DNA of 64,000 bases from an uncultured Gammaproteobacteria bacterium (GTDB lineage Bacteria > Patescibacteriota > Microgenomatia > Levybacterales > GWA1-39-11). The stretch covers positions 23,975 to 87,974 of the forward strand of contig CAZIAP010000001.1 in assembly GCA_964537315.1 (NCBI GenBank), written 5' to 3'. The notes beneath the pieces are model-generated. The model made no database searches. It was not told where the DNA came from and saw nothing but the letters and a program-made list of their open reading frames with translations. Positions within the stretch are counted from its first letter, which is position 1, and every line of letters starts with the position of its first letter. Below are positions 1 through 64,000 of this stretch, one piece after another. The position numbers and the translations under genes are program-made.

Positions 1-148
1 AGTAGGGTGCAAAAATAATTACTATTTTTAAGATGCTTCACTACTTTTTAAACTAACTGAGATATGTTTAAATTATATGTCGCACATTCTTGCATACTCT
101 ACTCGTTTCTGCTTTACTATAGTTAGGAATTAGTAACTACTCTGCTCT

Positions 149-1084
149 ATGGAGAAGAAGCTTGATAAATTAATTGATCAATACTTGGAATATCTTGAGA
201 TTGAGCGTAATTGCTCAAAGCTAACTGTCCGCAATTACCGCTTTTACCTTTTTCGCTTTAAAGAATGGTTCTCCAGAACTCACCCTGATGCGGTAATTGA
301 GGATGTTACAAGCGATGTAATAAGAAAATTCAGAGTATTTTTATCTAACTACGAAGATGATAAAGGTATCACTCTCAAGCGTGTAACTCAGTCATATCAC
401 ATTATCGCGTTGCGGTCCTTCCTTCGTTACTTAGTGCGTAATGATTATGATACACTTGCGCCTGAAAAAATAGATTTACCAAAAGGTGAGTCACAATCAC
501 TTAAGTTTTTAGAAAAAGATCATCTTGATGAGTTGTTTGCTGCAGTCGACACTGATGATGAGCGTGGTTTGCGTGATCGGGCTATGCTGGAATTGCTCTT
601 TTCTACAGGACTCCGTGTCTCAGAGTTGGTAAAACTAAATCGGGATCAGCTAAACTTTGAGACCAGAGAATTTGGGGTAGTTGGTAAAGGAAGTAAGCTT
701 AGAATTGTATTTATGTCTGACTCAGCAGTATTCTGGGTTCAAAAATATCTTGAGTCTCGTACTGATAAGTTTAAGCCATTATTTATAAGGTACGCACGTG
801 AAATTGATTACGAAAATGAAGGAGAAAAGATGAGGCTGACAACCCGCAGTGTTGAGAGAACGGTAAAAAAATATGTCAAAAAATCCCGCATCCCGGTAGA
901 CGCAACTCCTCATACAATGAGGCATAGTTTTGCGACAGATCTACTCTCAAATGGAGCTGATCTTCGTAGTGTTCAAGAAATGCTTGGTCATAAAAATATA
1001 TCTACAACCCAGATTTATACACACGTTACAAATCCTAAACTAAAAGAAGTACACAAGAAATTTCACCAGGGAAATAAAAGGTAA
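149..1084 (+). CDS. Tyrosine site-specific recombinase, XerC/XerD family
   Basis: C-terminal catalytic region '...HTMRHSFATDLLSNGADLRSVQEMLGHKNISTTQIYTHV' (R..H..R..Y tyrosine recombinase signature); N-terminal core-binding domain 'LIDQYLEYLEIE...TVRNYRFYL'. Confidence 0.8.
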   Translation: MEKKLDKLIDQYLEYLEIERNCSKLTVRNYRFYLFRFKEWFSRTHPDAVIEDVTSDVIRKFRVFLSNYEDDKGITLKRVTQSYHIIALRSFLRYLVRNDYDTLAPEKIDLPKGESQSLKFLEKDHLDELFAAVDTDDERGLRDRAMLELLFSTGLRVSELVKLNRDQLNFETREFGVVGKGSKLRIVFMSDSAVFWVQKYLESRTDKFKPLFIRYAREIDYENEGEKMRLTTRSVERTVKKYVKKSRIPVDATPHTMRHSFATDLLSNGADLRSVQEMLGHKNISTTQIYTHVTNPKLKEVHKKFHQGNKR

Positions 1085-1187
1085 GCTCATGTCAAGACCT
1101 TGAATTATATTCTTTAACCTTCTACGATATGTATACATCCTAATTAGAAATTAGGTAAATTAGTAATTAGAAATTCTCTGCCTGCCT

Positions 1188-2498
1188 ATGCTAGCTGTTG
1201 AGTATAAAGATTGCCTTGACTATATAGAAAATTACTGGTCCCGTATCGTAAAGGATCCCAAAGAGGTTCCTGCTGGAAACGGATTTATAAAATTGCCTCG
1301 AAGGTATATAACCCCCAATGATAAGAAGTTCTCATATTTGTTCTATTGGGATTCTTATTTTATGTTTCGTGGTCTTATAGGCAATGAAAAAACTGACATC
1401 ATGAAGGATGTCGTTGATAACTATGTGTATATGCTTAAGAGGTACGGTATTATTCCTAACTTTAATTCTCATGCCTCTACGAACCGATCTCAACCTCCGT
1501 TTTTTACCTCTATGATCTTTGACGTTTTTAACGAGACACGTGGTAAAAAGACACTTGCTTCGCGAATGGAATGGGCAAAGTGGGAGTATGAACATGTGTG
1601 GATTGATAAAGGAAATCACTATAACCATAGTGTTGATGGATTTGGCCTAAGTAAATATGGAGATCGAGATGTGGGTTATGCTCATAGCTCAGAGCTGGAA
1701 TCGGGATGGGATTTTACTTCACGTTTTTATAATAGGTGTAATGAATTCTTGCCAATTGATCTTAACTGTTATCTTTACAAGTATGAGTTAGACTTTGCTC
1801 GAACTGCTGAAATTATAGGTAAAAAGTCAGAACAAAAGCTGTGGTTAACCAGAGCACAAAAGCGCAGGAAAGATATCTCAAAATACATGTGGAACGAAGA
1901 AAAAGGCTTTTTCTTTGATTATGATTTCGTGCGCGGAAAGCAAAGCAGATTTTACTCTCTGGCAAGCTATTCCGTCTTATGGGCGGGTTTAGCTACAGCA
2001 AAACAGGCACTAAGGATGATGATGAATCTAGAAAAATTTGAAACCGATTTTGGATTGTTGATTACTGACAAGGAGTCTCTCTCTCCTGAGTTACTTGCAG
2101 GTATTGAGAACGAGGATTATAATCACGCGCTGGTTGAATCAATAAAACCAAAACAATGGGATTACCCCAATATTTGGCCTCCAGTTGAATACCTTGCCGT
2201 GATTGGAATGCTGAGATATGGATACTTAGATGAAGCCAAAAGAATAATGCGTAAATATCTTAAAAGCGAAGCAAGCATCTTCAGAAAACATGGTAACTTC
2301 TTTGAAAAAAGAAATGGAGTTAATGGTGATATATCAGAAAGTTATCATTATGCAAATCAGGGAGGCTTTGGATGGACAAATGCGATATTTTATAGATATG
2401 TACAGATACTGGATGAGATGGAAAAAAACGGAGACGACTCGATTTATACTTTTCCCATGTCAGATATTCCACCTTTTCAGCTTTCTGTGCTGTATTAA
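1188..2498 (+). CDS. Trehalase (glycoside hydrolase family 37), cytoplasmic
   Basis: Matches both trehalase signatures: 'FSYLFYWDSYFMFRGL' (PGGRFxExYxWDxY-like) and 'KQWDYPNIWPPVEY' (QWDxPxGWAPxQ-like); no signal peptide. Confidence 0.7.
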   Translation: MLAVEYKDCLDYIENYWSRIVKDPKEVPAGNGFIKLPRRYITPNDKKFSYLFYWDSYFMFRGLIGNEKTDIMKDVVDNYVYMLKRYGIIPNFNSHASTNRSQPPFFTSMIFDVFNETRGKKTLASRMEWAKWEYEHVWIDKGNHYNHSVDGFGLSKYGDRDVGYAHSSELESGWDFTSRFYNRCNEFLPIDLNCYLYKYELDFARTAEIIGKKSEQKLWLTRAQKRRKDISKYMWNEEKGFFFDYDFVRGKQSRFYSLASYSVLWAGLATAKQALRMMMNLEKFETDFGLLITDKESLSPELLAGIENEDYNHALVESIKPKQWDYPNIWPPVEYLAVIGMLRYGYLDEAKRIMRKYLKSEASIFRKHGNFFEKRNGVNGDISESYHYANQGGFGWTNAIFYRYVQILDEMEKNGDDSIYTFPMSDIPPFQLSVLY

Positions 2499-2504
2499 AT
2501 TTTT

Positions 2505-3128
2505 TCAGCTTTGAGGATTTTTAAATAGTTTTGGTTTGATTATAAAGTACGGCAGAATTCCAAGCGCATTTACTCCTGCCGCAAGAAAGAATACGACTGA
2601 GAATCCATAGTTATCAGCTATTAGTCCTCCTATTGCAGCTGAAAATGCCATTCCTAAAAATACCGCTGCATCGTGTATTCCCCACTCGCTTGTTTCTCTC
2701 TTTTTATCTAAATGTGTTGAGAAAAAAGCATTTTTAATAGGTGTAGAAACTCCGAGTCCAATCCCTTTAATAGCATAGAAAAAGTATATTGGAAAAACAG
2801 TTGTAGTGAATGCAAAGCCTATATACGAGATTGTGATAAGCGAAGTCCCCAGTACGATTAGCTTAATTTTTTTCTTGTCTGAATATTTTACCGCAAGCTC
2901 GCCAATTATTAGTTCAAATATGACTCTAGCTACCAAGTACACACTAAAACCGGTTGCTGCAACACTGACGCTTCCCCCCACTACTCTAGTAGCTGCGAAA
3001 ACAGCAAAAATAGGCATTATAAAGTTCATTGCAGACCAGACAAATGTTTCTGAAAGAATAAAGTATTTAATTATTGGATTAATAGCAAAGTGGGTAGGTC
3101 TATGTCCGAGGAAAGATTCTTTTAGCAT
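2505..3128 (-). CDS. MFS-transporter-like 6-TM membrane protein (half-size; possible truncated gene)
   Basis: 207 aa, about six hydrophobic helices resembling the C-terminal half of an MFS permease; there is no room for an N-terminal half upstream. Confidence 0.35.
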   Translation of the reverse strand: MLKESFLGHRPTHFAINPIIKYFILSETFVWSAMNFIMPIFAVFAATRVVGGSVSVAATGFSVYLVARVIFELIIGELAVKYSDKKKIKLIVLGTSLITISYIGFAFTTTVFPIYFFYAIKGIGLGVSTPIKNAFFSTHLDKKRETSEWGIHDAAVFLGMAFSAAIGGLIADNYGFSVVFFLAAGVNALGILPYFIIKPKLFKNPQS

Positions 3129-3176
3129 ATTTACATTGTAATATAAATTAGTTATTAGTTGTTAAAATTTATTTCT

Positions 3177-3875
3177 TTATCTTTTTCTACCTCCAAAAAC
3201 TAAGTTAGTTGCGTCTCCTTTTACTCCAATTCCTACATGAGTCCATTCAGATTTCAACTGACTTTCGTTATGCGATGAGGAGCTCCCATAAATATTTTCT
3301 ATGAGGTTTTTCGCGTCTTCCCAGTTTCCGTAACTTGAGTTCTCGCCAAGTGCATTAAAGCCCATCTGTTCAAAGCCATTATCATCTAATAGTGTCTGAA
3401 ATCCTGCATGATTATCCATACTTCCGGCTGAGGCAAAACTATCTGCTCTACTCTGAGAGAATGTCTGCAACTTTGGGTCAGTTTGCAATGGACCAATCCC
3501 GTTTTTTTGTCTATAGTTGTTTAACGCTTTCAGTATCTCTTCTTGTATAGAGGGAGGTTGTATATCAGTGGTAGGTGCTTGTGTTGGTGTTAAATGTAGA
3601 CTATTCGTAGAGGTTGGAGTTATAGTCGGTGAAATAGAAATTTTTACTGAGGTAGGCGTAGCAGTTGCTGAAGCGGTAGGTGATAGTTTCGTTTCAATTC
3701 CCTGAACTTGCTGTAGTGCGTATGCTTTGGGTGCTGCAGTTTCTTCGTTTAAAAAATTAACGTACTTTACTATGATTACTCCGAAAACAATATAAAAAGT
3801 GACACAAAGAATACCAGATATAATCAGTTCTTTTTTCCCTCGGGCAGAAACTCTCACAAACTCAGTGTAGCACAA
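3177..3875 (-). CDS. Secreted CAP/SCP/PR-1-like (YkwD-type) domain protein with N-terminal anchor and Thr/Pro-rich linker
   Basis: N-terminal TM segment, 'TPTSVKISISPTITPTSTNSLHLTPTQAPTT' linker, C-terminal CAP-like block 'ALNNYRQKNGIGPL...GENSSYGNWEDAKNLIENIYGSSSSHNESQLKSEWTHVGIGV'. Confidence 0.55.
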   Translation of the reverse strand: MCYTEFVRVSARGKKELIISGILCVTFYIVFGVIIVKYVNFLNEETAAPKAYALQQVQGIETKLSPTASATATPTSVKISISPTITPTSTNSLHLTPTQAPTTDIQPPSIQEEILKALNNYRQKNGIGPLQTDPKLQTFSQSRADSFASAGSMDNHAGFQTLLDDNGFEQMGFNALGENSSYGNWEDAKNLIENIYGSSSSHNESQLKSEWTHVGIGVKGDATNLVFGGRKR

Positions 3876-4045
3876 AACGCATCAAACAACTACTTAAGTG
3901 TATTGATATTTTGGTGTCGTTTTCCAGATATGTAAAGGATTTATTGTAAAAATCTATATCTGATGGAGAGGGTTATAGCCTGCTTGACTCAAAAAATACT
4001 GTTAGTGTATAGTCATAATAGTGTAAGAGAATTGTAAATCCCTCT

Positions 4046-4576
4046 ATGAGTATTACGTATGTTCCCTACCCTAAATATTATTCTGACCGATGGAATTATT
4101 CGATAAATGCGGAAACTGTATTGTCAAAATACATTCTCCAAATGCAGGTTCCAGAATCTATTCTAACAACTGCTTCACTCCCGGCAACTCATATGATTAT
4201 TTCGAAACTTGAGCCTCGAATTCTTAAGTCTAAATGTTTTAATAATAAACATTTACCGTTTAATCAAGAAGTAAAAAAAACAGAAACAGCTCATTTATTC
4301 GAGCATATTTTGCTTGAGTATCTCTGTCAGGAGCATATTAAGTCAGGTGTTAAATCTGCAAAATTTTCTGGCTGGACAAGCTGGAACTGGAAGAAAGATG
4401 AAAGAGGAGTGTTCCACATAAAGATATCAGGAAACAAAACTGACGATACTCAGTTCGCCCGAGCTGTTTCCCGCTCTGTGATGTTATTTGAAACAATTTT
4501 ATCGATGAACCTGAATCTAATAAATTCCAAACAGATAGGTTTAGACTATCTGTTTGTAAAACGAATGCATGAATAA
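4046..4576 (+). CDS. Hypothetical protein
   Basis: 176-aa ORF with no recognisable motif. Confidence 0.3.
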   Translation: MSITYVPYPKYYSDRWNYSINAETVLSKYILQMQVPESILTTASLPATHMIISKLEPRILKSKCFNNKHLPFNQEVKKTETAHLFEHILLEYLCQEHIKSGVKSAKFSGWTSWNWKKDERGVFHIKISGNKTDDTQFARAVSRSVMLFETILSMNLNLINSKQIGLDYLFVKRMHE

Positions 4577-4592
4577 TATGCTAGGCTACGTG

Positions 4593-4808
4593 TTATGCAC
4601 GTCCGCCTTTCCTACCTGCAATCCTAGCCCTTTCAGGATCGTTCTTGAAGTTACCAGTGCTCGCACGTCCACCTTTGCTTCCGATCTCAGAGTAAAATTT
4701 TGAATCGTGAGACCGTGCAGTAGCCATACCGCCTTTTTGCCCTGCCTTTTTGTGACCTTCTGGATCACCGTGCCATCCTCGACCTTTTGATGCTGCCATA
4801 CAATACAC
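4593..4808 (-). CDS. KGG-repeat general-stress-type small protein (YciG-like)
   Basis: Repeated 'KGG' motifs ('AGQKGGMATA', 'IGSKGGRAST', 'AGRKGGRA'). Strong SD 'AAGGAGGTG' 7 nt upstream on the - strand. Confidence 0.6.
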   Translation of the reverse strand: MYCMAASKGRGWHGDPEGHKKAGQKGGMATARSHDSKFYSEIGSKGGRASTGNFKNDPERARIAGRKGGRA

Positions 4809-5084
4809 CTCCTTCTTTTAGTTTGTAGATTATCGTCTACAACTAAAACTTATTAATTAACATTACCAACCATGCTTTATAAAAGCATATGGTGCAAGTA
4901 AGAAATTGGAAAGACCATAAAGTAGCGTATAGAGGGTTTATGGGTTTAGGGTACAGCGGTTAGTTAATATAAATTAATTGAGAGACAATATGCATTAGAA
5001 TCTGAGCGCTAGAAGTTTTTTTACAAGGGGTTTTTTACAAGGTTGAACCTTTACTAGGCATGAGATAAAACGATTCAAGGATCA

Positions 5085-5116
5085 ACCTTTACAATTGACA
5101 ACCTTTACAATTGAAT
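5085..5116. repeat. Perfect tandem direct repeat 2 x 16 bp 'caacctttacaattga'
   Basis: Read directly; related 'gaacctttac' and 'aacctttaac' copies nearby. Confidence 0.8.
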
Positions 5117-5170
5117 AGAAACAATTAACCTTTAACCCCGTTTGGCGGGGCAAGCTATAAACCATGAGCT

Positions 5171-5220
5171 ATGAACCATGAACAATGAACCATGAACAAT
5201 GAACCATGAACAATGAACCA
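5171..5220. repeat. Tandem repeat, 14-bp unit 'atgaaccatgaaca' x about 3.6 (equivalently 7-mer ATGAAC[C/A] x 7)
   Basis: Read directly, immediately downstream of the folD stop. Confidence 0.85.
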
Positions 5221-5227
5221 ACAGACA

Positions 5228-6067
5228 TTAACTTTGTTCTATTCTTTGTAATTGAGCTGCTTGCAGAACATTCTGCAGTAGAAACGTGAGATTTAAGGGT
5301 CCTACTCCCCCAGGAGTAGGTGTATACACTGCTCCACTCTGTTTTGCGTCTCTATTTGTGAAATCGCCGCGAATTTTGTTGCCTTCTTTTCTAATACCAA
5401 CCCCAATCAGTACCTGATCTTTGTGCATTTGATCTTCTGATACTACTTGTTTGCCTGCACAGCTAATTACTATGTCAGATTCCTTGATAATTTTTTCAGG
5501 CTGTTTTGTTTTACTATCTATCACGTTTACATCTCCTCCTACAGTCTGCAACCCTTTTATAGTTGGCGCACCAGCTGTCTCACCTTTACCTATCACAGTG
5601 ATCTTTTTGCCTTTGAGGTACGACTGTAAGGAGTCTTCATAATTGGTTGATATATACTCTAGGATATATTTTACTGCGAGCCAGACTGGGACTTCGTAGG
5701 GTGAATCGGGTCTAAAACCATCTACATCTTTTTGAGGTTGAATGGCCTCGATTACTTGCTTTTTGTCAATATTTTCAGGCAGAGGTCGTTGTACTATGAT
5801 TCCGTGAGTATGCTTGTCAGCGTTTAATAAATCTATAGCATTGACTACCCCTTGTGTAGTTGAGTCTTTAAGATTATATACGCTTGCTTTAATTGAGAGT
5901 TTTTCTGCCCATTTCAGTTTTTGGTTAACGTAAGTTTGCCAACTCTCTTCTGTGCCGAGTGTAATAATCGCCAGATGAGGAGCTATGCCATTTGAAGTAA
6001 GTTTTTGAGCCTCGGCTTTTATAAGAGGGCGGATTTGGTCTGCAAGTTGGTTTCCTGATATTTCCAT
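5228..6067 (-). CDS. folD: Bifunctional methylenetetrahydrofolate dehydrogenase/cyclohydrolase
   Basis: 279 aa; Rossmann segment 'VIGKGETAGAPTIKGL' and C-terminal 'TPTPGGVGPLNLTFLLQNVL' match FolD architecture. Confidence 0.7.
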   Translation of the reverse strand: MEISGNQLADQIRPLIKAEAQKLTSNGIAPHLAIITLGTEESWQTYVNQKLKWAEKLSIKASVYNLKDSTTQGVVNAIDLLNADKHTHGIIVQRPLPENIDKKQVIEAIQPQKDVDGFRPDSPYEVPVWLAVKYILEYISTNYEDSLQSYLKGKKITVIGKGETAGAPTIKGLQTVGGDVNVIDSKTKQPEKIIKESDIVISCAGKQVVSEDQMHKDQVLIGVGIRKEGNKIRGDFTNRDAKQSGAVYTPTPGGVGPLNLTFLLQNVLQAAQLQRIEQS

Positions 6068-6110
6068 CAGGATATTATACCATTAAAAGAAATTAGAAAT
6101 TAAGAAAGGT

Positions 6111-8690
6111 CTACTCTTCTTCTTGCTCAGTAACGCAGGTTGCGGCGGCTACTTTATCGTCTTTTTTAGAAAATCTCATGAGTATTACTCCCTGAGCGTT
6201 ACGTGAAAGAAGCGGTATGGAGTCAATCGCAATTTTGACAACCTGACCTTTTTGAGAAGTCATTATGATCTCTTTTCCATCTGCAGGTAGAACTGCTGAG
6301 TATACAATTTTTCCTGTTTTATCATTGATATTTGCAACTCTTACACCCTGTCCTCCTCTGTTCTGGTTTTTAAATGCATCAACGCGTGTTTTCTTGCCGA
6401 GTCCATTTTCGGCAATGACTAGTAGGCTGGCTGCCTTGTCAGCGCTAGATATAACATCTACTCCTACAACCATGTCATCGCCTATTAGTTTTATACCTCG
6501 TACACCCATGCTTGACCTGCCGGTCGCACGAATTTGAGTTTCATTGAAACAAATAATCTTACCGTTGGCGGTTACTAACAGTACTTCATCATTTCCGCTG
6601 GTGAACCTTGCCCAAGTGAGGCTGTCAGTGTCAGCAATTTTAATGGCTATAATTCCATTTTTGCGTATATTCGCAAACTCTGTCAGTTTAGTTTTTTTGA
6701 CTTCACCCTTCCGTGTAGCAAGCATTACGTATTCTTTTTCTTCTTTTTGCTGCGGATTATATGTAAGTATTGAGCTGATTGTCTCACCCGACTCTGTATT
6801 TAAAAGATTGGCAATTGCCTGACCTTTGGCAATACGTGAGCTTTCAGGAATCTCAAACACTCTTGTCTGATAAACTTTCCCTTTGTTAGTGAAAAAGAGG
6901 ATGTACTCATGAGTCTGAGAGAAAAGGATGTGATCTATTATGTCATCTTCTTTTGTAGTCATGCCCATAACGCCTTTTCCTCCTCGTTTTTGGGTTTTAA
7001 ATGATGCCATACTCTGTCGTTTGACGTACCCTGTTTTAGTGACGGTGATCACTGTAGGTTCATTCTGTATTAAGTCTTCATCAGAAAATTCATCTGCTTT
7101 AGAGCTAAATACGCGAGTTCTTCTTTCATCTCCGTATTCTTTCTTGATTTCTTTTATCTCATCTTTAATTACAGCAAGCATCTTTAATGGATCGCCAAGA
7201 ATTGATAAAAGATAATCAATAATTGCTTTTACACTCTTCCACTCTTCTTCAAGTTTTTGCCGTTCAAGCGCAGCTAGTCTTCGAAGTTGCATGTCTAAAA
7301 TCGCGATTGCTTGAATGTCGGTGAGTTTATATTTTTCCATCAGGTTAGTACGAGCTTCATCTGCACTTTTTGAGTTGCGGATCAGCTGGATAACTGCGTC
7401 GATATCGTTAACAGCAATAAGCAGTCCGTCCAAGATATGTAATCTGGCTTGTGCTTGACGAAGCTCAAATTGTGATCGTCGTGTTACAACATCAAATCGG
7501 TGCTTTATATACTCTTCAAGTATAAGTTTTAGATTACATGTACGAGGAATTCCATTTACAAGCGCCACCATATTGGCAGGAAAAGATGACTGCAATGCTG
7601 TTAGTTTGTATAAGTTATTAAGAATCTTCTTAGGAGCGACATCACGTTTTAGTTCTACGACAACTCTAATACCTGCACGGTCTGACTCATCTCTAAGATC
7701 AGAAATACCCTCAAGTTTTTTGTCCTTTGCAAGCTCTGCAATTCGCGAGACAAGCGAAGCTTTGTTCACCTGATACGGCAGCTCACGAATGATTATTGCG
7801 CTCTTTCCACCACTTAGCTCTTCAATCTCGGCAATCCCACGCATTAGTACTCTACCCCGTCCGGTACGATAAATATTTTTTATCTCGTTCGCGTCAAATA
7901 TTACTCCTCCTGTTGGGAAGTCAGGTCCTTTGATATGTTCTAATAGGTCATCAATTGTAGTATCAAACGTAAATGGAAAATATACTTCTTCAGTATTAAG
8001 GACGTTTGTTGTTACACCGTTTGAGCTATCAGTTTCTTCATCAGTGTTGGTTTCCCCATCTTGAGTAGATATAGTTTCAATTTTTTTAGCCTTATCTATG
8101 CTCAAAAGTACCGCATCAATTACTTCTGTAAGATTATGTGGAGGAATTTTTGTTGCCATACCCACTGCAATACCCTCACTTCCCATGAGTAATAGATTTG
8201 GTAGCAACGCGGGAAGTACTACAGGTTCCTGTTCAGAACCATCAAAGTTTGGCGTATAAGTGATTGTGTCTTTTTGATAATCACGTAGAAGCTCTTCAGC
8301 GATCTTAGTAAGTCTTGCTTCGGTATAACGGTAAGCCGCAGGACTATCACCGTCTATTGATCCGAAGTTTCCTTGACCATCAATGAGCGGATATCGTAAA
8401 CTCCACTCTTGAGCAAGGCGAACCATTGCGTCATATACGGCCATATCACCATGAGGATGGTATTTTTTTAACACTTCTCCGACCACACCCGCACATTTGG
8501 AGTATTTGTGGTCATGGGTTAACCCTAGATCTTTATACATCGCATATAGAATTCTGCGGTGTACAGGTTTAAGACCATCACGTACATCAGGCAAGGCTCG
8601 TGAAACAATTACTGACATCGCGTAGTCAAGATACGCTTTCTTAGCCTCAACTGAGATATCTATATTTTCTACTTTACCTATATCTTGCAT
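6111..8690 (-). CDS. gyrA: DNA gyrase subunit A
   Basis: '[18 protein letters not shown]', active-site region '[10 protein letters not shown]', C-terminal beta-pinwheel repeats. Confidence 0.95.
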
Positions 8691-8760
8691 AATATTTATA
8701 ACTCTAAGAGTTATGATATAAGACTTAAGTTAAAGATACTTAAGTCTTACGTCTTAATTC

Positions 8761-9276
8761 TTATTTATAGCTATTGATTGATTTTTCAATCTCTGCGATA
8801 GCTACATCTTTACCTTTCCATTCTTTAACCTTTACCCATTTTCCCGGTTCAAGCGCTTTATAGTTCTCAAAGAAGTTCTTAATCTTTGATTTGAGTGCTT
8901 CCGGTAAATCAGAAACGTCATTATATGTTCCGTATAACGGATCTATCTTTGCAGGTGGAACTGCCAAAATCTTTGCATCAATTCCAGACTCATCTTCCAT
9001 TTCAAGCATACCAATCGGTATTGCAGGAATAGCCGCTCCAGGTGCAATAGACTCATCTGAGAGCACCAACACGTCAGTCGGATCACCGTCTTCTGCGAGA
9101 GTATTTGGAACAAAGCCATAGTTAAAAGGAAAGTACATTGCAGTGTGTAAAAATCTGTCAACCATAACAACACCACTGTCTTTGTCCAGTTCATACTTAA
9201 TAGAGCTTCCTCTTGGTATTTCCACAAGCACGTTTACTTCGTGCGGCGGATTCTTTCCTGTTGATAAGTTGTTCAT
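8761..9276 (-). CDS. ppa: Inorganic pyrophosphatase (family I)
   Basis: '[26 protein letters not shown]...[10 protein letters not shown]' canonical family I PPase. Confidence 0.9.
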
Positions 9277-9413
9277 AATTTTATCACCACCCTCTTCATA
9301 ACTAAATATCTAATGTTGCAGTAGTCGCCCTCCGATTCTTACTTTTTGCTTTTACCTATTATTCATAGCACGGCTCAAAGAGCGAATCTAGGCGGACTCC
9401 CACTGCTATTCTA

Positions 9414-11378
<1,965 letters not shown>

Positions 11379-11545
11379 TTATTATACCAAATTTGTGCGT
11401 ATATTGCTAGGATTTTGCGATGAAATCAAGCAAAACGGTCAACAAGTAATAGTTATACTATGTTTCTTGTATAAAAATCAAGCACATGAAATAAATTACA
11501 CTTTTAGGTCTCGACTTTCAATACATTACTGTTACAAATCTGTAG

Positions 11546-12745
11546 CTATTGTATTTGGGTGATAAGGCTGTAGATCGGGGTGATAACGGAGAAAATCAAA
11601 AATCCGACTGAGATACCAAGAGTGATGATAAGTATTGGTTCAATTGATGTGGTCAAGGTCTTGATTTTTAAATTCATGTCTCGTTCAAAGTACTCTGCTA
11701 GCTTGAGTAAACTTTCATCTAGCTTACCTGTGGACTCTCCTACTTTTATCATTTGGATTACAATAGGCTGAAATATGTTCTGATTTTCCAGAGCAGTTGA
11801 TAAAGGCACACCTTTTTCAACCATCGAGCTAGCCGCAGTAATTGCATGCCTATAGTGATAATTGCCCGCAACTTGAGCTGTAATAGTCATGGATTCTATA
11901 ATCGTAGAACCGGAAACGATAAGCAATGATAGCGTTCTCGCTACTTCGTCTACGATTGATAGCTCTATAATCTTGCCAATTACCGGAACTTTTATTTTTA
12001 TCGTATCTATTATTTTTACCCCTTGCTCAGTCTTTTTTAATCGTTTGAAAAGGAAGAATCCTCCTATTGCTGCAATGATTACAAGCGGGAAAAAATTTGT
12101 AAATAGTTTGGACATTCCTAATACAAGTTTTGTTGATGTGGGCAACTCAAGATTAAGACTTTCATAGAGGGACCCTAGCTGTGGAATAACAAAGATATTC
12201 ATAACTGTTATAACTCCAAGCATACCTACTACGATAATGATGGGGTAAAATAATGCAGAGCGTATCTGTTTTTTCATATCTTCAGATCTTTCGAGATTTT
12301 CTGCAAGTCTGGCAAGTACTTTATCCAAAAGCCCACCTGTTTCTGCTGCTCTTACAAGTGCGATATAAACGTCTGAAAATGCCTCTGGGTGTTTAGAAAG
12401 AGCTTGTGAAAATGATGAGCCTTCTGAGACATCAGTCATCAACTCATCAATAATAGAGTTGATTGCAGAGTTTGTGGATTGTTTTCTTAGAATTGATAAA
12501 GATTCAAGAAGCGTGAGTCCGGTAAGGATCATTGATGAGAGTTGTCGAGTGAAAAGCACAATATCCGATTTTTTAACACCCTGAAACATCTTCAAAGACG
12601 TATTGATGTTTCTTCTTTGATTGACGGTAATGGGGGTGAGGTTTTTTTTCCGAAGAAAATCTACTACTTCTTTTTGTGAGCTAGCTTCGATTATTCCTTT
12701 TTCTTTTTCTCCTGTTTTGTTAATTGCAACGTAGTGAAATTCCAT
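11546..12745 (-). CDS. pilC: Type IV pilus assembly platform protein (GspF/PilC family)
   Basis: 399 aa with two repeats of the GspF domain and three TM segments. Confidence 0.85.
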   Translation of the reverse strand: MEFHYVAINKTGEKEKGIIEASSQKEVVDFLRKKNLTPITVNQRRNINTSLKMFQGVKKSDIVLFTRQLSSMILTGLTLLESLSILRKQSTNSAINSIIDELMTDVSEGSSFSQALSKHPEAFSDVYIALVRAAETGGLLDKVLARLAENLERSEDMKKQIRSALFYPIIIVVGMLGVITVMNIFVIPQLGSLYESLNLELPTSTKLVLGMSKLFTNFFPLVIIAAIGGFFLFKRLKKTEQGVKIIDTIKIKVPVIGKIIELSIVDEVARTLSLLIVSGSTIIESMTITAQVAGNYHYRHAITAASSMVEKGVPLSTALENQNIFQPIVIQMIKVGESTGKLDESLLKLAEYFERDMNLKIKTLTTSIEPILIITLGISVGFLIFSVITPIYSLITQIQ

Positions 12746-12754
12746 ATGCAGTTG

Positions 12755-13846
12755 TTATGTGAGATGTCGGTTAAGCTCTTCCGGTCTCACAGCATACTGC
12801 AGCGCAAGCTCTCGTGTGATTCTTCCCAGTTTTACGAGCTCTGCCAAGGAGGATTCAATAGTATTCATACCGTAGTCTTGTGATGTCTCAATAATTGAAT
12901 CAATAAGATGAGTTTTTCCTTCACGAATATTGGACTTAATTGCGGTAGTACCGATAAGCACTTCAGTTGCCATAATTCTTCCTCCTGAAATCTGTGGCAG
13001 AAGACGTTGCGATATGATTCCTTGAAGTGTAGATGCAAGCTGTATTCGGATCTGATTTTGTTGACCAGATGGAAATGAGTCGATAATACGGTCAATAGTT
13101 TGAGATGCAGAATTTGTGTGTAGTGTCGAGAACACGAGATGACCAGTTTCGGCAATAGTTATTGCAGACGCTATACTTTCCGGATCACGCATCTCTCCAA
13201 TTAGCACAACATCCGGATCTTCACGCAGAAGCGCTTTTAAACTCTCACCCCACGAATATGTGTCGTGTCCTAGCTCTCTTTGTGAAATAATGCTTTTGCC
13301 TTTAGGGTATACATACTCTACCGGATCTTCAATAGTAATAATATTGCTAGTTCTAGTCATGTTTATTTCGTTCACCATTGAGGCAAGAGTGGTAGTTTTT
13401 CCATGACCGGTAGGACCAGTGACTAAGACAAGTCCCTGCTTGAGGCTTGCAAGAGTGTGGCACGCCTTGGGAAGACTAAGCTCTTCAATTGTTTTTACTT
13501 TTGCAGGAAGTAATCTCAGCGCAGCTGCCAAAGTTCCTCGCTGAAAAAAGTAGTTAACACGAAAACGCGCCTTTGGCTCATGGTATTCGTTGAGACCGTA
13601 GTCGTAAGAAAAATCAAGTGTCCGATTATTAATAAGAAGCTCGCGCTGATTATCAGAAATTATTGACATGAGCATTGCTTCGATTTCCTGGGAAGTAACT
13701 GCGTTATATTGTGTGATAAATGTGAGTGTTCCATCAACACGAATTACAGGTGGGACTCCTACTCTGAGATGTAAATCAGATGCTTTACCGGCGAGTGTAT
13801 GTTCAAACAGCTCCAGTAATGTTGGGTGAGGTGTTTGTGATTGCAT
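12755..13846 (-). CDS. pilT: Type IV pilus retraction ATPase PilT
   Basis: 363 aa, Walker A 'GPTGHGKTTT', His-box, PilT-sized. Confidence 0.85.
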   Translation of the reverse strand: MQSQTPHPTLLELFEHTLAGKASDLHLRVGVPPVIRVDGTLTFITQYNAVTSQEIEAMLMSIISDNQRELLINNRTLDFSYDYGLNEYHEPKARFRVNYFFQRGTLAAALRLLPAKVKTIEELSLPKACHTLASLKQGLVLVTGPTGHGKTTTLASMVNEINMTRTSNIITIEDPVEYVYPKGKSIISQRELGHDTYSWGESLKALLREDPDVVLIGEMRDPESIASAITIAETGHLVFSTLHTNSASQTIDRIIDSFPSGQQNQIRIQLASTLQGIISQRLLPQISGGRIMATEVLIGTTAIKSNIREGKTHLIDSIIETSQDYGMNTIESSLAELVKLGRITRELALQYAVRPEELNRHLT

Positions 13847-13919
13847 AGTGTTATCTTTTCTCCTCTATTTAGCATATGCAAAGAAGAGATAAAAAATCAA
13901 TTAGTAATTAAGTTATTGT

Positions 13920-15695
13920 TTAATTTTGTGCGACTCTGAGAATTTCATCAACTGTCGAAATTCCTTCAAGAACTTTAAGGTATCCATCTTGTTTCATAGT
14001 TATCATTCCCTCAAGAATAGCTTGTTTTTCAATTGTTGCTGCATCAGCTTTTTCTAATATTAGACGAGATATTTTTTCAGATATCGGCATTACTTCAAAA
14101 ACTCCTATTCTGCCAAGATATCCTGAGTGTCCGCAGAAATCGCACCCTTTCCCTTTATATAATTTAGCCGGTCCGCTCTGCTGCTGTGGCATAAGAGGTC
14201 CCAGGGTTTTTTTAATTTCCTCCATTATTTCATTTGGAGGAGTATATTCAATCTTGCACTGCGTACAGATTTTGCGTGCAATACGCTGTCCTAACACTGC
14301 ATTCATTGTTGATGCTAACAAGAAAGTCTCTGCACCCATATCAATAAGACGAGGAAGAGTTCCTGCCGCTGTTGATGTGTGCAGTGTGGAAAAAACTAAG
14401 TGACCAGTGAGTGCTGCTTGAATCGCAAGCTCTGTTGTCTCTTTGTCACGAATCTCTCCTACCAAAATAATATTGGGATCCTGGCGTAAGAATGAGCGTA
14501 GACCTGCTGCAAAACTAAGTCCCACATCTGCGTTTACTTGCACCTGATTGATACCCGCAATCTGGTATTCGATCGGATCTTCCAGAGTCATGATATTTAC
14601 GCGCGTGGTATTAAGCTTTGTGAGTACAGAGTATAGAGTGGAAGTTTTACCTGACCCAGTTGGACCGCAGACGATAATAATCCCGTGTGGACGAAGAATG
14701 GATGCTTCAAGATTTTTTAGAGCATTACCCCGTAAACCAAGGTCATTTAGTGTGGGGACACCTCCCGATTTTCTTAACAAGCGAAGTACAATTTTTTCAC
14801 CATACGCAATGGGGAGTACGCTGACACGTAAATCAGCCTCTTGATCTCCGAACTTAAAGTTAAATCTGCCGTCCTGAGGAGTTCTGTGTTCATCAATTTT
14901 AAGATCAGATAAGATTTTAATACGGGAAGTTACTGCTTCTTGTACGGCTTTTGGTAACGATAACCTTTCATAAAGAATTCCATCTATTCTATATCTGATC
15001 CTCATTCTATCTTCTTGAGGCTCTATATGTATATCAGAAGCACGACTCTTCATTGCGTATTCGAGTGTAGTAGCAACGATTTTTGCAATTGGAGCGTCTT
15101 TAATGACACTGGCAATACTTTCTTTGTCAAATGTTTTTACCGCGCTAATTTGTTCACTTTCTTTTAGTGCTGCTTTGACTTCGCCGACAAGTCCTGCTGA
15201 ATACATTGACTCTATCGATTCTTGGACTTCTCTAGGTATTGCTTGGTACGCAGTAATAGTTTGTCCTGTTTTTTGGCGAATAAAGTTAAATGACTCCATA
15301 TCCAATGGATCCGCCATGGCAACAGAGAGTATTTTTCGGTCTTTATCATAGGCAAACGGTACCAAGTGCATTCTCTCAGCTACAGGTCTGGTGATAAAAC
15401 CGAGCGCTTCAGGAGATGATGGTATAGAAGTCATGGAAATAAATGGAACATTAATAAGCTTTGCTCTGGCTTCATAGTACTTTTCTTCTGGAACCATTTT
15501 TGAATCCAGCAATACTTGGTCGACATGTAGACCTTTATTTGCAGACTCAACTTTCAGACTGGAGTATTGTTCATTGGTGAGTAAGCGCTGTTCCAATAAT
15601 ATATCGGCGATAGATCGTTCACCGATGGTATTAGACATCTGAGAAAATACTCCCTGCGTACCTGTATTATTTGTTGATTGGGCAGAATTATCCAT
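13920..15695 (-). CDS. pilB: Type IV pilus assembly ATPase PilB/GspE
   Basis: Walker A 'GPTGSGKTST', tetracysteine Zn motif 'CTQCK...CDFCGHSGYLGRIGVFE', N-terminal GSPII domain. Confidence 0.85.
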   Translation of the reverse strand: MDNSAQSTNNTGTQGVFSQMSNTIGERSIADILLEQRLLTNEQYSSLKVESANKGLHVDQVLLDSKMVPEEKYYEARAKLINVPFISMTSIPSSPEALGFITRPVAERMHLVPFAYDKDRKILSVAMADPLDMESFNFIRQKTGQTITAYQAIPREVQESIESMYSAGLVGEVKAALKESEQISAVKTFDKESIASVIKDAPIAKIVATTLEYAMKSRASDIHIEPQEDRMRIRYRIDGILYERLSLPKAVQEAVTSRIKILSDLKIDEHRTPQDGRFNFKFGDQEADLRVSVLPIAYGEKIVLRLLRKSGGVPTLNDLGLRGNALKNLEASILRPHGIIIVCGPTGSGKTSTLYSVLTKLNTTRVNIMTLEDPIEYQIAGINQVQVNADVGLSFAAGLRSFLRQDPNIILVGEIRDKETTELAIQAALTGHLVFSTLHTSTAAGTLPRLIDMGAETFLLASTMNAVLGQRIARKICTQCKIEYTPPNEIMEEIKKTLGPLMPQQQSGPAKLYKGKGCDFCGHSGYLGRIGVFEVMPISEKISRLILEKADAATIEKQAILEGMITMKQDGYLKVLEGISTVDEILRVAQN

Positions 15696-15755
15696 AGAAA
15701 TTTAAATTTCCTACTTACTTATAAATCGTAGGTTAAAGCGTGCTACAATGTCAAT

Positions 15756-16403
15756 ATGCCAAGCATAATTGTATCTGGTCTGCAGGAAGGACGAGAAGAA
15801 TATGTAAAAAAAATTGTTTCGCAAAACTCTATCCCTGCGTACTCTATCCGTCGATTGGAAGGTACAATAAAAATAGCTGATGTGCACAATATTTTGAGAT
15901 CTATCAGAGTGCACGCAGGTAAAAATGAAAAAAGATTGGTTATTTTTTCAGGTCAGCTAACAATTCCTTCTCAGAATGCTCTGCTTAAGTTTTTAGAAGA
16001 ACTAAACGATTCTGAGATCGTTGTTTTTTCGGTAGATTCTAAAGAGCTCTTGTTAGACACAATAGTTTCAAGATGTCGTGTCATTATGTTGAATGCGGAT
16101 GATAAGGGAGATGAAGGAAGTAATTATGATGGACCTACAAAAAACATTAATTTTTCAGAGTTGTTATATCTTGCAGAAAAGATTACGACTAAGGAGTCGT
16201 TTGAGGAGATCATTTTACTTTTGAGGAAGCAAATTATCTCAGATATATTGGTTAATAATCCAAATAATATAAACGATTCTATCGCATTACTTCGTTATCT
16301 TCACGAGAACTACCGGTTGGTAAAAGAAAATAATGTAAACCCCAAACTTGTACTTGAAGCAGCTTATACTAGTGAAATGTTAGCTTCGTTTGTAAGAAAA
16401 TAA
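15756..16403 (+). CDS. holB: DNA polymerase III delta-prime-like AAA+ protein lacking a Walker A motif
   Basis: 'SQNALLKFLEELNDSEIVVFSVDSKELLLDTIVSRCRVI' matches the HolB 'AQNALLKxLEEP...TIxSRC' sensor region; no P-loop. Confidence 0.5.
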   Translation: MPSIIVSGLQEGREEYVKKIVSQNSIPAYSIRRLEGTIKIADVHNILRSIRVHAGKNEKRLVIFSGQLTIPSQNALLKFLEELNDSEIVVFSVDSKELLLDTIVSRCRVIMLNADDKGDEGSNYDGPTKNINFSELLYLAEKITTKESFEEIILLLRKQIISDILVNNPNNINDSIALLRYLHENYRLVKENNVNPKLVLEAAYTSEMLASFVRK

Positions 16404-16431
16404 ATTACCCTATTGACAACCGTTTTAAGAT

Positions 16432-17037
16432 ATGAGTAATATATTTTATAACATGAAATACTCACTGCCCGTTATAACAAATCTTTCAGAATTTAAATCT
16501 TATTTCTCCGGTAAAAAAGGATTTACACTAGTCGAGCTTCTAGTAGTAATTGCAGTACTTGGAGTACTAGCAGCAGGAGTTCTAATTGCAATTAATCCAA
16601 TTGAGCAGCTTAGAAGAGGCCGAGATAGTGGGCGAAAAACCTCTGTAGCTGAGCTTGGTCGTTCTCTAACTGCATATTACACTTCACAGACAACCTACCC
16701 AACACAAGGCACTACATGGATAACTTTACTTAGAAGCTCAGGAGAGATAAAAATTGAAGCGCAAAATCCAAACTACTCTAATGGGTATACTCCAGCGTGT
16801 GGAGGAGCCGCAGCTTTGCAAAATGGTTATTGCTACGCAACAGGAAACATTTCAAATAACCCTGAGGCTCTAGTCTTTGTCCAAGCTGAGTCAGAGTCTG
16901 ACAGAATTAAAGCTGGATGTACAACCAGTACAATGGCTGCATGGATAGTGTGGTCATCAGCTGCTGGAAAAACAGGATTAACTTGTACAGCAAATGCAAC
17001 CACTTATCCTCAACTCGGAATCTCTTCATTGAACTAA
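16432..17037 (+). CDS. Type IV pilin (candidate major pilin) with an unusually long leader
   Basis: 'KKG|FTLVELLVVIAVLGVLAAGVLIAINP' class III signal with Glu+5; leader at least 22 aa, with no in-frame start nearer the cleavage site. Confidence 0.7.
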   Translation: MSNIFYNMKYSLPVITNLSEFKSYFSGKKGFTLVELLVVIAVLGVLAAGVLIAINPIEQLRRGRDSGRKTSVAELGRSLTAYYTSQTTYPTQGTTWITLLRSSGEIKIEAQNPNYSNGYTPACGGAAALQNGYCYATGNISNNPEALVFVQAESESDRIKAGCTTSTMAAWIVWSSAAGKTGLTCTANATTYPQLGISSLN

Positions 17038-17069
17038 TTTTCTAGAAGCAATATAATTTTCTGTAAGGT

Positions 17070-17825
17070 ATGGAACTTTTTTTAGCATCCGTTATATTTA
17101 TATTTGGTTCAATTTTCGGAAGCTTCGTTAACGTACTAATTGATCGCGTTCCGCAAGGGAAATTTTTTGATAATAAGAGGTCGTACTGTGAATCTTGTAA
17201 AAAAAGCTTAAGCTGGTACGATTTAATCCCATTATTTTCGTATATTATTCTTCGTGGTAAGTGTAGAAGATGTAAAAGTAAGATACCTTTTAGAATTTTT
17301 GTAGTTGAGTTATTAACTGGTCTTGGGTTTGTTGCACTCTACTCGCTTATCTATCAATCACTTCCTCTAATTAGCTTTATTATGATTGTTCTAACATTTT
17401 GTTTACTTACGGCTATATTTTTTATAGATGTAAAGCACAGAATCATTCCTAATTCACTACTTATTGCGATTTTGTTATGCACTCTGTTCTATCACATATT
17501 TGCAGGACATGACTTAATACCATACATAATTACAGGCATAGTATCATTTTTAGTTTTTTTCTTATTATTTGCCGTAACAAAAGGCAAAGGAATGGGTTTT
17601 GGGGACGTGAAGTTTGCTTTTGTAATAGGTTTTTTGCTTGGTTTTCCGGCTTCATTAATTGCTTTTTATGCTGCCTTCTTGACAGGAGCTGCTATCTCTA
17701 TCATACTGATAATAGCAGGAAAGAAAAAAGCAAGAGGCAGTGTAATTGCGTTCGGTCCATTTTTAATAATCGGAATTTTAATTGCGACGCTATTTACAGA
17801 TGAAATTATTAAAAAATTTTTTTAA
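17070..17825 (+). CDS. pilD: Prepilin peptidase (A24 family)
   Basis: N-terminal CxxC...CxxC Zn motif 'CESCKK...CRRCKS', multi-TM, 'GMGFGDVKF' catalytic Asp region. Confidence 0.85.
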   Translation: MELFLASVIFIFGSIFGSFVNVLIDRVPQGKFFDNKRSYCESCKKSLSWYDLIPLFSYIILRGKCRRCKSKIPFRIFVVELLTGLGFVALYSLIYQSLPLISFIMIVLTFCLLTAIFFIDVKHRIIPNSLLIAILLCTLFYHIFAGHDLIPYIITGIVSFLVFFLLFAVTKGKGMGFGDVKFAFVIGFLLGFPASLIAFYAAFLTGAAISIILIIAGKKKARGSVIAFGPFLIIGILIATLFTDEIIKKFF

Positions 17826-18339
17826 CAAAAAGTTTTCTTTTGCTTCCTCCATAGCTTCACTACGAAGCAATCTCTCTAGTACTCATGGATTTACTTTAGT
17901 TGAATTGCTGGTTGTAATGGGAGTAATTGGTACTCTTGCAGCTGGTTTGGTAGTGGTGATAAACCCTGCTGCCATGGTAGGTAAAGCACGAGACGCACAG
18001 AGAAAAAGTGATTTTAATCAAATACAAAAAGCCTTGGAATTATATTATGATGATTATAGTGAGTATCCAGTCAATATGGATGATCTGACTACAGTTGGTA
18101 ATTATATGAAAACAATTCCTTCAGACCCTGTTCCGACGCGTTTTCAATATAGGTATGTTCAGATTTCAGGCGGACAGATGTATAGATTATATGCTCACTT
18201 AGAAAATGCAAGTGATCCTCAAGCGTGCTCACCTACAGGTGACTGTCCAAATGCGTCAGGAGTTTCAAATCCGAAATGTGGAGTTGGAGTAGCACAAACA
18301 TGTAACTACGGTGTAACCAGTCCGAATACATCACCATAA
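17800..18339 (+). CDS. Type IV pilin-like protein
   Basis: 'HG|FTLVELLVVMGVIGTLAAG'; start placed at MKLLKN within the track ORF. Confidence 0.65.
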   Translation: MKLLKNFFNKKFSFASSIASLRSNLSSTHGFTLVELLVVMGVIGTLAAGLVVVINPAAMVGKARDAQRKSDFNQIQKALELYYDDYSEYPVNMDDLTTVGNYMKTIPSDPVPTRFQYRYVQISGGQMYRLYAHLENASDPQACSPTGDCPNASGVSNPKCGVGVAQTCNYGVTSPNTSP

Positions 18340-18343
18340 TAAT

Positions 18344-18838
18344 ATGAAAAATTTAATAAATATAATAAGTAAGAAAAATAGTATCAACTTGTCGAGGGGA
18401 TTCACACTGATCGAATTGATTGTGGTAATCACTATAATAGGCATTCTTTCAAGCGTACTAGTGGCAAACTTTATGCAGGTTCGGGAAAAAACACGGGATT
18501 CCGTAAGAAAAAAAGATTTTGAGCAAATACGTTTAGCGCTTGAAACTTACAGGATTGATGTAGGGTCATATCCTGCTCACTCCAGTTCTTTTCTCCCCAA
18601 CTGCCCGGCGAGTGGATCGCTAAGAAATCCTACTAATACATCTGTTGTGTATATGGAACTAATTCCGTGTGATCCTAAAAGTAAAAATCAAAAATATACA
18701 TATAATAGAAGCTCAACATTGAGGTATACATTGTCTGTGTGTTTAGAAAACCCTAATGAGCAGCTAGGACCTACGATTAGGAGTGTAAGCACAAGTCAGT
18801 GTGCTAGTGGTAAACTGCTTGAAGTAACTAATCCATAA
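18344..18838 (+). CDS. Type IV pilin-like protein
   Basis: 'RG|FTLIELIVVITIIGILSSV'. Confidence 0.65.
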   Translation: MKNLINIISKKNSINLSRGFTLIELIVVITIIGILSSVLVANFMQVREKTRDSVRKKDFEQIRLALETYRIDVGSYPAHSSSFLPNCPASGSLRNPTNTSVVYMELIPCDPKSKNQKYTYNRSSTLRYTLSVCLENPNEQLGPTIRSVSTSQCASGKLLEVTNP

Positions 18839-18844
18839 ACATGC

Positions 18845-19387
18845 ATGCGCAATATCCTACGTTTACATATATTTTCTGCCGATGAAGGATTCTCTTTACT
18901 CGAATTAATGGTGGCAATAACCGCTTCTGCTCTAATTGCCGGAGGAGGTTTTTTTGCTTTTATACAGTATTCACGCTCGCAATCTCATTCACAGACTATC
19001 GAAAATATACGCTATGCATATACAGAAGCACGTAATAGCGCCATCTCAAATGTGAAAGTAGACAGGATTGGTTCTACTCCTACCAACTGTGGCACTCTGA
19101 TGGGTTATAGAGTAAATTTAAGTGCAACTTCATACGAAATTCAAATTGTATGTTTGAATAATACTGGTTCTCAGGTGGTAACTGGTAATCCAGTAAGTCT
19201 GCCTTCAGGTATAAGGTTGAGTGGAGCTAATCAATGTTCAGGTCTAGGTTACAGAGTAATTACAGGTAATGTAACAACTTTTTCTGGTTCGACTACTCTA
19301 CCCTGTACGTTCGAAGTACTGCATGACTCAGACAGTTCTTTAAGAAAAACTATAACAATTGAAAATGATGGAAATCTGACGATTTAA
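18845..19387 (+). CDS. Minor pilin-like protein
   Basis: 'DEG|FSLLELMVAITASALIAGG' prepilin-type N-terminus. Confidence 0.55.
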   Translation: MRNILRLHIFSADEGFSLLELMVAITASALIAGGGFFAFIQYSRSQSHSQTIENIRYAYTEARNSAISNVKVDRIGSTPTNCGTLMGYRVNLSATSYEIQIVCLNNTGSQVVTGNPVSLPSGIRLSGANQCSGLGYRVITGNVTTFSGSTTLPCTFEVLHDSDSSLRKTITIENDGNLTI

Positions 19388-19390
19388 TAT

Positions 19391-19900
19391 ATGAAAGAAT
19401 TATTAGTTAGCAAAAAAATGTCAACACAATCAGGATCTGCATTACTGGAGGCAATAATAGCTCTGGGAGCAGTTGTTATGGCAGTAGCCGGAATTGCTAT
19501 ATTAATGGTATCAAGCGCTAGCAACGCTGCATTTATCCAAAATCAAAATCAAGCAAACAAGTATGCGCAGGAGGGTATGGAATACTTAAAGAGTGTGAAG
19601 AATCAAAGTTACACAGATTTTCTGGATCTGTTTCCGGTTTCTGGTGTTGATTACTGTCAAAACGAGCAGTTCCAGAATGTAACTGCAGATAATAACTGCT
19701 CCGGTGCGAGAATTGAAGGAGGAAAATATGTCAGAACAGTAATGGTGAACCATGACTCTTCGAACTGCGAGAATGGCGCACATCAAGTAAGTGTACAAGT
19801 TTCATGGCAGAGCGGAAAATGCGATGTTAATGTAAATTCTTTTTGTCATAACACTTTATTAAGGACATGTTTTGTACGTCCGCCAAATTCAGAATTATGA
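19391..19900 (+). CDS. Minor pilin-like protein (PilV/FimT-like N-terminus)
   Basis: 'QSG|SALLEAIIALGAVVMAV' with Glu+5. Confidence 0.45.
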   Translation: MKELLVSKKMSTQSGSALLEAIIALGAVVMAVAGIAILMVSSASNAAFIQNQNQANKYAQEGMEYLKSVKNQSYTDFLDLFPVSGVDYCQNEQFQNVTADNNCSGARIEGGKYVRTVMVNHDSSNCENGAHQVSVQVSWQSGKCDVNVNSFCHNTLLRTCFVRPPNSEL

Positions 19901-20469
19901 AAAAAGCTAATGGATATACGCTCATAGAGCTATTAGTAGTATCAGGCATATTAGTGGCTGTATCGGGTATTGTAGGAGGAATTCTAGTTTCCACAATGCG
20001 CAGTTCAGAGGTTACACGTTCAACAACACAGATCGCACAGAACGGTAATTATGCGCTTTCGTCAATTAGCGAACTGATAAAGCACTCCCAAGATGTATCA
20101 GCAGTCTGGAACTCGAATAACAGTTATCCTACCAATTTTGCAGGATGTGCTGGAGAATCATCACCTGAGGGAGATTCTTTAGCATTGATGATGCCCGAAG
20201 GACAAGAAGTTCAGTTAACGTGCTCTCATTCATCAGGCAGAGTCGCGTCAACCAGCGGATCTATGACGTATTATCTTACTAACAGAGAGCTCGCAGTTGT
20301 ACAGGGAAGTTGTAAATTTGTGTGTAATCAAAATTCTGCTTTTTCACCTCCTAGGATCGAAGTAAAGTTCGAACTAGGTATACGTGATGGTACAACAAAC
20401 AACGTGCTTGACGGCAGTTCTAAAGTATTTCAAACTCAGATCAGTAGTAGAAATTATATTAACAAATAA
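19897..20469 (+). CDS. Type IV pilin-like protein
   Basis: 'ANG|YTLIELLVVSGILVAVSG'; start at MKKANG. Confidence 0.6.
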   Translation: MKKANGYTLIELLVVSGILVAVSGIVGGILVSTMRSSEVTRSTTQIAQNGNYALSSISELIKHSQDVSAVWNSNNSYPTNFAGCAGESSPEGDSLALMMPEGQEVQLTCSHSSGRVASTSGSMTYYLTNRELAVVQGSCKFVCNQNSAFSPPRIEVKFELGIRDGTTNNVLDGSSKVFQTQISSRNYINK

Positions 20470-20523
20470 ATGAGTACAATATTCTTGACATCCAAGCTAA
20501 AATAATTCTATGATTAAGATAAG

Positions 20524-21354
20524 ATGAAACACAAATCATCGCAGTCAGGTCAAATTTTATTAATAGTTGTATTAAGTATTGTAGTGGCTTTGACTGTTGG
20601 ACTGTCAGTCGCCTCCAGAACAATCTCAAATTTAAGAATTTCTAAACAAAATGAAGAATCACAGCGCGCATTTCAGGCGGCTGAAGCAGGGCTAGAACTT
20701 GCCACGCAGGCTTTAAGCCAGGGATCAAGTGGAAATCTAGCTAGTGGCTTAGATAATACTGCGACATACCAAGTAGAGGTACAATCAGAAGGAGGCAACG
20801 AGATTATTTTAAATGGAGAAAACCTTGTACAGCGTTCAGTAGGACTTGATGTCTGGATGAGTAATCATGATGATTATTCTTCTCCTTTCAGAGGGAGTGT
20901 GATATTGGGTTTTGGTTCTCCTGGTCAGGATTGTAGCTCAAGGAACAAAGATTACGCTCCTGCACTTGAAGTGTTATATATTTATGGAGATCCAAATGCT
21001 CCCCAATTTAGGCGTGATGTATACGATCCTTGTAGAAATATTTCAGGACGTATATCTAATGCTACGGGAGGATCGGCCGGAGCTACTACTATTGCGGGCA
21101 CGCAGTTTCCCTTTTCCATTAATTTAAACCTTTCTTCAGATCCAAGTAACATTTTGATAATGAAGGTGATTCCTATTTATAACTCGACTAAGCTTGGTAT
21201 ACGTAGAGTCAGCGGAAACAGGAATTTGCCTGCGCAGGGGTCAACAATTGTTTCTACTGGTCGTTCAGGAGATACAGTTAGAAAAATAACGTATTTCCAA
21301 TCCCATCCGCAAATTCCTAATGAATTATTCCCGTACGCAATAATCTCACAATGA
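20524..21354 (+). CDS. PilX-like pilus tip/assembly protein
   Basis: 'SQSGQILLIVVLSIVVALTVGL' PilX-type N-terminus lacking Glu+5. Confidence 0.45.
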   Translation: MKHKSSQSGQILLIVVLSIVVALTVGLSVASRTISNLRISKQNEESQRAFQAAEAGLELATQALSQGSSGNLASGLDNTATYQVEVQSEGGNEIILNGENLVQRSVGLDVWMSNHDDYSSPFRGSVILGFGSPGQDCSSRNKDYAPALEVLYIYGDPNAPQFRRDVYDPCRNISGRISNATGGSAGATTIAGTQFPFSINLNLSSDPSNILIMKVIPIYNSTKLGIRRVSGNRNLPAQGSTIVSTGRSGDTVRKITYFQSHPQIPNELFPYAIISQ

Positions 21355-22373
21355 ATAAACGCTTTGGGCTTGACATAGGATCCACTTCAATTAAGGTAGT
21401 TGCTTTAGAAAAGCAAAAAGACCAGTTTACGCTTAATGCCATTGGTTTTTCTCCTGTGGCTGTAAACAGCATACTCTCTGAGTCCCCTGTCGACCAGCAG
21501 ACACTGGCAGAGTCAGTTAAAAATATCCTTAACCAGGCAGGTATTAAGGAAAAAGAAGTGAATTTGGCCATACCTGAGAGCAGTGTCTATATCAAAATAA
21601 TTGAGATGCCTAATCTTTCTGAACAAGAGTTATCGGCCGCTCTCAGATGGGAGATGGAACAGTATATTCCTATGCCTATAGATCAAGTACGGACCGATTG
21701 GCAGGTTTTGAGACGTTCAGATGACAAGGAAAAAACAATGGATGTACTACTTGTCGCAGCTCCTATTGCTACAATTAATAAATACGAAACAGTGCTAGGA
21801 CTAGCTGATCTTACAGCAGAAAATGTAGAAACCGAAATTATTGCTGTACATCGTGCACTTCATCCATTGGTAGCGGGTATGTCGAGTGTTATAGTGCACC
21901 TTGGTGCAACTACTACCGATGTCGCGGTAGTCAAAGATGGGTTGTTAAATATGGTTTTTTCGATCGGTGTTGGTGGATTGGCTATCACAAGGGCGATATC
22001 GTTGGATTTAGGAATTGATGTAAAGCAAGCTGAAGAATACAAACGAGCGTATGGCTTGACTAGAGATACATTTGAAGGAAAAATCGGTAAATCACTCTAC
22101 CCCATTATGGAATCAATTGTAGGAGATATTAAAAAGGCAATGCTCTCATATAAACAAAAAAACGCAAATGATGAGATTAAACAAGTCGTTCTATCCGGTG
22201 GAAATGCTATGCTTCCTGGTTTGGACGTGTTTTTAACTAATACGCTTAATACTCAGGTCGTTTTAGGTAACTGTTGGGAGATCAATAACATTCAAAATGT
22301 ACCCGATCAAGTGAAGACGGACTTCAGTAGGTATAATGTAGTTGTAGGTTTAGCTCTTCGTGACTTTATTTAG
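21351..22373 (+). CDS. pilM: Type IV pilus assembly ATPase-fold protein PilM
   Basis: 'FGLDIGSTSIKVVAL' actin-like fold; overlaps the upstream stop by 4 nt. Confidence 0.8.
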   Translation: MNKRFGLDIGSTSIKVVALEKQKDQFTLNAIGFSPVAVNSILSESPVDQQTLAESVKNILNQAGIKEKEVNLAIPESSVYIKIIEMPNLSEQELSAALRWEMEQYIPMPIDQVRTDWQVLRRSDDKEKTMDVLLVAAPIATINKYETVLGLADLTAENVETEIIAVHRALHPLVAGMSSVIVHLGATTTDVAVVKDGLLNMVFSIGVGGLAITRAISLDLGIDVKQAEEYKRAYGLTRDTFEGKIGKSLYPIMESIVGDIKKAMLSYKQKNANDEIKQVVLSGGNAMLPGLDVFLTNTLNTQVVLGNCWEINNIQNVPDQVKTDFSRYNVVVGLALRDFI

Positions 22374-22929
22374 ATACAGTATGAAATCTACAATCAATCT
22401 TGCCCAGCGTACCAAAACAGGTTCTCAAAAGAAGCATAAGTATACAGTTTATATATATGGTTTATTTGTTGCAGTAATTGCCGTGGCGATGGGTGTAATG
22501 GTCATAAACATTATTTTAAAATCAGAGTTTAGTTCGCTAGAAACAACCGAAAGCCAACTCTTAACACAGATAAACAACCAAGCAGATAAAAAGCTTAAAA
22601 TGCTTATTATATCTGAGCGATATAAAAATATTAAATCACTCCTCGCTTCTCGCGGAAGCTTAGATCAACGACTTGCTTCTCTTATACGTCAATTTCCATC
22701 GACTGTTCGCGTATCAGGAATGAATGTGAAAGATAATGTCATTATATTGACAGTCGAGTCTTCTAATTTGCTTGCTCTTAACACAATATTAGAAAATGAT
22801 CTTCCTGAGTACTTGAAAAGTAATGATATCGGGGTACAGTTGGCTGATGTGAGTTCATTTAAGGCAGCTGAGGGCGTGTATGCGGCAGAGCTTCGTTTTG
22901 AGTTTGCTGGAGGATTAAATAATGAATAA
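22360..22929 (+). CDS. pilN: PilN-like bitopic membrane protein
   Basis: Single N-terminal TM, size and position after pilM. Confidence 0.5.
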   Translation: MTLFRYSMKSTINLAQRTKTGSQKKHKYTVYIYGLFVAVIAVAMGVMVINIILKSEFSSLETTESQLLTQINNQADKKLKMLIISERYKNIKSLLASRGSLDQRLASLIRQFPSTVRVSGMNVKDNVIILTVESSNLLALNTILENDLPEYLKSNDIGVQLADVSSFKAAEGVYAAELRFEFAGGLNNE

Positions 22930-23587
22930 AGATTACGTACTATTTGGTAAAAAATTTACTGCAGAACAAATGCTTGCAGTTTCACTTGTGCTACTCGGTT
23001 TTTTCGTAATTTTGTTTGTTATACTCCCTCAGATTGATAGCATAGGTCTACAAAGAGAACAGAATCAAGCTAAAAAAGCTGAGGTGAATGAGCTTCAAAA
23101 TTCGCTAAACGTAATGCAGTCAATAAGTTCTGAGCAGGTAGAAGCAGATCTGAAGCTTGCAAGCAGTGCGCTTCCTACAAATAAAGACATTATTTCCATA
23201 TTCTCCGCGATCTCTGAACTCGCAAGCTCATCGGATGTACAACTGAGAGGCTTTACAATAAAAGTGGGAGAACTGTATACAAAAGCTACTGGAGAAAGTA
23301 ATCAGGTGGATAATACAACTTCGGTTACTGGAGTTCCCAGCATGGATGTTACAATAACAGTAAGCACAGTTGATGATAAAAACTTAGTCGCGTTTACACA
23401 GCAACTTTACAAAAATTTTCCGATCGCGCGTATTAATACCCTGAATTCTCAAAAAAACGACGGGATGATAGAGCTGTCATTTTATTATCGACCATATGAC
23501 TTAAAACAAATTGAAGGAGTTAACCTTGTCTCGCCTTATAACACACAATATTCAGATCTCATACAGCAACTAAGTAGCTCAAAGTAG
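22922..23587 (+). CDS. pilO: PilO-like bitopic membrane protein
   Basis: Single TM and coiled-coil region; synteny. Confidence 0.45.
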   Translation: MNKDYVLFGKKFTAEQMLAVSLVLLGFFVILFVILPQIDSIGLQREQNQAKKAEVNELQNSLNVMQSISSEQVEADLKLASSALPTNKDIISIFSAISELASSSDVQLRGFTIKVGELYTKATGESNQVDNTTSVTGVPSMDVTITVSTVDDKNLVAFTQQLYKNFPIARINTLNSQKNDGMIELSFYYRPYDLKQIEGVNLVSPYNTQYSDLIQQLSSSK

Positions 23588-23588
23588 A

Positions 23589-24272
23589 TTATTTTTTGAG
23601 TAAATCTGGTCTTCTCTCTTCTGTCAATTTGTGTGCAGAATTTGCCCTATATTCGTCAATTTTAGCTGCATGACCAGATAAAAGGACTTCTGGTACCTTA
23701 AGTCCTTTATACTCTTCAGGACGTGTATATTGTGGATGCTCTAGCACTCCGCCTTTTTCATGTGAGAACGACTCGAACCGGTGTGCCTCAGTCTTACTTA
23801 ATACATTGGGAATAAGTCGTATGACAGATTCTGAAATTACCATTGCAGGTATTTCTCCACCTGAGAGCACGTAATCTCCTATTGAGATTTCATCATCAAC
23901 AAAGTTTCGGATACGCGCATCATACCCTTCATAATGTCCACAGATCAGAATTAGATGATCATATTTACTCAGTTTTTCTGCAGTTCTTTGTGTATATGGA
24001 GTTCCGGTTGGAGCAAGTAGAATTACACGCTCTTTTTTGTCTTTAAGACGCGCTGCTTCGATTGCTTCATCTAAGACGTCTACTTTAAGTAACATACCTA
24101 TTCCACCTCCGTATGGTGTATCATCCACTATTTTATGTTTACCTATACCAAACTCTTTTAAGTTAAAAAAACGGATTTTAACATGCCCTTCCTGTTGAGC
24201 ACGTTTAATAATAGAGTAATTGAAGACACCTTCAAACATTTGAGGGAAAAGGGTAATGATGGAGATAACCAT
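23589..24272 (-). CDS. trmD: tRNA (guanine37-N1)-methyltransferase
   Basis: 'ISIITLFPQMF...DDTPYGGGIGMLLK' SPOUT/TrmD motifs. Confidence 0.9.
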   Translation of the reverse strand: MVISIITLFPQMFEGVFNYSIIKRAQQEGHVKIRFFNLKEFGIGKHKIVDDTPYGGGIGMLLKVDVLDEAIEAARLKDKKERVILLAPTGTPYTQRTAEKLSKYDHLILICGHYEGYDARIRNFVDDEISIGDYVLSGGEIPAMVISESVIRLIPNVLSKTEAHRFESFSHEKGGVLEHPQYTRPEEYKGLKVPEVLLSGHAAKIDEYRANSAHKLTEERRPDLLKK

Positions 24273-24368
24273 ATATAATTGACCTAATTAGTTTAATTAA
24301 TCTAATTTCTAAATTTGAGGATTGGTATTTTTAGGTTAATTAGGAATTAGGATAATTAGAAATTAAAT

Positions 24369-24602
24369 TTATTCTTTCTCAATAACGTCTACTTCTATTT
24401 TCTTTCCTTCTTTAATCGCGCGGATTTTGAGAATATTTTTTATTGCAGAGATGTTCTTGCCGCTTTTACCGATAATTTTACCCATATATTCTTGAGGTAC
24501 GGTAACCCGTAGCCTTACAAACCCATCCTGCTCTTCTTCTTCTATTTCAGATTTAGCTTCAGGGATTGTTTGTTCTAGAATATATGCAAGGAGGTCTTTC
24601 AT
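24369..24602 (-). CDS. KH-domain RNA-binding protein (YlqC-like)
   Basis: 'GKIIGKSGKNISAIKNILK' GxxG KH loop; overlaps the rpsP stop (ATGA). Confidence 0.7.
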   Translation of the reverse strand: MKDLLAYILEQTIPEAKSEIEEEEQDGFVRLRVTVPQEYMGKIIGKSGKNISAIKNILKIRAIKEGKKIEVDVIEKE

Positions 24603-24823
24603 AGCAATGCTTTTACCGCAGGAGATAGCTGCGCGCCGCGTTCCTGCCAGTATTTTACTTTGTCTTTATCAATCTCTTTTGTTACACCTTTAACAGTTTT
24701 TTCGTACCATCCCAAGAAGTCGACTGCTTTACCGTCGCGTTTACTCCTCTTCTCTTTGACCACAATACGATACTTCCGCTCTCCACGGCGACCAATTTTT
24801 GCAAAACGAATTACTAATGCCAT
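24599..24823 (-). CDS. rpsP: 30S ribosomal protein S16
   Basis: 'MALVIRFAKIGRRGERKYRIVV'; start moved to MALVIR. Confidence 0.85.
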   Translation of the reverse strand: MALVIRFAKIGRRGERKYRIVVKEKRSKRDGKAVDFLGWYEKTVKGVTKEIDKDKVKYWQERGAQLSPAVKALL

Positions 24824-24872
24824 ACCCGTGTAGTTTATCATGAGCGTGATTTGAAGTCAATCAGGTGTAATC

Positions 24873-25328
24873 TTATATGCGTTGGAGTTCAATAACTGCA
24901 CCTTGACTGGTTTTCGTATTAACTAACAAATAAAAGGTATATTCAGTAAGTGTAGCTGTTGCTCTAGATTTTGGTTGAACTGTCACTTCTTGATAATCTT
25001 TTGAGCCTCTTTTTCCAAATCTTAAGCTTGCGGGACTATTTGTTTCATTTATGATTAATAATTTTCCGCTGGGTGTCTCATCTGAGGAAAAAACTATTAG
25101 CTCAAGTGGTTCTAATCCTGCATCATTTAGCAATATATATCCTACGTACGAGTCTGCGTCTTCTGAAGTATCATTTGTATTTTGAGTAATGGAATCTCCT
25201 TCTATGGCTGCTTGATCTGAACCTTTTGTTAAGTAATAGGTACCTACTATGATTAGTACACATATTAGTAAAACTGAAATAATGATGTAAATTTTTTTCA
25301 TAAGCTTAAGTTTACGGAGCAACTTCAT
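24873..25328 (-). CDS. Small N-terminally anchored extracellular protein (partner of the upstream giant protein)
   Basis: N-terminal TM 'IYIIISVLLICVLIIVGTYYL' plus a ~120-aa beta-rich domain; overlaps the upstream giant gene by 17 nt. Confidence 0.4.
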   Translation of the reverse strand: MKLLRKLKLMKKIYIIISVLLICVLIIVGTYYLTKGSDQAAIEGDSITQNTNDTSEDADSYVGYILLNDAGLEPLELIVFSSDETPSGKLLIINETNSPASLRFGKRGSKDYQEVTVQPKSRATATLTEYTFYLLVNTKTSQGAVIELQRI

Positions 25329-27762
25329 TCCACATGCTGTTTGATACTTTGTAAAAGTCTGTAAGTGCAGTAATAAAGCTTAGTCTAGATTTTACGAATA
25401 GCGATGGATTTGTAGCATCTGCCGTACATAATGTTCTGTCATTGATTAGTCTGCCACCAGCGCTCTCTACTCCGAATGGATTATCAGCATTTGCAACCAG
25501 TGTTCCTTCAATATTTAATCTCCTGTCAGCTGTAGCGGGGCAGTTTGCGATACTCGGTATTAGTATATCGTTTTCTGCCGTTATAATTGCTTGAAGGTTT
25601 GGGTTTGTGCTTGATGGATTAACCTCACCTACATTAGTTCCAATGGTGACATCGCCTTTGGCTGCGAAAATCAGTAGGGACTTGCCAGTTGCTACCCTTA
25701 CATCGCTGTTTATCGTGATATTTCCTTTAGCCAAGATGATAATTTTATGATCATTATTTATCGAGCGGTTCGCAGGGCCAGATGGGTTAAATGTTAGATC
25801 ACCATCTACATAATAGAAAGTTTGGTTATTCAAGCTACTGAGGCTTGCAATAAAAGTACAGTTACCACTGGGTGAACAGCCAGGCAATGGAGTTAAGTTT
25901 ACAGCCGCGCTCTGTTCTTGACGTTTTTTATAGAAACTGTATGATGCGTTTCCTTCTCGGTTTGAAGCACCTACTTGATCGTATTCATTGTCTACCCTCC
26001 AAATGTCTGAAGCGGATCCAAATAGCGAACTTCCTGTGGTGCTATAAAATACTGAGGCTGTACCACTATTAATGGAAGTTGTAGGACGCTCTCCTGCGGG
26101 TACTCGGTTTTGTATAGTTTGCTGTCTTACACTGCCTATTTCAGTCTGGAACCAGGGTTGTGTAGTCTTAAGGATGATGGTGATGTCATCAGGAGGATTT
26201 GATATATCAAATGGTCCATAAGTTGGGTTTGATAAGTCTACCTGTGTTTGTACTCCATTTTGCGTAATTATCGCACACTGAACTACCCTGCTTCCTATGT
26301 TTGATAAGGTAAGATGATACTCATTGCCTGCAGGACCTGTGACTGAGATCGAGTATCTGCCATTTGCGCCTGTAGGGTTTGATGGCCAGTTATCTGTGTT
26401 TCTAAACACTGATGCGACTGCACCCGGAACCCCGACTAAACCTGTTAAGTTACACTCGCCTGTGGGACTATCTCCTATAGTCCCTGTTACCGTATTAGTA
26501 ATATCCGTGTTACCTGGCGCATTTAGGATAAGCGGATGGTTGTATGTTCTATTTCCAGTAACGGATATTTCCGGTGAATAGGTATCAGAAGTGTAGGTTG
26601 TTGGAATTTCTGCATATCTGATTCTATATCTTCCGGTTGTTAAATTACTGAATATTCGTCTACCATTATTAATTCCTGAAGTTGCTGTATACCCGTTAGT
26701 GACCGCAGTCCAGTTGCTTCCAGATCTCCTTTCCAGGTAGACTCGGGTACGGGGACCCGGATCTTCTGCTGAATCAAACTGTCCATTACCATTGAAATCA
26801 ACAATAAGTATTCCCAGAATACTAATGTCATCTTGAGTTTGCCATTCTCCGTCTCCATCACGGTCTACAAATACCCCAGCGTTTAATGTATGAGTTGAAG
26901 GTGCTGTTGTCGGTGTGTTTACTCTTCGAGTAGGTGTAGGTGTATTAGGGACTCTACAGCGCATTAAACCTCCTCCAGGAGGAGGAAGACATCTGCTACA
27001 ACCGTCAGCAGCATTCGCGCATTGTGAATCGAACGAGCAGGTAGCATTGCATCTATTTACTGAACCGGGTGCACTTGTAGGAGTGCGTGTTGGAAGAGTA
27101 CCGCCTCCACCACCGCCACCACCACAGTCCGTAGGACAAGAAGTTGGAGTTTCTCCTGCTCCTGTTTCACATGCTCCATTTCCACAAACTGCTCCTCCAC
27201 CAGAACCTGTTCTACATGTACCATTTTGACAAGTCATGGTCCCACAGCATTGTGTATTGCTTGTACAACTACCACCCGATGATCTGCAGCACTGATTACT
27301 AACGCAGCTTAGTTGCTGTCCACTACAGCACGGCGCTGCTCCTGCACCACTCGGAGTGTTACACGATTGTCCAACATTTCTACAGGATTCTCCCCCTCCT
27401 CCGCTACCAGATCCTTCACATCTATTAGTACTGAGATTACAGGTTAGATTACTACAGCAGTTTCCGATACCTGCACCACAAGACTGCCCAGTTGACCTGC
27501 AAGAAGTATCAGGCGTCGGGGTAGCGTTACTTCTCGGGACGCAGCATATATTATTAGCCTGAAGATTTGGACAGAGCTCATTATTTCCACCTTGTTGTGT
27601 TTGATAACCTGCAGGACAAGGTGATGACGTCGTACAGTATCCTCCTCTTTGTGAACAAGTCTGCGCTGATACACTTTTAAAAATTCCGCTATCGGTGCCG
27701 ATAATCAAAAACAGCAGAAAAATGATTATCTGCCCCGTCAAAAAGTATATAAATTTTTTCAT
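25312..27762 (-). CDS. Giant secreted Cys-rich surface (adhesin-like) protein, paralog 1
   Basis: Signal peptide; ~230 aa with tandem knottin-like spacings (e.g. 'SCRSTGQSCGAGIGNCCSNLTCNLSTNRC'), 'GGGGGGGG' run, PT-rich linkers, SdrD/Cna-B-like 'GVFVDRDGDGEWQ' module, ~400-aa C-terminal domain shared with 28754..31255. Confidence 0.6.
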   Translation of the reverse strand: MKKFIYFLTGQIIIFLLFLIIGTDSGIFKSVSAQTCSQRGGYCTTSSPCPAGYQTQQGGNNELCPNLQANNICCVPRSNATPTPDTSCRSTGQSCGAGIGNCCSNLTCNLSTNRCEGSGSGGGGESCRNVGQSCNTPSGAGAAPCCSGQQLSCVSNQCCRSSGGSCTSNTQCCGTMTCQNGTCRTGSGGGAVCGNGACETGAGETPTSCPTDCGGGGGGGGTLPTRTPTSAPGSVNRCNATCSFDSQCANAADGCSRCLPPPGGGLMRCRVPNTPTPTRRVNTPTTAPSTHTLNAGVFVDRDGDGEWQTQDDISILGILIVDFNGNGQFDSAEDPGPRTRVYLERRSGSNWTAVTNGYTATSGINNGRRIFSNLTTGRYRIRYAEIPTTYTSDTYSPEISVTGNRTYNHPLILNAPGNTDITNTVTGTIGDSPTGECNLTGLVGVPGAVASVFRNTDNWPSNPTGANGRYSISVTGPAGNEYHLTLSNIGSRVVQCAIITQNGVQTQVDLSNPTYGPFDISNPPDDITIILKTTQPWFQTEIGSVRQQTIQNRVPAGERPTTSINSGTASVFYSTTGSSLFGSASDIWRVDNEYDQVGASNREGNASYSFYKKRQEQSAAVNLTPLPGCSPSGNCTFIASLSSLNNQTFYYVDGDLTFNPSGPANRSINNDHKIIILAKGNITINSDVRVATGKSLLIFAAKGDVTIGTNVGEVNPSSTNPNLQAIITAENDILIPSIANCPATADRRLNIEGTLVANADNPFGVESAGGRLINDRTLCTADATNPSLFVKSRLSFITALTDFYKVSNSMWNEVAP

Positions 27763-27766
27763 ATCT

Positions 27767-28216
27767 TTAAAAAACTACCAGCGTCATCATTTGATCTGAT
27801 CCTTCAACTTGTAGGACATAATTGCCTGCATAAGGAAGATAAATTTCTTCAAACTTATTGTACTCTAGTGTAAATTGATGAGGCAGCCCTGCACCCTCGG
27901 GTTGCTGAGTAGTTTTAAACGTTATCGGGTCTGAGTCAATATTCAGCACAGTAACGTGAACAACCTCGTCGCCTGCTCTTTTAAAAACTATCTCATTTCG
28001 CTCTAGTCTCCCGTTTTCATACAGTACCAGCCCATGAGTGTTCAAGTCTGCGTGTGCTTCTTGCAATATTTGAGTTACTCTTTGAGGTCCACTATTAAGG
28101 TCAGGAGGTAGTTGGGATGATGTAGAGTTATTTCGAATATAAACAATGCCAATAACTAATACTAAACATAATGCAATAAGTGAGGCGGTGATTAGTATGA
28201 TATTTTTCTGCTTCAT
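27767..28216 (-). CDS. Small N-terminally anchored extracellular protein
   Basis: N-terminal TM 'IILITASLIALCLVLVIGIVYI' plus ~120-aa domain; stop 4 nt before paralog-1 start. Confidence 0.4.
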   Translation of the reverse strand: MKQKNIILITASLIALCLVLVIGIVYIRNNSTSSQLPPDLNSGPQRVTQILQEAHADLNTHGLVLYENGRLERNEIVFKRAGDEVVHVTVLNIDSDPITFKTTQQPEGAGLPHQFTLEYNKFEEIYLPYAGNYVLQVEGSDQMMTLVVF

Positions 28217-28312
28217 GAAGTAATTTGACTGCTAATTATATATTACACAAAAATTTCCAGATTTGTAAACCCTGCTTTAATTTTAAATGTTGTAGTTTGA
28301 TTTATCCGGAGC

Positions 28313-28753
28313 TTATTGGTTACGTACGTGTATTGTGACAGCTTGATTTGTTTGTGTGTTTCTCAACTCATAAGTATTGTATTCATGGAGTGTCATTATA
28401 ATGTGTCCATGTTTGGGAATAGACATCGGCGGATAGAGCTCAGTCTTATCATGAGATTTGTTAACAGAAACTGAAACCGCTTCGTCCGATGAGTTTGCTA
28501 TTACTAAAGTTGCAAATGGGATTTCATCGTTTGATGATATATTAACTTCTTTAGATTCAAATCCCTCGTTTGAAATCAATATACTTCCAGTAGATTTTGG
28601 TACGACAGATTTCTCTGTTTGTTGCGTAACATTTTTGTTTACTTGTTGAGTAATTTGTGTAAATGGCAGTTTGGTAATTACAAATCCACTAATAACTAGC
28701 ACTGCGGACAGGATTAATAAACCTAGAATTAATATTTTTTTATTCTTATACAT
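28313..28753 (-). CDS. Small N-terminally anchored extracellular protein
   Basis: N-terminal TM 'ILILGLLILSAVLVISGFVI'; start abuts the paralog-2 stop. Confidence 0.4.
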   Translation of the reverse strand: MYKNKKILILGLLILSAVLVISGFVITKLPFTQITQQVNKNVTQQTEKSVVPKSTGSILISNEGFESKEVNISSNDEIPFATLVIANSSDEAVSVSVNKSHDKTELYPPMSIPKHGHIIMTLHEYNTYELRNTQTNQAVTIHVRNQ

Positions 28754-31255
28754 TTATGGTTCAACCTCATTCCAAATGCTTGTTGATACTTTATAAAAGT
28801 CAGTGAGTGAAGTAATAAAGCTTAGTCTAGATTTTACATATAGTGATGGATTGTCTGAGTCTGCTGAGCACAAAGTCCTATTATTTATCAATTTACCACC
28901 TGAACTTTCTACGCCGAATGGATTGTCTGAGTTGGCGACCAGGGTTCCTTCAATATTTAGCCTGCGGTCAGGATTTGCCGGACAGTCTGCGGTTCCTTGA
29001 ATCGTAATATTATCTTCGGCGGTTATAATGGCCTGAATATTAGGTGCGGAACTTTCCGGGTTAAGTTGTCCTACGTCGTTACCAATAATCACGTTATTTT
29101 TTGCAGCAAGTATCAGTAGTGATTTTCCATCACGTACGCGCGCATCACGGTTGATAGTAAGAGTTCCGTTTACAAGGATTACTACTCTTGCGTTAGAATC
29201 AAGCAATGGATCGCTAGGATTAAAGATTAGATCTCCATCTACATGATACAGTACTTGGTGATCAAGTTCGCTTAAAGGACGACTAAAAGTGCATCTTCCT
29301 GATGTAGGACAATGTGGAAGGTTGACCAACTGAGGACCTGTCTGCTGGGAACGTTTAATATAAAAGCTGTATGAAGCATTTCCTTCTCGATTATTGGAAC
29401 CTGTCTGATCATACTCATTATCAACTTTCCAGAGATTTGATGCAGTTCCGAGCATTGATCTGCCCTGCGTACTATAAAACACAGAGGCAGTTCTCCCTGA
29501 CGTTGAGGTAGGGCTTTTGCCTTCTGGTACTTTATTATTAATTCTTTGCTGCTTAACGCTGCCTATATCTGTCATAAACCAAGGCTGTCCAATACTTAGA
29601 ACGAAAGTAACCTCTGTATCATCAGGGAAATTTATAGAGTGTGAAGGACTGGTAGTGTCGATCTGTGTGCCATTTCCAAGAATAATACACTGAACTTGTA
29701 AATTACCGAAATTAGAGATATTTATAAAGTGAGAGTTGTTTGGATCGTCTGTTACTGTGATTGAGTAATTCCCGTTTGTGTCAGTAGCATCTGTCCAGGT
29801 TTGAACTGGTGATTCAGTATTGTTAATTGACACTAATACATTAGCCAGAGGTGTTGCCCCTGTTAGGCTACATATTCCATACTGGTTGCTTACAACATTT
29901 CCTCCAACATTTGAGGATATGTCATTTTCTGAGTTTGTGTCGACGGTAAGAGGTAAATAACGAGAGTAATTATTTGAAATTTGTACTGGAGGATAAGCAT
30001 ATGAAGTCGGACTGTAGGTTGACGGTATTTCTGAAAACTCAAGGCTGTATGTGCCTGTGGCAATTCCGTTAAAATTTATTTTACCGTTTGCCGCAGTGTA
30101 CCCATTTCCGACTTGAGTCCCGTTATTACGTCTGAGAATTACACGGGTACGAGGACCGGATTCTTCAGCCAGATCGTACTGTCCATTACCATTATAGTCG
30201 ACCAGTAATACCCCTCCAAGTATTAAGTCATTTTGTTCCTGCCAGATACCATTCATATCACGATCTACAAATACTCCCGCTGTTACTGTATGAGATCCGG
30301 TAGGAGGCGTTATTGGGGTTGGGGTAGATGTTGGATTCGACTGTCTATTAAGTGGAAAATATATCTGCGTAATGTAAGATCCGTTGTTTTGTATTTGTGG
30401 TATGTTAACCGTTTTAGGATTACTGGAAAGGTCTACATAGCCGGGAGGACTTAAACGCGATATGTTATATGATCCGTGAGTAGGTACATCTTGTCTAAAG
30501 AATCCTGCAGAGTTAGTCACTATTGTTACTCCATAAGAGTTTGGTCCAGTGATCCTAATCTGAGCTCCCTGTATACGCTCGTCTGGAGCGCTCAGCGTGG
30601 TATCACCATCTTCATCTACAAACACATACCCGGTTATAGTGTAGGTTTGTATTGGTGGTTGTGCTGAAGTTGGTGTTGGTGAATTTGTTGGTACTACTGG
30701 TGGAGTTGTTGGTGTAGGTGTATTTGGTCTGGCTGTGGGTGTTCTGGTTGGAGTTCGGGTAGGTGTAGGGGTTGCTGGACGACGTATTCCAAAATCTCTA
30801 GTATCAACATCTATGAAACCAGTTCCCCCTGTAGTTTCTACTGAATAAGAAGTAGCCGTAGTTGCTACATAGCCAGATGGCACAGAGATTGAAACGTTCC
30901 TTGTTCCACCTGTAAGTCCTTCAAAGCTATAATATCCTTTGCTATCAGTAGTTTTGGTACCTTTTCCTGTTAAAGATATTGTGACACTTGAAACCCCTTG
31001 CTCACCGGAATCCCAAGTTCCATTACTATTTGAATCAATAAATACCGTTCCTCTTATCACACTACTAGTTGAATTGGCGCATTTGTTATTCGAACAATTA
31101 GCATGGCAGCATTCTTGATCAGAGCTACAGGTTTGATTTAGCCATTTACATACTTGAGCATTAACGTTCGATGTTAGGTTAAAAAATGACAAACCCGCTA
31201 CTATAATAGTGAATAAAACTATTTGACGAGCTACAAATTGTAGAGCTTTTCTCAT
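28754..31255 (-). CDS. Giant secreted surface (adhesin-like) protein, paralog 2
   Basis: Signal peptide; one knottin-spaced module 'CKWLNQTCSSDQECCHANCSNNKC' (C-x6-C-x5-CC-x3-C-x4-C); three SdrD-B/Cna-B-like modules ('GTVFIDSNSNGTWDSGEQ', 'GYVFVDEDGDTT', 'GVFVDRDMNGIWQ'); PT linkers; C-terminal ~400 aa near-identical to paralog 1. Confidence 0.6.
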   Translation of the reverse strand: MRKALQFVARQIVLFTIIVAGLSFFNLTSNVNAQVCKWLNQTCSSDQECCHANCSNNKCANSTSSVIRGTVFIDSNSNGTWDSGEQGVSSVTISLTGKGTKTTDSKGYYSFEGLTGGTRNVSISVPSGYVATTATSYSVETTGGTGFIDVDTRDFGIRRPATPTPTRTPTRTPTARPNTPTPTTPPVVPTNSPTPTSAQPPIQTYTITGYVFVDEDGDTTLSAPDERIQGAQIRITGPNSYGVTIVTNSAGFFRQDVPTHGSYNISRLSPPGYVDLSSNPKTVNIPQIQNNGSYITQIYFPLNRQSNPTSTPTPITPPTGSHTVTAGVFVDRDMNGIWQEQNDLILGGVLLVDYNGNGQYDLAEESGPRTRVILRRNNGTQVGNGYTAANGKINFNGIATGTYSLEFSEIPSTYSPTSYAYPPVQISNNYSRYLPLTVDTNSENDISSNVGGNVVSNQYGICSLTGATPLANVLVSINNTESPVQTWTDATDTNGNYSITVTDDPNNSHFINISNFGNLQVQCIILGNGTQIDTTSPSHSINFPDDTEVTFVLSIGQPWFMTDIGSVKQQRINNKVPEGKSPTSTSGRTASVFYSTQGRSMLGTASNLWKVDNEYDQTGSNNREGNASYSFYIKRSQQTGPQLVNLPHCPTSGRCTFSRPLSELDHQVLYHVDGDLIFNPSDPLLDSNARVVILVNGTLTINRDARVRDGKSLLILAAKNNVIIGNDVGQLNPESSAPNIQAIITAEDNITIQGTADCPANPDRRLNIEGTLVANSDNPFGVESSGGKLINNRTLCSADSDNPSLYVKSRLSFITSLTDFYKVSTSIWNEVEP

Positions 31256-31378
31256 TCTTTACTGATGAAATATATTCTAATTTAATATTAGACATATTTT
31301 TTTTAATTTGTAAACCTACTAAATTTATTTGAACTATTAAAATGCTGACGATTAGAATGAGGTCTGTATGTTAGTAAA

Positions 31379-33904
31379 TTAATTAATTTGCTTAGTGAAA
31401 AGTGAAATTGGCTTATCAGCAATTTTGAGTGATTGATCTAATTGGTAGTCAGTTTGCAAACTTTGTACAATGATACGCATATAGTTTATCGAACCAAAGT
31501 ATGCTTCCATGTCATCTCTGAAAGCTGGATCTACACTATCTAAAAATGCCGATGATAAGGGTCCATATGATGGGTTAATTTCTTTATCACGTAAGTGGAA
31601 ATTAGAGGTGTATCTTTTAACTTTTCTGTCAAAAAAATCTACTGGCGCATAACCATCCCAATCTTGGTGCTCAGCACCAAGACCGTATTCATCATAGTAT
31701 CCGTATGCTTTATATTCAGGACGTGTGTATTTAAAGTTATCATCAATATGATTAATAAATGACCTACGTGCTAAGTCAACGTTATGAGAGAACTCTTCTC
31801 CGACATCAATGTTTCCCATTTTAGCAAACAGCTTAGCCTCTCCGAGCAGTCCGAGTGAGGTGGCTAGATAATGGTCACTGATGATTCCGTGATTATAAAA
31901 TTCAATATCACCGTTTGAGTCTAATATTACTGTACGAAGACCATCATCTTCTGTTGTGCCTAATGCAAAAGTAGCCTTTGCGTATTTATGAGCAGATGCT
32001 ATCCATTGTTCCCGATTAGGATGATTCGATAGCAAGCTTGCTGCTCCTATAAGCTGTGCTGCTATACCTGCGTTCGTTTCTCCAAAGCTGTTCTCACGAA
32101 TATTATCCTCAGAATTTCCTTTAGGTGGTTGCGAAGCGTAATTATCAGCCATTGCAGTAAGTCTGTTGAGTATTTCATCAACCATGTTAGGCTCTCGTTT
32201 CTGAAGCTCATTTCCATGGAGCTTCAATGCAAGGATAAATTCGAGCATGGGAAATACCTCAGTTGAGGTGTTATCAGGCAGAGAATTACCATTTAAGCTA
32301 ATTAATTCCTTGGAATACTGCCAGGACTTTTTTATAGTCTCATTAGCTTTATCAAACTCACTATTTACTCCGTAAATAATTCCTGCGTTGGTAAGATATG
32401 CGCCCATCCACCATCGCTTATCTTTTATCTCTTGCGTGTAATGTTCTGGAAGAGAGTTAACAAAATTTTGATTGAAAAAAAGTAGGTCTTTATTCTGTAG
32501 AACTTCTTTTAATACATTATTCATATGTTTATTACTTTCTGTAAGTAATAGATTCTCGTGGTTGTTATCTTGAGGCTCAGAATCGTATCTCCAAGTGTGA
32601 TATTGCTTACCAACGTTTCCTGCTTCTACCTGCCAGTCAGATGGGTTAGTAGGATCATAAGTTAGACATCTTCTCTCAAAAACCTGCATTAAGATTTTTT
32701 TAGGAGTCCCTCCAACATTTGCCTCTACCCAATACGGCTCAGTTATCGGTCTACCAATCTCTTTCAAAGGATCGTGATCACGATTATTTATATATTCTTC
32801 GAATGGACCAGCAATATTATGACCAGTAATTTCGTCATAGCTAGAAATAGAAACTTCGTGAGAAACATTTTCTACCTGTGATACTTCTCCTGCTCGGTTG
32901 ATATGCGAAGTAACCTTTGTTCCTTCATGAATTTTTTCTACAGGATCCAATTTGTTATGTAGTGATGCGTACGTGACCCCGTGTGAGTCATCAAGATCGC
33001 CGACTATGTTTATTTCTGCTGGTTTTCGATCTTCAAATTCATTATTTCCTGTTTGGATCTTTCCTTTTATCATTTCCAACGGAAGTAGTCCATTAGTGAC
33101 ATACCAATTACTGTCTGGGTTTCTATCGGGGTTATTGATTTCCATTCTGGACTTATCAAAGTAAACAACCTGCCGTTTACCATTTGGAGAGTCTGAATAT
33201 GGCTCCTCAATAATTTTAGTTAGAGCTTTAGGTCCCCATGTCCATGGTTTTCGTACTGAACCAGTAGCTATGGGTCCATCTGACAATTTCCAAACTCTAT
33301 CAAAGTAAAAGTTTCCCGTTGGTCCGTCTATTCCTTCAAGATTTCTGGTCAACTCGTCTGGTTTTACCATGTAAGTGGCACTTCCATGAGCTTCAGCAGT
33401 TTCAGGGAGAGAGCGCAGTGCAAGCGCTCCTGTTACACCTATAGCTCCTTGTAAAAATCTTCTACGAGACATGGTTGAAGAAAAATTGCTGGTTGAATCA
33501 GGTGATTCTGACTCAATTGATCCTAAAGTCTTTTCTTGTAAGTTATCAGTAGATGTGTTTTTTCTTACTTCCTCAAATTCTTCTAAGTAATGGATTCTTC
33601 GTCTAGAACTAGATAATACAGGGTCAGTACTCAATAATTTTTCAGGTTGTTCCGGAACTGACTGCTCTATGCTCTCTACCATGTCTTCAGGTGACAAGTT
33701 TGTTGAAAAATCATTGGTTGGAATACTAAAATCTTGAGTTTCTTCCTGTCCTCTCTGAGAATGACCGAGCATGTGCGCGATTTTGCCGAAAAGTGATTTT
33801 CTCTGCTCTTGAATCGGTTTTAATGAGGGTTCATGTGATTGATTTGCTTGCTCGGTACGTGAGGTATTATTAATTTCTGAATGATTTGGACTTTCATTTT
33901 CCAT
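31379..33904 (-). CDS. Large secreted protein with a twin-arginine signal (function unknown); the true start may be at 33472
   Basis: 'MSRRRFLQGAIGVTGALALRSLPETAEAHG' Tat motif sits 145 aa into the track ORF; the upstream 144 aa are acidic and low-complexity. Confidence 0.5.
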   Translation of the reverse strand: MENESPNHSEINNTSRTEQANQSHEPSLKPIQEQRKSLFGKIAHMLGHSQRGQEETQDFSIPTNDFSTNLSPEDMVESIEQSVPEQPEKLLSTDPVLSSSRRRIHYLEEFEEVRKNTSTDNLQEKTLGSIESESPDSTSNFSSTMSRRRFLQGAIGVTGALALRSLPETAEAHGSATYMVKPDELTRNLEGIDGPTGNFYFDRVWKLSDGPIATGSVRKPWTWGPKALTKIIEEPYSDSPNGKRQVVYFDKSRMEINNPDRNPDSNWYVTNGLLPLEMIKGKIQTGNNEFEDRKPAEINIVGDLDDSHGVTYASLHNKLDPVEKIHEGTKVTSHINRAGEVSQVENVSHEVSISSYDEITGHNIAGPFEEYINNRDHDPLKEIGRPITEPYWVEANVGGTPKKILMQVFERRCLTYDPTNPSDWQVEAGNVGKQYHTWRYDSEPQDNNHENLLLTESNKHMNNVLKEVLQNKDLLFFNQNFVNSLPEHYTQEIKDKRWWMGAYLTNAGIIYGVNSEFDKANETIKKSWQYSKELISLNGNSLPDNTSTEVFPMLEFILALKLHGNELQKREPNMVDEILNRLTAMADNYASQPPKGNSEDNIRENSFGETNAGIAAQLIGAASLLSNHPNREQWIASAHKYAKATFALGTTEDDGLRTVILDSNGDIEFYNHGIISDHYLATSLGLLGEAKLFAKMGNIDVGEEFSHNVDLARRSFINHIDDNFKYTRPEYKAYGYYDEYGLGAEHQDWDGYAPVDFFDRKVKRYTSNFHLRDKEINPSYGPLSSAFLDSVDPAFRDDMEAYFGSINYMRIIVQSLQTDYQLDQSLKIADKPISLFTKQIN

Positions 33905-33966
33905 ATGCTCTTATAATTTTTACTTGGTATACAGCGTACTTGTCAAATACCACTTAAAAATAGTGC

Positions 33967-34626
33967 TTATAGTGTCAGTTTTTTCAGTGCTTCCTTTGCC
34001 GCGCGTTTTTCAGCATCTTGTTTAGATTTCCCTACACCTTGTCCAAGTTCACGACCTCCGATAGATACTCGTACTGTATAAATGCGTGCATGATCAGGAC
34101 CTTCTTCTTTAATAATTTCATAGACTGGAGAGTCTTTATATTTTTCTTGTAATACTTCCTGTAAATGGCTTTTCGGATCTTTAAGCCCTTGCTCCTCAAT
34201 AATCGAGTCTATTCTGTTAAGAATAGTGTTTTGGATGAATTGTTCTGCAGCGCTTAATCCTTGATCTAGAAAAAGACCTCCTACTACTGCTTCATATGTA
34301 TTAGCAAGCAAGCTTTTATTAGTCCTTCCTCCGCTGGCTTCTTCTCCTCTAGATAATTTCAACTTTTCCCCAAGGCGTAAATCTTTGGCTACAAGATACA
34401 AAGTTTCTGTGTTAGTTAAAATTGATCTGAGATTTGTCAACTCACCTTCTTTAAGATCAGAGTATTTCAGATAAATATGAGATGATACAACAAATGAGAG
34501 AATGCTATCGCCTAAAAACTCCATTCTTTCATTGGACTCTGTTGCACCGTTAGACTCGTTAAGATAAGACCGGTGCGTAAATACTTGGAATTCAATATTT
34601 TTGTTTTTAAATTGGGGTATTGTCAT
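33967..34626 (-). CDS. rnc: Ribonuclease III
   Basis: 'ERMEFLGDSILSFVVS' signature plus C-terminal dsRBD. Confidence 0.9.
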   Translation of the reverse strand: MTIPQFKNKNIEFQVFTHRSYLNESNGATESNERMEFLGDSILSFVVSSHIYLKYSDLKEGELTNLRSILTNTETLYLVAKDLRLGEKLKLSRGEEASGGRTNKSLLANTYEAVVGGLFLDQGLSAAEQFIQNTILNRIDSIIEEQGLKDPKSHLQEVLQEKYKDSPVYEIIKEEGPDHARIYTVRVSIGGRELGQGVGKSKQDAEKRAAKEALKKLTL

Positions 34627-34646
34627 AATTCATAGATCCTAACTTT

Positions 34647-35015
34647 TTATTTATCCGATTCTTGTAGTTCTTTTAATAGTTTACCTAATGCTCCATTTAT
34701 AAATCCAGGAGAAGATTCTCCTCCGAACTCTTTTGCCAATTCAATCGCTTCATCAATGATAACTTTGGGAGGCTGAGTTTTTTCTATCATCAGCTCGTAT
34801 GCTCCAAGCCGTAAAATTGCCAGATCGATTTTATTTAGTTTAGGAATAGGAAACTCAGGTGCAATTTGTTCAATTTTTGCGTCAATGAGATGGAGATTGT
34901 TGAGAATATCAAGAGATTTTTTGTCAGTGATCTCCTGTTCAGAAAAAGTATGAGCAAAAAGGGACTGAATTATCTTCTGTCGATGAATATGACGAGGATC
35001 ACGTGATGTTTTCAT
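34647..35015 (-). CDS. nusB: Transcription antitermination factor NusB-like
   Basis: 122 aa all-helical, '[10 protein letters not shown]' NusB-like core. Confidence 0.6.
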
Positions 35016-35129
35016 GTGCTAATAGCTAAATTGTTTATCTCGCATAGCGAGTATAAATAGCTGCACGGTTAAATAGTATATTTTCAGTTCCTTGAAGCGA
35101 TATGACTATTAAACTATGTAACTATTTAG

Positions 35130-35306
35130 TCTATTTTTGGACAACTTGCTGTCCTTTATAAAATCCGCAGGTAGCACAAACAATATGTGGTGCATTTGCA
35201 GCTCCACAGTTTGAGCATCGTGCCACAGGAGTAAGTGAGAGTCGAATTGACTCCCGTCTTTTTCCTTTACGCGCAACTGAATGTCTTTTCTTTGGTTCGT
35301 GTGCCA
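35130..35306 (-). CDS. rpmF: 50S ribosomal protein L32 (absent from the ORF track, <60 aa)
   Basis: Hand translation of the - strand gives 'MAHEPKKRHSVARKGKRRESIRLSLTPVARCSNCGAANAPHIVCATCGFYKGQQVVQK': CxxC...CxxC Zn ribbon and YKG..V tail typical of bacterial L32. Confidence 0.8.
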
Positions 35307-35331
35307 TATATTTAGTTTTCTACAACCTTAA

Positions 35332-37380
35332 TTAATCTGGATTTACTTTATGTATTATAGTGGATTTAAGCCTTTCTTGCAATATAGGGTACTTTTCAAG
35401 CTGATCATATAATTTTCTTGCATCCTGTTGCGATAATCTGATTAGTGAACTATCACCAAAGTTAGCAACTTTAAGCATTCTCGATCCGTGCTGAACAGTC
35501 CCATACATATCTCCTGCTCCTCTTTGTCTGAGATCAATCTCAGCCAAAGCTGCGCCATTATGAGTTGTTTCCAGACTCTTTAATCTTGAAATCGTTTTCT
35601 GGCTTTCACTTTCTGTGAATAATAGGCAGTACGACTGTTTATCACTTCTTCCTACTCTTCCACGAAGCTGATGTAAGCTTGCAAGACCAAATCTCTCCGC
35701 AGCTTCAATGACTATTATAGTTGCATTTGGAATATCGATTCCCACCTCGACTACCGGGGTTGAAACTAGAATTTGTGTCTCTCCCGTTTGAAATTTATTG
35801 AGAGTTTCCTGTTTTTCATTAGCTTTCATTTTACCGTGTAACAAGCCAAGACTAAGTTCAGGAAATATTTTTTTCTGCAGATGCTCAAATTCTTTTACTG
35901 CTGCCCGTACACTTTGCATGCTCTCTGACTCTTCAATAAATGGACATACAATAAAGACTTGATTAAAGTTGCCTTGCTTGTCTTTCTCAAGCACTTGTTT
36001 TTTGATCCAAACATATGCGTTTTCTCTTTTATGGTTGGGCACAAGCCAAGTTTTTATTTGTATTCTGCCACTTGGCATTTCGTCTAGAACAGAAAGATCC
36101 AAGTCACCATACATGGTGAGGAACACAGTACGTGGTATCGGAGTCGCTGTCATACTTAGAAAATGAGGAGCTGTTCCTTTATCCCTAAGAACTCCTCTTT
36201 GATGTACCCCGAATCTGTGCTGTTCGTCCACGACTACAAATCCAAGATTTTCGAAGTTAACTTTTTTTTGAATGAGAGCATGAGTACCGACAAGAATGTC
36301 TGATTTTGTTTGATGATTGTTTTTATTCTTTGTAGCGCTAGTTAGTAAACTTATTTTAACTCCAAGTGGTTCAAGTATTCTCTTAATTGTTTCGTAATGC
36401 TGCGTAGCTAAAATCTCTGTTGGTGCCATAAGAGAAGACTGGAAACCGTTAAGAAATGCAACATACATTCCTATTGCTGCTACAATCGTTTTTCCTGACC
36501 CTACGTCACCTTGTAACATTCTGTTCATTGGAGTAGTTTTGGACAGGTCATTTAGAACTTCCTGAACTGCTCTATTCTGAGCACTTGTCAAACTAAACGG
36601 AAGACTTTTATATAATTTGTCAATTTGCTTTTTATACTTTTTAGCATCGAATGCTTGGGTTGTTTTTTGAACGGTCCACTCTTTTTTTCGGTGAATTGAA
36701 GTAAGTTGGAGCATAAATAGTTCGTCATATGCCAACCTCGAACGCGCTTTTTCTGCATCCTGAAGTGATAGAGGAAAATGAACTGTCCTAATAGCATCAG
36801 TCAGAGGAAGTAGATTGTTTGCTTGAATAAGTTCGTCAGGAAGATGTTCCTCAAATAATACATCCATGGTATTAAGTATTGTTTTTACTCTATTACGAAT
36901 CCATTTTGAACTAACACCTCGTGTTTCAGGATATATGGCAACCAGCGCTCCAGTGTGTATTGTCGGTGAACTCAAGTCAGGGATTACCTCATAATCCTTT
37001 ACTTGTATACTTGATTTAGAGCCAAATCGTTCTATACGTCCTGAGACACTAAGTATTTCTCCTATGTGTAGATTTCTGGTTACATACGGCTGGTTAAACC
37101 AGACACACTCAACTGTTCCCGTTTCATCTGCAAGCTCTACTTTTTGAATTTGAAATCTATTACGTGTATAAACATTTTGGATAGATGAAATAGTACCGAC
37201 TAAGGTAACTACTTCTCCGGTCGGTGCTTTGGCAATTGATGTTTTTAGCGTGTAGTCTTCGTACCGGGTTGGTAGATGCATCAATAAATCTTTGACTGTA
37301 TAGATAGACAGCTTCTCGACTTTTTTTGCATAGACTGAAAATGCTCGTCCTGCTGCGGTTAGTGGTGTATCAAGTGTCAT
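35332..37380 (-). CDS. recG: ATP-dependent DNA helicase RecG
   Basis: Wedge/OB N-terminus, Walker A 'GDVGSGKT', 'VVDEQHRFGV', helicase C motifs. Confidence 0.9.
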   Translation of the reverse strand: MTLDTPLTAAGRAFSVYAKKVEKLSIYTVKDLLMHLPTRYEDYTLKTSIAKAPTGEVVTLVGTISSIQNVYTRNRFQIQKVELADETGTVECVWFNQPYVTRNLHIGEILSVSGRIERFGSKSSIQVKDYEVIPDLSSPTIHTGALVAIYPETRGVSSKWIRNRVKTILNTMDVLFEEHLPDELIQANNLLPLTDAIRTVHFPLSLQDAEKARSRLAYDELFMLQLTSIHRKKEWTVQKTTQAFDAKKYKKQIDKLYKSLPFSLTSAQNRAVQEVLNDLSKTTPMNRMLQGDVGSGKTIVAAIGMYVAFLNGFQSSLMAPTEILATQHYETIKRILEPLGVKISLLTSATKNKNNHQTKSDILVGTHALIQKKVNFENLGFVVVDEQHRFGVHQRGVLRDKGTAPHFLSMTATPIPRTVFLTMYGDLDLSVLDEMPSGRIQIKTWLVPNHKRENAYVWIKKQVLEKDKQGNFNQVFIVCPFIEESESMQSVRAAVKEFEHLQKKIFPELSLGLLHGKMKANEKQETLNKFQTGETQILVSTPVVEVGIDIPNATIIVIEAAERFGLASLHQLRGRVGRSDKQSYCLLFTESESQKTISRLKSLETTHNGAALAEIDLRQRGAGDMYGTVQHGSRMLKVANFGDSSLIRLSQQDARKLYDQLEKYPILQERLKSTIIHKVNPD

Positions 37381-37577
37381 AACAAAGTTATGTGCGGATA
37401 TTAAACCAGAATAAAAGGTAGAATTGCTCCTACAATCATCACGATCGCGGTAAGAATTATAATAATTTTTAGTATCCAGTTTTTCCTTCTTAAAATATCC
37501 ATAATCTTTATTGTCTAGTTGGCTGATCGAAATATAATTATAAAATAACTATACGCTAGATGCCAGCAACTATACTC

Positions 37578-38798
37578 TTATATAACCTCTATTCTAACAA
37601 ATGTGCGTTTGCCGATCTGCAATACTCCTGCTCGTACAATTTCATGCACACTCGTAACAGGACGTGTATCAAAGGTTACTCCACCCTGCTCAATAAGACG
37701 TTTTCCTTCTGATTTTGAAGCAACTAAATTATTCTCTACTAAAAAATCAAGCACCGTTCTTTGTTCTCCTGATGTTAGGGTAATTGTATTTATTTCCTGC
37801 GGTACATTTTTTTGTTGTACAACTGTTACAAACTGATCTTGAGCATAAGCAGCCTCTTGCTCGCTATGAAGTTCAGAAACAATAATTTTTGCTAACTCTT
37901 TTTTAATTTCAATTGGATTCTCACCACTTTCAAGTCGTCTTTTAACTGTTTCAATTTCTGACAAAGAAACATTAGTTCCTAATGTGTAATAATCAATGAT
38001 TAAATCATCGTTAATAGACATAACTTTACCAAACATATCAACAGGTTGGTCTTCTAACCATATAGCATTTCCCCATGTTTTACTCATTTTACGTCCGTCA
38101 GTGCCCATTAAGAATTCATTTGTCATAACAAAAGACTCTTTTTTCCGTAAATTTTTTTGTAGAGTTCTTCCTGCTTGCATGTTAAAGGTTTGATCTGTAC
38201 CTCCGATTTGCAAATCCGTATCCAGATGATAACTGTCATAACCCTGCATAACCGGATACAAAGCTTCGTGAAGTCCGACTTTTTTTCCTTCGCTAAGGCG
38301 TTTTTTTATCAGCTCTCTTCCAGCAAAGTCACCAAATGAAAAATGTTGGGTGAGTTTAATAATTTCAGTAAATGTTAGTTTAGATAGCCACTCACTGTTG
38401 TAACGAACAGATACTTTTGAGAAATCTAGTACTTTTTCTGCCTGTTTTTTATAAGTCGCGAAGTTTGCTTCGATTTCTTCACTTGTCAGTACAGGTCGCT
38501 CACTTTCCTTATCAGATGTATCACCGATGAGGGCGGTAAAATCACCTATTAAAAATGTAACATCGTGTCCCATTTCAGCGAGTTTTTGTAACTGACGCAG
38601 TGGAAAGGCGTGACCAAGATGGATATGGGTTGAGGTTGGATCAATACCAAGATAAACGTTAATTTTTTTATCTGATTCAAGAAGTTCTTTTAGTTTGTCT
38701 TTGTCAGGGATGATGTTTGCCACACCGCGTGAAAGCAATTCTTCTATCTGATTCATATGGTTATTATATTCTAATTGGTCAATTGCGTAAAGCTGCAT
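37578..38798 (-). CDS. tyrS: Tyrosyl-tRNA synthetase
   Basis: 'HIGH' ('THIHLGH'), 'KMSKT', C-terminal S4 domain. Confidence 0.9.
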   Translation of the reverse strand: MQLYAIDQLEYNNHMNQIEELLSRGVANIIPDKDKLKELLESDKKINVYLGIDPTSTHIHLGHAFPLRQLQKLAEMGHDVTFLIGDFTALIGDTSDKESERPVLTSEEIEANFATYKKQAEKVLDFSKVSVRYNSEWLSKLTFTEIIKLTQHFSFGDFAGRELIKKRLSEGKKVGLHEALYPVMQGYDSYHLDTDLQIGGTDQTFNMQAGRTLQKNLRKKESFVMTNEFLMGTDGRKMSKTWGNAIWLEDQPVDMFGKVMSINDDLIIDYYTLGTNVSLSEIETVKRRLESGENPIEIKKELAKIIVSELHSEQEAAYAQDQFVTVVQQKNVPQEINTITLTSGEQRTVLDFLVENNLVASKSEGKRLIEQGGVTFDTRPVTSVHEIVRAGVLQIGKRTFVRIEVI

Positions 38799-38847
38799 AT
38801 TCCTCGTGTCTTTTACCTTTTATGATTTTTGTTATAATGAATGCTCT

Positions 38848-41196
38848 ATGCGGTATTTCTCTGCTCCGACTCCGCGGTCTCGCCGCCTCAGAAGACGTTC
38901 AAGCCTGAAACGTATTGTTCTGTTATCAAAGTTTACCAAGATTGCTTTTATTGCAATGATTGTAGGTATAGTTCTATTTTTTGGATATTTCCTCTGGATT
39001 TCTCGAAGCCTTCCTACTCCTGGAGAGTTGGCAAACCCTGACATAAAAGACTCGACAAAAATTGTTGATCAAAATAATGTTGCGCTGTATTCAATATACA
39101 AAGACTATAATCGCACCTATGTTAATCTGTCGGATATACCAAAAGAACTACAAGAAGCAACCATTGCTACAGAAGATCAGGATTTTTATGAAAACTCAGG
39201 GTTTTCTTGGAGGGGATATGCTCGTGTAGTAAAAGACCTTATATTAAAGCAGCGACTCACCGGAGGATCAACTATCACGCAGCAGTTAGTAAAAAATGTG
39301 TTACTTACATCTGACCGCAATGTGACAAGAAAAATGAAAGAGTTAATATTAGCGGTACAGGTTGATAAGCGATTCTCCAAAGATGAAATACTCGAGATGT
39401 ACCTCAATAATGTTCCATACGGAGGTACGGCTGTAGGGATAGAAGCTGCGGCAAATCAGTACTTTGGTAAAAAAGCAAAAGATCTTAATCTAGCTGAGTC
39501 TGCATTTCTTGCAGGACTACCTCAATCTCCGACCTATTACTCTCCTTATACCGGAAACAAAGCATATATTGACCGTTCAAAACAGGTGCTTAGAAGAATG
39601 GTTGAAGAAGGATATATCTCTGAGAACGAGTCAGAAAAAACGCTTGCTGCAATCGGAAAATTTAAATTTGCACAGGAAGGCGGCAGTTTTAAAGCTCCCC
39701 ACTTCGTGATGTATGTCAGGCAGCAGTTAAATGAGTTATTTGGTGAAAATGCAGTTATTAATGGTAACTTAACCGTAAAGACTACTTTAGATTACAAGAT
39801 TCAACAGCATGCGGAAAAAACTATCAAAGAAGAGATAGCTGAACTTAAAAATTATAAAGTGAGTAACGGATCGGTAGTAGTACTTGATCCTAAGACTGGT
39901 GCGATACTCTCTATGGTGGGTTCTGCTGATTATTTTGATCAGGAAAACGACGGAAATTTCAATACAGCTATTGCGCCACGACAGCCAGGATCTAGCTTGA
40001 AGCCTCTAATTTATGGAGTTGCACTTGAGAAAGGATACACACCATCTACTCTTCTCATGGATGTTCCTACAGAGTTCCCTGGTGCAACAGAGGCAACTCC
40101 TTATAAGCCAGTAAACTATGACGGGAAGTATCGTGGCCCAGTACAGATGCGTTTTGCTCTCGGAAATTCATTAAACGTACCGGCAGTAAAAATGCTTGCC
40201 ATGGTAGGTCTTGAGCCGGTAATGAAAAAAGCTTATGACGCAGGTATTGAAAACTGGAAGCCAACTGAAGAGGCGATGAGAAACGTTGGGTTATCATTGG
40301 TATTAGGAGGACGTGAAGCAACTCTGTTGGAGATTACTTCACTCTACTCTGCATTTGCAGATAAAGGAATGCATCATGAGCCTTTTGCGATATTGGAAGT
40401 TAAAGATGCCAAAGGAAAAGTAATATATAAACATAACCAAGATAAAGGTAGGAGACTGTTTACAGAAGAAGCTTCATTTTTGATATCTCACATGCTGCTT
40501 GATAACAATGCCAGAAGTATGGTTTTTGGTACTAGGTCATTACTAAACGTTCCTGGTAAGACGGTCGCGGTCAAAACAGGAACCACAGATGAGAAAAGGG
40601 ATAACTGGATAGTAGGTTACACACCATCATATGTTGTTGGTGTTTGGGTGGGAAACAACGATAACTCCCCAATGAATCAGGCTATAGCTTCAGGTGTTAC
40701 AGGTGCAACTCCAATCTGGAATAATGTGATATCAGAGATTCTAAAAGACAAAAAGGATGAGCAATTTGAAGTGCCTAATAATGTAACAGCAATGGAAATC
40801 GACTCGTTAGGAGGAGGTTTACCGGTAGAGGGTCAGGCAAAGCGTACAGAATACTTTGCAAAGGGAACGGAACCAACTACCAAGAGTCCGATCTATAAAG
40901 AAGTAAAAATTTCCAAAGCAGATAGCAATAGACTTGCTAATGAGGAAGAAATAGAACGTGGTGATTATGATGTGAAAGAGTTTGTTGTGTTTGAAGAGAA
41001 AGACCCAGTTTCCAGTGATGGAAAAAACCGTTGGCAAGAAGGAATTGCATCCTGGATTGCAGGAAATTATAAAGATAACCCCCTTTATAATCCGCCTACT
41101 CAAAGCTCAGATAAAAAGTATGATGAAAAAACTGCAAAACGAAATGAAGATAATGATGACAATGACGATGGCATAGCCGGAGTTGCTAAAGAATAA
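38848..41196 (+). CDS. Class A penicillin-binding protein (bifunctional glycosyltransferase/transpeptidase)
   Basis: GT51 'EDQDFYENSGFSWRG', 'GGSTITQQLVKN'; TPase 'SSLKP' (SxxK), 'KTGTT'; start placed at the M of 'MRYFSAPTPRSRRL', 14 codons inside the track ORF. Confidence 0.85.
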   Translation: MRYFSAPTPRSRRLRRRSSLKRIVLLSKFTKIAFIAMIVGIVLFFGYFLWISRSLPTPGELANPDIKDSTKIVDQNNVALYSIYKDYNRTYVNLSDIPKELQEATIATEDQDFYENSGFSWRGYARVVKDLILKQRLTGGSTITQQLVKNVLLTSDRNVTRKMKELILAVQVDKRFSKDEILEMYLNNVPYGGTAVGIEAAANQYFGKKAKDLNLAESAFLAGLPQSPTYYSPYTGNKAYIDRSKQVLRRMVEEGYISENESEKTLAAIGKFKFAQEGGSFKAPHFVMYVRQQLNELFGENAVINGNLTVKTTLDYKIQQHAEKTIKEEIAELKNYKVSNGSVVVLDPKTGAILSMVGSADYFDQENDGNFNTAIAPRQPGSSLKPLIYGVALEKGYTPSTLLMDVPTEFPGATEATPYKPVNYDGKYRGPVQMRFALGNSLNVPAVKMLAMVGLEPVMKKAYDAGIENWKPTEEAMRNVGLSLVLGGREATLLEITSLYSAFADKGMHHEPFAILEVKDAKGKVIYKHNQDKGRRLFTEEASFLISHMLLDNNARSMVFGTRSLLNVPGKTVAVKTGTTDEKRDNWIVGYTPSYVVGVWVGNNDNSPMNQAIASGVTGATPIWNNVISEILKDKKDEQFEVPNNVTAMEIDSLGGGLPVEGQAKRTEYFAKGTEPTTKSPIYKEVKISKADSNRLANEEEIERGDYDVKEFVVFEEKDPVSSDGKNRWQEGIASWIAGNYKDNPLYNPPTQSSDKKYDEKTAKRNEDNDDNDDGIAGVAKE

Positions 41197-41203
41197 CTAA
41201 TTG

Positions 41204-43168
41204 TTAAACCACTTTTGCTTTTAGCTCTTTTTCGATTGCGCGTATTATTTTTTCTCTGACATTTGTGATCTCATCATTGGTTAAATTTCTTTGCGGGTGT
41301 TGATAGATTATACGAAAGGTCTTTTTATCTTCATAGACATCTAGTAGTCCTACGTCTTTAATTAAACTACTTTGTTTTGTGATTGTGTTTACAATTTTGT
41401 CATAAGCAATATCATTAGAAATTTGAACCCTCAGATCTTCTATCATAGGAGGATGTTTAATAATTGGTTTATAATTTTTGGTGGTTGTGGCATTTGCTAG
41501 CATCTGAGAAAAATCTAGTTCAAAATCTGCAAGACTACTATCTAGGATTTCAATAGCTCCAATTATTTTGTTATTCAGTAAGATGTTTGCTCCATTTCTT
41601 TCATCAGATTGAGTAAATGAAATTGAAACTCCCATATCAGTAGCGATCTGCTCCACTACTCCTTTTAACTCAAAGAAAGATATATTCTCTTTTTTTATAA
41701 CTACACCAAGGCGTAAATTCTCATGAGGCAATTTTTTATTGACTGGTAGATAAACATTAGAAATTTCGAATAACTTTATATCCTCCCTTTGTCCATTTTC
41801 ATAAACTACTTGTAGCATGCTGGGAATAAGTGACTGTCTCATAAATACGTGGTCCTCATCGAGTGGGTTTTTAAGTCTCAAAGCATTTTCCTCAGGTCCT
41901 TCTAACATTTTTTCAGACACCATTGAGTAGGTATAAGTTTCTGTGAATCCCCAATACTTTAATGCATTTTTTACTCTACGCTCCCAGTAGAACTGATCAT
42001 CTTTTAGATGATAAAGGGTTTCCGAATGCATTGGGGGGAGCACGGAAGGAAGGTTGTGATAACCGTATACACGCGCTACTTCTTCAATAATATCTTCCTC
42101 TATTGATACATCTCCCAAACGGAAGCTGGGGACGGTAACTTTAATTTTCGTGCCCTGCATCTGTGGGCTAAACCCTAAGTCGTTTAATATGGATTTGATC
42201 TGAGTTTCTTTTATATCAACTCCTATAACAGATCTAATACTATTTATATTCGCTGTAACAGTAACTGGTTTGGGTTTATTTGGATAAATATCAATTATGT
42301 CTGATATTACTTTACCGTCAGCAATTTGTTTATATAGTTCAATCCCCCTGAGTAGTGCATCTTCCATTAACTCTGGATCAACACCTTTTTCATTCAGTAC
42401 TGCCGCCTCTGATCTAATTCCCAGCTTCATAGAGGTTTTTCGAATTAGATTTGGATTATTATTATCTAGAAAGAATAAAATACGGGTTGTACTGTCTGTA
42501 ACTACACTGTTTTTAGTGCCCATTATTCCTAAAAGATCAATAATATTTCCATTACCGTCATCAGCAACTATATCTTCACCAGGTAAAGTATGTGACCGGT
42601 TATCTAACGTGACAATCACTTCTCCTGGGTGAGATTTTCGGATAATTAATTTTCTAGCAGGCTGATCTTTGGATGAAAGTAGTCTATCGTAATCAAAAAC
42701 ATGAGCAGGATGACCAATTTCTCTCATGACGTAGTTTGTGACATCAATTATGTTATTGAGACTTCTTATATCGCTTGCTTCTAATCGCTTCTTAATCAAT
42801 GATGGAGAGCTTCCCATTTTTACTTCCATTACTACTGCCATAACTCTGTTTACAAGTTTTGGATCGTTTTTAATTGTAATGTCTGCAGTTTTTCCAACAG
42901 GTGTAACTTTAGGTAATTTTGGTTGTTTGAATTTGGCAGGAACTCCAAATTGGGGAAGTACAACACTTGCCTCTCGAGCGATTCCGATTACAGACATTAG
43001 ATCAGGTCTATTCGTGGTAACTTCTATATCGTATACAAAATCATTACTAGTTTTTTCTACACGCTCAATGGATACACTACACAAGGAAAGCGCACGTCTC
43101 AGCTCAGAGACTGTTGCTTTTGTGTCAATGTATTCGCGTAGCCAGCTATCTAAAATTTTTATATTCAT
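41204..43168 (-). CDS. pheT: Phenylalanyl-tRNA synthetase beta subunit
   Basis: B3/4, B5, class II core and FDX-ACB arrangement; directly downstream of pheS. Confidence 0.9.
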   Translation of the reverse strand: MNIKILDSWLREYIDTKATVSELRRALSLCSVSIERVEKTSNDFVYDIEVTTNRPDLMSVIGIAREASVVLPQFGVPAKFKQPKLPKVTPVGKTADITIKNDPKLVNRVMAVVMEVKMGSSPSLIKKRLEASDIRSLNNIIDVTNYVMREIGHPAHVFDYDRLLSSKDQPARKLIIRKSHPGEVIVTLDNRSHTLPGEDIVADDGNGNIIDLLGIMGTKNSVVTDSTTRILFFLDNNNPNLIRKTSMKLGIRSEAAVLNEKGVDPELMEDALLRGIELYKQIADGKVISDIIDIYPNKPKPVTVTANINSIRSVIGVDIKETQIKSILNDLGFSPQMQGTKIKVTVPSFRLGDVSIEEDIIEEVARVYGYHNLPSVLPPMHSETLYHLKDDQFYWERRVKNALKYWGFTETYTYSMVSEKMLEGPEENALRLKNPLDEDHVFMRQSLIPSMLQVVYENGQREDIKLFEISNVYLPVNKKLPHENLRLGVVIKKENISFFELKGVVEQIATDMGVSISFTQSDERNGANILLNNKIIGAIEILDSSLADFELDFSQMLANATTTKNYKPIIKHPPMIEDLRVQISNDIAYDKIVNTITKQSSLIKDVGLLDVYEDKKTFRIIYQHPQRNLTNDEITNVREKIIRAIEKELKAKVV

Positions 43169-43244
43169 ATTTCAAATATAAAATTCAAAACTTTTAAATT
43201 TATACTTTTATTTTTGCCTTTTTCCTTTTGACTTTTTGCTTTAA

Positions 43245-44279
43245 CTAAAACTGTTCTAAAAACTCCAAATTATTACTATAAAGTAATCTTAAATCATCAA
43301 TTTCTAAACCTTCTTTCATCATTAAAACTCTCTCCACTCCCCAACCAAATGCAAATCCTTTGTATGATGCAGGATCGACACCACTATTTTTCAGCACATT
43401 TGGATGAACCATTCCCGCTCCACCTAGTTCGAGCCACCCTTCCTTACAAAGTCTGCAGCCTTTACCGTCACATATGCCACAGGAGACATCTACTTCAAAA
43501 GAAGGTTCTGTAAATTGGAATTGATAAGGTCTAATGCGGAAAGATCTCTTTTCTCCAAAATATGATTTTACAAAATAATCGAGAACTCCTTTGAGGTGGA
43601 TAATTGAGGTATTCTTATCCACAACCAGTCCTTCAAATTGGTGAAACATTTGAGTGTGTGATACATCTGATTGGCGTCGGTATGTTTTTGCAATGTTTAG
43701 CATTTTTATAGGCAGTTTGCCTTTTTCTAACTCTCTTATCTGTCCGGATGATGTATGAGGGGTCAATACCATAGGACCTTTTTTAGGATCTTTTGGTACA
43801 TCGATCAAGAATGTTTCCCATTCATCTCGAGCTGGATGAAAATCAGGAAAATTTAGTGCTTCAAAAGCATACCAATCCCACTCTACTTCCGGATATCTAA
43901 CTCGAGTAAAGCCAACTTTTTCAAATATAGAGGTGATTTCATCAATTGCTTGTGTTACTAAGTGCAGATGACCGAGTGGAGGCTTCACACTTGGCAGGGT
44001 CACATCTAATTTTATTGCACTCTGTTTTTTAGAACTATTTTTTAATGAATTAAATTTATCTTCAATTAAATCCTCAATTGCAGTTTTAACTTCATTTGCG
44101 AGTCTTCCGATCATGGGGCGTTGATCGACTGGTACATTAGGAAGGCCTTTTAGAGATTTAGTTAAGCGCCCATTTCGACCTAAGTAGTCCATCTTGATGC
44201 GGTTTAGCTCTTCAGTATCTTCTGCTGCAATAATCATACTTACCGCATCGTTTTTAATGTTTATTAGGTCGTGTTCCAT
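43245..44279 (-). CDS. pheS: Phenylalanyl-tRNA synthetase alpha subunit
   Basis: Class II motifs, 'LELGGAGMVHPNVL'. Confidence 0.9.
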   Translation of the reverse strand: MEHDLINIKNDAVSMIIAAEDTEELNRIKMDYLGRNGRLTKSLKGLPNVPVDQRPMIGRLANEVKTAIEDLIEDKFNSLKNSSKKQSAIKLDVTLPSVKPPLGHLHLVTQAIDEITSIFEKVGFTRVRYPEVEWDWYAFEALNFPDFHPARDEWETFLIDVPKDPKKGPMVLTPHTSSGQIRELEKGKLPIKMLNIAKTYRRQSDVSHTQMFHQFEGLVVDKNTSIIHLKGVLDYFVKSYFGEKRSFRIRPYQFQFTEPSFEVDVSCGICDGKGCRLCKEGWLELGGAGMVHPNVLKNSGVDPASYKGFAFGWGVERVLMMKEGLEIDDLRLLYSNNLEFLEQF

Positions 44280-44281
44280 AG

Positions 44282-44752
44282 TTAAATTCCACTTATTGCA
44301 GCTATAAATGTAGATATTTCAGGTAAGGTGTCGAGTTCTTCGACTTCTTGCAGTGAAAACCAGCCTACTTTTCCGACTGTTTCTTCTTTAGAAATATCTA
44401 TGTCTCCGTGCAGATACATCACCGGAAAACCCAAAACTACTGCATGTATATTATCTTTTTCATAATGGTGGGAAAAAATAATTGGTCGTCTTGAGAGCAA
44501 CTGTACTTCTAGAGGTCCTACTTCTTCATTTACTTCACGTAATACTGCATCTGCAGGATCTTCTCCGAATTCAATTCCTCCGCCAGGAAAATGCCATTTT
44601 CCGTGGATATGTGGAGATGTTGGTTCGTCTCTTTGTATTAAGAGTACTTTATTGTCGCTGTTTTGCAGTATAGCAACCACTGCTAAATGTCGGTTTCCTG
44701 AGTTATCCATATCGTATCCTAGGATACCAAAATTATGACTCAATTTCATCAT
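44282..44752 (-). CDS. NUDIX hydrolase
   Basis: Nudix box 'GGGIEFGEDPADAVLREVNEEVG'. Confidence 0.75.
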   Translation of the reverse strand: MMKLSHNFGILGYDMDNSGNRHLAVVAILQNSDNKVLLIQRDEPTSPHIHGKWHFPGGGIEFGEDPADAVLREVNEEVGPLEVQLLSRRPIIFSHHYEKDNIHAVVLGFPVMYLHGDIDISKEETVGKVGWFSLQEVEELDTLPEISTFIAAISGI

Positions 44753-44796
44753 TTGTATTATTTAATGCATTACCCGTTGGGATTAGCTTTTCCCAT

Positions 44797-44840
44797 TAAA
44801 AAACCTCCCGTTTGCCCCGCTATTCGGGGTGAAGGAGGTC
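44797..44840 (-). terminator. Rho-independent terminator after rplT (second of two hairpins)
   Basis: - strand 'gacctccttcaccccgaatagcggggcaaacgggaggtttttt': nested GC stem followed by a U run. Confidence 0.5.
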
Positions 44841-44975
44841 TATACGTTTATATCTTTTAGTCTTTTTTACTTGTTCATACTACGAACAAACCTCCCTTTA
44901 AGGGAAGTAAAGTAAAAAAAGTAAAAAGCTTGCGCGGTTTGAGTAATCATCTGAAAGTTTTGTGCAGCCATAGAT

Positions 44976-45326
44976 TTATTTGCCAAAAACTTTATTAGTT
45001 ATTGATTTGAATGTCTCGGGGTCTGAGGAGACAATATTTGCTAAAATTTTTCGATCAAGTTTTATGTTTTTCTTATTCATTCCGTTGATGAACGTACTAT
45101 ATGAGTGTCCCATTTCATCAAGTGCACCATTAATTCTCGTGATCCATAGCTTTCGCATATCTCTTTTACGAAGTTTTCGTCCGTGGAATGCATATTCACC
45201 AGCATGAAGCACAGCTTCATGAGCTGCTTTAACCAATGTACTTTTTGTTGCCCGGTAACCTTTTACCTGTAGCATCAATTTATTATGTTTTCTTTTTGAT
45301 ACGGTTCCCCGTTTAATACGTGCCAT
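44976..45326 (-). CDS. rplT: 50S ribosomal protein L20
   Basis: 'MARIKRGTVSKRKHNKLMLQVKGYRATKST'. Confidence 0.9.
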   Translation of the reverse strand: MARIKRGTVSKRKHNKLMLQVKGYRATKSTLVKAAHEAVLHAGEYAFHGRKLRKRDMRKLWITRINGALDEMGHSYSTFINGMNKKNIKLDRKILANIVSSDPETFKSITNKVFGK

Positions 45327-45329
45327 AAT

Positions 45330-45536
45330 TTATGCTTCTCCCAACATTTGCTTAATTTTCTTTGCAAATTTACCTGTTTCCATTACTCCAATCTCTTTCT
45401 GTCTTCTAATTCGGGCTTTTGATTTGTTCAGTTTTTTATGTGATCCATACTGGTGACCAAAAATCACCTTACCGTTTTTTGTCACTCTAAAACGCTTTGA
45501 AACTGAGCTTTTAATTTTTTTCTTTTGTTTTGCCAT
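45330..45536 (-). CDS. rpmI: 50S ribosomal protein L35
   Basis: 'MAKQKKKIKSSVSKRFRVTKNGKV'; start at MAKQKK. Confidence 0.8.
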   Translation of the reverse strand: MAKQKKKIKSSVSKRFRVTKNGKVIFGHQYGSHKKLNKSKARIRRQKEIGVMETGKFAKKIKQMLGEA

Positions 45537-45640
45537 AATATTCAATTTCTAATTACTTTAATTACTAATTAACCTAATCAATTACTAATTCCTAAAGTTA
45601 GAAATTAGGTCAATTAGAGCAATTAGTAGTTTTTTCTTGA

Positions 45641-46222
45641 CTATCTTAGTCGAGAAAGGATGGTTACCATTTGTCGACCTTCCATGTGCGGATCTCGTTC
45701 CACTTTTGCGACGTCTTCAAGTTTGGCTATAACTTTATTTAATACGTTTTCACCTAACTCTTTTTTAGTAAACTCTCTTCCTCGAAAACGTACTATAAAC
45801 TTTACTTTATCTCCGTCTTCTAAAAACTCACTTGCTTTTTTTACCTTAATGTCAAGATCATGTTCACCGATAAAGGGCCCCATCCTGATCTGTTTAGTTT
45901 CAGATGTAGTACTCTTTTTCTTTTCTTCCTGCTTCTTTTTCTTTAATTGATACAAGAACTTGCTATAATCTATCAACCTTGCAACTGGTGGCTTTGCCAT
46001 CGGTGCAACCTCAACCAAGTCTAACTCTTGTTCATCGCTTAGTTTTCTGGCTTCATCGATGCTCATCACACCAATTTGTTTCCCTTCACTATCTAGAAGC
46101 CGTACTTCTCTAGCTCGGATCTGACTGTTTATCCGATAGAATGGTTGTTTTGATTGGTTATACTTTTTTCTCAATTTCTTTTTTAACTCTCTCCACGAAT
46201 TCAGAGAGCGCAAGACTTCCAA
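45641..46222 (-). CDS. infC: Translation initiation factor IF-3 (non-AUG start; exact start uncertain)
   Basis: 'RINSQIRAREVRLLDSEGKQIGVMSIDEA' classic IF-3 N-domain; the track start is a TTG inside the thrS 3' end. Confidence 0.85.
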   Translation of the reverse strand: MEVLRSLNSWRELKKKLRKKYNQSKQPFYRINSQIRAREVRLLDSEGKQIGVMSIDEARKLSDEQELDLVEVAPMAKPPVARLIDYSKFLYQLKKKKQEEKKKSTTSETKQIRMGPFIGEHDLDIKVKKASEFLEDGDKVKFIVRFRGREFTKKELGENVLNKVIAKLEDVAKVERDPHMEGRQMVTILSRLR

Positions 46223-47930
46223 GATCTTGACCGTTACGGGTTCTTATGCTTACTATCTCTTTTCCCACAGAATTACTCTCGGATTCTTCCTTTCCGCCTA
46301 TTATACACAGGTATGGGACCTTTTGTAAAGTAGCCTCGCGGATTTTTGCACCTATTGTTTGATTAGAATTATCAAGCTCCACTCGGATTCCAGAAGAATC
46401 TAGGATTTCATAAACCTTTTGCGCGTAGTTCTCGACTTTCTCAGAAATCGGCAGGACAGCAATCTGCACCGGTGCGAGCCAGATCGGAAATGCGCCTGCA
46501 TAGTGTTCTATTAACACCCCTAAAAATCGTTCCAGTGAACCAAAAATTGCTCTATGAAATACTATAGGTGTTTTGTCCGATCCGTCTTTGCTTGTGTATG
46601 CAAGGTTAAACCGTTTTGGTTGTTGAAAATCAAGTTGTATGGTGCCTGTTTGCCATTCCCGTCCGATTGAGTCACGCATCAAAATATCAACCTTTGGTCC
46701 ATAAAAAGCTCCTTCTCCGTCTGCTTTAAAATAATCTTGACCTGAATCTTTAAGTACTGATTCAAGCATTTCTTCAGCTCTGTCCCAATCGCTACTTTCT
46801 CCTAAATACTTATCCGGTCTGGTTCCAAAACGTAGTTTGTAACTTATCCCAAATGGCTTATACATTTCCTCGATCATTACCATAATCTGAGAAAATTCAT
46901 CCTTTATTTGTTCTTGAGAAATGAAAATATGCGCGTCATCCTGACGAAACTGTCTTGTTCTGAATAAACCATTTAACGTTCCTGAACGCTCAAAGCGGTG
47001 TAATAATGAGGTATCAGCAAGTCGGATAGGAAGATCATTATATGAACGAGTTTTAGAGTTAAATATAACCATAGCGTTTGGACAATTCATCGGCTTTATG
47101 CCGAAAACCTCGTGGCCTCCCTGTTCATCAGACATGCGAGACATATCTGCGACAAACATATCCTCTTGATAATGTGACCAGTGACCAGAGGTTTCGTATA
47201 AGTCTTTCTTATTTAACTGGGGCGTCATGACTTCTTGGTAGCCAAACTTTTTATACATTTGTCGTGCAAAGTCATATAAGTTGTTATATAAAACAACACC
47301 TTTTGGAAGCCAATATGTCATTCCGGGAGAAGTGTCGTGCATAATAAATAAATCAAGGTTTGGTCCAAGTTTTTTGTGATCTCTTTTCTTAGCTTCCTCA
47401 AGCATTGTTAAATATTGGTCAAGCTCATTTTGAGTATGAAACGCAGTTCCATAAATGCGGGTTAACATGGGATTTTTTTCGTCGCCTCTCCAGTATGCGC
47501 CTGCGAGAGATAAAAGCTTAAAAGCGCCAATATCTTTTGCAGGATTTTCACTATGCCCTCCTCGACATAGATCCTCAAATCCGTCAGCTGGCGGACCGGC
47601 TTTATACAACGTAATTTTTTCTCCTTTTTTAACAATTTCATCAATCAGATCCAACTTGAAAGGATTATTTTGATATAGTTCCCGCGCTTCACTTTCTGAT
47701 ACTTCTCGATGAGTGAACTCAGTCCAAGATGGAAGAATATCTGACATTACTTTCTCAATTTTTGGTAGGTCTTCTTCTGTAAGTGGTTTTGTGAACTGAG
47801 CATCATAATAAAATCCATTCTCAATTGATGGACCGATAGCTATTTTTACTTCGGGATAAAGTTTGATTAGTGCTGCAGCGAGTAAGTGGGCAGCTGAATG
47901 CCTCAGTTGATTTAATTCATCATTATTCAT
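46158..47930 (-). CDS. thrS: Threonyl-tRNA synthetase
   Basis: Editing/second-additional domain, class II core, anticodon-binding domain; 590 aa. Confidence 0.92.
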   Translation of the reverse strand: MNNDELNQLRHSAAHLLAAALIKLYPEVKIAIGPSIENGFYYDAQFTKPLTEEDLPKIEKVMSDILPSWTEFTHREVSESEARELYQNNPFKLDLIDEIVKKGEKITLYKAGPPADGFEDLCRGGHSENPAKDIGAFKLLSLAGAYWRGDEKNPMLTRIYGTAFHTQNELDQYLTMLEEAKKRDHKKLGPNLDLFIMHDTSPGMTYWLPKGVVLYNNLYDFARQMYKKFGYQEVMTPQLNKKDLYETSGHWSHYQEDMFVADMSRMSDEQGGHEVFGIKPMNCPNAMVIFNSKTRSYNDLPIRLADTSLLHRFERSGTLNGLFRTRQFRQDDAHIFISQEQIKDEFSQIMVMIEEMYKPFGISYKLRFGTRPDKYLGESSDWDRAEEMLESVLKDSGQDYFKADGEGAFYGPKVDILMRDSIGREWQTGTIQLDFQQPKRFNLAYTSKDGSDKTPIVFHRAIFGSLERFLGVLIEHYAGAFPIWLAPVQIAVLPISEKVENYAQKVYEILDSSGIRVELDNSNQTIGAKIREATLQKVPYLCIIGGKEESESNSVGKEIVSIRTRNGQDLGSLALSEFVERVKKEIEKKV

Positions 47931-48013
47931 ACCTTTATACTAATATATTATACTTATTTCGTACTATATCAGAAACCAGGCACAATTTGAAGATGAATAC
48001 TTAGAACGAGGAC

Positions 48014-48283
48014 TTAACCACGAGTTACACCTTGTTGCTGAAGATATATGAGTATGTCTGCAATAAAATTGCCAACAAATGGAACAACATTTACATACTG
48101 TGAAAGTAAGCTGATGACAGAAAGAAAGAGAGCGATACCAATGACAGAACCCACTCCCCAAAAGATCCCGCCTAATAAATTGTTTGCTATAATCTCTCCT
48201 TTTGATAGCTTCGACGGTTTCTCAAATGGTTGCAATGGTGCGGCAGGAGGAAGAGTATCTTTGCTTTTTTTAAACTTTGCCAT
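48014..48283 (-). CDS. Small 2-TM membrane protein
   Basis: Hydrophobic helices 'LLGGIFWGVGSVIGIALFLSVISLL' and 'VVPFVGNFIADILIYL'. Confidence 0.35.
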   Translation of the reverse strand: MAKFKKSKDTLPPAAPLQPFEKPSKLSKGEIIANNLLGGIFWGVGSVIGIALFLSVISLLSQYVNVVPFVGNFIADILIYLQQQGVTRG

Positions 48284-48335
48284 ACGTGTGATAGTTTAGC
48301 ACAAAAGCAAGCAATATTGAAAGAATAGAATCTGT

Positions 48336-48911
48336 TTATAGTCCAAGATCTCTGTGGATAGATTGCATGGATGCAAGCGTTATTTGAATATATTGTTCAA
48401 GCGGTATATCAATTTTTTCCTCGCAAAGTTCAATCACCTTTCTGTCTACTCTGCGAGAAAAAGCTGTTTGTCCGAATCTCTTATATACAAATTCTGCAGT
48501 TAGCGAATTAAGTTTTTTGTCAGGGTGAATGAGTGCGCACGCAACAATAAGTCCTGTGAGACCATCAACTGTGGTGATTGCCCAGTCCATATCACTTTTG
48601 GGCTGTACTTTTGTGCTTTGAAAATTATGCGATTTGATTGCGTAAGCAATATCTCGGGGAATTATCTCTGGCTCGAGATCAAAAATCAACAGTCCGTGAC
48701 GGTCTAGGGCATTTTTTTCCTGAGCAATTTCATAGTCTATATCATGAAGCAAGCCAGTTATACCCCAAGTTTCTCTATCATGATCTGTACCATCTGGATA
48801 TAGATGATCAAAAATTCCTTTCATACTTGCCTCAGTTGCGAGACAGTGCTTTAGGAGATTTTTGTTATGAAGATACTTTGTTAGAAGTTTATATGCATCT
48901 GTTCGATTCAT
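48336..48911 (-). CDS. HD-domain phosphohydrolase
   Basis: 'HCLATEASMKGIFDHL...GLLHDIDYE' H...HD motif. Confidence 0.65.
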   Translation of the reverse strand: MNRTDAYKLLTKYLHNKNLLKHCLATEASMKGIFDHLYPDGTDHDRETWGITGLLHDIDYEIAQEKNALDRHGLLIFDLEPEIIPRDIAYAIKSHNFQSTKVQPKSDMDWAITTVDGLTGLIVACALIHPDKKLNSLTAEFVYKRFGQTAFSRRVDRKVIELCEEKIDIPLEQYIQITLASMQSIHRDLGL

Positions 48912-48915
48912 AGCG

Positions 48916-48975
48916 TGTGGAGTTAACTGGATTCGAACCAGTGACCTGTCCGATGAACATCGGACCGCTCTAACC
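48916..48975 (-). pseudogene. tRNA-like 3' fragment (D-arm to 3' end) lacking a 5' half; abnormal 8-nt anticodon loop
   Basis: - strand 'GGTTAGAGCG GTCCG ATGTTCAT CGGAC AGGTC ACTGG TTCGAAT CCAGT TAACTCC A': good T-arm and acceptor 3' strand, but the upstream sequence cannot form an acceptor or D stem; the GIY-YIG stop codon lies inside it. Confidence 0.35.
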
Positions 48976-49233
48976 TTTTGTTTTAATTACTCCGTCTGAA
49001 ATTATTTGTTCAATAACTTTTCTACTTTTGAATTTCTTTAGTTTCGTTTCTATTAATCTGGCTTCTTGTACTGTTTGATATTCTTTCTTAAATACTAAAA
49101 TAAATGGAGCTGTCAGTTTGGTATATTTTGATTTTCCAGAGTTATGTTCTTGCAGTCTTCTTTCTATATTTTCAGTAGAGCCAATGTAATATCTGTTATT
49201 TTTTATAGACTTAAGAATATATACAAAAAACAT
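48970..49233 (-). CDS. Standalone GIY-YIG (URI) nuclease-domain protein, YhbQ/COG2827-like
   Basis: 'FFVYILKSIKNNRYYIGSTENIERRLQEHNSGKSKYTK' GIY..YIG..R..EHN motifs; 87 aa; starts 5 nt after tRNA-Val. Confidence 0.7.
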   Translation of the reverse strand: MFFVYILKSIKNNRYYIGSTENIERRLQEHNSGKSKYTKLTAPFILVFKKEYQTVQEARLIETKLKKFKSRKVIEQIISDGVIKTKG

Positions 49234-49237
49234 ACTG

Positions 49238-49309
49238 TGGACGACATTGGGATTGAACCAATGACCTCTTCGATGTCAACGAAGCGCTCTACCACTGAGC
49301 TAGTCGTCC
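49238..49309 (-). tRNA. tRNA-Val (anticodon GAC)
   Basis: - strand 'GGACGAC TA GCTC AGTGGTA GAGC G CTTCG TTGACAT CGAAG AGGTC ATTGG TTCAATC CCAAT GTCGTCC A' folds as a cloverleaf with a 7-bp acceptor stem. Confidence 0.85.
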
Positions 49310-49443
49310 ATATAATTTTGACCTTTCCTATAAACATCGGACCACTCTACTACTGATCTATATACGCAAATAAGCCTCACAATTATACAAAACTATGTAT
49401 GGAATCTCAATTGAAGGTAACTTATGCTTTTACTTCATAAGCA

Positions 49444-49499
49444 TAAAAAAATCCCGACAAAGCGGGATTAAAGTGAAGGGGGTGCAGATACAGCACCCC
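49444..49499 (-). terminator. Tandem hairpins forming a - strand intrinsic terminator
   Basis: - strand 'gggggtgctgtatctgcaccccc...aatcccgctttgtcgggattttttt'. Confidence 0.45.
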
Positions 49500-49605
49500 C
49501 ATTCGGTAAAAGAAATCAGGTGGTCAAAGTGTGACCTTTTCCTCGCCATTGAGGAATTGGTCAGACAACTTTGCCTGATTACTTTTGTGGCACTAGCTTC
49601 GGTCA

Positions 49606-49640
49606 GCGAAACCTGGTCGGTTTCGCTTTTTCTTTTCTTC
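49606..49640 (+). terminator. + strand intrinsic-terminator-like hairpin
   Basis: 'gcgaaacc tggtc ggtttcgc tttttcttttctt'. Confidence 0.4.
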
Positions 49641-50443
49641 AGGATGAAAACCCCATGGAAGAGGTTTATTTTTTGGTTCCATTTTGGTTTCAGTGTGGGT
49701 CTGGATGCAGTCTCTATCTCCCCATTCAGGGTGATAGCGAGTTTCTTCTTCTTCCTCATCTAGAGGAAAGAATCGACCTTTAAACGGAAGGGACATTTCG
49801 ATCTCCTTTCTGCTTTTTGTAAGCCTAAAAACGATGCATAGGTCCGTAACGGACCAGCGCTGCTTTGTGAGCAGCTGCAACTTCTTCCAAATCCCTTGAG
49901 GATGGAGGAAGAGGTCTGCAAGCCTGACATAGCAGTATGCTGAGCGAAGTTTCTATGTCCTCATCGGATTCTGATTGAACGAACACAGCTCGATCTGCCG
50001 TTTCTCCCCAATTTCTCTTGGAAAGAGCAGAATAAACAACTACGCTGTTGGCAGGAAGTTCATCCTCTTTGTTGAGGATCTTCTCCTTGAACTGAGCTTG
50101 GAATTGCTCGTGTAGGACATCTCTGACCTTCATCGAAAGCCAGTCAAGCCTTATGAAGCAAATCGTCGGAAGATCGCTCTTGTCCACTTCTAGATTCCTT
50201 TCAGGAATGTAAAAAACTCCCCTTCGCGGTTTGGTAAATCACGACCTCATGGAATTTCTTCTCCTTTCGTTAATCAAATGCAAGTGCCACGGTGTCTTGA
50301 GTTAACTAAGTCGTATTTACGCCGTTTGTAAAATTGACCAGGTATTCAAGACGATTTTAATGTGCTACTACCCTTCTACTATACTTCCTTCGTTTCTGTT
50401 CCCTTCGACTATGCTCAGGGTAGTTTTTCTGTATTCAGAAAAA

Positions 50444-50470
50444 CAAAAAAAACCTCCCATGTGGGAGGTA
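50444..50470 (-). terminator. Intrinsic terminator (copy 1 of an identical hairpin)
   Basis: - strand 'tacctcccacatgggaggtttttttt'. Confidence 0.55.
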
Positions 50471-50706
50471 GTTCGTATATTTTAGGGCTATATGTCTCCT
50501 CCCACAATTAAATCGCCTCATTAAAGAGGACGACCATAATAATTGGGAAGAGTTGCTTGTGCATACTAACTTTATTGTAAATCCATAGTCTGTAATTGTC
50601 AACATTTAGTTTAATATTGGTGCAGGAGAGTCTACCTCCTGCACCAAGAAAGACAAGGTTCATGCCACTGATGGTGTTCGCCGATGAACATAGTGACAAT
50701 TTAACC

Positions 50707-51207
50707 TTATGTAGCAGATGGGAAGTTGACGGAAAAGGGTGATTTTCTTTTTATTGTATATCCCGGACATTCACGAAGTGCTTCTTTTAACCGATTTCGG
50801 TAGATTCTGAGCGGATCTAAGTGTGTTTTTCTTACACTTATTGGATTACCGCAAGGAAGAATCTCACCTTGGGTTTTATAAACATTGTCAAGGCGCTTAC
50901 CGATACTTAATATCTCTTTTGATCTCAGCACTTCATCTCTGTTTACGATTATAAGAAGCGGTGTTTTGACCCAACTTGGGAATAGTTCGGTTGGAATAGT
51001 ATGAGGAGCGTCCCATATTTTCCACGGTCCAAATCTGTAATACGCATCAGACTCCGCGCTTATTATGACTGAGTCATACTTTCGACTTACTTCTCCGCGT
51101 TCAGGAAAGATAATCCTGGTGTTGTACTGCGAACCAAGAAGCTCCAGCATCCCCATGACTTTTGGATCATTGTTGGGGATCAGAATTACAGGATTTGAAC
51201 TATTCAT
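50707..51207 (-). CDS. Hypothetical protein
   Basis: 166-aa ORF, GC slightly elevated, no known motifs. Confidence 0.3.
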   Translation of the reverse strand: MNSSNPVILIPNNDPKVMGMLELLGSQYNTRIIFPERGEVSRKYDSVIISAESDAYYRFGPWKIWDAPHTIPTELFPSWVKTPLLIIVNRDEVLRSKEILSIGKRLDNVYKTQGEILPCGNPISVRKTHLDPLRIYRNRLKEALRECPGYTIKRKSPFSVNFPSAT

Positions 51208-51222
51208 GTCTCACACGTCTTT

Positions 51223-51504
51223 CTAGGGAATGTAGACAAGCTCAGGGAACAAAATATTGTTTCGACTAGCCTCCTCAATTGCTAAAAGGTGGCATACTTG
51301 GCAAGTATTACTACCTTTGATTACTACCTTTGAACATCGTGGACATATGGTAACAGTGCACCCGCATCCTTCACATCTTGTAACAATCTTGTGATCATCT
51401 GGATGCTTACATACCTTTGCCGATTCCTTCATCCTTGCTTCCTTTCTGCTATCTCTCAGATTGAGAGAAACAGCCTTGAACATTTCAAGACTCTTACCTC
51501 TCAA
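51223..51504 (-). CDS. Small Cys-rich double zinc-ribbon protein
   Basis: 'VCKH...TRCEGCGC...ICPRCSKV...TCQVCH': four Cys pairs. Confidence 0.4.
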   Translation of the reverse strand: MRGKSLEMFKAVSLNLRDSRKEARMKESAKVCKHPDDHKIVTRCEGCGCTVTICPRCSKVVIKGSNTCQVCHLLAIEEASRNNILFPELVYIP

Positions 51505-51527
51505 CCTGTATGTAAATGTGCAACTAA

Positions 51528-51555
51528 AACAAAAAAACCTCCCATGTGGGAGGTA
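51528..51555 (-). terminator. Intrinsic terminator (copy 2 of the identical hairpin)
   Basis: Same 'aaaaaaacctcccatgtgggaggta' as copy 1. Confidence 0.55.
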
Positions 51556-51714
51556 TAGATATATATTTTTTTGATTATTAATTTTTATATTTTACTATTC
51601 CACCCACGCATGTATTTTTCCACCAACGTGGAGAATATTTGCGCGTGAAGGAATATGTGTAATTCATGGTTTATTCATTCTAGCTAACATGAATTTATCT
51701 GTCAAGAAAGGTAA

Positions 51715-52383
51715 TTATCCTGTTTGAGTTGCAACGTTTCGTTCAGAAGAAAGGCTAAATGACGTACCTTTTTTGGATACTTGGCTCCAGTACTGTTGCT
51801 GACCTTTTTTACTTGCAAAAAGTGCCAACCAGTTTTTACCCTCCTCAACTCTGATTCGTGCATTTCTCACAGTCAAAAGTACCCATTCAAGAAAGTTTAC
51901 CTGATAACGACTTGCTTCACTCGAATTACTTTCAACCGTAACCTGTTGTGAGACTTGCTTAAAAGCCATTTCCATCTCTTTTGATGCTTTAATTAATTTT
52001 TTAATCTCGCTTTGAAGTACTTCAATCTGTTGCTTATTTTCAACTTCTTCTTTTTTAGGCACCTCTGCGTGGTCAAGTGATCTTACGTACTCTCTATGCT
52101 CTGCTGTTACTGCAGGCTTTTTTTCTGATTTTTCCGGAATCAAAGAAAACTCCTGCCCTTCTTGCAGTACTGCTTCTTTTTGAATACTTGTACCAGATTC
52201 TGATTTCGTACTTAAAAGCTGTTCAGGGAGGGTTTGTTTAGCAGAAGATTTAAAAAAGTCTTCCCACATGGTTCGAAGCGCATCTTTGGAAAGCGAAGAT
52301 ACCTGTTTGCCCATCTCTCCTCCACTCGTTTCTATAGAGTCTTGGAAGAAAGTGTGTTTTTTTTGTTTTGTTTGATTTGCCAT
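51715..52383 (-). CDS. Hypothetical coiled-coil protein
   Basis: 222-aa ORF downstream of tig. Confidence 0.3.
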   Translation of the reverse strand: MANQTKQKKHTFFQDSIETSGGEMGKQVSSLSKDALRTMWEDFFKSSAKQTLPEQLLSTKSESGTSIQKEAVLQEGQEFSLIPEKSEKKPAVTAEHREYVRSLDHAEVPKKEEVENKQQIEVLQSEIKKLIKASKEMEMAFKQVSQQVTVESNSSEASRYQVNFLEWVLLTVRNARIRVEEGKNWLALFASKKGQQQYWSQVSKKGTSFSLSSERNVATQTG

Positions 52384-52427
52384 AGGAAATTGATCGTATT
52401 ATAAGATATTTTACGTTCAATTTCAAA

Positions 52428-53258
52428 CTAAATTGACATAAGAAAGTCAATTGTCTTCTGTTGTCGGATTAGAGCTACAAGAAAGTATGGATTTTTTGCA
52501 ATTTCTTCTCTATTTTTAGGATCTTGAAACTTAGATAGAGCTTCTTCTATGTCATTTTTTTCAACTGCTATGTTTTCTGTGTCAGCAATTTTTTTGAGCA
52601 AAAACTCAAGCTTTAGATCACGTTCTGCTTTTGCTTCATATCCACTTCTCATTTCTTCAGCATTTTGACCACGGGTCGCCAGATATTGATCCAAGTTCAT
52701 ACCTAGTCTCTGCAGTTCATCTACAAGTTGTGACAAAAGTCTATTTGTCTCTTCTTCAATAAGGATTTTAGGAACTGTTATCTCAGCTCCTTCTAAAGCA
52801 GCTGCTAGTACGTCGTCAACTTTTGGTTTTTCCGGCTCTTTTTCTCCCGGTTTGATGATTTTGTTTTTTGATGTTACGTTTGTAACTGCCTTTTTATAAT
52901 CACCTAGCTTTACTTCTGGCTCAAGCGCGGTTACAGCCTCAAAAACCAGGTCTGTGCCTTCTTCAAATACTTCAATATGTAATTTTGGTGAGATAATAGG
53001 CTGCAGTTTCTCTGCCTGGATAGCTTTATTGTATGCTTCAGGTACTACTGCTTTTAGAGTTTCTTCCTGAACTACGTGCTTGGGTAGTTTTTCTTCCGCA
53101 ATTTTTTTCGGAACCTGTCCTTTGCGAAATCCTGGTGCTGACACGTTTTTACTCAGCTCAGATTTGATTTTTTCGCGAGTTTTTTCAACTTCAGCGAACG
53201 GAACAGTTATTTTTAAAACTAGTGTTCCGTCGTCTTGTTTGGTAATTTCTGGTTTCAT
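52428..53258 (-). CDS. tig: Trigger factor (short form, no PPIase domain)
   Basis: N-terminal ribosome-binding 'APGFRKGQVPKKIAEEK' signature; 276 aa. Confidence 0.7.
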   Translation of the reverse strand: MKPEITKQDDGTLVLKITVPFAEVEKTREKIKSELSKNVSAPGFRKGQVPKKIAEEKLPKHVVQEETLKAVVPEAYNKAIQAEKLQPIISPKLHIEVFEEGTDLVFEAVTALEPEVKLGDYKKAVTNVTSKNKIIKPGEKEPEKPKVDDVLAAALEGAEITVPKILIEEETNRLLSQLVDELQRLGMNLDQYLATRGQNAEEMRSGYEAKAERDLKLEFLLKKIADTENIAVEKNDIEEALSKFQDPKNREEIAKNPYFLVALIRQQKTIDFLMSI

Positions 53259-53572
53259 ATCGCCCTATTATACAGGTGAACAGGTTAAAATTCAAAATAT
53301 AAAGTAAAAAGTAGAAAAAGAGCCCATTGATGTTATCGCAGGGCTCGTAGAATTATTCTTTGTTATACTGCTCTGGTAAGAACCTAGAAAAAGGTTCAGC
53401 ATCGTTTGAATCGGGTTGGATTTTGAGAATTTTCTTAATCATATTGAAAATCCTATTAATCAACTTTCTCCCCCTTACTTCTAACCCAAGATAGACAACT
53501 CAATACACACAAAGAATATTACAGTTATTATAACACCAACTATAGGATTAATTAAAGAGTTATTGTGAGGTG

Positions 53573-53655
53573 TGCCCGAGAGAGGAGTTGAACCTCCACA
53601 CCGTTGCCGATACAGCGTTCTGAACACTGCGTGTCTACCATTCCACCACTCGGGC
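53573..53655 (-). tRNA. tRNA-Leu (anticodon CAG)
   Basis: - strand 'GCCCGAG TG GTG GAATGGTAGA CAC G CAGTG TTCAGAA CGCTG TATCGGCAACGGTGT GGAGG TTCAACT CCTCT CTCGGGC A': class II with long variable arm. Confidence 0.85.
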
Positions 53656-53714
53656 ATAATTTAGTTATTGGGCAGTTCATATATTTTGATATATTTTATC
53701 CCTTTTGATCTTCC

Positions 53715-54347
53715 TTGACAAGCAAATACATCTATGGAAAGATAGAAGGAATGGACAAACGGATTATTCTGCTCGGTGTCTATTTGCTCACTGCTCCTGC
53801 TGCACTTTTCGTTCTTATCTTTTATACCCTTTACTATCACCATGAGCATACTCTGTCTCGTACACCTTCTGTAAAGGTGTTGAATTATAATGGTAATTTT
53901 GAAGCTCTACCTGACAATACTGTAAGCACATCAGCGATTAACCTACCAAGTACTGATGCCAGAATTGCAGCGCTGGATGACTTCTTTAAGAAGCACAAAT
54001 CCCCACTTGTCTCTCATAGCAAAATTATTGTTCAGCAGGCTGATGAATATGGGTTTGATTATCGGCTTCTACCTGCAATTGCCATGCAAGAAAGCAACCT
54101 GTGTAAAAAAATTCCTAAGGGAGCTGATCATAACTGTTGGGGTTTCGGTATATACGGAAAAAAACGTACTGGATTCGAATCGTATGATAGAGCTATACAA
54201 GTTATCTCTAAAACTCTTTCCGAGCAGTACATAAGTAAAGGTTTGGAAACTCCGGAGCAGATCATGTCCAAGTATACTCCTAACAGCAATGGTTCATGGG
54301 CAAATGGAGTTATTTACTTCATGAATCAAATCCACTCTAATATTTAG
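53715..54347 (+). CDS. Membrane-anchored lysozyme-like/glucosaminidase-like putative peptidoglycan hydrolase (paralog A)
   Basis: N-terminal TM; 'ADEYGFDYRLLPAIAMQESNLCKK...CWGFGIYG'; homologous to 54690..55241. Confidence 0.4.
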   Translation: MTSKYIYGKIEGMDKRIILLGVYLLTAPAALFVLIFYTLYYHHEHTLSRTPSVKVLNYNGNFEALPDNTVSTSAINLPSTDARIAALDDFFKKHKSPLVSHSKIIVQQADEYGFDYRLLPAIAMQESNLCKKIPKGADHNCWGFGIYGKKRTGFESYDRAIQVISKTLSEQYISKGLETPEQIMSKYTPNSNGSWANGVIYFMNQIHSNI

Positions 54348-54437
54348 CTGCTATATAGTGGTCCAAACTACAAGTGACCACTAAGGCAATTCCAGATTAG
54401 GCCGTATTTATGCTATTTTGAGCATTGTTTTACAGAC

Positions 54438-54466
54438 TTGACAGACTCATAGTTGTTTGCTATAAT
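54438..54466 (+). promoter_or_regulatory. Near-consensus sigma70-type promoter
   Basis: TTGACA (54438-54443), 17-nt spacer, TATAAT (54461-54466). Confidence 0.55.
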
Positions 54467-54689
54467 ACGTGCTAGGTCTCGAGGTAGCCCAAAACTTACT
54501 TTGAGACTCTTTAAAAGGACTGAATCAGTGGATATTTTTTATGTAAAAATCCACATCTCTACGAGGCGATTTAGTCCTTTTAAAGTTTTATAAGCATCTC
54601 CAACGTAGTTTTACCTCTGAGTTCCAAGAAAATATTTCATTATTTTTTTGGAGTCCCAGGTAAACGCATAATGCGAATCGGGATGCAAT

Positions 54690-55241
54690 ATGAAAAAACT
54701 TTTTATTCTTATCGCCTTTCTTCTTGCGGTAAGCGTTACACCTACAACCTTCGCGTCTGAAAAAATTGCAGGACGCTCAGCAACACTTTCTATTGAATCT
54801 AAACGTCAAACTGATAAGAACTTATCTAACGACGTGAGGGTTACTGCAGTTCAAAATGTACTGAAAAAGTATGATTCTATTCTAGTGCCTGAAGCAGAAA
54901 ACTTTGTGTACTATGCTGATAAGCACGGTATCGACTGGAGACTTCTGGTATCTATTTCAGGTCTTGAATCATATTTTGGTGCCCGGTATGTACAAGGGTC
55001 ATATAACGCCTATGGATGGGGTGGCGGATATATATACTTTGAAAGCTGGGAGGATGGTATAGACACTATTTCTTACGCGCTGAAAACGAAATATTATGAT
55101 CGTGGTGCAAATACTGTGGAAAAAATAGGTCCTATTTATGCTGAAAATCCTCATTGGGCAGAGCGCATATCACGTTTTATGACTCAAATTGATAAAGAGT
55201 ATATAAACCTGACTACCCTTGCTGCTGCTCCTCAGTTTTAG
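54690..55241 (+). CDS. Secreted lysozyme-like/glucosaminidase-like putative peptidoglycan hydrolase (paralog B)
   Basis: Signal peptide 'MKKLFILIAFLLAVSVTPTTFASE'; 'ADKHGIDWRLLVSISGLESYFGAR...AYGWGGGYIYF'. Confidence 0.4.
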   Translation: MKKLFILIAFLLAVSVTPTTFASEKIAGRSATLSIESKRQTDKNLSNDVRVTAVQNVLKKYDSILVPEAENFVYYADKHGIDWRLLVSISGLESYFGARYVQGSYNAYGWGGGYIYFESWEDGIDTISYALKTKYYDRGANTVEKIGPIYAENPHWAERISRFMTQIDKEYINLTTLAAAPQF

Positions 55242-55244
55242 AAA

Positions 55245-55267
55245 TGTCAAGAACCGATCTCGACAAG
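55245..55267. repeat. REP-like palindromic element, copy 1
   Basis: 'tgtcaagaaccgatctcgacaag'. Confidence 0.7.
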
Positions 55268-55298
55268 CACTTCGCATTCACATGCAAAGTATTGTATT

Positions 55299-55321
55299 TG
55301 TCAAGAACCGATCTTGACAAG
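55299..55321. repeat. REP-like palindromic element, copy 2 (perfect 8-bp stem)
   Basis: 'tgtcaagaaccgatcttgacaag'. Confidence 0.7.
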
Positions 55322-55349
55322 TTGGATGTGACAGCTCATAACTGATAGT

Positions 55350-56018
55350 ATGTCGTCTCGATATACCGTTAGAAGTTTTTCTAAAAACTGTGTGTATCAC
55401 GCATATAATCGTGGCGTTGAAAAAAGAGATATATTTCTTGATGAATCTGACTGTAGAATATTCCTATTTTACCTTAAGCTCTATTTATCTCCTATAGAAG
55501 CATTAAAGACTCAAAAAATTCCTGGACTTAGGTTAGATAAAATTCTTAAGAATAACTTATCAGAAGAAACTGATCTTCTTTCCTATGCATTAATGCCAAA
55601 CCATTTTCACTTACTGATTAAACAAAAAACTACCAATGGTACTACAAAGTTAATGAAGCGAATGTCTGTTGCATATGCAATGTATTTTAATAAAAAGTAC
55701 AATAGGGTGGGTCCGTTATTTCAGGGAATTTATAAGTCTGTGCTTATCACAACAGACGAACAAATGCTCCATGTATCGCGCTATATCCATCTTAATGCCT
55801 TTGAGATAAAGTCAAATATAGATTTCAAAAAGTTTTCTAGTTACGCTTGGTATTTAAATGCAAATCCACCATCGTGGATACATCCTGACATAATTACTGA
55901 GTACTTTAGAAGTGTGAAAAAAATAAGTAATAACGATATGTTATCGTACCAGAGTTTTGTAGAAGACCATACTCAGCCATCAAAAGAACTACTTGGCGAA
56001 TTAACATTAGAAGACTAA
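55350..56018 (+). mobile_element. REP-associated tyrosine transposase (RAYT, IS200/IS605-like Y1 HUH transposase)
   Basis: HUH motif 'PNHFHLLIKQ'; catalytic Tyr region 'VSRYIHLNAFE'; 222 aa; flanked by REP-like hairpins. Confidence 0.65.
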
Positions 56019-56043
56019 GTTTTTTGTGCTCAATGTCAAGAAC

Positions 56044-56066
56044 CGATCTCGACATATTTGGAGGTA
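56044..56066. repeat. REP-like palindromic element, copy 3
   Basis: 'tgtcaagaaccgatctcgacata'. Confidence 0.7.
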
Positions 56067-56164
56067 TGATCTGAGGGGGGTTGTGTATCGGGTGCATACG
56101 CTAAAATTTGTTTAATATTTCGATTGCAGTTTGTAGGTGGAAAAATGTATAATGTGAGTCGTGA

Positions 56165-56247
56165 GCGGGCGTGGTGAAATGGTATACACGCTAGTTTTAG
56201 GAACTAGTGGCCGCAAGGCCGTGGGGGTTCAAGTCCTCTCGCCCGCA
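56165..56247 (+). tRNA. tRNA-Leu (anticodon TAG)
   Basis: 'GCGGGCG TG GTG AAATGGTATA CAC G CTAGT TTTAGGA ACTAG TGGCCGCAAGGCCGT GGGGG TTCAAGT CCTCT CGCCCGC A'; possible promoter TTGCAG-18-TATAAT upstream. Confidence 0.85.
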
Positions 56248-56293
56248 CTAAAATGGATTAAAGCTGTTTATCCTCGTTTAGTAAACTCGAATT

Positions 56294-56656
56294 ATGAAAC
56301 CCAAAAGTGTTGACGAATACATTGAAAATTTTCCACAAGATCAGAAAGAAAAGCTGATAGAGCTACGAAAGATTATAAAAACTACACTGCCTGATACAAA
56401 GGAAGCACTCAAATGGGGTGATCCAGCAGTCTTGGATAAAGATGGAATGATCTTAGTAATTTATGGTGGATATAAACAACACATGAATCTTGTTGCTACA
56501 CCAAGCACTAAACAGGCGTTAGAAAATGAATTGTCAGATTACAAAACTGGTAAAGGTTCCGTTCAGTTACATTATGATAAACCACTGCCGGTTACTTTGA
56601 TTAAAAAAATCTTGTTATACAGAGCCAAAGAATATCGTGAACAAGGTGTTAAGTGA
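56294..56656 (+). CDS. DUF1801/YdhG-like small protein
   Basis: 'KPKSVDEYIENFPQDQKEKLIELRKIIKTTLPD...LKWG' typical DUF1801 N-terminus. Confidence 0.45.
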   Translation: MKPKSVDEYIENFPQDQKEKLIELRKIIKTTLPDTKEALKWGDPAVLDKDGMILVIYGGYKQHMNLVATPSTKQALENELSDYKTGKGSVQLHYDKPLPVTLIKKILLYRAKEYREQGVK

Positions 56657-56845
56657 AAGTGATTGAATAGGTCTATAATCTACTCACCTATTGTCATTTC
56701 TTCCTGTATTCTTACTGTATTTTTTGATTATTCTCGTTCGATTTCCTTACTATCTAGTTAGTTATTTCAATTTAATGTACCGAATGTATACAAGGTGTCT
56801 TTGTGCAAATATCACAAGCATACCAAGTAAAAGGAGGTGAACTAT

Positions 56846-56998
56846 ATGACTGATGTGTTAAGAGACAAAGATGATTTAAAAAAACGGGAAGAAATAATCG
56901 ATGATGAAGAAGGCGAAGCAGGTGGAGAGGCAGAGTATGACGCAGATATCAACGAAACAACTGATGATCTGATCGAGACTGATGACGATAGGATGTAA
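56846..56998 (+). CDS. Small highly acidic protein (50 aa, not in the ORF track)
   Basis: Consensus SD 'AAAGGAGGTG' 8 nt upstream of the ATG; translation 'MTDVLRDKDDLKKREEIIDDEEGEAGGEAEYDADINETTDDLIETDDDRM'. Confidence 0.35.
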   Translation: MTDVLRDKDDLKKREEIIDDEEGEAGGEAEYDADINETTDDLIETDDDRM

Positions 56999-57169
56999 AT
57001 GGCTAGCGCAGGAGATATGTCCCGCGCTAGGATAATATGCCAAAGCGCTATTTACTCAAAGAATTAAGAGATACATTCCGTTATATCAAAAATGGGTTAG
57101 GAAATATTCGCGGAAAAAAAGGCGGAGAACAAGAAATTAAAGAGGACGAAGAGGTTCAAATAAAAGAAA

Positions 57170-58033
57170 ATGACACAAAAACCAACACCCCCACAACCGA
57201 AACAAACTCTCGATACTAGACCAGGGAAAGAACACGAGATGGTTCAAAAACCTGAGTATTATGGAGAAGATTATAAGCCTGCCGGGAAATTAGAAGGAAA
57301 AATTGCAATTATTACCGGCGGTGATAGTGGAATTGGACGCTCGGTTGCTGTGCTTTTTGCGCGAGAAGGAGCGGATATTGCTATCGCCTATCTTAATGAG
57401 CATAAAGATGCTCAAAAAACTCAACAAGAGGTTGAAAAGGTAGGAAAAAAATGTATTGCTATTTCCGGTGACCTTGGTGAAGAATCACACGCTAATGATG
57501 TCGTAAGCCAGGTGATACAAGAATTCGGGTCATTGGATATATTAGTCAATAATGCTGCCGAGCAGCATCCACAGGAAAGCATTTCTGATATTTCTTCTGA
57601 GCAGCTTGAAAGGACTTTTAGAACAAATATTTTTGCATATTTTTACTTAACTAAAGCTGCTCTATCCCATCTGAAATCAGGAAGTACCATTATTAACACT
57701 ACTTCCGTTACAGCTTACAGAGGAAGCGATCATTTAATTGATTACGCATCTACTAAAGGTGCAATTGTTGCTTTTACACGCTCACTTGCAAGTCAGTTGG
57801 CTGAAAAGAATATTAGAGTCAATGGCGTTGCTCCGGGTCCTATTTGGACTCCGTTAATACCCTCTACTTTCCCTGAAAATCATGTTGAAAAGTTTGGAGA
57901 AAAAGAGCCTTTAGGTCGTCCCGGTCAACCTGATGAAGTTGCACCAAGTTATGTATTTTTAGCCTCACAGGATTCTTCTTACATGACAGGTCAGGTACTC
58001 CACCCTAACGGCGGGGAAATTATAAACGGATAG
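57170..58033 (+). CDS. SDR-family oxidoreductase, YghA/YdaD (general stress protein 39)-like
   Basis: 'GKIAIITGGDSGIGRSVA' NAD(P) site, 'NNAA', Y-x3-K; N-terminal Pro/Lys-rich extension typical of YghA. Confidence 0.8.
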   Translation: MTQKPTPPQPKQTLDTRPGKEHEMVQKPEYYGEDYKPAGKLEGKIAIITGGDSGIGRSVAVLFAREGADIAIAYLNEHKDAQKTQQEVEKVGKKCIAISGDLGEESHANDVVSQVIQEFGSLDILVNNAAEQHPQESISDISSEQLERTFRTNIFAYFYLTKAALSHLKSGSTIINTTSVTAYRGSDHLIDYASTKGAIVAFTRSLASQLAEKNIRVNGVAPGPIWTPLIPSTFPENHVEKFGEKEPLGRPGQPDEVAPSYVFLASQDSSYMTGQVLHPNGGEIING

Positions 58034-58116
58034 TTATAATTTTTCACGATAATTTTCATTGATATTAAGTAATATTTCTTGTAAAATGTAAGCCACCCTT
58101 CAGGAATGGAAATATG

Positions 58117-58200
58117 GGCTGATGGCGAAACTGGTAGACGCGCAGTCTTGAGGGGGCTGTACCGCAAGGTGTGGAGGTTCAAGTCCTCTTCAGCCCACCA
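58117..58200 (+). tRNA. tRNA-Leu (anticodon GAG), CCA encoded
   Basis: 'GGGCTGA TG GCG AAACTGGTAGA CGC G CAGTC TTGAGGG GGCTG TACCGCAAGGTGT GGAGG TTCAAGT CCTCT TCAGCCC ACCA'. Confidence 0.85.
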
Positions 58201-58279
58201 AACGTTTCACATTAAACTACTTTTATTACCTTCGTACGTATGTTAAAATGATCTCTGATATAGGGTTAATCTTATATTT

Positions 58280-58354
58280 GGGCGCTTAGCTCAGCTGGTT
58301 TAGAGCGCCTCGTTTACACCGAGGAGGTCAGGGGTTCGAATCCCTTAGCGCCCA
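58280..58354 (+). tRNA. tRNA-Val (anticodon TAC)
   Basis: 'GGGCGCT TAGCTCAGCTGGTTTAGAGCG CCTCG TTTACAC CGAGG AGGTC AGGGG TTCGAAT CCCTT AGCGCCC A'. Confidence 0.85.
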
Positions 58355-58410
58355 CTCTTCATTACGTCCACTGTAGACAATAACAGGTTTACATCAAACG
58401 AATGTGAGAT

Positions 58411-58483
58411 GCCGAGATTGCCAAGTTGGTCAAGGCGCTTGTCTGAAGAACAAGTTATGCGGGTTCGATTCCTGCTCTCGGCA
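58411..58483 (+). tRNA. tRNA-Phe (anticodon GAA)
   Basis: 'GCCGAGA TT GCC AAGTTGGTCAA GGC G CTTGT CTGAAGA ACAAG TTAT GCGGG TTCGATT CCTGC TCTCGGC A'. Confidence 0.85.
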
Positions 58484-58521
58484 CAACTGACAATAAAGGA
58501 AGCCTTGATTTTCCTTAAAAA

Positions 58522-58596
58522 GCGGCGGTAGTTCAGCGGTAGAATGCTTCCTTGCCAAGGAAGATGTCGCCGGTTCGATCCCGGTCCGCCGCTCCA
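58522..58596 (+). tRNA. tRNA-Gly (anticodon GCC), CCA encoded
   Basis: 'GCGGCGG TAGTTCAGCGGTAGAATG CTTCC TTGCCAA GGAAG ATGTC GCCGG TTCGATC CCGGT CCGCCGC TCCA'. Confidence 0.85.
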
Positions 58597-58662
58597 TATT
58601 TTACTCTCTTCATACTCATATCTTGCAATCATTTCATTTATCTTGTTTACTATATTCAAGAT

Positions 58663-59106
58663 ATGCTGATTCAAAGTGTAATGTTTCAGGATAATGAATT
58701 TATTCCTATGCAGTACACCTGCGAAGGAGAAAACATTAATCCCCCACTACTCTTTTTAGAGGTGCCTCAAGAAGCACAGAGCCTAGTACTAATTGTTGAC
58801 GATCCTGATGCTGTATCAGGTTTGTGGACGCACTGGGTTGTATTTAATATCCCCCCAGATACTCACGAAATAGGAGAGAATGCTACTCCACCCGGAGTTG
58901 AGGGAACAACAAGTTTCGGAAAACCTGGATGGCGTGGTCCTTGTCCGCCTAATGAACCTGTGCACCACTATAGATTTAGACTTTATGCGCTTGATACAAT
59001 GCTGGATCTTGATAACTCAGCAACGCGAGAAGAAGTTGAGACTGCAATGAGTACTCACGTAATCGATGATGCAGAATTAATTGGATTGTATCAGAAGACG
59101 AGTTAG
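58663..59106 (+). CDS. YbhB/YbcL-family (PEBP/Raf-kinase-inhibitor-like) protein
   Basis: 'LIVDDPDAVSGLWTHWVVFNIP' and 'GPCPPNEPVHHYRFRLYALD' are PEBP hallmarks; start moved to MLIQSV because the track ORF overlaps tRNA-Gly. Confidence 0.7.
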   Translation: MLIQSVMFQDNEFIPMQYTCEGENINPPLLFLEVPQEAQSLVLIVDDPDAVSGLWTHWVVFNIPPDTHEIGENATPPGVEGTTSFGKPGWRGPCPPNEPVHHYRFRLYALDTMLDLDNSATREEVETAMSTHVIDDAELIGLYQKTS

Positions 59107-59406
59107 AAACTAACATCTCTCATTTTATCTCCTCACTTTGTATTCTTACATTACTATGCTAGTATAAACATACTCAAATCTTCAGATTTCTTCAGAAAGA
59201 TTGTAAGAAAACACACTAAATATTACAAAAATCTTACTCATTTTTATCTTGAAAATTAAAATGATACACTCTGATATAGTTGACTCCTCTATTTCTGCAT
59301 GGTATAAACTCAATGTTCTAAAAAATAGATAAGCGAAGCAAGCAAAAAGATTGATATATCAATCCAAACGAATTTATTCAAGCCCTGTTAATTTTTTTGC
59401 TAAGGA

Positions 59407-60678
59407 TTGGTGAACAATATTTTTAATACACAAAAAACTATAAAAAAATACCGAAACAAACGCTTAACGCTTTTGACAATAACGGTAATTTTTCTAACCT
59501 TTATTCTAAATACCGTATTTACCGGAGACTTTAATATAATCTCTCCTCTTGCGCGGTCAAATGAACTGCAGCCGTTAAAAGAAGGAAAGTCTCAAAAAGA
59601 AGTATTCGGTTTTGCCCCGTACTGGACAATCAACAAACTGGACAATGTAGACTTTAATGTCTTAACTACATTTGCATACTTCGGAATACCTGTAAAAGGA
59701 GACGGAAACCTTGATACATCATACCAGGGATATCATACATTCAAGAGTGAAACTGCAACTGAATTATTTCAAAAAGCGCACAGACATGGTACGCGTGTTG
59801 TACTTACTATTACGCAGATGAATAATGCAGAAATCCGGGCTCTTATGGACGATCCTGAAGCCCAAGCACGATCTATCGAGCAAACGGTCTCCTTAGTAAA
59901 AAGTAGAGGTATCGATGGAGTTAATATCGATATTGAGTACACCGGAAACCCTGGTCAAGGATATCGAAATGCATTTAGTGGATATGTCAAAAACATGACT
60001 GATGCAATGCATGCTGCCGTACCACAATCAAAAGTTACAGTATCAGTATATGCTTCAGCAGTAAAAGAACCAAAGATCTATGACATTGCCAAGATGGGAG
60101 AATATACCGACGGAGTATTTATGATGGCGTATGACTTTGCTGTTGCGGGATCAGATCATGCGATTCCTACTGCTCCACTCTATGGACACAAAGAAGGAAA
60201 ATATTGGTATGACGTATCAACCGCGGTTGAAGACTTTCTTACTTACATGCCCGCTGAGAAGTTAATTCTGGGAGTGCCTTGGTACGGATATAACTATAAC
60301 GTAGGTGCTCCAACCGTAAAAGCGAGGACAGGTAATGGACGTGGATTTGCGCAAACATACAAGCTCGTTGAAGATGGAGTAACACAAGATATGCCGGGAA
60401 TATATGAGTTCGCCAGCGGATGGGATGAGCATGGACAGGTAGGTTGGAAAGCGTATTACTCTTCCCGTACCAGAACCTGGAGAATGGTGTTTATTGATGA
60501 CGTAAAGTCGCTGGATATTAAATTTGAATACGCTAAGCAAAAGAATCTAGGCGGAGTAGGTATGTGGGCATTAGGATTTGACGACGGAAAAAAAGATTTC
60601 TGGGCTTTGCTTGATAGAAAATTTGGAGCAAAATATGCAGACGCAAATATTATGAACAAGAGAATTGGAAATCTATAA
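59407..60678 (+). CDS. Membrane-anchored glycoside hydrolase family 18 protein (chitinase/cortex-lytic-like)
   Basis: Catalytic motif 'DGVNIDIEY' (DxxDxDxE); N-terminal TM. Confidence 0.65.
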   Translation: MVNNIFNTQKTIKKYRNKRLTLLTITVIFLTFILNTVFTGDFNIISPLARSNELQPLKEGKSQKEVFGFAPYWTINKLDNVDFNVLTTFAYFGIPVKGDGNLDTSYQGYHTFKSETATELFQKAHRHGTRVVLTITQMNNAEIRALMDDPEAQARSIEQTVSLVKSRGIDGVNIDIEYTGNPGQGYRNAFSGYVKNMTDAMHAAVPQSKVTVSVYASAVKEPKIYDIAKMGEYTDGVFMMAYDFAVAGSDHAIPTAPLYGHKEGKYWYDVSTAVEDFLTYMPAEKLILGVPWYGYNYNVGAPTVKARTGNGRGFAQTYKLVEDGVTQDMPGIYEFASGWDEHGQVGWKAYYSSRTRTWRMVFIDDVKSLDIKFEYAKQKNLGGVGMWALGFDDGKKDFWALLDRKFGAKYADANIMNKRIGNL

Positions 60679-60684
60679 ACAAAA

Positions 60685-61758
60685 ATGACTATGAATAAGT
60701 TAAACCTGACAAACATTATTGAACAGCTGAAAGGAATAAATCTTAATACATTTAATCGACGATCATTCTGGTTCGCGCTCATCGGAGGATTTGCAATGGC
60801 ATTTTTTCAGAACCTGGGAATCTCTCCAAACTTTTTCTCACCTGACGAGAAAAAAATTGTAGAAGCGGTAGATTCAATAGAATCAAAGCTGACAGAGAAA
60901 AGAAACACGATAACTTTGACTGAAAAACTTAGAGAAATTCCGCTTGAAATAAAAGCAAATGCATATATTGTTGTTGATATGGATACGCATGAAGTACTTG
61001 CTGAAAGCAACTCAAGAACTCCTATGGCAGTAGCTTCACTTACCAAGGTTATGTCCAGTGTCGTGGCGCTGGACTTAGCAGAAGTTTCAGAGAACTTTAC
61101 GGTTTCGGAGCACGCAGCAGGAATCATTCCTACAAAAATCGGAGTTGTTCCGGGAGAAAAAATGTCAGTCTACGAACTTCTCCAGGCTGTGATGCTTACT
61201 TCCGCAAATGACGCGACAGAGGTAATGAAAGAGGGTATTAATGAAAAGTATAACGAAGATGTGTTCGTAAGAGCTATGAATATAAAAGCCGAATTTATAG
61301 GAATGGAAAACACGAATTTTACGAATCCGCAAGGGTTTGATTACCCTGAAGGTCATTACTCAAGTGCGTATGATCTTGCACTACTCTCTCTATATGCAAT
61401 GGAAAACTACGAAGAAATTCGGAATATTGCAAAAGAGGACTATGCCTTTCTTCCTGAAAGCAAACTACATAAACAGTTTGATCTCCATAATTGGAATGGA
61501 CTTATTGGCGTGTACCCAAACACATTCGGACTCAAGACCGGCATGACCGAACGTGCAGGAAACACGACTATTGTTATGTCTGAGCGTGATGGAAAGCGAG
61601 TACTAGTTGTTTTGCTGGGTGCTACATCGGTAGTTGAGAGGGATTTACAAGCATCCGTTCTTTTAAATGCAGGATTTTCATCATCTAATATGAAACCCAT
61701 AGCGGTTGACGAATCAATGTTAAGTGAGCGATACGGGAGGTGGGCGTTTTGGAATTAA
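60685..61758 (+). CDS. D-alanyl-D-alanine carboxypeptidase (S11, PBP5/DacA-like)
   Basis: 'ASLTK' (SxxK), 'SANDA' (SxN), 'KTGMT' (KTG). Confidence 0.8.
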   Translation: MTMNKLNLTNIIEQLKGINLNTFNRRSFWFALIGGFAMAFFQNLGISPNFFSPDEKKIVEAVDSIESKLTEKRNTITLTEKLREIPLEIKANAYIVVDMDTHEVLAESNSRTPMAVASLTKVMSSVVALDLAEVSENFTVSEHAAGIIPTKIGVVPGEKMSVYELLQAVMLTSANDATEVMKEGINEKYNEDVFVRAMNIKAEFIGMENTNFTNPQGFDYPEGHYSSAYDLALLSLYAMENYEEIRNIAKEDYAFLPESKLHKQFDLHNWNGLIGVYPNTFGLKTGMTERAGNTTIVMSERDGKRVLVVLLGATSVVERDLQASVLLNAGFSSSNMKPIAVDESMLSERYGRWAFWN

Positions 61759-61973
61759 AAAGTCTTGCGTCTATTATTTCTGGAATACTGGATCGTTTGT
61801 TTCCGAAACCTTCCCGGCCAGCACCTGCGTATGTAAGTAATTAAGTAAATAAGTACTTCATATGTATTATAAATTACTAACTTTATCCCGTATAAAATTC
61901 AATACTTAGTACTTATCTTAACTGCTTGTATAATTCTTACATTATATTATCCCTTTCATAAATTTGTCTGACT

Positions 61974-64000
61974 ATGCTTAAACAAATGAAAAAGTTATTA
62001 TTCAAAAATAAAGCAAATTTATTGATTCTTGTTTTTGCATTTTTGGGATTCTTTATTTTTTCTTCAATCTTTACTTATCTGTATTTTGCAAAAGATCTAA
62101 GCAGCAAAGAGTCAATAATGAACCGCAATAACACCGGAATTATTCTGACTGATCGAAATGATGAGCCGTTTTTTACTTTTTACTCCGCACGCAAAAAAAC
62201 ATTTATTCCTTTATCGGAGATTCCTGACTCAGTAGTCGGTGCAGTAATTGCAGCAGAGGATAAAAGCTTTTATTCACATTCTGGTTTTTCAATGCAAGGC
62301 ATACTAAGAGCCGTGTTTAGGAATGTATCAGAGCAAGATTTAGTAGCTGGAGGATCAACTATTACCCAGCAGCTTGTAAAGAACTCTCTGCTTACTCCGA
62401 GACGTGATTTCTTGCGCAAGTTTCAAGAAGTAGTACTTGCGCAAGAGATTGAGCGGAGGTACTCTAAGGATGAAATTTTAGAAATGTACCTAAACTCTGT
62501 TTATTTCGGAAACGGATCTTTTGGTATCGAAGAAGCTGCAGAAAGATATTTTGGTAAGTCTGCGTCAGAGCTTTCGATTGCTGAAAGCGCGTTGCTAGCA
62601 GGAGTGCTTCCGGCTCCATCACTCTACTCCCCTCTTGATGGTAATGAACAAGCTGCCAAGAAAAGACAAGAGTATGTACTCTCCCAAATGGTAAAAGAAA
62701 AACTGATTACAGAAAATGAAAAGGAGGCAGCAATAAATCAGCAGTTATCATACGCAAAAGATGATGATAATCTCAACTCGATAGCTCCTCATTTTGCCGT
62801 GATGGTAAGAGACGAATTAATCAAAAAGTATGGAGAAGAAAATATTATTAGATCTGGGTATAAAGTAAAAACCACAATTGATTTAGATATGCAAAGGTTT
62901 GCTGAAAGAGTGGTTGGTGAAGAAGTAGAAAAGCTTGCAGCCAATAATGTGTCAAATGGTGCTGCTGTAGTAATAGATCCTCAAACCGGAGAAGTTCTTT
63001 CACTGGTTGGAAGTAGGAACTGGTTTGACAAAAAATTCGGAAAAGTTAACGTAGCAACTCAGCTAAGGCAGCCTGGTTCATCATTTAAGCCGCTAGTTTA
63101 TGCCATTGCGATGGAGGAACAAAAGATTACGCCCGCTACAGTGCTGCATGACAAACCGACTACTTTTGGCCAGAATTATAAACCACGAAACTACGATAAT
63201 AACTTTCGTGGAAACGTATTAGTCAGACGCGCGCTTGCTAACTCTTTAAATGTTCCTGCTGTTGAGATAATGACAATGCTCGAAATGGACGATGTTTTGC
63301 AGCGTGTAAAAGAATTTGGGATCACTACTCTACGCGATCCTGTAAACTATGGACCATCATTGGCGTTAGGAGCGGGAGAGGTTAAGCTAACTGAATTAAC
63401 ACAAGTCTATGCGATGTTTGCAAACGAAGGAAGACGCAATGATGTGACTACGATAAAGTCAATAGAAGATAAATCCGGAAAATCGATATATAAATATACT
63501 CCTAAAAACGAACAGGTACTAAGTTCTCAGGTATCATTTCTTATTTCATCAATCCTATCCGATGTTAATGCTCGTCAAGAAGTTTTCGGTAGCACACTCA
63601 ATATATCGCGTGTAGCTGCGGTCAAAACCGGAACAACGGAGAACTATAAAGATGCATTAACAATTGGTTATACACCACAGCTAGCAGTAGGTGTATGGGT
63701 TGGAAATAACGACGGAGAGCCAATGGATCAGATTGCCGGAAGCTTAGGAGCAGCACCGATCTGGAAACGATTGATGGAGGAATTTCACAATGGAAAACCG
63801 GAGCTTGCATTTAAGCAGCCAGAAAATATTATTGCACGCTCTGTTTGCTCTCATAGCGGTCTTTTAGCTAGGTCAGATAACTCAGGATCGACAGAGTATT
63901 TTCTTGCCGGAACACAACCAACACGTAGATGTAGTCCTCCTCGAAATGAAAGTGACAATCAGCAGTTTGATGATAGAAATATTGGACAGTCTCCAGATGA
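61974..64000 (+). CDS. Second class A penicillin-binding protein, 3'-truncated by the window end (absent from the ORF track because it has no stop)
   Basis: Hand translation from the ATG at 61974: 'MLKQMKKLLF...', GT51 'EDKSFYSHSGF', 'GGSTITQQLVKN'; TPase 'SSFKP', 'KTGTT'. Confidence 0.75.
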   Translation, partial: MLKQMKKLLFKNKANLLILVFAFLGFFIFSSIFTYLYFAKDLSSKESIMNRNNTGIILTDRNDEPFFTFYSARKKTFIPLSEIPDSVVGAVIAAEDKSFYSHSGFSMQGILRAVFRNVSEQDLVAGGSTITQQLVKNSLLTPRRDFLRKFQEVVLAQEIERRYSKDEILEMYLNSVYFGNGSFGIEEAAERYFGKSASELSIAESALLAGVLPAPSLYSPLDGNEQAAKKRQEYVLSQMVKEKLITENEKEAAINQQLSYAKDDDNLNSIAPHFAVMVRDELIKKYGEENIIRSGYKVKTTIDLDMQRFAERVVGEEVEKLAANNVSNGAAVVIDPQTGEVLSLVGSRNWFDKKFGKVNVATQLRQPGSSFKPLVYAIAMEEQKITPATVLHDKPTTFGQNYKPRNYDNNFRGNVLVRRALANSLNVPAVEIMTMLEMDDVLQRVKEFGITTLRDPVNYGPSLALGAGEVKLTELTQVYAMFANEGRRNDVTTIKSIEDKSGKSIYKYTPKNEQVLSSQVSFLISSILSDVNARQEVFGSTLNISRVAAVKTGTTENYKDALTIGYTPQLAVGVWVGNNDGEPMDQIAGSLGAAPIWKRLMEEFHNGKPELAFKQPENIIARSVCSHSGLLARSDNSGSTEYFLAGTQPTRRCSPPRNESDNQQFDDRNIGQSPD

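Follow-up and report, generated by a model that had tools for sequence, protein, structure and literature searches.

Gene order and transcription units

The locus lies on the minus strand of the window, i.e., the whole 64-kb stretch of DNA that was analyzed, where the ORF list places, in 5' to 3' order, genes for proteins of 833, 146, 149, 816, and 151 aa, followed by rpsP (Table 1). Computed ORFs and spacings showed these five genes upstream of rpsP to be tightly packed, as an earlier sequence-only reading of the DNA had described: the type A partner starts immediately after the stop codon of large protein 2 (0 nt), 96 nt separate the 146- and 149-aa genes, 4 nt lie between the 149- and 816-aa genes, the 816- and 151-aa genes overlap by 17 nt, and rpsP follows after 31 nt. 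Upstream of large protein 2 there is a gap of 123 nt. Since protein-level homologues exist in other genomes, the large ORFs (~2.4 kb each, in DNA of 38% GC) are real genes. At 816-833 aa, however, their products do not warrant the label "giant" that they had been given.

Table 1. Positions of genes, protein domains, and promoter-like elements in and around the locus.
Feature	Position	Strand	Remarks
pilMNO pilus genes	21351-23587	+	Convergent to the locus
trmD	23589-24272	-	After the KH gene
KH protein gene	24369-24602	-	After rpsP
rpsP	24599-24841	-	Downstream of the 151-aa gene
Small partner type C, 151 aa (142 aa from second Met)	24873-25328	-	Membrane helix and predicted cupredoxin fold
Large protein 1, 816 aa	25312-27762	-	ORF; leader aa 1-33, Cys/Gly/PT-rich aa 34-285, shared C-terminal part
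Near-invariant C-terminal tail, large protein 1	25315-25341	-	...W-x-E-V-x-P-COOH; candidate docking or capping motif
Conserved C-terminal beta-solenoid (predicted), large protein 1	25342-26157	-	~aa 536-807
Transthyretin/carboxypeptidase-regulatory-like sandwich, large protein 1	26158-26511	-	~aa 418-535
SdrD-B-like sandwich, large protein 1	26533-26895	-	~aa 290-410; aligns with the above-threshold copy in large protein 2
Small partner type B, 149 aa	27767-28216	-	ORF; architecture as type A
Promoter-like element TTTACA-N18-TAATAT	28240-28269	-	In the 96-nt gap upstream of the type B partner
Small partner type A, 146 aa	28313-28753	-	ORF; N-terminal membrane helix and predicted cupredoxin-like ectodomain
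Large protein 2, 833 aa	28754-31255	-	ORF; leader aa 1-33, six-Cys module aa 36-59, two SdrD-B, shared C-terminal part
Promoter-like element TTTACA-N18-TAATAT	31285-31314	-	In the 123-nt gap upstream of large protein 2

Total counts from general promoter and terminator scans did not exceed those in shuffled sequence, and only the motif TTTACA-N18-TAATAT stood out, with three matches in 64 kb (0.13 expected), all on the minus strand and all in the locus. Counted by hand in their alignment, the two promoter-like elements listed in Table 1 agree at ~75% of positions over 40 nt. Since such an element is common to the front of each, the five genes may form two duplicated transcription units, one comprising large protein 2 and small partner A and the other small partner B, large protein 1, and small partner C.

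Architecture of the two large proteins

Pairwise alignment identified the large proteins as paralogues, with 52% identity over 542 aligned residues (E 2e-178) and with aa 313-833 of large protein 2 forming the region that matches large protein 1. A shared C-terminal region had indeed been proposed, but as one domain of ~400 aa, whereas it extends over ~540 aa in three domains. Between orthologues, conservation is 61-64% in the C-terminal 300 aa vs. 42-57% in the N-terminal 300 aa. The fast-evolving N-terminal part consists of the Cys-rich modules, PT linkers, and SdrD-B sandwiches, and the conserved C-terminal part of one SdrD-B-like and one transthyretin-like sandwich, a predicted right-handed beta-solenoid, and a near-invariant tail.

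The anatomy was otherwise as described beforehand, i.e., a signal peptide, PT-rich linkers, SdrD-type repeats, and Cys-rich modules. The leaders, judged by eye, are of the Sec type and end in ...VSA/Q and ...VNA/Q. Pfam SdrD_B matched three stretches of the 833-aa protein with 95.2 bits (3.8e-27; cut-off 29.7), where PT linkers separate the two SdrD-B sandwiches, and gave 20.5 bits (5.6e-4), below the cut-off, in the 816-aa protein; NCBIfam SdrC/SdrD matches were partial. The 816-aa protein has 40 cysteines, with 34 lying within its first 270 aa, and the 833-aa protein has 12; both counts are even, and six cysteines (three pairs) occupy equivalent positions of both paralogues across the shared C-terminal part. 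Three stretches fit the spacing C-x3-7-C-x3-8-CC-x2-6-C-x2-10-C, a pattern defined at the sequence level. Inspection of the sequences revealed no LPXTG, C-terminal TM segment, hydrophobic tail, or prepilin motif. Neither large protein matched N_methyl or a pilin family in Pfam, although the true pilins of the window do match N_methyl, and searches of Pfam, NCBIfam, PADLOC, and PHROGs returned no enzyme, toxin, lyase, defence, or phage family.

The beta-solenoid of the large proteins is predicted to be right-handed and of the type seen in ice-binding proteins (DUF3494) and ComZ: in the model, a helix packs alongside the solenoid as in the IBP-1 fold, and the solenoid is also similar to that of ComZ. 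Foldseek found nothing in the PDB at E ≤ 1e-3, with ice-binding proteins appearing only at E 0.03-0.26, and Pfam Ice_binding (PF11999) failed to match the window proteins or 22 relatives even at E ≤ 1. A PDB sequence search with the solenoid was likewise empty. Across Pfam, NCBIfam, PADLOC, and PHROGs, the sole family signal, and the only one to recur, was DUF7305 (PF23981), itself uncharacterized, which scored 15.1-16.8 bits against the window protein (below its gathering score of 27 bits) over profile positions 51-129 of 185. It reached E ≤ 1 in 6 of 22 relatives (best E 2.6e-5), all inspected scores again falling below the gathering score, which suggests remote homology only. Literature searches yielded nothing on the function of DUF7305 and nothing relevant on DUF3494 in Patescibacteria.

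Beyond the solenoid, the two proteins end in ...MWNEVAP and ...IWNEVEP. In a 22-sequence alignment P399 of this tail is invariant and W394 nearly so, and even the distant relative P0039 ends in the same way; model residues 392-399 have a pLDDT < 50 and are unstructured in the model. The surface or adhesin-like character originally attributed to these proteins is borne out by their Sec-type leader, even cysteine counts, SdrD-B and transthyretin-like sandwiches, beta-solenoid, and lack of any enzyme match in the family searches. The C-terminal domain, earlier called of unknown fold, and the partners, for which no characterized family had been recognized, both resolve to known folds in the computed models.

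Small partners and their linkage to the large genes

In each small protein a hydrophobic helix at the N-terminus precedes a beta-rich domain, and the three, correctly recognized from the start as TM-anchored and diverged, are paralogues with 23-33% identity in local pairwise alignments (the multiple alignment gives 19% and 35% for the comparisons with the 151-aa protein). The type A partner matched the family profile at 9e-41. Modeling predicts that the ectodomain is a cupredoxin fold, with its characteristic beta-sandwich, but without a copper site. No match was obtained for the three window partners in Pfam, including Cupredoxin_1 (PF13473) at E ≤ 1, or in NCBIfam, PADLOC, PHROGs, and PDB sequence searches, and Cupredoxin_1 matched 6 of the 16 members of the small-family profile (best 1.3e-9). 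The last 95 residues, i.e., the ectodomain, contain no Cys in any of the 16 members, no alignment column holds His or Met in ≥5 of them, and in the 151-aa protein this region is entirely free of His, Cys, and Met. Since Cys is missing and neither His nor Met is conserved, there is no type-1 or CupA-like copper site. The small proteins may thus be pictured as type-II single-pass membrane proteins whose cupredoxin-like ectodomain has lost its copper site.

Both families are rare. The large family comprises 23 proteins among 5.8e9 clusters and is confined to Levybacteria-type genomes, where its genes occupy three conserved housekeeping positions (rpsP-trmD-pilONM, pth/gpmA, and fusA), and the small family is rarer still, with 16 representatives among 1.84e9, three of which are the window's own proteins. 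PF05635 genes follow many of the distant large homologues, and none is found next to the window locus. These PF05635 genes had prompted the idea of a diversity-generating retroelement, which seems unlikely given the conserved C-terminus, the absence of such a gene beside the window locus, and the absence of a reverse transcriptase at L002, the only locus whose genes were tabulated with Pfam assignments. A defence-system or phage origin was discarded after PADLOC and PHROGs gave no matches.

Co-occurrence across genomes had been suggested as a check: of the 20 non-redundant small-family genes whose context was readable, 19 lie beside a large gene, mostly with gaps of 0-4 nt (genes counted: window x3, L001, L006 x3, L010 x4, L017, L036, L040, L042/L043/L044 x2, L045, and L048). 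The sole exception is the L045 gene, whose upstream side is cut by the contig end, and every small gene with both flanking genes readable adjoins a large gene. The orthologous position of type A is kept in L006, L010, and L042/L044, and type B genes stand immediately before a large gene in L006, L010, and L042. This adjacency persists even though the small orthologues share only 23-34% identity in a comparison in which rpsP reaches 81%. Therefore, the proposal that large and small proteins form a cognate system stands as far as tight linkage is concerned, but the partner does not accompany the large family as a whole: large homologues at ≤43% identity, many at the rpsP position, have no small-family gene beside them (L018, L019, L030, L033, and L037 are five such loci), which indicates that the partner is not obligatory for the solenoid domain. 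We also rejected a single membrane-anchored partner family serving all large genes; 48 neighbours were joined by single-linkage clustering, but the grouping was TM-driven, and with TM segments removed the small family of the window stood alone. Other membrane-anchored neighbours of distant homologues reached an hhalign probability of ≤0.2% against the small family.

Small membrane-anchored hypothetical proteins are frequent in CPR genomes, and among fairly close relatives synteny can outlast function. The products might be co-transcribed but functionally independent envelope proteins, the large ones secreted or at the surface and the small ones being generic copper-less cupredoxin-like membrane proteins that have a role of their own and whose adjacency is an inherited accident of local tandem duplication. 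Most large-family genes do lack a neighbouring partner, sequence change in the partners is very rapid, P0018 (a canonical Cupredoxin_1 relative) resides in an unrelated DoxX/TauE context, and the genomes showing adjacency are closely related (rpsP 81-91% identical). We nevertheless hold such independence to be rather unlikely, as nearly every small gene flanks a large one, the short gaps or overlaps are kept across genomes despite near-saturated divergence, and the small genes were duplicated together with the large ones, in units that each carry a promoter-like element.

A candidate surface-attachment module and its relation to known systems

The reading that we favor, at about even probability, is that the locus, from an uncultured Levybacteria-type (CPR) bacterium, encodes Sec-exported, disulfide-rich, adhesin-like surface proteins together with lineage-specific, membrane-anchored tether or accessory subunits. 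The chaperone, anchor, or immunity-like roles of the partners and the attachment to a host that the earlier reading put forward are putative. The mechanism would most likely be non-enzymatic. Following export, the large proteins could act at the cell surface as binding proteins of an adhesin-like or surface-layer-like kind, with a host cell, a glycan, or DNA as the conceivable ligand, and the co-translated cupredoxin-like subunits, if they contact them, would hold or organize them at the membrane as a lineage-specific, non-covalent stand-in for the missing sortase, lipid, or TM anchor. It is plausible to regard the locus as a cell-surface attachment module, not a new kind of machine. A bolder version, which we consider unlikely, would make the copper-less cupredoxin-like proteins dedicated docking or assembly subunits for beta-solenoid adhesins, an undescribed mode of non-covalent anchoring in CPR bacteria that would replace sortase, lipid, or S-layer-homology anchors, with the N-terminal Cys-rich modules as the host- or substrate-recognition end. 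In a variant of this idea, the W-x-E-V-x-P tail would serve all Levybacteria as a new C-terminal signal for sorting or docking. The conserved tail is also present in genomes without the partner, and therefore its receptor, if any, is something else.

Other arrangements of the same components appear less probable. A two-component surface layer, with the large proteins as lattice or canopy and the small ones as stalk or anchor, would follow the logic of archaeal SlaA/SlaB, in which a large secreted surface protein is likewise encoded beside a small membrane-anchored holder. There is no homology, the SlaB match is a generic sandwich match, and the partner ectodomain, a single domain of ~95 residues, is short for a stalk; with most large-family genes lacking a partner, we consider a surface layer improbable. 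Quite improbable, too, is an association of the large proteins with type IV pili as a tip adhesin or DNA receptor like ComZ, the competence pilus tip protein of Thermus thermophilus (6qvi), although it would explain the nearby pilus locus and the solenoids are alike. The pilus genes are close to the locus, as had been emphasized earlier, but they are convergent and lie beyond the opposite-strand housekeeping genes trmD, the KH gene, and rpsP, and the link is weak because paralogous large genes also adjoin pth/gpmA or fusA, sites without pilus genes. Moreover, the ComZ solenoid sits inside a pilin fold that is assembled into the pilus, whereas the large proteins have a Sec-type rather than a prepilin leader and neither an N_methyl motif nor a pilin domain. 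Since the ComZ solenoid itself resembles ice-binding proteins, the match may reflect shared fold only.

A toxin or depolymerase paired with immunity proteins, in which a glycan-cleaving or cell-damaging solenoid would be countered by small membrane proteins protecting the producer, is very improbable: in contrast to polymorphic toxins, conservation is highest in the C-terminal domain, the searches above matched no family of toxins, lyases, defence systems, or phages, small genes occur not only downstream but also upstream of large ones, and most large homologues have no "immunity" gene. A genuine ice-binding or ice-adhesin function of the large proteins is hardly credible given the absence of an Ice_binding match at E ≤ 1, record or isolate names of related genomes (the only habitat clue) that make no mention of ice, and the finding in the ComZ paper that its solenoid's likeness to ice-binding proteins gave no information on function.

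To our knowledge, little is understood of the way in which CPR/Patescibacteria attach to hosts or surfaces, and next to nothing in the case of Levybacteria. The locus provides a concrete, lineage-wide attachment candidate, i.e., a rare, putatively secreted family with an ice-binding/ComZ-like solenoid at conserved genomic positions, and it offers a testable idea for how surface proteins are retained on a cell showing no sortase-type signal. Should the large-small interaction not be confirmed, the locus would be an ordinary set of hypothetical surface proteins.

The predicted folds connect the locus to several known systems. With type-1 (DUF3494) ice-binding proteins, such as the Colwellia IBP (3wp9) and Shewanella frigidimarina IBP_1 (6bg8), the large proteins appear to share the fold without a sequence-level Ice_binding match, a further case of a DUF3494-like fold without the ice-binding sequence signature, and they add a conserved C-terminal helix, the W-x-E-V-x-P tail, Cys-rich N-terminal modules, and adjacent cupredoxin-like genes. 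Similarly, the small partners are probably a further case of the cupredoxin fold reused without metal: the fold is like that of Cupredoxin_1, EfeO-N, FtrB, and CupA-type membrane-associated cupredoxin-like domains, but copper ligands are absent and the genomic context is one of surface proteins, not metal transport. Finally, SdrD-B (CnaB-like) stalk repeats and a secreted modular architecture are held in common with the Sdr/MSCRAMM adhesins of Gram-positive bacteria; the large proteins, however, have no LPXTG, SD repeats, or N-terminal ligand-binding A domain detected by Pfam or NCBIfam, and their conserved, functional-looking module is the C-terminal one.

Locus layout, putative promoters, and flanking genes

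The sequence-only reading had placed five tightly packed genes upstream of rpsP, and the ORFs and measured spacings confirmed this: on the minus strand of 24873-31255, ORFs of 833, 146, 149, 816, and 151 aa follow one another at spacings of 0, 96, 4, and -17 nt, with 31 nt from the end of the last ORF to rpsP. Downstream of rpsP are a KH protein gene and trmD, then pilM/N/O on the opposite strand; rnc lies upstream. The label "giant" proved overstated for proteins of 816-833 aa. The public call of the 151-aa partner (P0007) is 142 aa and starts at the second Met (MKKIY...); with that start, it no longer overlaps the 816-aa gene by 17 nt but lies 10 nt from it. GC content is 0.44 in 26001-28000 versus ~0.38 elsewhere, and this stretch holds two long antisense ORFs; both features fit a stretch that encodes the Gly/Cys/Pro/Thr-rich N-terminal region of the 816-aa protein, and the ORFs look like shadows rather than genes.

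Coordinates of features in the window
Feature	Position	Strand	Remark
841-aa protein	31379-33904	-	conserved; directly upstream of locus
TTTACA-N18-TAATAT	31285-31314	-	in 123-nt gap upstream of 833-aa gene
833-aa large protein	28754-31255	-	
146-aa small protein (type A)	28313-28753	-	
TTTACA-N18-TAATAT	28240-28269	-	in 96-nt gap
149-aa small protein (type B)	27767-28216	-	
816-aa large protein	25312-27762	-	
Antisense ORF	26915-27229	+	
Antisense ORF	26324-26581	+	
TTTACA-N18-TAATAT	25262-25291	-	inside 5' end of 151-aa gene
151-aa small protein (type C)	24873-25328	-	
Type IV pilus gene set	11546-23587	both	
pilC, pilT-like ATPase, pilB	within 11546-23587	-	
holB-like gene, pilin, prepilin peptidase, five more small ORFs, PilX_N-like 276-aa protein, pilM/N/O	within 11546-23587	+	

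The 64-kb window contains exactly three copies of the element TTTACA-N18-TAATAT (0.13 expected), all at the locus and on its coding strand. The two gap copies sit within a stretch whose identity, counted by hand on the alignment, is ~75% over 40 nt; they also share the exact 11-mer GGTTTACAAAT, which suggests duplicated promoters. The third copy may be coincidental.

The 841-aa protein has no solid Pfam match. Its long polar N-terminus is followed by a twin-arginine-like motif, RRRFLQGAIGVTGALA, at aa ~145-163 (TAT_signal E 0.01, under the cut-off). Homologues adjoin large-family genes in two related loci (L006, 61% identity; L036), different "RRxFL" proteins lie just upstream of the large gene in other Levybacteria loci, and the protein may belong to the same system. 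Upstream of the L006 homologue is a third large-family gene (2-3973, at least 1323 aa, N-terminal region unrelated, end ...FWVESAP), and some relatives thus have three or four consecutive large genes.

A gene of 115-125 aa directly follows the large gene in eight distant-homologue loci (gap ~35-60 nt), whereas L014 and L039 carry a related gene on its upstream side (loci with either: L002, L013, L014, L016, L020, L022, L024, L029, L031, L039). The L002 copy is recorded as PF05635 (23S rRNA-intervening-sequence protein), and by sequence the other copies group with it. Retroelement accessory proteins also belong to this four-helix family. The L002 gene table holds no reverse transcriptase, and no PF05635-type gene lies beside the locus in the window.

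Small membrane proteins and their linkage to the large family

As the sequence-only reading had it, the partners are diverged proteins with an N-terminal anchor: all three carry an N-terminal hydrophobic helix, and their mutual identity is 23-33% by local pairwise alignment (in a multiple alignment, the other two are 19% and 35% identical to the 151-aa protein). A profile of the three paralogues found 16 proteins among 1.84 billion representatives, three of them the window's own. Pfam Cupredoxin_1 matched 6 of the 16 at E <= 1 (best 1.3e-9). None of the 16 ectodomains contains Cys, no column of their alignment has a conserved His or Met, and the 151-aa protein lacks His, Cys, and Met throughout its last 95 residues. 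Therefore, the small proteins are anchored in the membrane in type-II orientation and have a cupredoxin fold that lacks a copper site.

Linkage was assessed on relatives' contigs, using six-frame ORFs and HMMs of both families. Context could be read for 20 non-redundant small-family genes; 19 of them directly adjoin a large-family gene (window x3, L001, L006 x3, L010 x4, L017, L036, L040, L042/L043/L044 x2, L048), mostly at gaps of 0-4 nt; the upstream side of the twentieth (L045) is cut by a contig end. P0018, a canonical Cupredoxin_1 outlier, lies elsewhere, beside DoxX and TauE. Small-family genes go with large-family genes, and the unit that recurs is [B-type small]-[large]-[A- or C-type small], with the larger gaps between units. 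Locus L010 (small-large-small-small-large-small-rpsP) repeats the window order with one extra upstream small gene. Identity between the two is 81% for rpsP and 83% for the KH protein, 50-55% for the large proteins, and 23-34% for the small ones; adjacency is retained despite strong sequence divergence.

Co-occurrence does not hold in the other direction. Large-family genes at <=43% identity, including five directly before rpsP (L018, L019, L030, L033, L037), have no small-family neighbor; many have other membrane-anchored genes upstream, whose relationship to the window's small family is undetectable with TM segments removed. Therefore, the partner is a lineage-specific accessory and not a universal solenoid cofactor, and the universally conserved C-terminal tail must serve something other than the small partner. 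Of five alternatives to the mechanism proposed below, the one we rank first is that large and small genes encode independent co-transcribed envelope proteins; these partnerless genes speak for it and the retained adjacency against it. A two-component surface layer, which would use both proteins, ranks second, and the partnerless genes speak against it.

Genomic positions and architecture of the large proteins

In Levybacteria-type genomes, large-family genes recur at three conserved positions: ahead of rpsP-KH-trmD-pilO-pilN-pilM (the window and seven other loci), next to pth/gpmA/eno, and ahead of fusA. The window's type IV pilus set is complete (pilB, pilT, pilC, pilD, five ORFs with N-terminal methylation motifs, a PilX_N-like protein, and pilMNO); four of the five further small plus-strand ORFs carry that motif, and the order trmD-pilO-pilN-pilM is kept in several Levybacteria loci. 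The proposed adjacency to a pilus locus stands insofar as pilMNO are nearby, but the pilus genes are convergent with the locus, housekeeping genes intervene, and the other two positions are free of pilus genes; we therefore give it little weight. A pilus-associated receptor resembling ComZ, the Thermus competence pilus tip protein, ranks third. The window's true pilins match N_methyl. The large proteins contain no prepilin motif, LPXTG, C-terminal membrane segment, or lipobox.

The two large proteins are 52% identical across 542 aligned residues (E 2e-178), and the single shared C-terminal domain of ~400 aa described earlier is really a region of ~540 aa with three domains. Of the other modules in that description, PT-rich linkers and Cys-rich modules are present, whereas SdrD repeats hold for the 833-aa protein (SdrD_B, 95 bits) and fall under the cut-off in the 816-aa protein (20.5 bits). 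Cys residues number 12 and 40, respectively (34 of the latter within the first 270 residues), and six occupy corresponding positions in the shared part. Inhibitor-cystine-knot spacing is matched by three segments, which are putative knots.

Among 5.8 billion clusters, the last 292 residues retrieved only six relatives and a family profile 23 proteins, of which only two bear a source name, both Levybacteria. A scan at one genome per species gave 30 loci, titled Levybacteria/Levyibacteriota, Patescibacteria, or, in bulk-submitted MAGs, "uncultured Gammaproteobacteria," which we take to be a wrong label. All relatives share the ending ...DFYK.....W-x-E-V-x-P. The most distant, P0039 (L046 4672-7452), is really ~870 aa, with a very Cys-rich N-terminal half that was split off in the public call; its genome is more GC-rich, with CPR-typical neighbors such as DUF5652. 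Several public calls are likewise truncated (P0001, called 475 aa, ORF 895 aa).

Family searches with the locus proteins matched no enzyme, toxin, defense, or phage family; the C-terminal domain thus matched no well-known enzyme family, and a toxin or depolymerase with the small proteins as immunity proteins ranks fourth. The uncharacterized DUF7305 was the sole recurring family, matched sub-threshold in 6 of 22 relatives (best 2.6e-5). For the 816-aa protein, a model of residues 418-816 built on a 22-sequence alignment (mean pLDDT 78, pTM 0.68) shows a beta-sandwich, a loop that is poorly defined (model residues ~150-185), a helix, many short strands in a long stack, mostly of high confidence, a C-terminal helix, and the unstructured W-x-E-V-x-P tail. 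Foldseek gave no match at E <= 1e-3, with ice-binding proteins appearing only at E 0.03-0.26. There is no Ice_binding match at the sequence level, and a true ice binder ranks last.

Proposed mechanism and comparison with known systems

The computations show the gene structure, folds, missing copper site, and linkage, whereas export, surface display, contact, and ligand are inferred. In the mechanism we favor, the large proteins would leave the cell by the Sec route, carry disulfide bonds, and sit on the surface without enzymatic activity. The variable modules at their N-termini would point outward and the conserved solenoid end would be cell-proximal; in this sub-lineage, translationally coupled cupredoxin-like membrane proteins would contact them and hold or organize them at the membrane.

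We found no description in the literature of an ice-binding-protein-like solenoid protein paired with copper-less cupredoxin membrane proteins. Closest in working are modular Gram-positive-type adhesins, although the large proteins fail the LPXTG test, and Ig-plus-DUF3494 ice adhesins, although the large proteins do not match the Ice_binding HMM. Unlike pilin-type proteins, the large proteins have no pilin domain and, unlike copper-binding cupredoxins, the small proteins have no copper ligands. The locus, from uncultured organisms, offers a concrete candidate for surface attachment in CPR bacteria.

Follow-up and report, generated by a model that had tools for sequence, protein, structure and literature searches.

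Inhibitor-cystine-knot (ICK) peptides, such as cyriotoxin-1a, Pn3a, hanatoxin, the omega-conotoxins and the squash trypsin inhibitors, are free secreted eukaryotic peptides of 3-4 kDa. Knottins, as peptides of this fold are called, are valued as binding scaffolds of very high stability, and the great majority of those known are eukaryotic toxins, inhibitors and defence peptides. In the double-knot toxins (DkTx/Tau-theraphotoxin-Hs1a and Hi1a), two ICK units are arranged in tandem. Bacterial knottins are listed in the KNOTTIN database as predictions, with no experimental structure and no further detail (PMC5753296); this database paper was all that a literature search for "bacterial knottin" returned, and a search combining ICK, prokaryotes and horizontal transfer yielded nothing relevant.

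Cys-rich extracellular proteins have also been described in CPR bacteria. Specifically, Anantharaman et al. (2016) reported large proteins of this kind in Peribacteria and proposed that they play a role in attachment (PMC4736985). Similar to the protein described here, they come from a CPR lineage, bear signal peptides, show a high Cys content on a Cys-poor background and vary at the strain level; however, they are much larger (1,655 aa on average) and were compared to Cys-rich repeats of Myxococcus, and neither knottin-type modules nor the C-terminal domain family discussed below are described there (PMC4736985). A further point of comparison is provided by the MSCRAMM Sdr-type adhesins of Gram-positive bacteria, in which, overall, the N-terminal region binds the ligand and is carried by a stalk of SdrD_B-type repeats.

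Here we describe the gene p1, found in a window of 64,000 nucleotides (the whole stretch of DNA that was analysed, from assembly GCA_964537315.1), the source of which is probably a Patescibacteria (CPR) bacterium close to Levyibacteriota. With slightly better than even confidence, we read the Cys-rich head of its product as a modular binding tip, stapled by disulfides, that belongs to a surface adhesin. Three modules of this head (M2-M4) share with the ICK peptides the framework C-x6-C-x5/6-CC-x3/4-C-x4-6-C but, unlike those free peptides, they are N-terminal domains of an 816-aa bacterial surface protein. The p1 product runs from a signal peptide through the Cys-rich head, a PT linker and an SdrD_B-like beta-sandwich region to a C-terminal domain ending in WNEVAP:

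25312..27762, minus strand: whole p1 gene, 816 aa (ORF list and translation).
27661..27762, minus strand: signal-peptide-like N-terminus, aa 1-34, MKKFIYFLTGQIIIFLLFLIIG...SVSA followed by Q, read from the translation, with putative cleavage between A and Q.
27541..27657, minus strand: M1, aa 36-74, C-x6-C-x5-C-x14-C-x8-CC, a non-knottin module whose Cys order resembles that of beta-defensins.
27418..27501, minus strand: M2, aa 88-115, C88-x6-C-x6-CC-x4-C-x6-C115, knottin-like.
27289..27384, minus strand: M3, aa 127-158, C127-x6-C-x10-CC-x6-C-x4-C158, knottin-like with a long loop 2.
27214..27288, minus strand: M4, aa 159-183, C159-x6-C-x5-CC-x4-C-x4-C183, knottin-like.
27124..27186, minus strand: M5, aa 193-213, CGNGACETGAGETPTSCPTDC, a 4-Cys module of another type, C-x4-C-x10-C-x3-C, the CGNGxCExGE..CPxDC repeat.
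27100..27123, minus strand: Gly8 run, aa 214-221, a flexible linker (translation).
26956..27051, minus strand: M6, aa 238-269, C-x3-C-x5-C-x6-C-x2-C-x10-C, with spacing like that of the potato carboxypeptidase inhibitor.
26503..26895, minus strand: SdrD_B/prealbumin-like beta-sandwich stalk region, about aa 290-420 (Pfam and PDB profile matches).
25315..26160, minus strand: conserved, family-defining C-terminal domain, about aa 535-816, ending W[NQ]EV[AE]P (identity to p2, genome loci).

An identical p1 product (P0001) is present on contigs assembled from two separate SRA runs. Promoter and terminator scans gave matches at chance level only. Codons for Gly, Cys, Ala and Pro account for the local rise in GC content (44% versus 38%) better than foreign DNA would, and the hypothesis of a foreign origin was dropped for this reason.

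Within aa 36-269, the head contains 34 Cys (14.4%, compared with 0.35% in 21 other long ORFs of the window), distributed over six modules that each hold an even number of them (4 or 6). The initial annotation had counted four or five cystine modules with knottin spacing, which is borne out for M2-M4 by the profile search and the M4 model presented below but is an overcount, as M1, M5 and M6 are of other types; the first loop, given there as x5, is x6 in all three. The Gly/Ser linkers, Gly8 run and PT linkers it had pointed to were all located in the translation: PRSNATPTPDTS joins M1 to M2, EGSGSGGGGES joins M2 to M3, RTGSGGGAV joins M4 to M5, and PT-rich stretches occupy aa 222-237 and aa 270-289. 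At the DNA level, the head shows no tandem repeats save for the Gly codon run, which argues that the modules are old duplications and stem neither from recent expansion nor from faulty assembly.

Among the six modules, M2, M3 and M4 alone follow the knottin framework C-x6-C-x5-10-CC-x4-6-C-x4-6-C. When the head was shuffled with its composition preserved, at least three framework matches were obtained in 0 of 20,000 shuffles, and two matches in 21. A module profile searched against PDB sequences returned 39 matches, virtually all of them ICK, with cyriotoxin-1a as the best (E 6.9e-5); the double-knot toxins are found among these matches as well as among those of the whole-head model. Per-module Pfam matches were weak and mostly of ICK or Cys-rich toxin type (Conotoxin_I2, Dickkopf_N, Toxin_12, Toxin_23 and Toxin_29). 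No p1 module reached a Pfam gathering threshold, the best match of M2 being Toxin_12 at 15.5 bits against a cut-off of 21, and for Toxin_12, Conotoxin_I2, Toxin_29 and UPF0506 all modules of p1 and of its paralog p2 (see below) were under the cut-off.

Structure prediction points in the same direction. AlphaFold2 modelled M4 with a mean pLDDT of 86.6 (about 92 inside the module) from an alignment of only 9 rows, a model that may just reflect recognition of the Cys pattern. DSSP places Cys20 and Cys25 in strands 18-21 and 24-27, i.e., in a C-terminal beta-hairpin with Cys V and VI, and the predicted fold equals that of the ICK peptides, hairpin included. A Foldseek search with M4 gave 40 matches, nearly all knottins, at rmsd 1.0-3 Å and query-normalised TM-scores mostly of 0.6-0.78, with E-values that are all non-significant (at least 0.8) owing to the domain being only about 25 residues long. 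The M4 model fits Pn3a with an rmsd of 1.0 Å over 28 columns, and it also superposes on jingzhaotoxin-XI (TM 0.78), conotoxin GXIA, squash inhibitors and the N-domain of Dkk4. The whole head, modelled from a 2-sequence alignment, came out poorly (mean pLDDT 50, with M2, M3 and M5 below 50 and M6 best at 72-78); its structure search still matches knottins, which we take as a lead only. On this evidence, M2-M4 most likely adopt the ICK (knottin) fold, a prediction that is direct for M4, and the superposition of the M4 model on solved knottins, at rmsd 1.0-2 Å, suggests, short of proof, that the p1 modules have the knot connectivity (I-IV, II-V, III-VI, the third bridge passing through the ring). 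Disulfides would presumably form in the head; no DsbA/VKOR-like ORF or oxidoreductase is encoded within the window. Many Patescibacteria lead an oxygen-free life, in which extracellular disulfides are less certain.

Unlike the ICK toxins, the p1 modules have polar, aromatic-free loops and score under Pfam toxin thresholds, homology and convergence being indistinguishable here. Trp, Tyr, Phe and His are all absent from M2-M4, which have a net charge of +1 to +2 and present no obvious binding surface because aromatic and charged residues are missing. These features bear on the hevein/CBM18 glycan binders, to which the modules had been likened initially. Hevein domains carry 8 Cys, together with conserved aromatic and Ser residues that serve in GlcNAc stacking, and bind chitin via the aromatics. 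M2-M4 share with them a CC-containing Cys framework and a knottin-like core, but have 6 Cys and no aromatic residue and gave no Chitin_bind_1 match at E <= 1 to 10; the analogy fails on these points, and a hevein/CBM18 identity was rejected. For several modules the nearest Pfam model is the Dickkopf N-terminal domain (PF04706), and the Dkk4 N-domain lies on the M4 model at rmsd 1.1 Å. However, only the last ~25 of the 51 model positions are matched, at 17.3 bits for M4 and 14.8 bits for the p2 module (threshold 25), the whole p1 head is unmatched, and the Dickkopf proteins, which are animal Wnt antagonists, have a second, colipase-fold domain that is absent in p1.

The flanking modules are of other kinds. 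The sequence profile of M1 gave chance-level matches only against PDB sequences and Pfam; its structural lead, avian beta-defensin 11, is a weak match of a low-confidence model for which the aligned query region is unreported. The M5 repeat is covered by no Pfam or NCBIfam model, and yet this segment is essentially the sole match in about 14 of the 18 HMMER matches of the p1 head, M5-type repeats being widespread among other extracellular proteins. In the unrelated protein P0006, M5 is combined with G9 in the same arrangement as M5 and Gly8 in p1.

The remainder of p1 is best understood alongside its neighbours in the window:

28754..31255, minus strand: p2, a surface protein of 833 aa that is paralogous to p1; it has a single knottin-like module and SdrD_B-type domains with PT linkers, and shares the C-terminal domain.
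31079..31150, minus strand: the single knottin-like module of p2, aa 36-59, CKWLNQTCSSDQECCHANCSNNKC, recognised by its Cys framework.
24873..25328, minus strand: small TM-anchored protein, 151 aa, the start of which overlaps the end of p1.
27767-28216 and 28313-28753: two paralogs of the 151-aa TM protein, interleaved with p1 and p2.

At 816 and 833 aa, p1 and p2 are not the giant proteins that had been announced, while the claim of a single module in the second protein proved exact. The N-terminus of p2 is laid out like that of p1, ending in NVNA before a Q, and its module shows weak matches to Toxin_29, UPF0506 and Dickkopf_N, all under threshold. Across aa 290-816 of p1, both proteins are 52% identical. 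The SdrD_B-like region of p1 (20.5 bits, under the Pfam threshold) is homologous to that of p2, in which SdrD_B scores 95.2 bits over three stretches, and the family profile matches SdrD in the PDB at E 3e-5. The interleaving of small TM-protein paralogs with surface-protein genes is repeated in the ortholog locus (L018).

The C-terminal domain was found at 12 genome loci, mostly of Levyibacteriota/Patescibacteria (tblastn E 8e-28 to 4e-14), and P0002 matches this family at E 1e-17. All are built on the same plan, in which a Cys-rich head, PT linkers and beta-sandwich domains come before the ~290-aa C-terminal domain; the 12 members have the C-terminal domain in common, but their Cys-rich heads, with PT linkers, differ widely. 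In one member (L013), a module has a framework identical to that of the p2 module and passes UPF0506 (27.0 versus 23.2 bits). A family-profile search found no relatives of the C-terminal domain among PDB sequences. Matches to DUF7305 recur at 15-23 bits, under its gathering threshold of 27, in both p1 and p2 and in two of four further family members that were scanned, and a literature search found no mention of this domain. Additionally, family genes adjoin type IV pilin genes at two loci (L006 and L007) and lie ~1.7 kb from the type IV pilus (T4P) cluster in the window. In p1 and p2 we found no LPXTG motif and no C-terminal TM segment or hydrophobic tail, both proteins ending in ...W-N-E-V-[AE]-P. 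The p1 protein resembles the MSCRAMM Sdr-type adhesins in its SdrD_B-type stalk but differs from them in lacking LPXTG, A-domain and SD repeats and in having a DUF7305-like base and a head of disulfide-rich mini-domains; an LPXTG-anchored MSCRAMM reading was dropped due to the absence of the sorting signal.

Across the family, the C-terminal domain is conserved and the Cys-rich heads vary, which fits a distal binding head, and the SdrD_B domains, the nearby type IV pilus genes and the published CPR Cys-rich proteins provide an adhesin-like context. From these we infer surface display, a distal head and a binding function, which are assumed for p1 in what follows. The C-terminal ~290-aa domain and the SdrD_B-like beta-sandwiches would form the base and the stalk, whereas the N-terminal ~235 aa, presumably distal, would behave as "beads on a string", i.e., six mini-domains that fold independently, each presumably held shut by disulfides of its own, and that are joined to one another through flexible Gly/Ser, Gly8 and Pro/Thr linkers. 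The knot would render very small scaffolds stable to protease and heat, and polar, aromatic-free surface loops could present the binding residues. Several knots in series could then build a multivalent, extended tip that touches the surface of a partner or host cell, or another extracellular target, and specificity could evolve by gain, loss and swapping of modules. The ortholog P0003 (locus L018) speaks for both constraint and modularity: it keeps 27 of 27 aligned Cys at 61% identity and dN/dS ~0.24, conserves M1 and M3 and has an M6 that is 69% identical to that of p1, but it lacks exactly one 6-Cys module, M2, and shows G6 at the place of Gly8. The p2 ortholog of that locus has an M5-type module at the position of the knottin-like one.

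Alternatively, the head could be free of ligand and serve as a rigid, degradation-resistant and glycosylatable extension or coat that projects or shields a functional C-terminal part, a role that we consider unlikely. It would suit a head of low complexity (64% of its residues are G, C, S, T or N) with abundant N-x-S/T and PT stretches and with aromatic-free M2-M4, and it would agree with orthologs differing in module number. However, between p1 and P0003 the non-Cys positions of the head are constrained too (61% identity, dN/dS ~0.24), similarly to the C-terminal domain (57% identity). Moreover, module types are specific and recur in unrelated proteins.

The modules outside this family suggest another alternative. 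When 1.84 billion representative proteins were searched with HMMER, matches to the knottin-like part were limited to the p1 protein, its ortholog and one other protein, and a metagenome scan added one further protein with an array of knottin-like modules. Tandem copies of this module are thereby known from two bacterial proteins unrelated to p1. With so few carriers, the tandem array of M2-M4-type modules is rare in bacteria, in agreement with what the initial annotation had proposed. One carrier, P0007, is a secreted protein of only 134 aa that consists of three such modules and nothing else, with repeats CTSSTQCCGTMFC very similar to M4, and it passes the Dickkopf_N gathering score (31.9 versus 25 bits). 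By analogy, p1 could be a polyprotein precursor whose modules are cut at the linkers and freed as stable peptides (toxins, channel blockers, or antimicrobials against the host bacterium or competitors), as in animal multi-knottin precursors and double-knot toxins. The nearest matches in sequence and structure are indeed toxins, and the p1 linkers are flexible and exposed. Nevertheless, in p1 the modules form one chain with a large, conserved stalk and with a C-terminal domain common to the whole family, M3 and M4 abut without a linker (C158-C159), and the translation shows no dibasic or other recognisable processing sites between modules. Additionally, M2-M4, being aromatic-free and weakly charged, lack the hydrophobic patch and basic ring of gating modifiers, which makes a precursor decidedly improbable.

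A protease-inhibitor array, in which knottin-like and PCI-like modules would block extracellular proteases and shield the episymbiont or its pili, is suggested by the squash inhibitors among the structural matches of M4 and by the PCI-like spacing of M6, the ortholog's copy of which has CarbpepA_inh as its sole Pfam match (E 0.15). These matches are non-significant, though, the M6 profile gave nothing above chance level against PDB sequences and Pfam, and neither a canonical reactive-site loop nor a PCI-type C-terminal tail is evident; since the heads of other family members consist of wholly different Cys-rich modules, which fits variable recognition better, we regard such an array as very unlikely. 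Least credible of all is that the modules are metallothionein-like or Zn/Fe-binding clusters rather than disulfide-bonded domains, since, despite the very high Cys content, a 4-Cys M5 (C-x4-C...C-x3-C) that could in principle chelate and a probably anoxic habitat, the signal peptide makes the protein extracellular, His is absent, the framework, profile matches and confident M4 model all indicate an ICK fold, and no metal-binding family of Pfam or NCBIfam was matched. A match to a known metal-binding Cys repeat was among the refutations that the initial annotation had named.

A bolder extension of the binding-tip reading is that cystine-knot mini-domains are native to bacterial surface proteins, perhaps along with a beta-defensin-like M1 and a carboxypeptidase-inhibitor-like M6, and constitute a shuffled disulfide-rich toolbox with which an uncultivated episymbiotic lineage recognises or manipulates its host cell. 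We put this forward as a tentative and rather doubtful proposal. If true, the folds would either lie deep in bacteria or represent a striking convergence, and p1-type heads would supply naturally tandem, display-ready knottin scaffolds; outside such proteins, nearly all known cases of disulfide-rich folds of this type are toxins and defence peptides of eukaryotes.

The binding-tip reading itself has implications for the family and its carriers. The analysis defines an uncatalogued CPR protein family that combines a conserved C-terminal domain with swappable Cys-rich heads, and it brings to light a widespread repeat, CGNGxCExGE..CPxDC, still in need of a Pfam or NCBIfam model. Within this family, p1 would provide a tangible and conserved example of knottin-type tandem modules heading a bacterial surface protein. 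Host-recognition mechanisms of CPR episymbionts are described as still largely unknown (PMC12206443). In this regard, the head of p1 would offer a testable handle on how these ultra-small episymbionts recognise their partners.

The region flagged in the initial annotation (26980-27680) falls within the ORF of p1 (25312..27762, minus strand), a protein of 816 aa. The N-terminus of p1 (aa 1-34, MKKFIYFLTGQIIIFLLFLIIG...SVSA|Q) resembles a Sec signal peptide, and the following 236 residues (aa 35-270, the head) contain 34 Cys (14.4%), compared with 1.1% in the remainder of p1 and 0.35% in 21 further long ORFs from this window. The Cys of the head are grouped in six blocks of even Cys count, separated by linkers except between M3 and M4, which abut directly:

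M1: p1 aa 36-74 (27541-27657, minus strand), C-x6-C-x5-C-x14-C-x8-CC
PT-rich linker: p1 aa 75-87
M2: p1 aa 88-115, C-x6-C-x6-CC-x4-C-x6-C
GS-rich linker: p1 aa 116-126
M3: p1 aa 127-158, C-x6-C-x10-CC-x6-C-x4-C
M4: p1 aa 159-183, C-x6-C-x5-CC-x4-C-x4-C
GS-rich linker: p1 aa 184-192
M5: p1 aa 193-213 (27124-27186, minus strand), C-x4-C-x10-C-x3-C (CGNGACETGAGETPTSCPTDC)
Gly8 run: p1 aa 214-221
PT-rich linker: p1 aa 222-237
M6: p1 aa 238-269, C-x3-C-x5-C-x6-C-x2-C-x10-C
PT-rich linker: p1 aa 270-289

The Cys modules noticed initially are thus real, as are the Gly/Ser linkers, the Gly8 run and the PT linkers, subject to three corrections: the knottin framework is present, but in three modules (M2-M4) rather than in 'four or five'; the first loop of these modules is x6, not x5; and the proteins described as 'giant' measure 816 aa (p1) and 833 aa (its paralog p2, 28754..31255, minus strand). 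The single module attributed to the second protein was recovered, p2 carrying CKWLNQTCSSDQECCHANCSNNKC immediately after its signal peptide. Three framework matches were obtained in none of 20,000 composition-preserving shuffles of the head, and two matches in 21. No DNA-level repeat was found in the head besides Gly codons, indicating that the modules are old, diverged duplicates, and the local rise in GC (44% vs ~38%) is as expected from codons for Gly, Cys, Ala and Pro. The only other Cys-dense frame in the window resembling a real gene is a small ORF (51226-51591, minus strand) with four CxxC motifs (CFSC, CEGC, CPRC, CQVC) and the look of a zinc ribbon.

Several lines of evidence bear on the fold of M2-M4. 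Pfam gave no match to the whole p1 head. Single modules from p1, p2, P0003 (the p1 ortholog at locus L018), P0007 (a related bacterial protein) and locus L013 gave weak matches almost only to inhibitor cystine knot (ICK) or Cys-rich toxin-type families (Conotoxin_I2, Dickkopf_N, Toxin_12, Toxin_23 and Toxin_29), all those of the p1 and p2 modules being under the gathering threshold. Against all PDB chain sequences, a profile built from ten instances of the module gave 39 matches at E <= 10, virtually all of them ICK peptides, headed by cyriotoxin-1a (E 6.9e-5) and bleogen pB1 (E 3.2e-4) and including omega-conotoxins, hainantoxins, huwentoxin and the double-knot toxin Hs1a. The AlphaFold2 model of M4, computed from a nine-row module alignment (mean pLDDT 86.6; ~92 over the 25-residue module), places Cys V and VI on a beta-hairpin, and nearly all of its 40 Foldseek matches in the PDB are knottins; none of the 40 reaches statistical significance (E >= 1.8), which is unsurprising given the size of the query. 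The model aligns with Pn3a (rmsd 1.0 Å over 28 columns, TM 0.72), jingzhaotoxin-XI (TM 0.78) and the Dkk4 N-domain (rmsd 1.1 Å), and also matches conotoxin GXIA, hanatoxin and squash trypsin inhibitors. Superposition of the predicted M4 structure on knottins suggests that it would adopt the knot connectivity; the Cys of the head are presumably oxidized and disulfide-paired. A whole-head model built from two sequences only was poor (mean pLDDT 50), and its Foldseek matches were again knottins. Collectively, the knottin-like nature of M2-M4 and of the p2 module is well supported, though not proven. The knottin spacing claimed initially therefore holds for these modules, on the strength of the PDB profile matches and the M4 model, but not for M1, M5 and M6. 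Since p1 reaches the threshold of none of the named sequence families, its modules are described only as structurally knottin-like and are not filed under any Pfam family.

The suggestion that the modules are hevein-like (CBM18) was not supported: Chitin_bind_1 was unmatched at any threshold tried, and M2-M4 lack aromatic residues, the whole head having no W, two Y and one F, all outside these modules.

The remaining modules are of other types. The M5 repeat (CGNGxCExGEtxxxCPxDC), for which Pfam and NCBIfam hold no covering model, was essentially the sole matched segment in ~14 of the 18 matches of an exhaustive HMMER search. It is widespread and often tandem in varied extracellular proteins (P0004-P0006, P0008-P0019), a single protein carrying up to 11 stretches, and the 'M5 + poly-Gly' unit of p1 recurs in P0006. 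The Cys spacing of M6 resembles that of the potato carboxypeptidase inhibitor, a lead for which the one tool match is CarbpepA_inh (E 0.15) to the P0003 copy of M6. Another lead concerns M1, whose Cys order (GYC...CP...CCV) is that of beta-defensins. Avian beta-defensin 11 (6qes) was the third Foldseek match of the low-confidence whole-head model (40 columns, rmsd 2.1 Å, E 1.4; aligned query part unreported), and nothing at the sequence level pointed to beta-defensins. To our knowledge, a beta-defensin-like fold would be unusual in a bacterium.

The rarity of the tandem knottin array in bacteria, as initially proposed, was borne out. With the head as query against 1.84 billion representative proteins, HMMER found the ICK part in p1, its ortholog and P0007 only, and a metagenome scan for [TS][QD]CCG[TM]M[TF] added locus L019. 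P0007 (locus L015, 3130-3534) is a secreted protein of 134 aa with three near-identical C-x6-C-x5-CC-x4-C-x4-C repeats (CTSSTQCCGTMFC), very like M4, and exceeds the gathering score of Dickkopf_N, an animal Pfam family (31.9 vs 25 bits). Its neighbors (YkuD, DAO, dCache-guanylate cyclase, LysR and GT9 genes) point to a diderm bacterium outside the Patescibacteria (CPR). The L019 protein (42-2048, on a high-GC contig) is lipoprotein-like, with 100 Cys among 668 aa (15%), and consists almost wholly of a tandem array of knottin-like and related modules. Thus, the knottin-like module is a rare yet recurrent bacterial extracellular repeat with at least three very different backgrounds, 'rare' being a lower bound on its spread given the low search sensitivity for a 25-residue module.

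A protein identical to p1 (P0001, with a later start called) occurs on contigs of two different sequencing runs, and a third run yielded the syntenic locus L018, whose P0003 shares 61% identity with the p1 head, keeps 27 of 27 aligned Cys (dN/dS ~0.24) and lacks exactly one six-Cys module of p1; the C-terminal part is equally conserved (57%). At L018 (4362-6727), a frameshift within an SdrD_B-like region splits this ortholog into ORFs of 311 and 421 aa; the split is due to an assembly error or marks a pseudogene. The p2 ortholog at this locus has an M5-type module in place of the knottin-like one. Outside the heads, p1 aa 290-816 and p2 aa 321-833 are 52% identical. In p2, PT linkers set apart three clear SdrD_B / prealbumin-like beta-sandwich domains, with similarity to the MSCRAMMs SdrC/SdrD. 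The final ~290 aa constitute a conserved domain with W[NQ]EV[AE]P at its end, which has no relative among PDB sequences and gives recurrent, sub-threshold DUF7305 matches. A search with the C-terminal alignment in one genome per GTDB species found 12 loci, labeled Levyibacteriota/Levybacteria (5), 'uncultured Gammaproteobacteria' (4), 'Patescibacteria group' (2) and unclassified 'bacterium' (1). All complete members run from a signal peptide through a Cys-rich head, linkers of PT or poly-Gly type and beta-sandwich domains to the conserved C-terminal domain. Their heads are mutually unrelated in Cys pattern, except that L013 (GGGGDCLGEGEVCWLDGQCCSGDCNWFICTT) has the p2 framework.

The window encodes gyrA/gyrB and a full type IV pilus (T4P) cluster (13920-23587) that ends ~1.7 kb from p1 and comprises a PilB-type (T2SSE) ATPase, a prepilin peptidase, several pilins, a PilX_N protein and PilM; similarity to PilO is weaker. 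At L006 (6296-8041) and L007 (2106-5439), the genes immediately after the family gene encode pilins with G|FTLIELL leaders. The C-terminal-domain family thus lies beside T4P genes at three independent loci, and a pilus-associated role is possible. Genes for small paralogous transmembrane (TM) proteins (~150 aa) are interleaved with p1 and p2:

24873-25328, minus strand, small TM protein
27767-28216, minus strand, small TM protein
28313-28753, minus strand, small TM protein

These three genes abut, overlap or lie a few bases from those of p1 and p2 and are translationally coupled, an arrangement repeated at L018. Each product is TM-anchored at its N-terminus, has a beta-rich ectodomain, matches no Pfam family and could be an anchor or partner of p1/p2. 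Just upstream of p2, an 841-aa ORF (31379-33904, minus strand) without a Pfam domain carries SRRRFLQGAIGVTGALAL, a twin-arginine-like motif, at its aa 145-163; this is distant from the annotated start, so the true start may be downstream, in which case the product would be TAT-exported. Elsewhere in the window, four tRNA genes cluster within ~480 bases (58116-58593, plus strand), and three more lie at 49238, 53573 and 56165.

CPR bacteria are episymbionts. Within a lineage the head is under purifying selection, and between lineages its modules turn over. In another CPR group, an attachment role was proposed for Cys-rich extracellular proteins (PMC4736985). Members of the family carry a variable, modular and presumably disulfide-rich head at the N-terminus of a conserved base and stalk. 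This architecture, the selection pattern, the episymbiotic lifestyle and the attachment proposal together suggest that p1 is an adhesin-like protein of the cell surface, presumably retained and oriented at the cell surface, whose head would bind a target. The head would be a string of mini-domains, each folded independently and disulfide-stapled, in which the three knottins would provide compact, protease-resistant scaffolds with specificity in their loops, and flexible linkers would allow multivalent contact. Such a head might instead be an inert protease-resistant spacer or coat, which we consider unlikely, or, with slightly lower probability, a precursor that releases knottin peptides. It is improbable that the head, for all the resemblance of M4 and M6 to inhibitors, is a protease-inhibitor array, and very improbable that its Cys modules are metal-binding clusters. 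An adhesin-like role for p1 is preferred.

Knottins are a well-known fold, and spider double-knot toxins are tandem knottins. Bacterial knottins are listed in the KNOTTIN database as predictions, without structures (PMC5753296), and CPR Cys-rich extracellular proteins were noted previously (PMC4736985). Demonstrating the knot, together with a binding or toxic function, would raise the interest of the finding. What is new is that tandem knottin-type domains serve as a head in a conserved family of CPR surface proteins, that these co-occur with other mini-domain types, and that there is evidence for their cassette-like shuffling.

Follow-up and report, generated by a model that had tools for sequence, protein, structure and literature searches.

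A candidate homing-type cassette of a minimal GIY-YIG nuclease gene, a working tRNA and a palindrome in a disrupted tRNA-Val(GAC) gene

The tRNA-Val(GAC) gene that is a single gene in related genomes appears, in the window analysed here (the whole stretch of 64,000 nucleotides), as two fragments, designated A* and C*, with an intact tRNA-Val(GAC), designated B, and a GIY-YIG nuclease gene between them, and a palindrome stands in C* where the anticodon arm belongs. This arrangement is probably, though by no means certainly, the product of a homing-type selfish cassette, which disrupts a tRNA gene and keeps a working copy of it. By its design, the cassette seems to be selfish tRNA-targeting DNA of a kind not described before, and within the sample of loci studied the family is carried by Patescibacteria (CPR) and by a few MAGs assigned to other phyla. 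The features of the locus are collected in Table 1.

Table 1. Coordinates of the features of the tRNA-Val(GAC) locus in the window.
Feature	Position	Strand	Basis or remark
Sigma-70-like promoter TTGAGA-17-TATAAT	49382..49410	-	11/12 consensus positions
A*, decayed tRNA-Val(GAC) 5' piece	49319..49367	-	direct repeat with 48942-48972
B, intact tRNA-Val(GAC)	49237..49309	-	ARAGORN; Rfam tRNA 69.6 bits
GIY-YIG nuclease gene, 87 aa, UPF0213/Slx1-like	48970..49233	-	Pfam PF01541
C*, resident-type tRNA-Val(GAC) 3' piece	48916..48975	-	below Rfam gathering score; no ARAGORN call
HP, 18-bp palindrome GTCCGATG-TT-CATCGGAC	48948..48965	.	inverted repeat in anticodon-arm position (27-43)
HD-domain hydrolase gene	48336..48911	-	weak Pfam HD match

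The first-pass annotation had already described an intact tRNA-Val(GAC) followed by a small GIY-YIG gene, and both are recovered here, with a gap of 3-5 nt between the tRNA and the ATG, according to the tRNA end chosen. The stop codon of the ORF (TAG, 48972-48970) lies within the 3' portion of a second tRNA-like sequence, as that annotation also stated; it falls in GGTTAGAGC, which is the D-loop and 3' D-stem of C*, and the 3' end of C* lies 4 nt upstream of the HD gene. The upstream 5' fragment A*, which carries a degenerate palindrome, was absent from the earlier list. A 31-nt direct repeat (87% identity, spacing of 377 nt), with its upstream copy within A* and its downstream copy in C*, flanks tRNA B and the 87-aa ORF, which are the only contents between the repeats, and the unit measures about 0.45 kb. 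Since two independent assemblies (L001 and L002) carry the identical arrangement, the locus is not an assembly artefact. The only promoter-like site found is the one upstream of A*, with none from there down to the ORF; two terminator-like hairpins lie directly upstream of it, its TATAAT-TGTGAG context is common to the window and to the promoter before the single tRNA-Val of locus L064, and it would drive the whole unit. The HD gene, with 653 homologues, was used as the anchor for orthologous loci, and the gene order tRNA-Val(GAC)-HD-DUF5665-ThrRS is retained in relatives.

The two fragments differ in their state of preservation. A* consists of the acceptor 5' strand, the D-arm, the degenerate palindrome GTCCGATGTTTATAGGAA (49342-49325) and then AGGTCA; its first 25 nt agree with the 5' end of the L064 tRNA-Val at 20 of the 25 positions, every difference being G/C to A/T, and it folds no better than shuffled sequence (z = -0.36). 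C* consists of GGTTAGAGCG, the palindrome, an AGGTC variable loop, the T-arm and TAACTCC-ACA, with a perfect T-arm (ACTGG-TTCGAAT-CCAGT) and the 3' acceptor strand TAACTCC-A kept. ARAGORN is silent on C*, and its Rfam tRNA score of 22.8 bits (E 0.12) stays below the gathering score of 29, in an alignment with non-standard pairs at 2 of 7 acceptor and 3 of 4 D-stem positions and one extra loop base. The stretch 48990-48916 accordingly lacks the paired stems, the 7-nt loop and the finder acceptance of a canonical tRNA. The 8-nt anticodon loop that had been reported is really the centre of the 18-bp palindrome, and the suggestion of a misread structural RNA has to be abandoned, as ARAGORN and Rfam identify C* neither as a canonical tRNA nor as another structural RNA. 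The other weak RNA hits at the locus (GAIT, ycf2 and the like) were rejected as chance matches or tRNA look-alikes.

A comparison of orthologous loci shows three states of the tRNA-Val(GAC)-HD site. It is filled in the window, in L062 and in L063, the last two having the same truncated tRNA fragment as the window; it is empty in L060, L061 and L065, which have one intact tRNA-Val(GAC) and no nuclease; and it exists in ORF-less versions in L139 and in L064, the latter with a lone tRNA plus a possible C* remnant. The filled L063 falls in the same HD-protein cluster (81-83% identity) as the empty L060 and L061. The GIY-YIG gene is therefore polymorphic for presence and absence at one conserved site, which is among the criteria for homing endonuclease genes. 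Between the 3' part of C* and the intact tRNA-Val(GAC) at the empty site L061, 2 of 30 positions differ, while tRNA B is only 69-71% identical to the tRNA-Val(GAC) of L060, L061 and L063 and has the D-loop and anticodon arm of L064. The locus is thus a mosaic: A* and B belong to the sequence type of L064, C* to that of L060/L061. A recent simple tandem duplication of the neighbouring tRNA-Val was rejected for the window because the sequence types of B and C* differ, but it does apply to L063, L022 and L017, which have identical tRNA copies. The earlier proposal of a cassette inserted into or over a second tRNA gene stands as regards that gene; the neighbouring tRNA-Val, however, is not an unrelated bystander but part of the same rearranged unit, since the second tRNA is of the tRNA-Val(GAC) type found alone in relatives. 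The intact tRNA B is the working copy.

The arrangement recurs at other tRNA genes. A locus search from an 8-sequence alignment gave 57 loci with related nucleases, at 45 of which a same-strand tRNA lies within 40 nt of the nuclease ORF, and the partner tRNAs represent at least 12 isotypes. At 17 loci the stop codon of the ORF is U8-A9-G10 of the tRNA (positions 8-10). A pseudogenised ORF between tRNA and pseudo-tRNA is seen in L049 and a truncated nuclease ORF in L057, and ORF-less A*-B or B-C* pairs exist at L139, L129, L160, L173, L156, L165 and L121.

The palindrome is the second constant of the family. As RNA it would form a 7-bp stem with a GUUC loop (z = -4.3), and the 64-kb window has a single copy of the motif CCGAYG-N0-8-CRTCGG, where 0.01 would be expected. 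The usual form in the family is YCCGAYG-NN-CRTCGGR, in place of the anticodon arm (positions 27-43), and at 24 of the 57 loci partner-tRNA sequence stands on both sides of the palindrome and the anticodon arm is absent. The strict motif adjoins the nuclease gene in at least 26 of the 57 loci and occurs almost nowhere else in them, with 3.2 palindromes per kb within 250 nt of the ORF against 0.35 elsewhere. The same core is found at unrelated partner tRNAs (Asp, Ala, Gly, Arg and Val). The odd loop of C* is not a product of decay; the palindrome accompanies the nuclease family at many different tRNA genes. A genome-wide repeat or MITE was rejected, given the single copy in the window and the near restriction to the vicinity of the ORF in the loci. 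The motif alone is not diagnostic, however, since a search of the whole metagenome collection for the exact 16 specified bases led to unrelated hairpins at 94 of 126 sampled sites. An origin of the extra central base in a filled-in 1-nt overhang was rejected: it predicts AA, CC, GG or TT, whereas TA, GA and GC dominate. The replacement of the anticodon arm is compatible with the palindrome being a nuclease-resistant allele. A mere scar of resistance at a local target would not be expected at unrelated tRNAs, where the palindrome core is nevertheless shared.

The protein belongs to the GIY-YIG superfamily, in its UPF0213/YhbQ/Slx1 (URI) branch. It matches Pfam PF01541 with an E-value of 6.3e-17 (62 bits, cut-off 22.6), and Y5, Y16, R26, H30 and E62 are invariant across 24 homologues. 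A profile of alignment A1, made of the window protein and 23 homologues, finds UPF0213 BH0048 (1zg2) as the closest solved relative in the PDB (E 2.6e-14), followed by EF2693 (1ywl; 2.3e-12), SLX1 (about 1e-6) and I-TevI (6e-4). The AlphaFold model (pLDDT 91) has a strand and helix order that fits the beta-beta-alpha-alpha-beta-alpha GIY-YIG fold, and Foldseek places 1zg2, HIGLE and Slx1 ahead of I-TevI and UvrC. The 87 aa correspond to the catalytic domain and one C-terminal helix, and a separate DNA-binding domain, as in I-TevI and the Seg proteins, is absent from them. With a dN/dS of about 0.09-0.16 (synonymous sites being saturated), the gene is under purifying selection and looks functional. 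A phage origin was rejected: tblastn against 50,697 phage records gave zero matches for the nuclease, and viral contigs contain distant relatives only, with no tRNA beside them. The NCBIfam model grpIintron_endo scores 27 bits, below its cut-off of 56.

In the homing scheme, for which we infer both the cutting site of the nuclease and the role of the palindrome, the unit consists of a UPF0213/Slx1-type GIY-YIG gene of about 87 aa, an abutting intact tRNA on the same strand and one or two overlapping dead pieces of a tRNA of the same isoacceptor type, with the palindrome for an anticodon arm. The nuclease would break the tRNA gene of a cassette-free genome, and a copy with the cassette would be the template for repair, with homology arms provided by the D-arm and by the variable-loop/T-arm sequences. 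Repair would duplicate the tRNA middle, place the palindrome at the former anticodon arm and import or retain one intact tRNA, by virtue of which the cell is proposed to survive. Co-conversion of adjacent sequence would account for the mosaic, in which C* differs in tRNA-Val sequence type from A* and B. The nuclease gene, with no promoter of its own, would be transcribed from the tRNA promoter, and RNase Z, cutting behind the tRNA, would leave a nearly leaderless nuclease mRNA; where the gene comes first and the tRNA second, the tRNA would supply the stop codon. Later recombination between the repeats may delete the gene and leave ORF-less remnants. Stages of a decay cycle are visible in the pseudogenised and truncated ORFs (L049 and L057), in the ORF-less pairs and in L064.

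Several observations sit uneasily with homing. The tRNA of the cassette retains the native anticodon arm, D-loop and T-loop, so that an enzyme directed at any of these would also be able to cut the tRNA of its own cassette. The nuclease is a catalytic domain only, as opposed to known GIY-YIG homing enzymes, which have a DNA-binding domain. The window and L063 share 67% identity in the GIY-YIG protein and 63% in the HD protein, for which reason long vertical inheritance with occasional loss is possible. The sharing of the palindrome core by unrelated tRNAs and the strong conservation of C* weigh against homing as well.

A related reading, which may be entertained tentatively, makes the palindrome itself a portable hairpin module, recognised by a minimal structure-specific nuclease of the UPF0213/Slx1 type, which swaps it into those arms of tRNA genes that form hairpins. 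If true, the anticodon arm would be the usual landing site of the module and the D-loop or T-arm an occasional one, and its autonomous form would bear both the nuclease gene and the sole functional copy of the tRNA that it destroyed, so that the host could not lose the element. A recombination event between the two dead pieces would yield a tRNA that lacks an anticodon. Such elements would form a new class of nuclease-driven mobile DNA, in which a 'hostage' addiction is built in, and would give a first hint of what members of the UPF0213 family do.

The palindrome may also be the nuclease's own recognition or cleavage site and mark the ends of a transposon-like or circle-forming unit, a reading that is rather unlikely. 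A structure-specific, Slx1-like cut at two extruded hairpins or cruciforms would release or copy the gene with its working tRNA, which would enter another tRNA gene at a hairpin-forming arm, and solo palindromes would be the non-autonomous form. Much of the distribution of the palindrome agrees with this. At least one copy always lies within about 50 nt of the ORF, and two copies flank the unit in the window and in L027, L021, L024, L039, L054 and L063; extra or nested copies occur in the D-loops of pseudo-copies (L019, L034, L054 and L021), a palindrome replaces the T-arm in L007, and the centres are expanded in L040. The core is kept over deep divergence, with outer pairs that change symmetrically (GT..AC, TC..GA, CT..AG, AT..AT) and a symmetric exchange of ATG/CAT and ACG/CGT, and the closest solved relatives of the protein are structure-specific nucleases. 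However, strand transfer is not known for GIY-YIG enzymes, cutting of the donor alone gives no spread, naive tRNA genes are without such a palindrome, and no circular junction or excised form was seen in the loci. The symmetric covariation is, moreover, also expected of a dimer-binding site inherited with the protein.

Improbable, but not without arguments, is the view of C* as a functional RNA element, for example one that stabilises the 3' end of the nuclease mRNA or directs its processing, or one at which processing sets free the downstream HD mRNA, in a cassette that would be a stable part of the operon, inherited for the most part vertically. Between the window and L062 the 3' part of C* is identical at 30 of 32 positions, and the synonymous sites of the adjacent nuclease ORF differ by 63% (pS 0.63); C* is thus far better conserved than synonymous sites, which hints at a function beyond that of a scar. 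C* folds as a hairpin plus T-arm (z = -2.7; the value for the hairpin alone is given above), a single promoter-like site appears to serve both the unit and the HD gene, and HD lies directly behind the tRNA at empty sites too. Against this, recognition of C* by RNase P or RNase Z is doubtful, since it has neither a 5' acceptor strand nor a D-stem, A* decays freely in the window, and the palindrome of L062 has a 3-nt deletion. Perfect palindromes without a loop, such as GTCCGATGTACATCGGAC, fit a site in duplex DNA better than an RNA hairpin, and the diversity of partner tRNAs, the presence/absence pattern and the ORF-less remnants are left unexplained.

It is very unlikely that the gene is an ordinary host repair nuclease of the YhbQ/UPF0213 type which happens to reside in tRNA operons, with the tRNA pieces as by-products of duplication and decay. 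The strong purifying selection on the ORF would suit such a gene, as would the divergence of the GIY-YIG protein, which roughly follows that of HD, and UPF0213 members are usually not regarded as mobile; but the partner tRNA varies by locus over its many isotypes, related genomes differ in whether they have the gene at one and the same site, pseudogenised and truncated copies are found, and random decay would not repeat the exact replacement of the anticodon arm by a conserved palindrome seen at 24 loci.

That C* is a real but unusual tRNA, such as a frameshift suppressor with an 8-nt loop, or some other misread structural RNA can for practical purposes be dismissed: its T-arm, variable loop and 3' acceptor strand are intact, Rfam aligns it end to end with the tRNA model and ARAGORN calls similar pseudo-copies tRNA in L026 and L049, but C* itself obtains neither the Rfam gathering score nor an ARAGORN call, its apparent loop is self-complementary, and what looks like its 5' acceptor, GGAGTAA, is part of the codons for the conserved protein motif DGVIK and is absent from L062 and L063. 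A complete second tRNA was rejected by ARAGORN and Rfam as well; the 6/7 complementarity of GGAGTAA to TAACTCC is, by its position in those codons and its absence from those two loci, a coincidence.

Should the homing-type cassette be confirmed, essential single-copy tRNA genes would be targets of selfish DNA in the smallest bacterial genomes, where the host would not be killed because one intact tRNA copy is always kept beside the wreck. It would offer a testable and concrete role for the widespread tiny nucleases of the UPF0213/YhbQ kind, for which we know of no established function, and a possible route for the replacement of tRNA genes by foreign alleles. Odd tRNA calls in CPR genomes, with 8-nt loops or '???' anticodons, and ORF N-termini that are translated tRNA would also find an explanation. 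Were the palindrome the site of the enzyme, the two would constitute a compact, programmable-looking nuclease-and-site system.

Among known systems, integrase islands and prophages resemble the cassette in that a partial tRNA direct repeat flanks the insert and one functional tRNA is kept. The first-pass annotation had invoked tRNA 3' ends as integration hot spots, a comparison that does not carry over: the unit has no integrase or recombinase and measures only about 0.45 kb, its junctions fall in the D-loop, at the place of the anticodon arm and in the T-loop, and the repeats are the tRNA middle (D-arm to variable loop/T-loop) instead of the 3' end, with a foreign palindrome where the anticodon arm belongs.

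Group I introns of tRNA genes with a homing endonuclease (I-Ssp6803I in the tRNA-fMet of Synechocystis) likewise place a nuclease gene at the anticodon region. The DNA of an anticodon arm is naturally near-palindromic and suited to a symmetric enzyme. In contrast to these introns (bacterial group I introns are reviewed in PMC3984707), the interrupted tRNA of the cassette is not spliced back, and a separate intact tRNA keeps the function; A* and C* overlap in the duplicated middle, and a tRNA joined from them would have no anticodon. The cassette has no ribozyme: Rfam finds no intron family in 48000-50500 at E-values up to 10.

The cassette nuclease shares with the UPF0213/YhbQ/COG2827/Slx1 proteins its best fold and sequence matches (BH0048, EF2693, Slx1 and HIGLE), the size class of the bacterial family and all of the catalytic Tyr, Tyr, Arg, His and Glu. 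It differs from Slx1 itself, which acts with Slx4 on branched DNA; the cassette nuclease may be structure-specific. To our knowledge, no tie of bacterial UPF0213 proteins to tRNA genes or mobility has been established, and a literature search found nothing that connects them with either.

The closest known analogue is SegB of phages, with which the cassette has in common a GIY-YIG catalytic domain and a gene among tRNA genes; in full-text literature searches the architecture of the cassette was not described, and only the work on SegB comes close. SegB is reportedly a phage protein of more than 200 aa with a C-terminal DNA-binding part, whereas the cassette nuclease has 87 aa, is chromosomal and belongs to the UPF0213/Slx1 branch. 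In T4/T6, SegB is a free-standing homing endonuclease of the phage tRNA gene cluster, and its family is significantly enriched beside tRNAs, with no strong isotype preference (PMC2330249; PMC13096335). It cuts within tRNA genes at the motif RAWTSGAAC, and as a result flanking tRNA markers are co-inherited and tRNA and segB undergo a tandem duplication that depends on recombination (PMC2330249; PMC13096335). The motif reads as T-loop DNA. Phage tblastn and NCBIfam detect no sequence link between SegB and the cassette nuclease, and two features that are not reported for SegB loci distinguish the cassette, namely the fusion to a tRNA that supplies the stop codon and the pseudo-tRNAs in which a palindrome has been substituted.

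The layout proposed in the first-pass annotation, in which a tRNA-Val is followed by a small GIY-YIG ORF and a 3' tRNA fragment, is borne out by ARAGORN, Rfam and a GIY-YIG domain match, and the sequence of the locus is identical in two independent assemblies. The 3' piece overlaps the stop codon of the ORF and is itself rejected as a tRNA, with no ARAGORN call and an Rfam tRNA score (22.8 bits) that falls short of the gathering score of 29. The 8-nt anticodon loop ascribed to it is indeed odd, but is actually the centre of an 18-bp palindrome (one occurrence in 64 kb, against 0.01 expected), and a 31-nt direct repeat of 87% identity, which flanks the tRNA and the ORF on both sides, had been overlooked.

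Features of the tRNA-nuclease unit and its surroundings in the window
Feature	Position	Strand	Remarks
Sigma-70-like promoter	49410-49382	minus	TTGAGA-17-TATAAT; sole match of its kind ahead of the ORF
5' tRNA-like piece	49367-49319	minus	49 nt; GCGTATA-TA-GATCAGTAGTAGAGT-G, GTCCGATGTTTATAGGAA, AGGTCA
Spacer		minus	9 nt, between 5' piece and intact tRNA
Intact tRNA-Val(GAC)	49309-49237	minus	ARAGORN call; Rfam 69.6 bits
ORF, 87 aa	49233-48970	minus	Clear GIY-YIG domain; begins 3 nt past the tRNA
tRNA 3' piece	48975-48916	minus	GGTTAGAGC-G, GTCCGATGTTCATCGGAC, AGGTC, ACTGG-TTCGAAT-CCAGT, TAACTCC-ACA
HD-hydrolase gene		minus	4 nt past the tRNA 3' piece

The approximately 1.3 kb upstream of the unit (49430-50700) contain no convincing gene, and the gene calls for this region in L001 and L002, the loci of the two assemblies (L handles here and below denote individual loci), are without Pfam hits; several terminator-like hairpins lie on both strands at 49450-49627. 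Six further tRNA genes (three Leu, Val-TAC, Phe and Gly-GCC) are found within 10 kb, at 53572-58596, four of them in a single array (58116-58596), and none is adjoined by a nuclease gene or a palindrome.

Homologues of the ORF come almost exclusively from Patescibacteria/CPR metagenomes. Among 57 loci sampled in a scan with one genome per species, 45 have a same-strand tRNA at most 40 nt from the ORF. The partners include Val, Ala, Asp, Gly, Thr, Arg, Glu, Met, Gln, Ile and Trp isotypes, a diversity that therefore does not reflect conserved synteny, and 25 of 53 carry GNC anticodons (naive binomial P 4e-13, uncorrected for relatedness). Two main arrangements can be distinguished, in both of which partial copies of the partner tRNA (pseudo-copies) accompany the unit. 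In arrangement 1 the ORF precedes the tRNA, and in 17 loci its stop codon coincides exactly with tRNA bases U8-A9-G10. In arrangement 2, the form seen in the window, the ATG lies 0-10 nt past the end of the tRNA, and the ORF ends in ..GG-TAG-AGC, the D-loop of the tRNA 3' fragment. A tandem pair of GIY-YIG ORFs, each with its own tRNA 3' fragment, lies 3' of tRNA-Thr(GGT) at L012:2650-3276, and the first fragment retains the Thr anticodon-loop TTGGT within a GTCCGA..TCGGAC stem. In the most distant members, from Kiritimatiellales/Pontiella (L055:2155-2924, L051:231-1491), the ORF is near a tmRNA gene (ssrA) and not a tRNA. The last ~26 bases of the public contig L036, directly after a tRNA-like stretch 3' of the ORF, are an Illumina adapter (AGATCGGAAGAGCGTCGTGTAGGGAA), an assembly contaminant.

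In 24 loci the stretches that flank the anticodon arm in the pseudo-copy match the partner tRNA on either side (9-mers with no more than one mismatch), and the arm itself is swapped for a palindrome, most commonly GTCCGATG-NN-CATCGGAC or TCCCGATG-NN-CATCGGGA and occasionally ..CCGACG..CGTCGG.. or another GC-rich hairpin. The strict motif is almost confined to sites beside the ORF, and palindrome density within 250 nt of the ORF is ninefold that elsewhere in the loci. Some pseudo-copies have additional or nested palindromes in their D-loops, and in one case a palindrome takes the place of a T-arm. At L027 the order is a palindrome-bearing tRNA-Ala piece (positions 1 to about 56), the ORF, the intact tRNA-Ala, a 59-nt spacer and a second tRNA-Ala piece (positions 10-76) with the identical palindrome. 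Conservation of the palindrome core does not depend on which tRNA is the partner, so the palindrome is not just a local resistance scar. Its shape is that of a GNC-type anticodon arm (A32 T33 G34 N C36 A37 T38) plus one base at the dyad centre, and a functional tRNA-Val(GAC) in L005 carries the 7-nt-loop version (CCCCGATGACATCGGGG). This form suggests a symmetric enzyme with a GNC-type arm as ancestral site, the form with the added base being non-cleavable or binding-only; the palindrome could equally be the nuclease's own site on a hairpin or cruciform, consistent with its Slx1-like relatives.

At L040:2890-3440 (Omnitrophota), positions 26 and 27 of the pseudo-tRNA-Met copies are separated by an insert of ~77 nt. 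It consists of two palindrome units whose centres are expanded, and the native anticodon arm is still present after it. ARAGORN reports palindrome-bearing pseudo-tRNAs as genes at L026:2930-3003 ('tRNA-Val tac') and L049:375-446 ('tRNA-??? caaa', with a 4-nt anticodon), and N-terminal extensions in some homologue gene calls (for instance the proteins P0015 and P0020) are translated tRNA; anyone annotating CPR genomes will meet false or strange tRNA calls and ORFs of these kinds.

Orthologous sites were located with the HD protein as anchor, and the window was aligned with L060-L065. In L060, L061 and L065 (HD identity to the window 65%, 66% and 75%) the site comprises a TATAAT box, one intact tRNA-Val(GAC) and the HD gene, without nuclease. 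L063 (63%), whose HD belongs to the same cluster as those of the empty L060 and L061 (81-83% identity), is filled: the promoter, two palindrome-bearing 5' pseudo-copies, intact tRNA-Val and ORF are followed by a palindrome-bearing 3' pseudo-copy, the same 3' flank as in L061, and HD. L062 (74%) shows the ORF end, a damaged palindrome, the 3' piece and HD, and L139 (HD identity not computed) has a 5' pseudo-copy, intact tRNA and HD without ORF. L064 (76%) has a single tRNA-Val of a different sequence type; the 39 nt between it and HD (L064:1461-1500) contain TTAGAGGGA and TTAACTCAAC, which are similar to both ends of the 3' piece found in the window and in L062; on this tentative reading they may be what a deletion left of that piece.

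The 3' piece of the window differs from the intact L061 tRNA at 2 of 30 positions and from the L062 piece at 2 of 32, which identifies it as the 3' portion of the tRNA-Val(GAC) type that is normally the sole tRNA here. The intact tRNA of the window is only 69-71% identical to the L060/L061 type and has its D-loop and anticodon arm in common with L064. Of 25 positions compared between the decayed upstream piece and the L064 tRNA at its 5' end, 20 agree, every change being towards A/T. Two tRNA-Val(GAC) alleles are thus combined in a mosaic at this locus. Conservation of the 3' piece, far above that of neutral sites, would reflect either an RNA or DNA role or repeated refreshing by conversion.

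Elsewhere, the ORF is riddled with stops (L049) or truncated (L057), and seven ORF-less pairs occur in a metagenome sample. At the ORF-less L156:1440-1760, tRNA-Arg(CCT) comes after a truncated copy of its 5' portion, and a palindrome-bearing 3' pseudo-copy, 8 nt past tRNA-Ala(GGC), abuts the ATG of the next gene; a nuclease encoded elsewhere in the genome may act there in trans.

The catalytic set of the nuclease (Y5, Y16, R26, H30, E62) is invariant in 24 homologues, and the 87-aa protein has no extra DNA-binding domain. In the profile search BH0048 and EF2693, both UPF0213 proteins, come out on top, followed by SLX1 and, only weakly, I-TevI; the fold-based comparison with a confident structure model (pLDDT 91) gives the same order. 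Between the window ORF and the L062 and L063 copies, dN is 0.12-0.22 and dS is saturated (about 1.4), so the gene is under purifying selection; it is conserved and apparently active.

The architecture, its recurrence at many tRNAs, its presence and absence at one site, the mosaic flanks and the decayed or ORF-less forms are established, and the cassette most likely has the life cycle of a selfish gene of the homing type. After breakage of a tRNA gene, repair would draw on a cassette-bearing copy, homology being provided by the D-arm and by the variable-loop/T-arm sequences; crossing-over during gap repair, or copying between the outermost homologous pieces, would yield exactly the overlapping 5' and 3' pieces that are seen, both receiving the donor's palindrome. 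The intact tRNA within the unit would secure cell survival, and is not obviously protected from the nuclease itself. For its expression the ORF would rely on the promoter and the processing of the tRNA: in arrangement 2 the RNase Z cut would produce a leaderless mRNA, and in arrangement 1, where the tRNA provides the stop codon, the RNase P cut would take it away.

Among the papers searched, none describes the fusion of a UPF0213-type nuclease gene to a tRNA gene, or a pseudo-tRNA whose anticodon arm is replaced by a palindrome. Free-standing GIY-YIG selfish nucleases in tRNA loci are of a general kind already known from phages, and there is a real, if smaller, chance that the palindrome-nuclease pair constitutes a distinct mobile mechanism. 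The closest documented analogue is SegB, a phage GIY-YIG homing endonuclease that is enriched next to tRNA genes, cleaves them internally at a motif read here as T-loop DNA, and drives the recombination-dependent duplication of the tRNA together with segB (PMC2330249; PMC13096335). The 5' pseudo-copy of arrangement 1 breaks off within the T-loop, directly after GGTTC, which would fit a SegB-like break point.

Follow-up and report, generated by a model that had tools for sequence, protein, structure and literature searches.

A conserved minus-strand locus of two orphan small-protein genes and structured RNA elements in a Levybacteria-related genome

Two small genes in a GC-rich segment

The window analysed here, a stretch of DNA 64,000 nucleotides in length, carries on its minus strand two small genes, ORF1 and ORF2, together with a promoter, a leader and several RNA elements (Table 1). 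The locus lies between a DUF5660 gene and tRNA-Val/HD, and occupies the identical position in three further genomes of the Levybacteria-related clade (candidate phyla radiation, CPR), L082, L139 and L140, where the gene order is TF - DUF5660 - leader - ORF1 (with or without ORF2) - 3' element - ... - tRNA-Val - HD - DUF5665 - ThrRS. Because it holds the same syntenic place in these three genomes, the locus is, on the sequence evidence, inherited and not a recent insert; its synteny in related genomes we count among the established points, as gene order in the assemblies indicates. Housekeeping genes are 70-80% identical across the four genomes. Same-species contigs (L081, L153-L155) are 100% identical to the window. 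The nearest species-representative genome in a ThrRS-anchored genome scan is only 56% identical and useless for comparison at the DNA level, and all 22 Patescibacteria loci of that scan are without the 3' element.

Table 1. Positions of genes, promoters and RNA elements at the locus
Feature	Position	Strand	Basis
Sigma-70-type promoter of leader/operon, TTGACA-17-TACAAT	50574..50602	-	11/12 consensus match
Leader RNA, candidate attenuator or small RNA	50440..50568	-	RNAalifold, model R2
Leader long hairpin, outer stem CUUCCC/GGGAGG	50552-50496	-	part of leader, followed by A-rich linker
Leader intrinsic terminator	50469-50445	-	after A-rich linker; terminator-like site 50469-50452
Three-tier 5'UTR hairpin, apical loop AAACGGC	50294..50352	-	same fold in four genomes
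P0 5' strand GUGGCACU, proposed long-range helix	50283..50290	-	pairs with 49594-49587
Shine-Dalgarno block AACGAAAGGAG and mini-ORF AUG AGG UCG UGA (MRS*)	50239..50271	-	conserved block
ORF1, 120 aa, GTG start, fast-evolving orphan protein	49825..50187	-	positional orthologues, frame-specific similarity
ORF2, 67 aa, RBS AAAGGAG, ATG start, orphan small protein	49593..49796	-	homologue P0003, third-position bias
P0 3' strand AGUGCCAC (proposed), overlapping ORF2 stop codon	49587..49594	-	complementarity
3' element, ~120 nt	49586-49468	-	covarying stems, kept in four genomes
3' element domain 1, compound hairpin: P1 AAUCAGG/CCUGAUU, P2 UGACC/GGUCA, P3 CCUC-AAUNNN-GAGG	49508..49586	-	L082 similarity, model R1
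3' element core, CUGACC...CCUCAAUNNNGAGG...GGUCAC		-	
3' element domain 2, P4 GC hairpin GGGGGUGC/GCACCCCC, GAA/UUC closure, U-rich tail	49475..49504	-	terminator-like site
Second intrinsic terminator, AAUCCCG...CGGGAUU and U7	49445..49469	-	terminator-like site
tRNA-Val cluster promoter, TTGAGA-17-TATAAT	49382..49410	-	11/12 consensus match

A previous sequence-only reading had singled out 49395-50440 as a GC-elevated, hairpin-dense segment. The GC rise is real (0.437, compared with a mean of 0.384 for the window; sd 0.023 in same-size windows; 97.6th percentile), with a maximum of 0.47-0.48 at 49700-50150; its size, put at 45-50% against ~35%, was overstated. The k-mer composition is atypical (tetranucleotide divergence at the 97th percentile), and the MFE of the locus is the lowest among 29 same-size windows. 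Every hairpin that had been named is present: GGGGGTGC/GCACCCCC at 49478-49500, the minus-strand AATCCCG/CGGGATT and its T run at 49450-49469, GCGAAACC/GGTTTCGC at 49606-49626 with its T run on the plus strand, and GGTCCG/CGGACC at ~49843-49857. The impression of many terminator-like structures also holds (9 in 48500-52000 against 2.8 +/- 1.7 in shuffles), and GC hairpins followed by a U tract occur on the minus strand at 50469-50452, 49500-49478 and 49469-49450. Dense folding is borne out in one part of the segment and not in another: it is exceptional at the low-coordinate end only (z = -6.6 on both strands at 49425-49645; -8.3 on the plus and -6.2 on the minus strand at 49450-49599), the body of ORF1 is moderately structured (z = -3.0), and 50150-50440 folds in an ordinary manner. 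The promoter of the tRNA-Val cluster is part of the neighbouring unit, yet falls inside the low-coordinate end of 49395-50440; a GTATAAT -10 box upstream of tRNA-Val is kept in L082, L137 and L139.

The three overlapping minus-strand ORFs described earlier are indeed there (50187-49825, 49880-49593 and 49759-49430). The accompanying claim that the segment has no clean ORF or stable frame does not stand, as two of the three are genuine, conserved genes; the apparent frame switching is an ordinary by-product of stop-poor, GC-rich sequence. The third ORF has non-coding codon statistics, as does a plus-strand ORF of 122 aa. A single frameshifted gene is ruled out by the non-coding score of the third ORF and by the two-gene layout that the orthologues share. 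Protein-coding sequence makes up ~55% of 49395-50440.

ORF1 has positional orthologues in L082, L139 and L140, with BLASTP giving E=7e-13 between those of L082 and L139. The window's copy has diverged furthest (E=0.1 against L082) and shares no detectable DNA similarity with that of L082; the Smith-Waterman score between the two proteins (z=7.4) appears in the in-frame comparison only. Across orthologue comparisons frame-specific similarity amounts to z=7.4-16.7, with differences most frequent at the third codon position, then the first, then the second. The codon score of the window's ORF1 is borderline (0.07-0.13), and the NCBI assembly calls it a CDS (P0126). ORF2, likewise called a CDS there, has a codon LLR of 0.26, similar to that of the window's genes, and a homologue of 78 aa, P0003 (E=4.6e-8). 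Its C-terminus, LPWGFHPEEKKKRNRPGFADR, is conserved: the last 22 codons hold 10 synonymous and 2 non-synonymous changes, and 12 of the 15 differences within the last 23 codons are at the third position. ORF2 is missing from L139 and L140; ORF1 and the RNA elements remain there. Both ORFs are intact and under protein-level purifying selection, with in-frame similarity and synonymous or third-position substitutions, and they are real, conserved genes, each separately initiated.

Neither protein has a match in Pfam, PHROGs, NCBIfam, PADLOC or PDB sequences, and ORF1, compared with sets of 5.8 billion and 1.84 billion proteins, retrieves only itself and one weak repetitive match judged meaningless, with no homologue outside its own clade among the 1.84 billion representatives. 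The AlphaFold models are uninformative (pLDDT 42.7 for ORF1; pTM 0.11 and no secondary structure for ORF2). Judged from their sequences, both proteins are hydrophilic and neither is hydrophobic.

In all four genomes ORF1 has a GC of 0.45-0.52 and a GC3 of 0.40-0.59 (0.46 in the window), against 0.19-0.37 in neighbouring genes. Since ORF1 is rich in GC3 in every one of them, the rise in GC is a property of the gene itself. Folding z-scores of the ORF1 mRNA are -3.0 (window), -7.5, -1.4 and -2.5, control genes ranging from -1.1 to +2.0.

Conserved RNA elements

As the aligned sequences indicate, the RNA structures at the locus are conserved and covarying, with compensatory changes in the 3' element, the leader and the 5'UTR hairpin, based on 4-5 sequences in model-fitted alignments. 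The idea of a structured non-coding RNA survives to the extent that such conserved elements are present; a stand-alone structural RNA does not. A scan at gathering threshold with all 4227 Rfam families, including the RNase P RNA, tmRNA, 6S and SRP RNA proposed previously, passes only tRNAs in the window, and the same is true of L082, L139, L140, L147 and L156; at E<=10 over 48700-50800 there are sub-threshold chance matches only. ARAGORN finds 7 tRNAs and no tmRNA in the window.

The 3' element has 99% of cells paired and 9 pairs changed on both sides, which none of 500 shuffles equals, slid controls being ~50% paired; these counts are small and come from four distinct genomes in two sub-clades, in a model-fitted alignment. 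Changes on both sides affect 5 pairs in P1 and, between clades, 4 in P4, P2 and P3 being invariant; L139 and L140 have an extra hairpin inserted in the P4 loop. The covariance model R1 of the element, which matches in the four genomes only, places P2 off by one column; it served detection and alignment only, and P2 was excluded from the pair counts. The G-U pairs of P1 and P4 would be A-C mismatches if read on the plus strand, which points to the minus strand. Domain 1 is 81% identical to L082, and DNA identity over the 3' element and leader is 81-84%. P4 is the probable first terminator, its U tract being imperfect (UUCACUUUAA); a terminator comparable to the second one stands farther downstream in L082. 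The element may have a stability or regulatory role.

At the other end, the promoter keeps TTGACA and TAnnAT with 17-18 nt spacing in L082, L139, L140 and L147, and the spacer varies. The leader lies just beyond 49395-50440. RNAalifold on its five orthologues yields 29 pairs, 12 of them with compensatory changes, and model R2 scores 103-135 bits in these five. Read from the aligned orthologues, the 3' strand of the hairpin, GUGGGAGG, is complementary to CUUCCC... and also to CCUCCCAC of the terminator, and would offer a candidate alternative pairing. Because GGGAGG could find its partner inside the hairpin or, alternatively, in the 5' half of the terminator, the leader is probably an attenuator, or a small RNA of ~125 nt if it is always terminated.

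Several leader-related observations extend beyond the locus. Diverged leader-like copies stand ahead of unrelated genes in the window (51526-51671) and in L140 (1644-1769); the L147 orthologue of the leader has an unrelated ORF of 154 aa behind it. Two units of promoter, ~120 nt and identical terminator occur in the window, their sequence likeness being in promoter and terminator only.

The architecture of the 5'UTR hairpin is common to all four genomes: its outer stem has two compensatory pairs and its inner stems covary, the apical stem reading UUUAC/GUAAA, UUUGC/GCAAA, UUUAU/AUAAA and CCCAC/GUGAG in the four sequences. The Shine-Dalgarno block is identical in L082, with MRV* as the mini-ORF, and L139 has a version with a mini-ORF of 14 codons. 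That the block and mini-ORF have a function is something we only infer.

Two long-range pairings are predicted. The first, helix P0, has homologous complementary blocks in L082 (AAGCACUAGU/ACUAGUGCUU) and L139 (GUGGCACU/AGUGUCAC), and a restricted complementarity test gives p=0.004 (window), 0.0008 (L082) and 0.008 (L139); with its 8-10 bp it is not significant if the whole 5'UTR is scanned, and it is without support in L140. The base-pair probability of 0.98 in the full-length fold carries no weight, high values being common in control windows too, and RNAduplex across the entire UTRs was set aside as meaningless, as it allows unrestricted loops. The second is a duplex between the 5' end of ORF1 and the ribosome-binding site (RBS) of ORF2, at -31.7 kcal/mol against -15.2 +/- 3.4 in shuffled sequences (0/1000 shuffles); the L082 duplex is not significant (255/1000 shuffles). 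In the window genome the first ~14 codons of ORF1 are predicted to pair with this RBS and mask it. Sequestration of the ORF2 RBS by the start of ORF1 would therefore imply translational coupling of the two genes.

An operon model and its alternatives

What kind of transcript could such a locus produce? We consider it probable that the segment forms the main part of a minus-strand operon, peculiar to this lineage and vertically inherited, that yields an attenuator-controlled, heavily structured small-protein mRNA. Transcription would start at the conserved sigma-70-type promoter (50602-50574), and RNA polymerase would then cross the leader hairpin and terminator (50568-50440), where attenuation may occur. 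The read-through RNA would comprise the three-tier 5'UTR hairpin, the strong Shine-Dalgarno sequence with its 3-codon mini-ORF, ORF1 (120 aa) and ORF2 (67 aa), and would end in the conserved 3' element of ~120 nt, in which a compound hairpin with an invariant core is followed by the covarying GC terminator hairpin, with the second terminator behind it. From the complementarity we infer that the short P0 helix probably holds the mRNA closed by joining its 5'UTR to the stop-codon region. The high GC, GC3 and hairpin density would then be the outcome of selection for stable folding of the mRNA rather than of foreign origin.

Another possibility is that the ~1.1-kb transcript is mainly a structured regulatory (dual-function) RNA in which the ORFs are secondary, or that the 3' element (domain 1 and P4, ~120 nt) is freed as a trans-acting small RNA derived from the 3'UTR. 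We regard this as rather unlikely, with observations on its side. The non-coding ends are more conserved at the DNA level than ORF1; the GC3 excess and negative folding z-scores of ORF1 recur in all four genomes; the invariance of the P2/P3 core and loops hints at a surface for specific recognition; and the 3' element is retained without ORF2 in L139 and L140. However, ORF1 and ORF2 are under selection as proteins, no separate small-RNA promoter or processing signal was found, and no target complementarity was identified. In a bolder form, which seems distinctly unlikely, the whole unit would be a clade-specific dual-function RNA that selection keeps GC-rich and globally folded, with paired ends. 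Its invariant 3' hairpin core and its leader would serve as riboregulators or as docking sites for proteins, and the RNA would either encode the small proteins alongside, as RNAIII does hld, or, like hok mRNA, keep them untranslated by folding back. ORF1 GC3 reaches 0.59 in genomes of 35-38% GC.

A selfish module of two genes is improbable, be it toxin-antitoxin-like (of type II, ORF1/ORF2, or of a hok-like type I with the toxin silenced by a fold-back mRNA) or of another kind. Such a module would fit a tandem pair of small, fast-evolving orphan genes on a compact, highly structured mRNA; the predicted combination of 5'-3' pairing and RBS masking in a compact mRNA resembles the fbi/tac fold-back and the mok-hok coupling of hok mRNA. 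Yet neither ORF nor any orthologue has a toxin, antitoxin or defence domain in PADLOC or Pfam, L139 and L140 lack ORF2 and keep ORF1 and the RNA elements, and neither protein has the hydrophobicity of a type I toxin. The locus stays at one chromosomal site in four genomes and is not mobile, and no antisense promoter was noted and no antisense gene identified.

The sequence-only reading had also raised a degraded or foreign insert, which would here be an island or prophage remnant beside tRNA-Val with spurious, frame-shifted ORFs. Apart from the unusual composition, such an origin could draw on the adjoining tRNA-Val locus, which is rearranged and carries a GIY-YIG insertion, and on the confinement of ORF1 to its own clade. 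The tRNA-derived repeats at this junction bracket the GIY-YIG/tRNA-Val unit (48916-49372), not 49395-50440. Synteny largely refutes recent or decaying foreign DNA, and we hold it to be very improbable: the locus sits at the identical place in four genomes, its GC excess is common to all orthologues, its ORFs are intact and under purifying selection, none of the ORFs is an integrase, and att repeats do not flank the segment. In agreement, blastn against phages and plasmids gave no match, viral contigs scanned with ORF1, ORF2 and a domain-1 pattern held no relatives, and JGI metagenomes scanned with the ORF2 peptide and a P4 hairpin pattern gave chance matches only. Finally, a housekeeping structural RNA gene too divergent to be recognised by eye, which a GC-rich, hairpin-dense stretch in an AT-rich genome might suggest, is hardly credible, being refuted by the Rfam and ARAGORN results and by the mostly protein-coding content of a span whose conserved RNA parts are separate modules of ~60-130 nt found in a narrow clade only.

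Relation to known systems and significance

The operon that we propose shares with attenuation leaders and riboswitch platforms of the trp, pyr and T-box type a promoter, structured leader and terminator directly upstream of genes, and a strand, here GGGAGG, that could pair with either of two partners. Unlike them, its leader has no conserved leader peptide, aptamer-like unpaired core or Rfam match, and leader-like copies also precede unrelated genes; it could instead be a free-standing small RNA. A second parallel lies in fold-back mRNAs of the hok/sok type and in the long-range 'Min Jou' interaction of MS2: the mRNA is compact, GC-rich and highly folded, and 5'-3' pairing and coupled translation, through masking of a downstream RBS by upstream coding sequence, are predicted here. 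The proteins at this locus, however, are neither small hydrophobic toxins nor phage proteins, no antisense RNA gene is seen, and the predicted long-range helices span few base pairs and are not conserved throughout. 3'UTR-derived small RNAs and 3' stabiliser hairpins are similar in that the 3'UTR is more conserved than the coding region and consists of a hairpin and the terminator of the mRNA itself; the invariant P2/P3 core sets the 3' element apart from a plain terminator. The likeness to RNase P RNA, tmRNA, 6S RNA and SRP RNA lies in raised GC and dense helices within an AT-rich genome, whereas the locus has no covariance-model match, is mostly coding and contains short, clade-restricted modules.

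The earlier misreading was a plausible one: in the AT-rich genomes of CPR bacteria, high GC and dense hairpins with no evident frame do not by themselves mark a stretch as structural RNA or as foreign DNA. What the locus adds is unannotated and confined to the Levybacteria-related clade, namely two orphan small-protein families and three conserved RNA motifs absent from Rfam (the leader hairpin-terminator, the 5'UTR hairpin and the 3' compound hairpin). The fast-evolving ORF1 also keeps a conserved GC3 excess. With a narrow distribution and two orphan proteins, the value of these findings is moderate. CPR bacteria have not been cultured, and next to nothing is known of how they regulate their genes; conserved attenuator-like leaders and structured UTRs therefore offer a way in.

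Two small genes in the GC-rich segment

The segment 49395-50440 had been described as lacking a clean ORF. This proves wrong: codon scores, synonymous bias, frame-specific similarity and orthologues together indicate that it holds two real genes, ORF1 and ORF2 (see table), and the three overlapping minus-strand ORFs of the sequence-only reading lie exactly where it placed them. The codon model, for which 33 long ORFs from the window served as training set, gives 0.30 +/- 0.07 per codon for genes and -0.05 +/- 0.19 for spurious in-gene ORFs. ORF2 has a single homologue in 5.8 billion proteins, P0003 (78 aa, E=4.6e-8); across the last 22 codons of the pair, 10 changes are synonymous and 2 non-synonymous, and of the 15 nucleotide differences in the last 23 codons, 12 fall at the third position.

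Relatives' loci came from contigs with a gene for P0003 or for a close homologue of the HD protein, which yielded three further genomes: L082 (Logan), whose housekeeping genes share 70-80% DNA identity with the window, L139, the Candidatus Levybacteria MAG GCA_035445865.1, and L140 (JGI). ORF1 has no database homologue, yet positional orthologues are present. Those of L082 and L139 match by BLASTP (E=7e-13), and the window and L082 give a Smith-Waterman z of 7.4 (0/300 shuffles as good), the similarity being confined to in-frame comparison with differences ranked pos3>pos1>pos2. The GTG start at 50187 is supported by the N-terminal match DLPT/DLST. Neither ORF matches Pfam, PHROGs, NCBIfam, PADLOC or PDB sequences, and their AlphaFold models are uninformative. 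The NCBI assembly of the source genome calls both as CDS. Automatic gene callers disagree here: another Logan contig also has both called, and in the Logan assemblies of two samples (L153/L154) neither is called but the spurious plus-strand 122-aa ORF is.

The reported rise in GC and structure is real, if somewhat overstated. GC stands at 43.7% vs 38.4% for the whole 64-kb window (97.6th percentile; same-size windows sd 2.3%), with a peak of 47-48% at 49700-50150, and k-mer composition is indeed atypical (tetranucleotide divergence at the 97th percentile). All the named hairpins are found, terminator-like sites are over-represented (9 vs 2.8 +/- 1.7 in shuffles), and the MFE of the locus is the lowest among 29 equal-length windows. 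Extraordinary folding is confined to the low-coordinate end (sliding z = -8.3 and -6.2 on the two strands at 49450-49599; -6.6 on each strand at 49425-49645), whereas 50150-50440 folds ordinarily. The ORF1 mRNA of the four genomes gives z = -3.0, -7.5, -1.4 and -2.5 vs shuffles, with control genes ranging from -1.1 to +2.0.

Features of the locus and its surroundings (window coordinates unless a contig is named)
Feature	Position	Strand	Particulars
ORF1, 120/102 aa	50187/50133-49825	minus	codon score 0.07-0.13
ORF2, 67 aa	49796-49593	minus	RBS AAAGGAG; codon score 0.26
109-aa ORF		minus	codon score about -0.2
122-aa ORF	49395-49763	plus	codon score about -0.2
Leader	50568-50440
5'UTR hairpin	50352-50294
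Proposed P0, window			GUGGCACU/AGUGCCAC
Proposed P0, L082			AAGCACUAGU/ACUAGUGCUU
Proposed P0, L139			GUGGCACU/AGUGUCAC
3' element	49586-49468
P1	3' element		AAUCAGG/CCUGAUU
P2	3' element		UGACC/GGUCA; invariant
P3	3' element		CCUC-AAUNNN-GAGG; invariant
P4	3' element		CCGAAUGGGG, then P4 (GC hairpin), then U-rich tail
UCCUAACGGGAG unit	L082 3341-3460; L139 4668-4763; L156 190-290
Diverged leader-type unit	51526-51671	minus
Diverged leader-type units	L140 1644-1769; L139 9640-9773
1085-bp block	50446-51555		25-nt direct repeat at 50446-50470 and 51531-51555
93-aa ORF of block	51223-51504		Cys-rich (zinc-ribbon-like)
166-aa ORF of block	50707-51207		orphan
Rearranged tRNA-Val locus	48916-49390	minus
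tRNA-Val(GAC)	49237-49309		functional
Degenerate tRNA-Val piece	49312-49372		5' part
Degenerate tRNA-Val piece	48916-48992		3' part; Rfam tRNA 22.8 bits, under 29-bit threshold
GIY-YIG-only ORF	48970-49233		87 aa
Large ORFs	25312-27762; 28754-31255	minus	816 and 833 aa; GC up to 0.50

RNA modules flanking the genes

In the leader, just outside the segment, an A-rich linker joins a long hairpin to a terminator; the leader follows a promoter (TTGACA-17-TACAAT) that is kept in five genomes. Compensatory change affects 12 of its 29 pairs. Its covariance model, R2, scores orthologues at 103-135 bits and diverged copies, one of them in the window, at 29-39 bits. A conserved GGGAGG strand has alternative partners, its own hairpin or the CCUCCC strand of the terminator, and this dual pairing appears attenuator-like.

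Downstream lies the 5'UTR hairpin, whose three-tier fold recurs across the four genomes; its stems covary and its loop is of the AAACGGC type. After it come a conserved SD and a mini-ORF, which reads MRS* in the window and MRV* in L082 and has 14 codons in L139. We propose a long-range helix, P0, in which the nucleotides directly after this hairpin would pair with the stop-codon region. A restricted test gives p=0.004 (window), 0.0008 (L082) and 0.008 (L139); tested against the whole UTR the pairing is not significant, in L140 it is unsupported, and its high predicted pair probabilities recur in control windows. In the window, the first ~14 ORF1 codons also form a predicted duplex with the ORF1-stop/ORF2-RBS region (-31.7 kcal/mol vs -15.2 +/- 3.4 in shuffles, 0/1000 as good); the L082 counterpart is not significant.

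The 3' element is 81% identical to that of L082, where ORF1 has no DNA similarity. Its covariance model, R1, matches the four genomes only (141, 138, 48 and 47 bits). In stems P1, P3 and P4, 99% of cells are paired and 9 pairs have changed on both sides, compared with 0/500 shuffles as good and about 50% pairing in slid controls; these counts leave out P2 and come from four sequences in a model-fitted alignment. The G-U pairs of the element favour the minus strand.

Neighbouring elements

The diverged leader-type units (promoter, hairpin, A-rich linker, ACCUCCC/GGGAGGU terminator; R2 35-39 bits) have unrelated genes downstream, which hints at a small leader or sRNA family within the clade. The 1085-bp block of the window is bounded by an identical direct repeat, the terminator hairpin itself, and is missing from L082, L139, L140 and L147; it therefore represents an insertion or duplication particular to the source genome.

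In the relatives, a further short conserved unit (containing UCCUAACGGGAG and a terminator) stands between the 3' element and tRNA-Val, with a 54-61-aa ORF after it. Unit and ORF have both been lost from the window, where the second terminator directly adjoins the 3' element. The window's tRNA-Val lies between two degenerate pieces that carry a 31-nt direct repeat (87% identical), and the stop codon of the intervening GIY-YIG ORF falls within the remnant's D loop. L082, L139 and L156 have one intact tRNA-Val without GIY-YIG; the GIY-YIG/remnant junction of the window recurs in L136. The arrangement resembles the insertion of a GIY-YIG cassette, with tRNA-Val duplicated or replaced in the process. 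Elsewhere in the window, the other composition outliers are two large ORFs with SdrD B-like/prealbumin-fold repeats, probable surface proteins.

Nature and origin of the locus

The evidence best supports an attenuator-preceded operon encoding small proteins. Its mRNA would be under selection for high GC and strong folding and has conserved modules in its 5' and 3' parts; its ORFs are probably translationally coupled. Given two coding ORFs, we consider a dual-function or 3'UTR-derived regulatory RNA rather unlikely. The adjacent small ORFs might recall a toxin-antitoxin-like module; with ORF2 present only in the window and L082 among the four genomes, and with the PADLOC search negative, this is improbable.

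A foreign or degraded insert, proposed for the atypical composition, is more doubtful still. In all four genomes the order is trigger factor, DUF5660, leader, ORF1, (ORF2), 3' element and, further on, tRNA-Val(GAC), HD, DUF5665 and ThrRS. This shared synteny shows that the locus is inherited rather than inserted. Neither ORF1 nor the 3' element occurs in the more distant L141 and L147, of which L147 keeps the leader. Phage, plasmid, JGI-metagenome and viral collections hold nothing similar. In each of the four genomes ORF1 is rich in GC (GC 0.45-0.52 and GC3 0.40-0.59, vs 0.19-0.37 for DUF5660, HD and ThrRS), so the GC rise is a long-standing feature that the gene has maintained. A housekeeping structural RNA (RNase P RNA, tmRNA, 6S or SRP type), to which the dense helices had pointed, can practically be dismissed: Rfam 15 returns only tRNAs in the window at gathering score and in the relatives' loci, and no credible match at E<=10 over 48700-50800, ARAGORN finds no tmRNA in the window, and most of the segment is protein-coding.

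The proteins and RNA motifs of this locus are unannotated, stand outside every curated family and are seen in only four genomes, but they are of familiar kinds: orphan small proteins, a leader/terminator and structured UTRs. The one real puzzle is the conserved GC3 excess in the fast-evolving ORF1.
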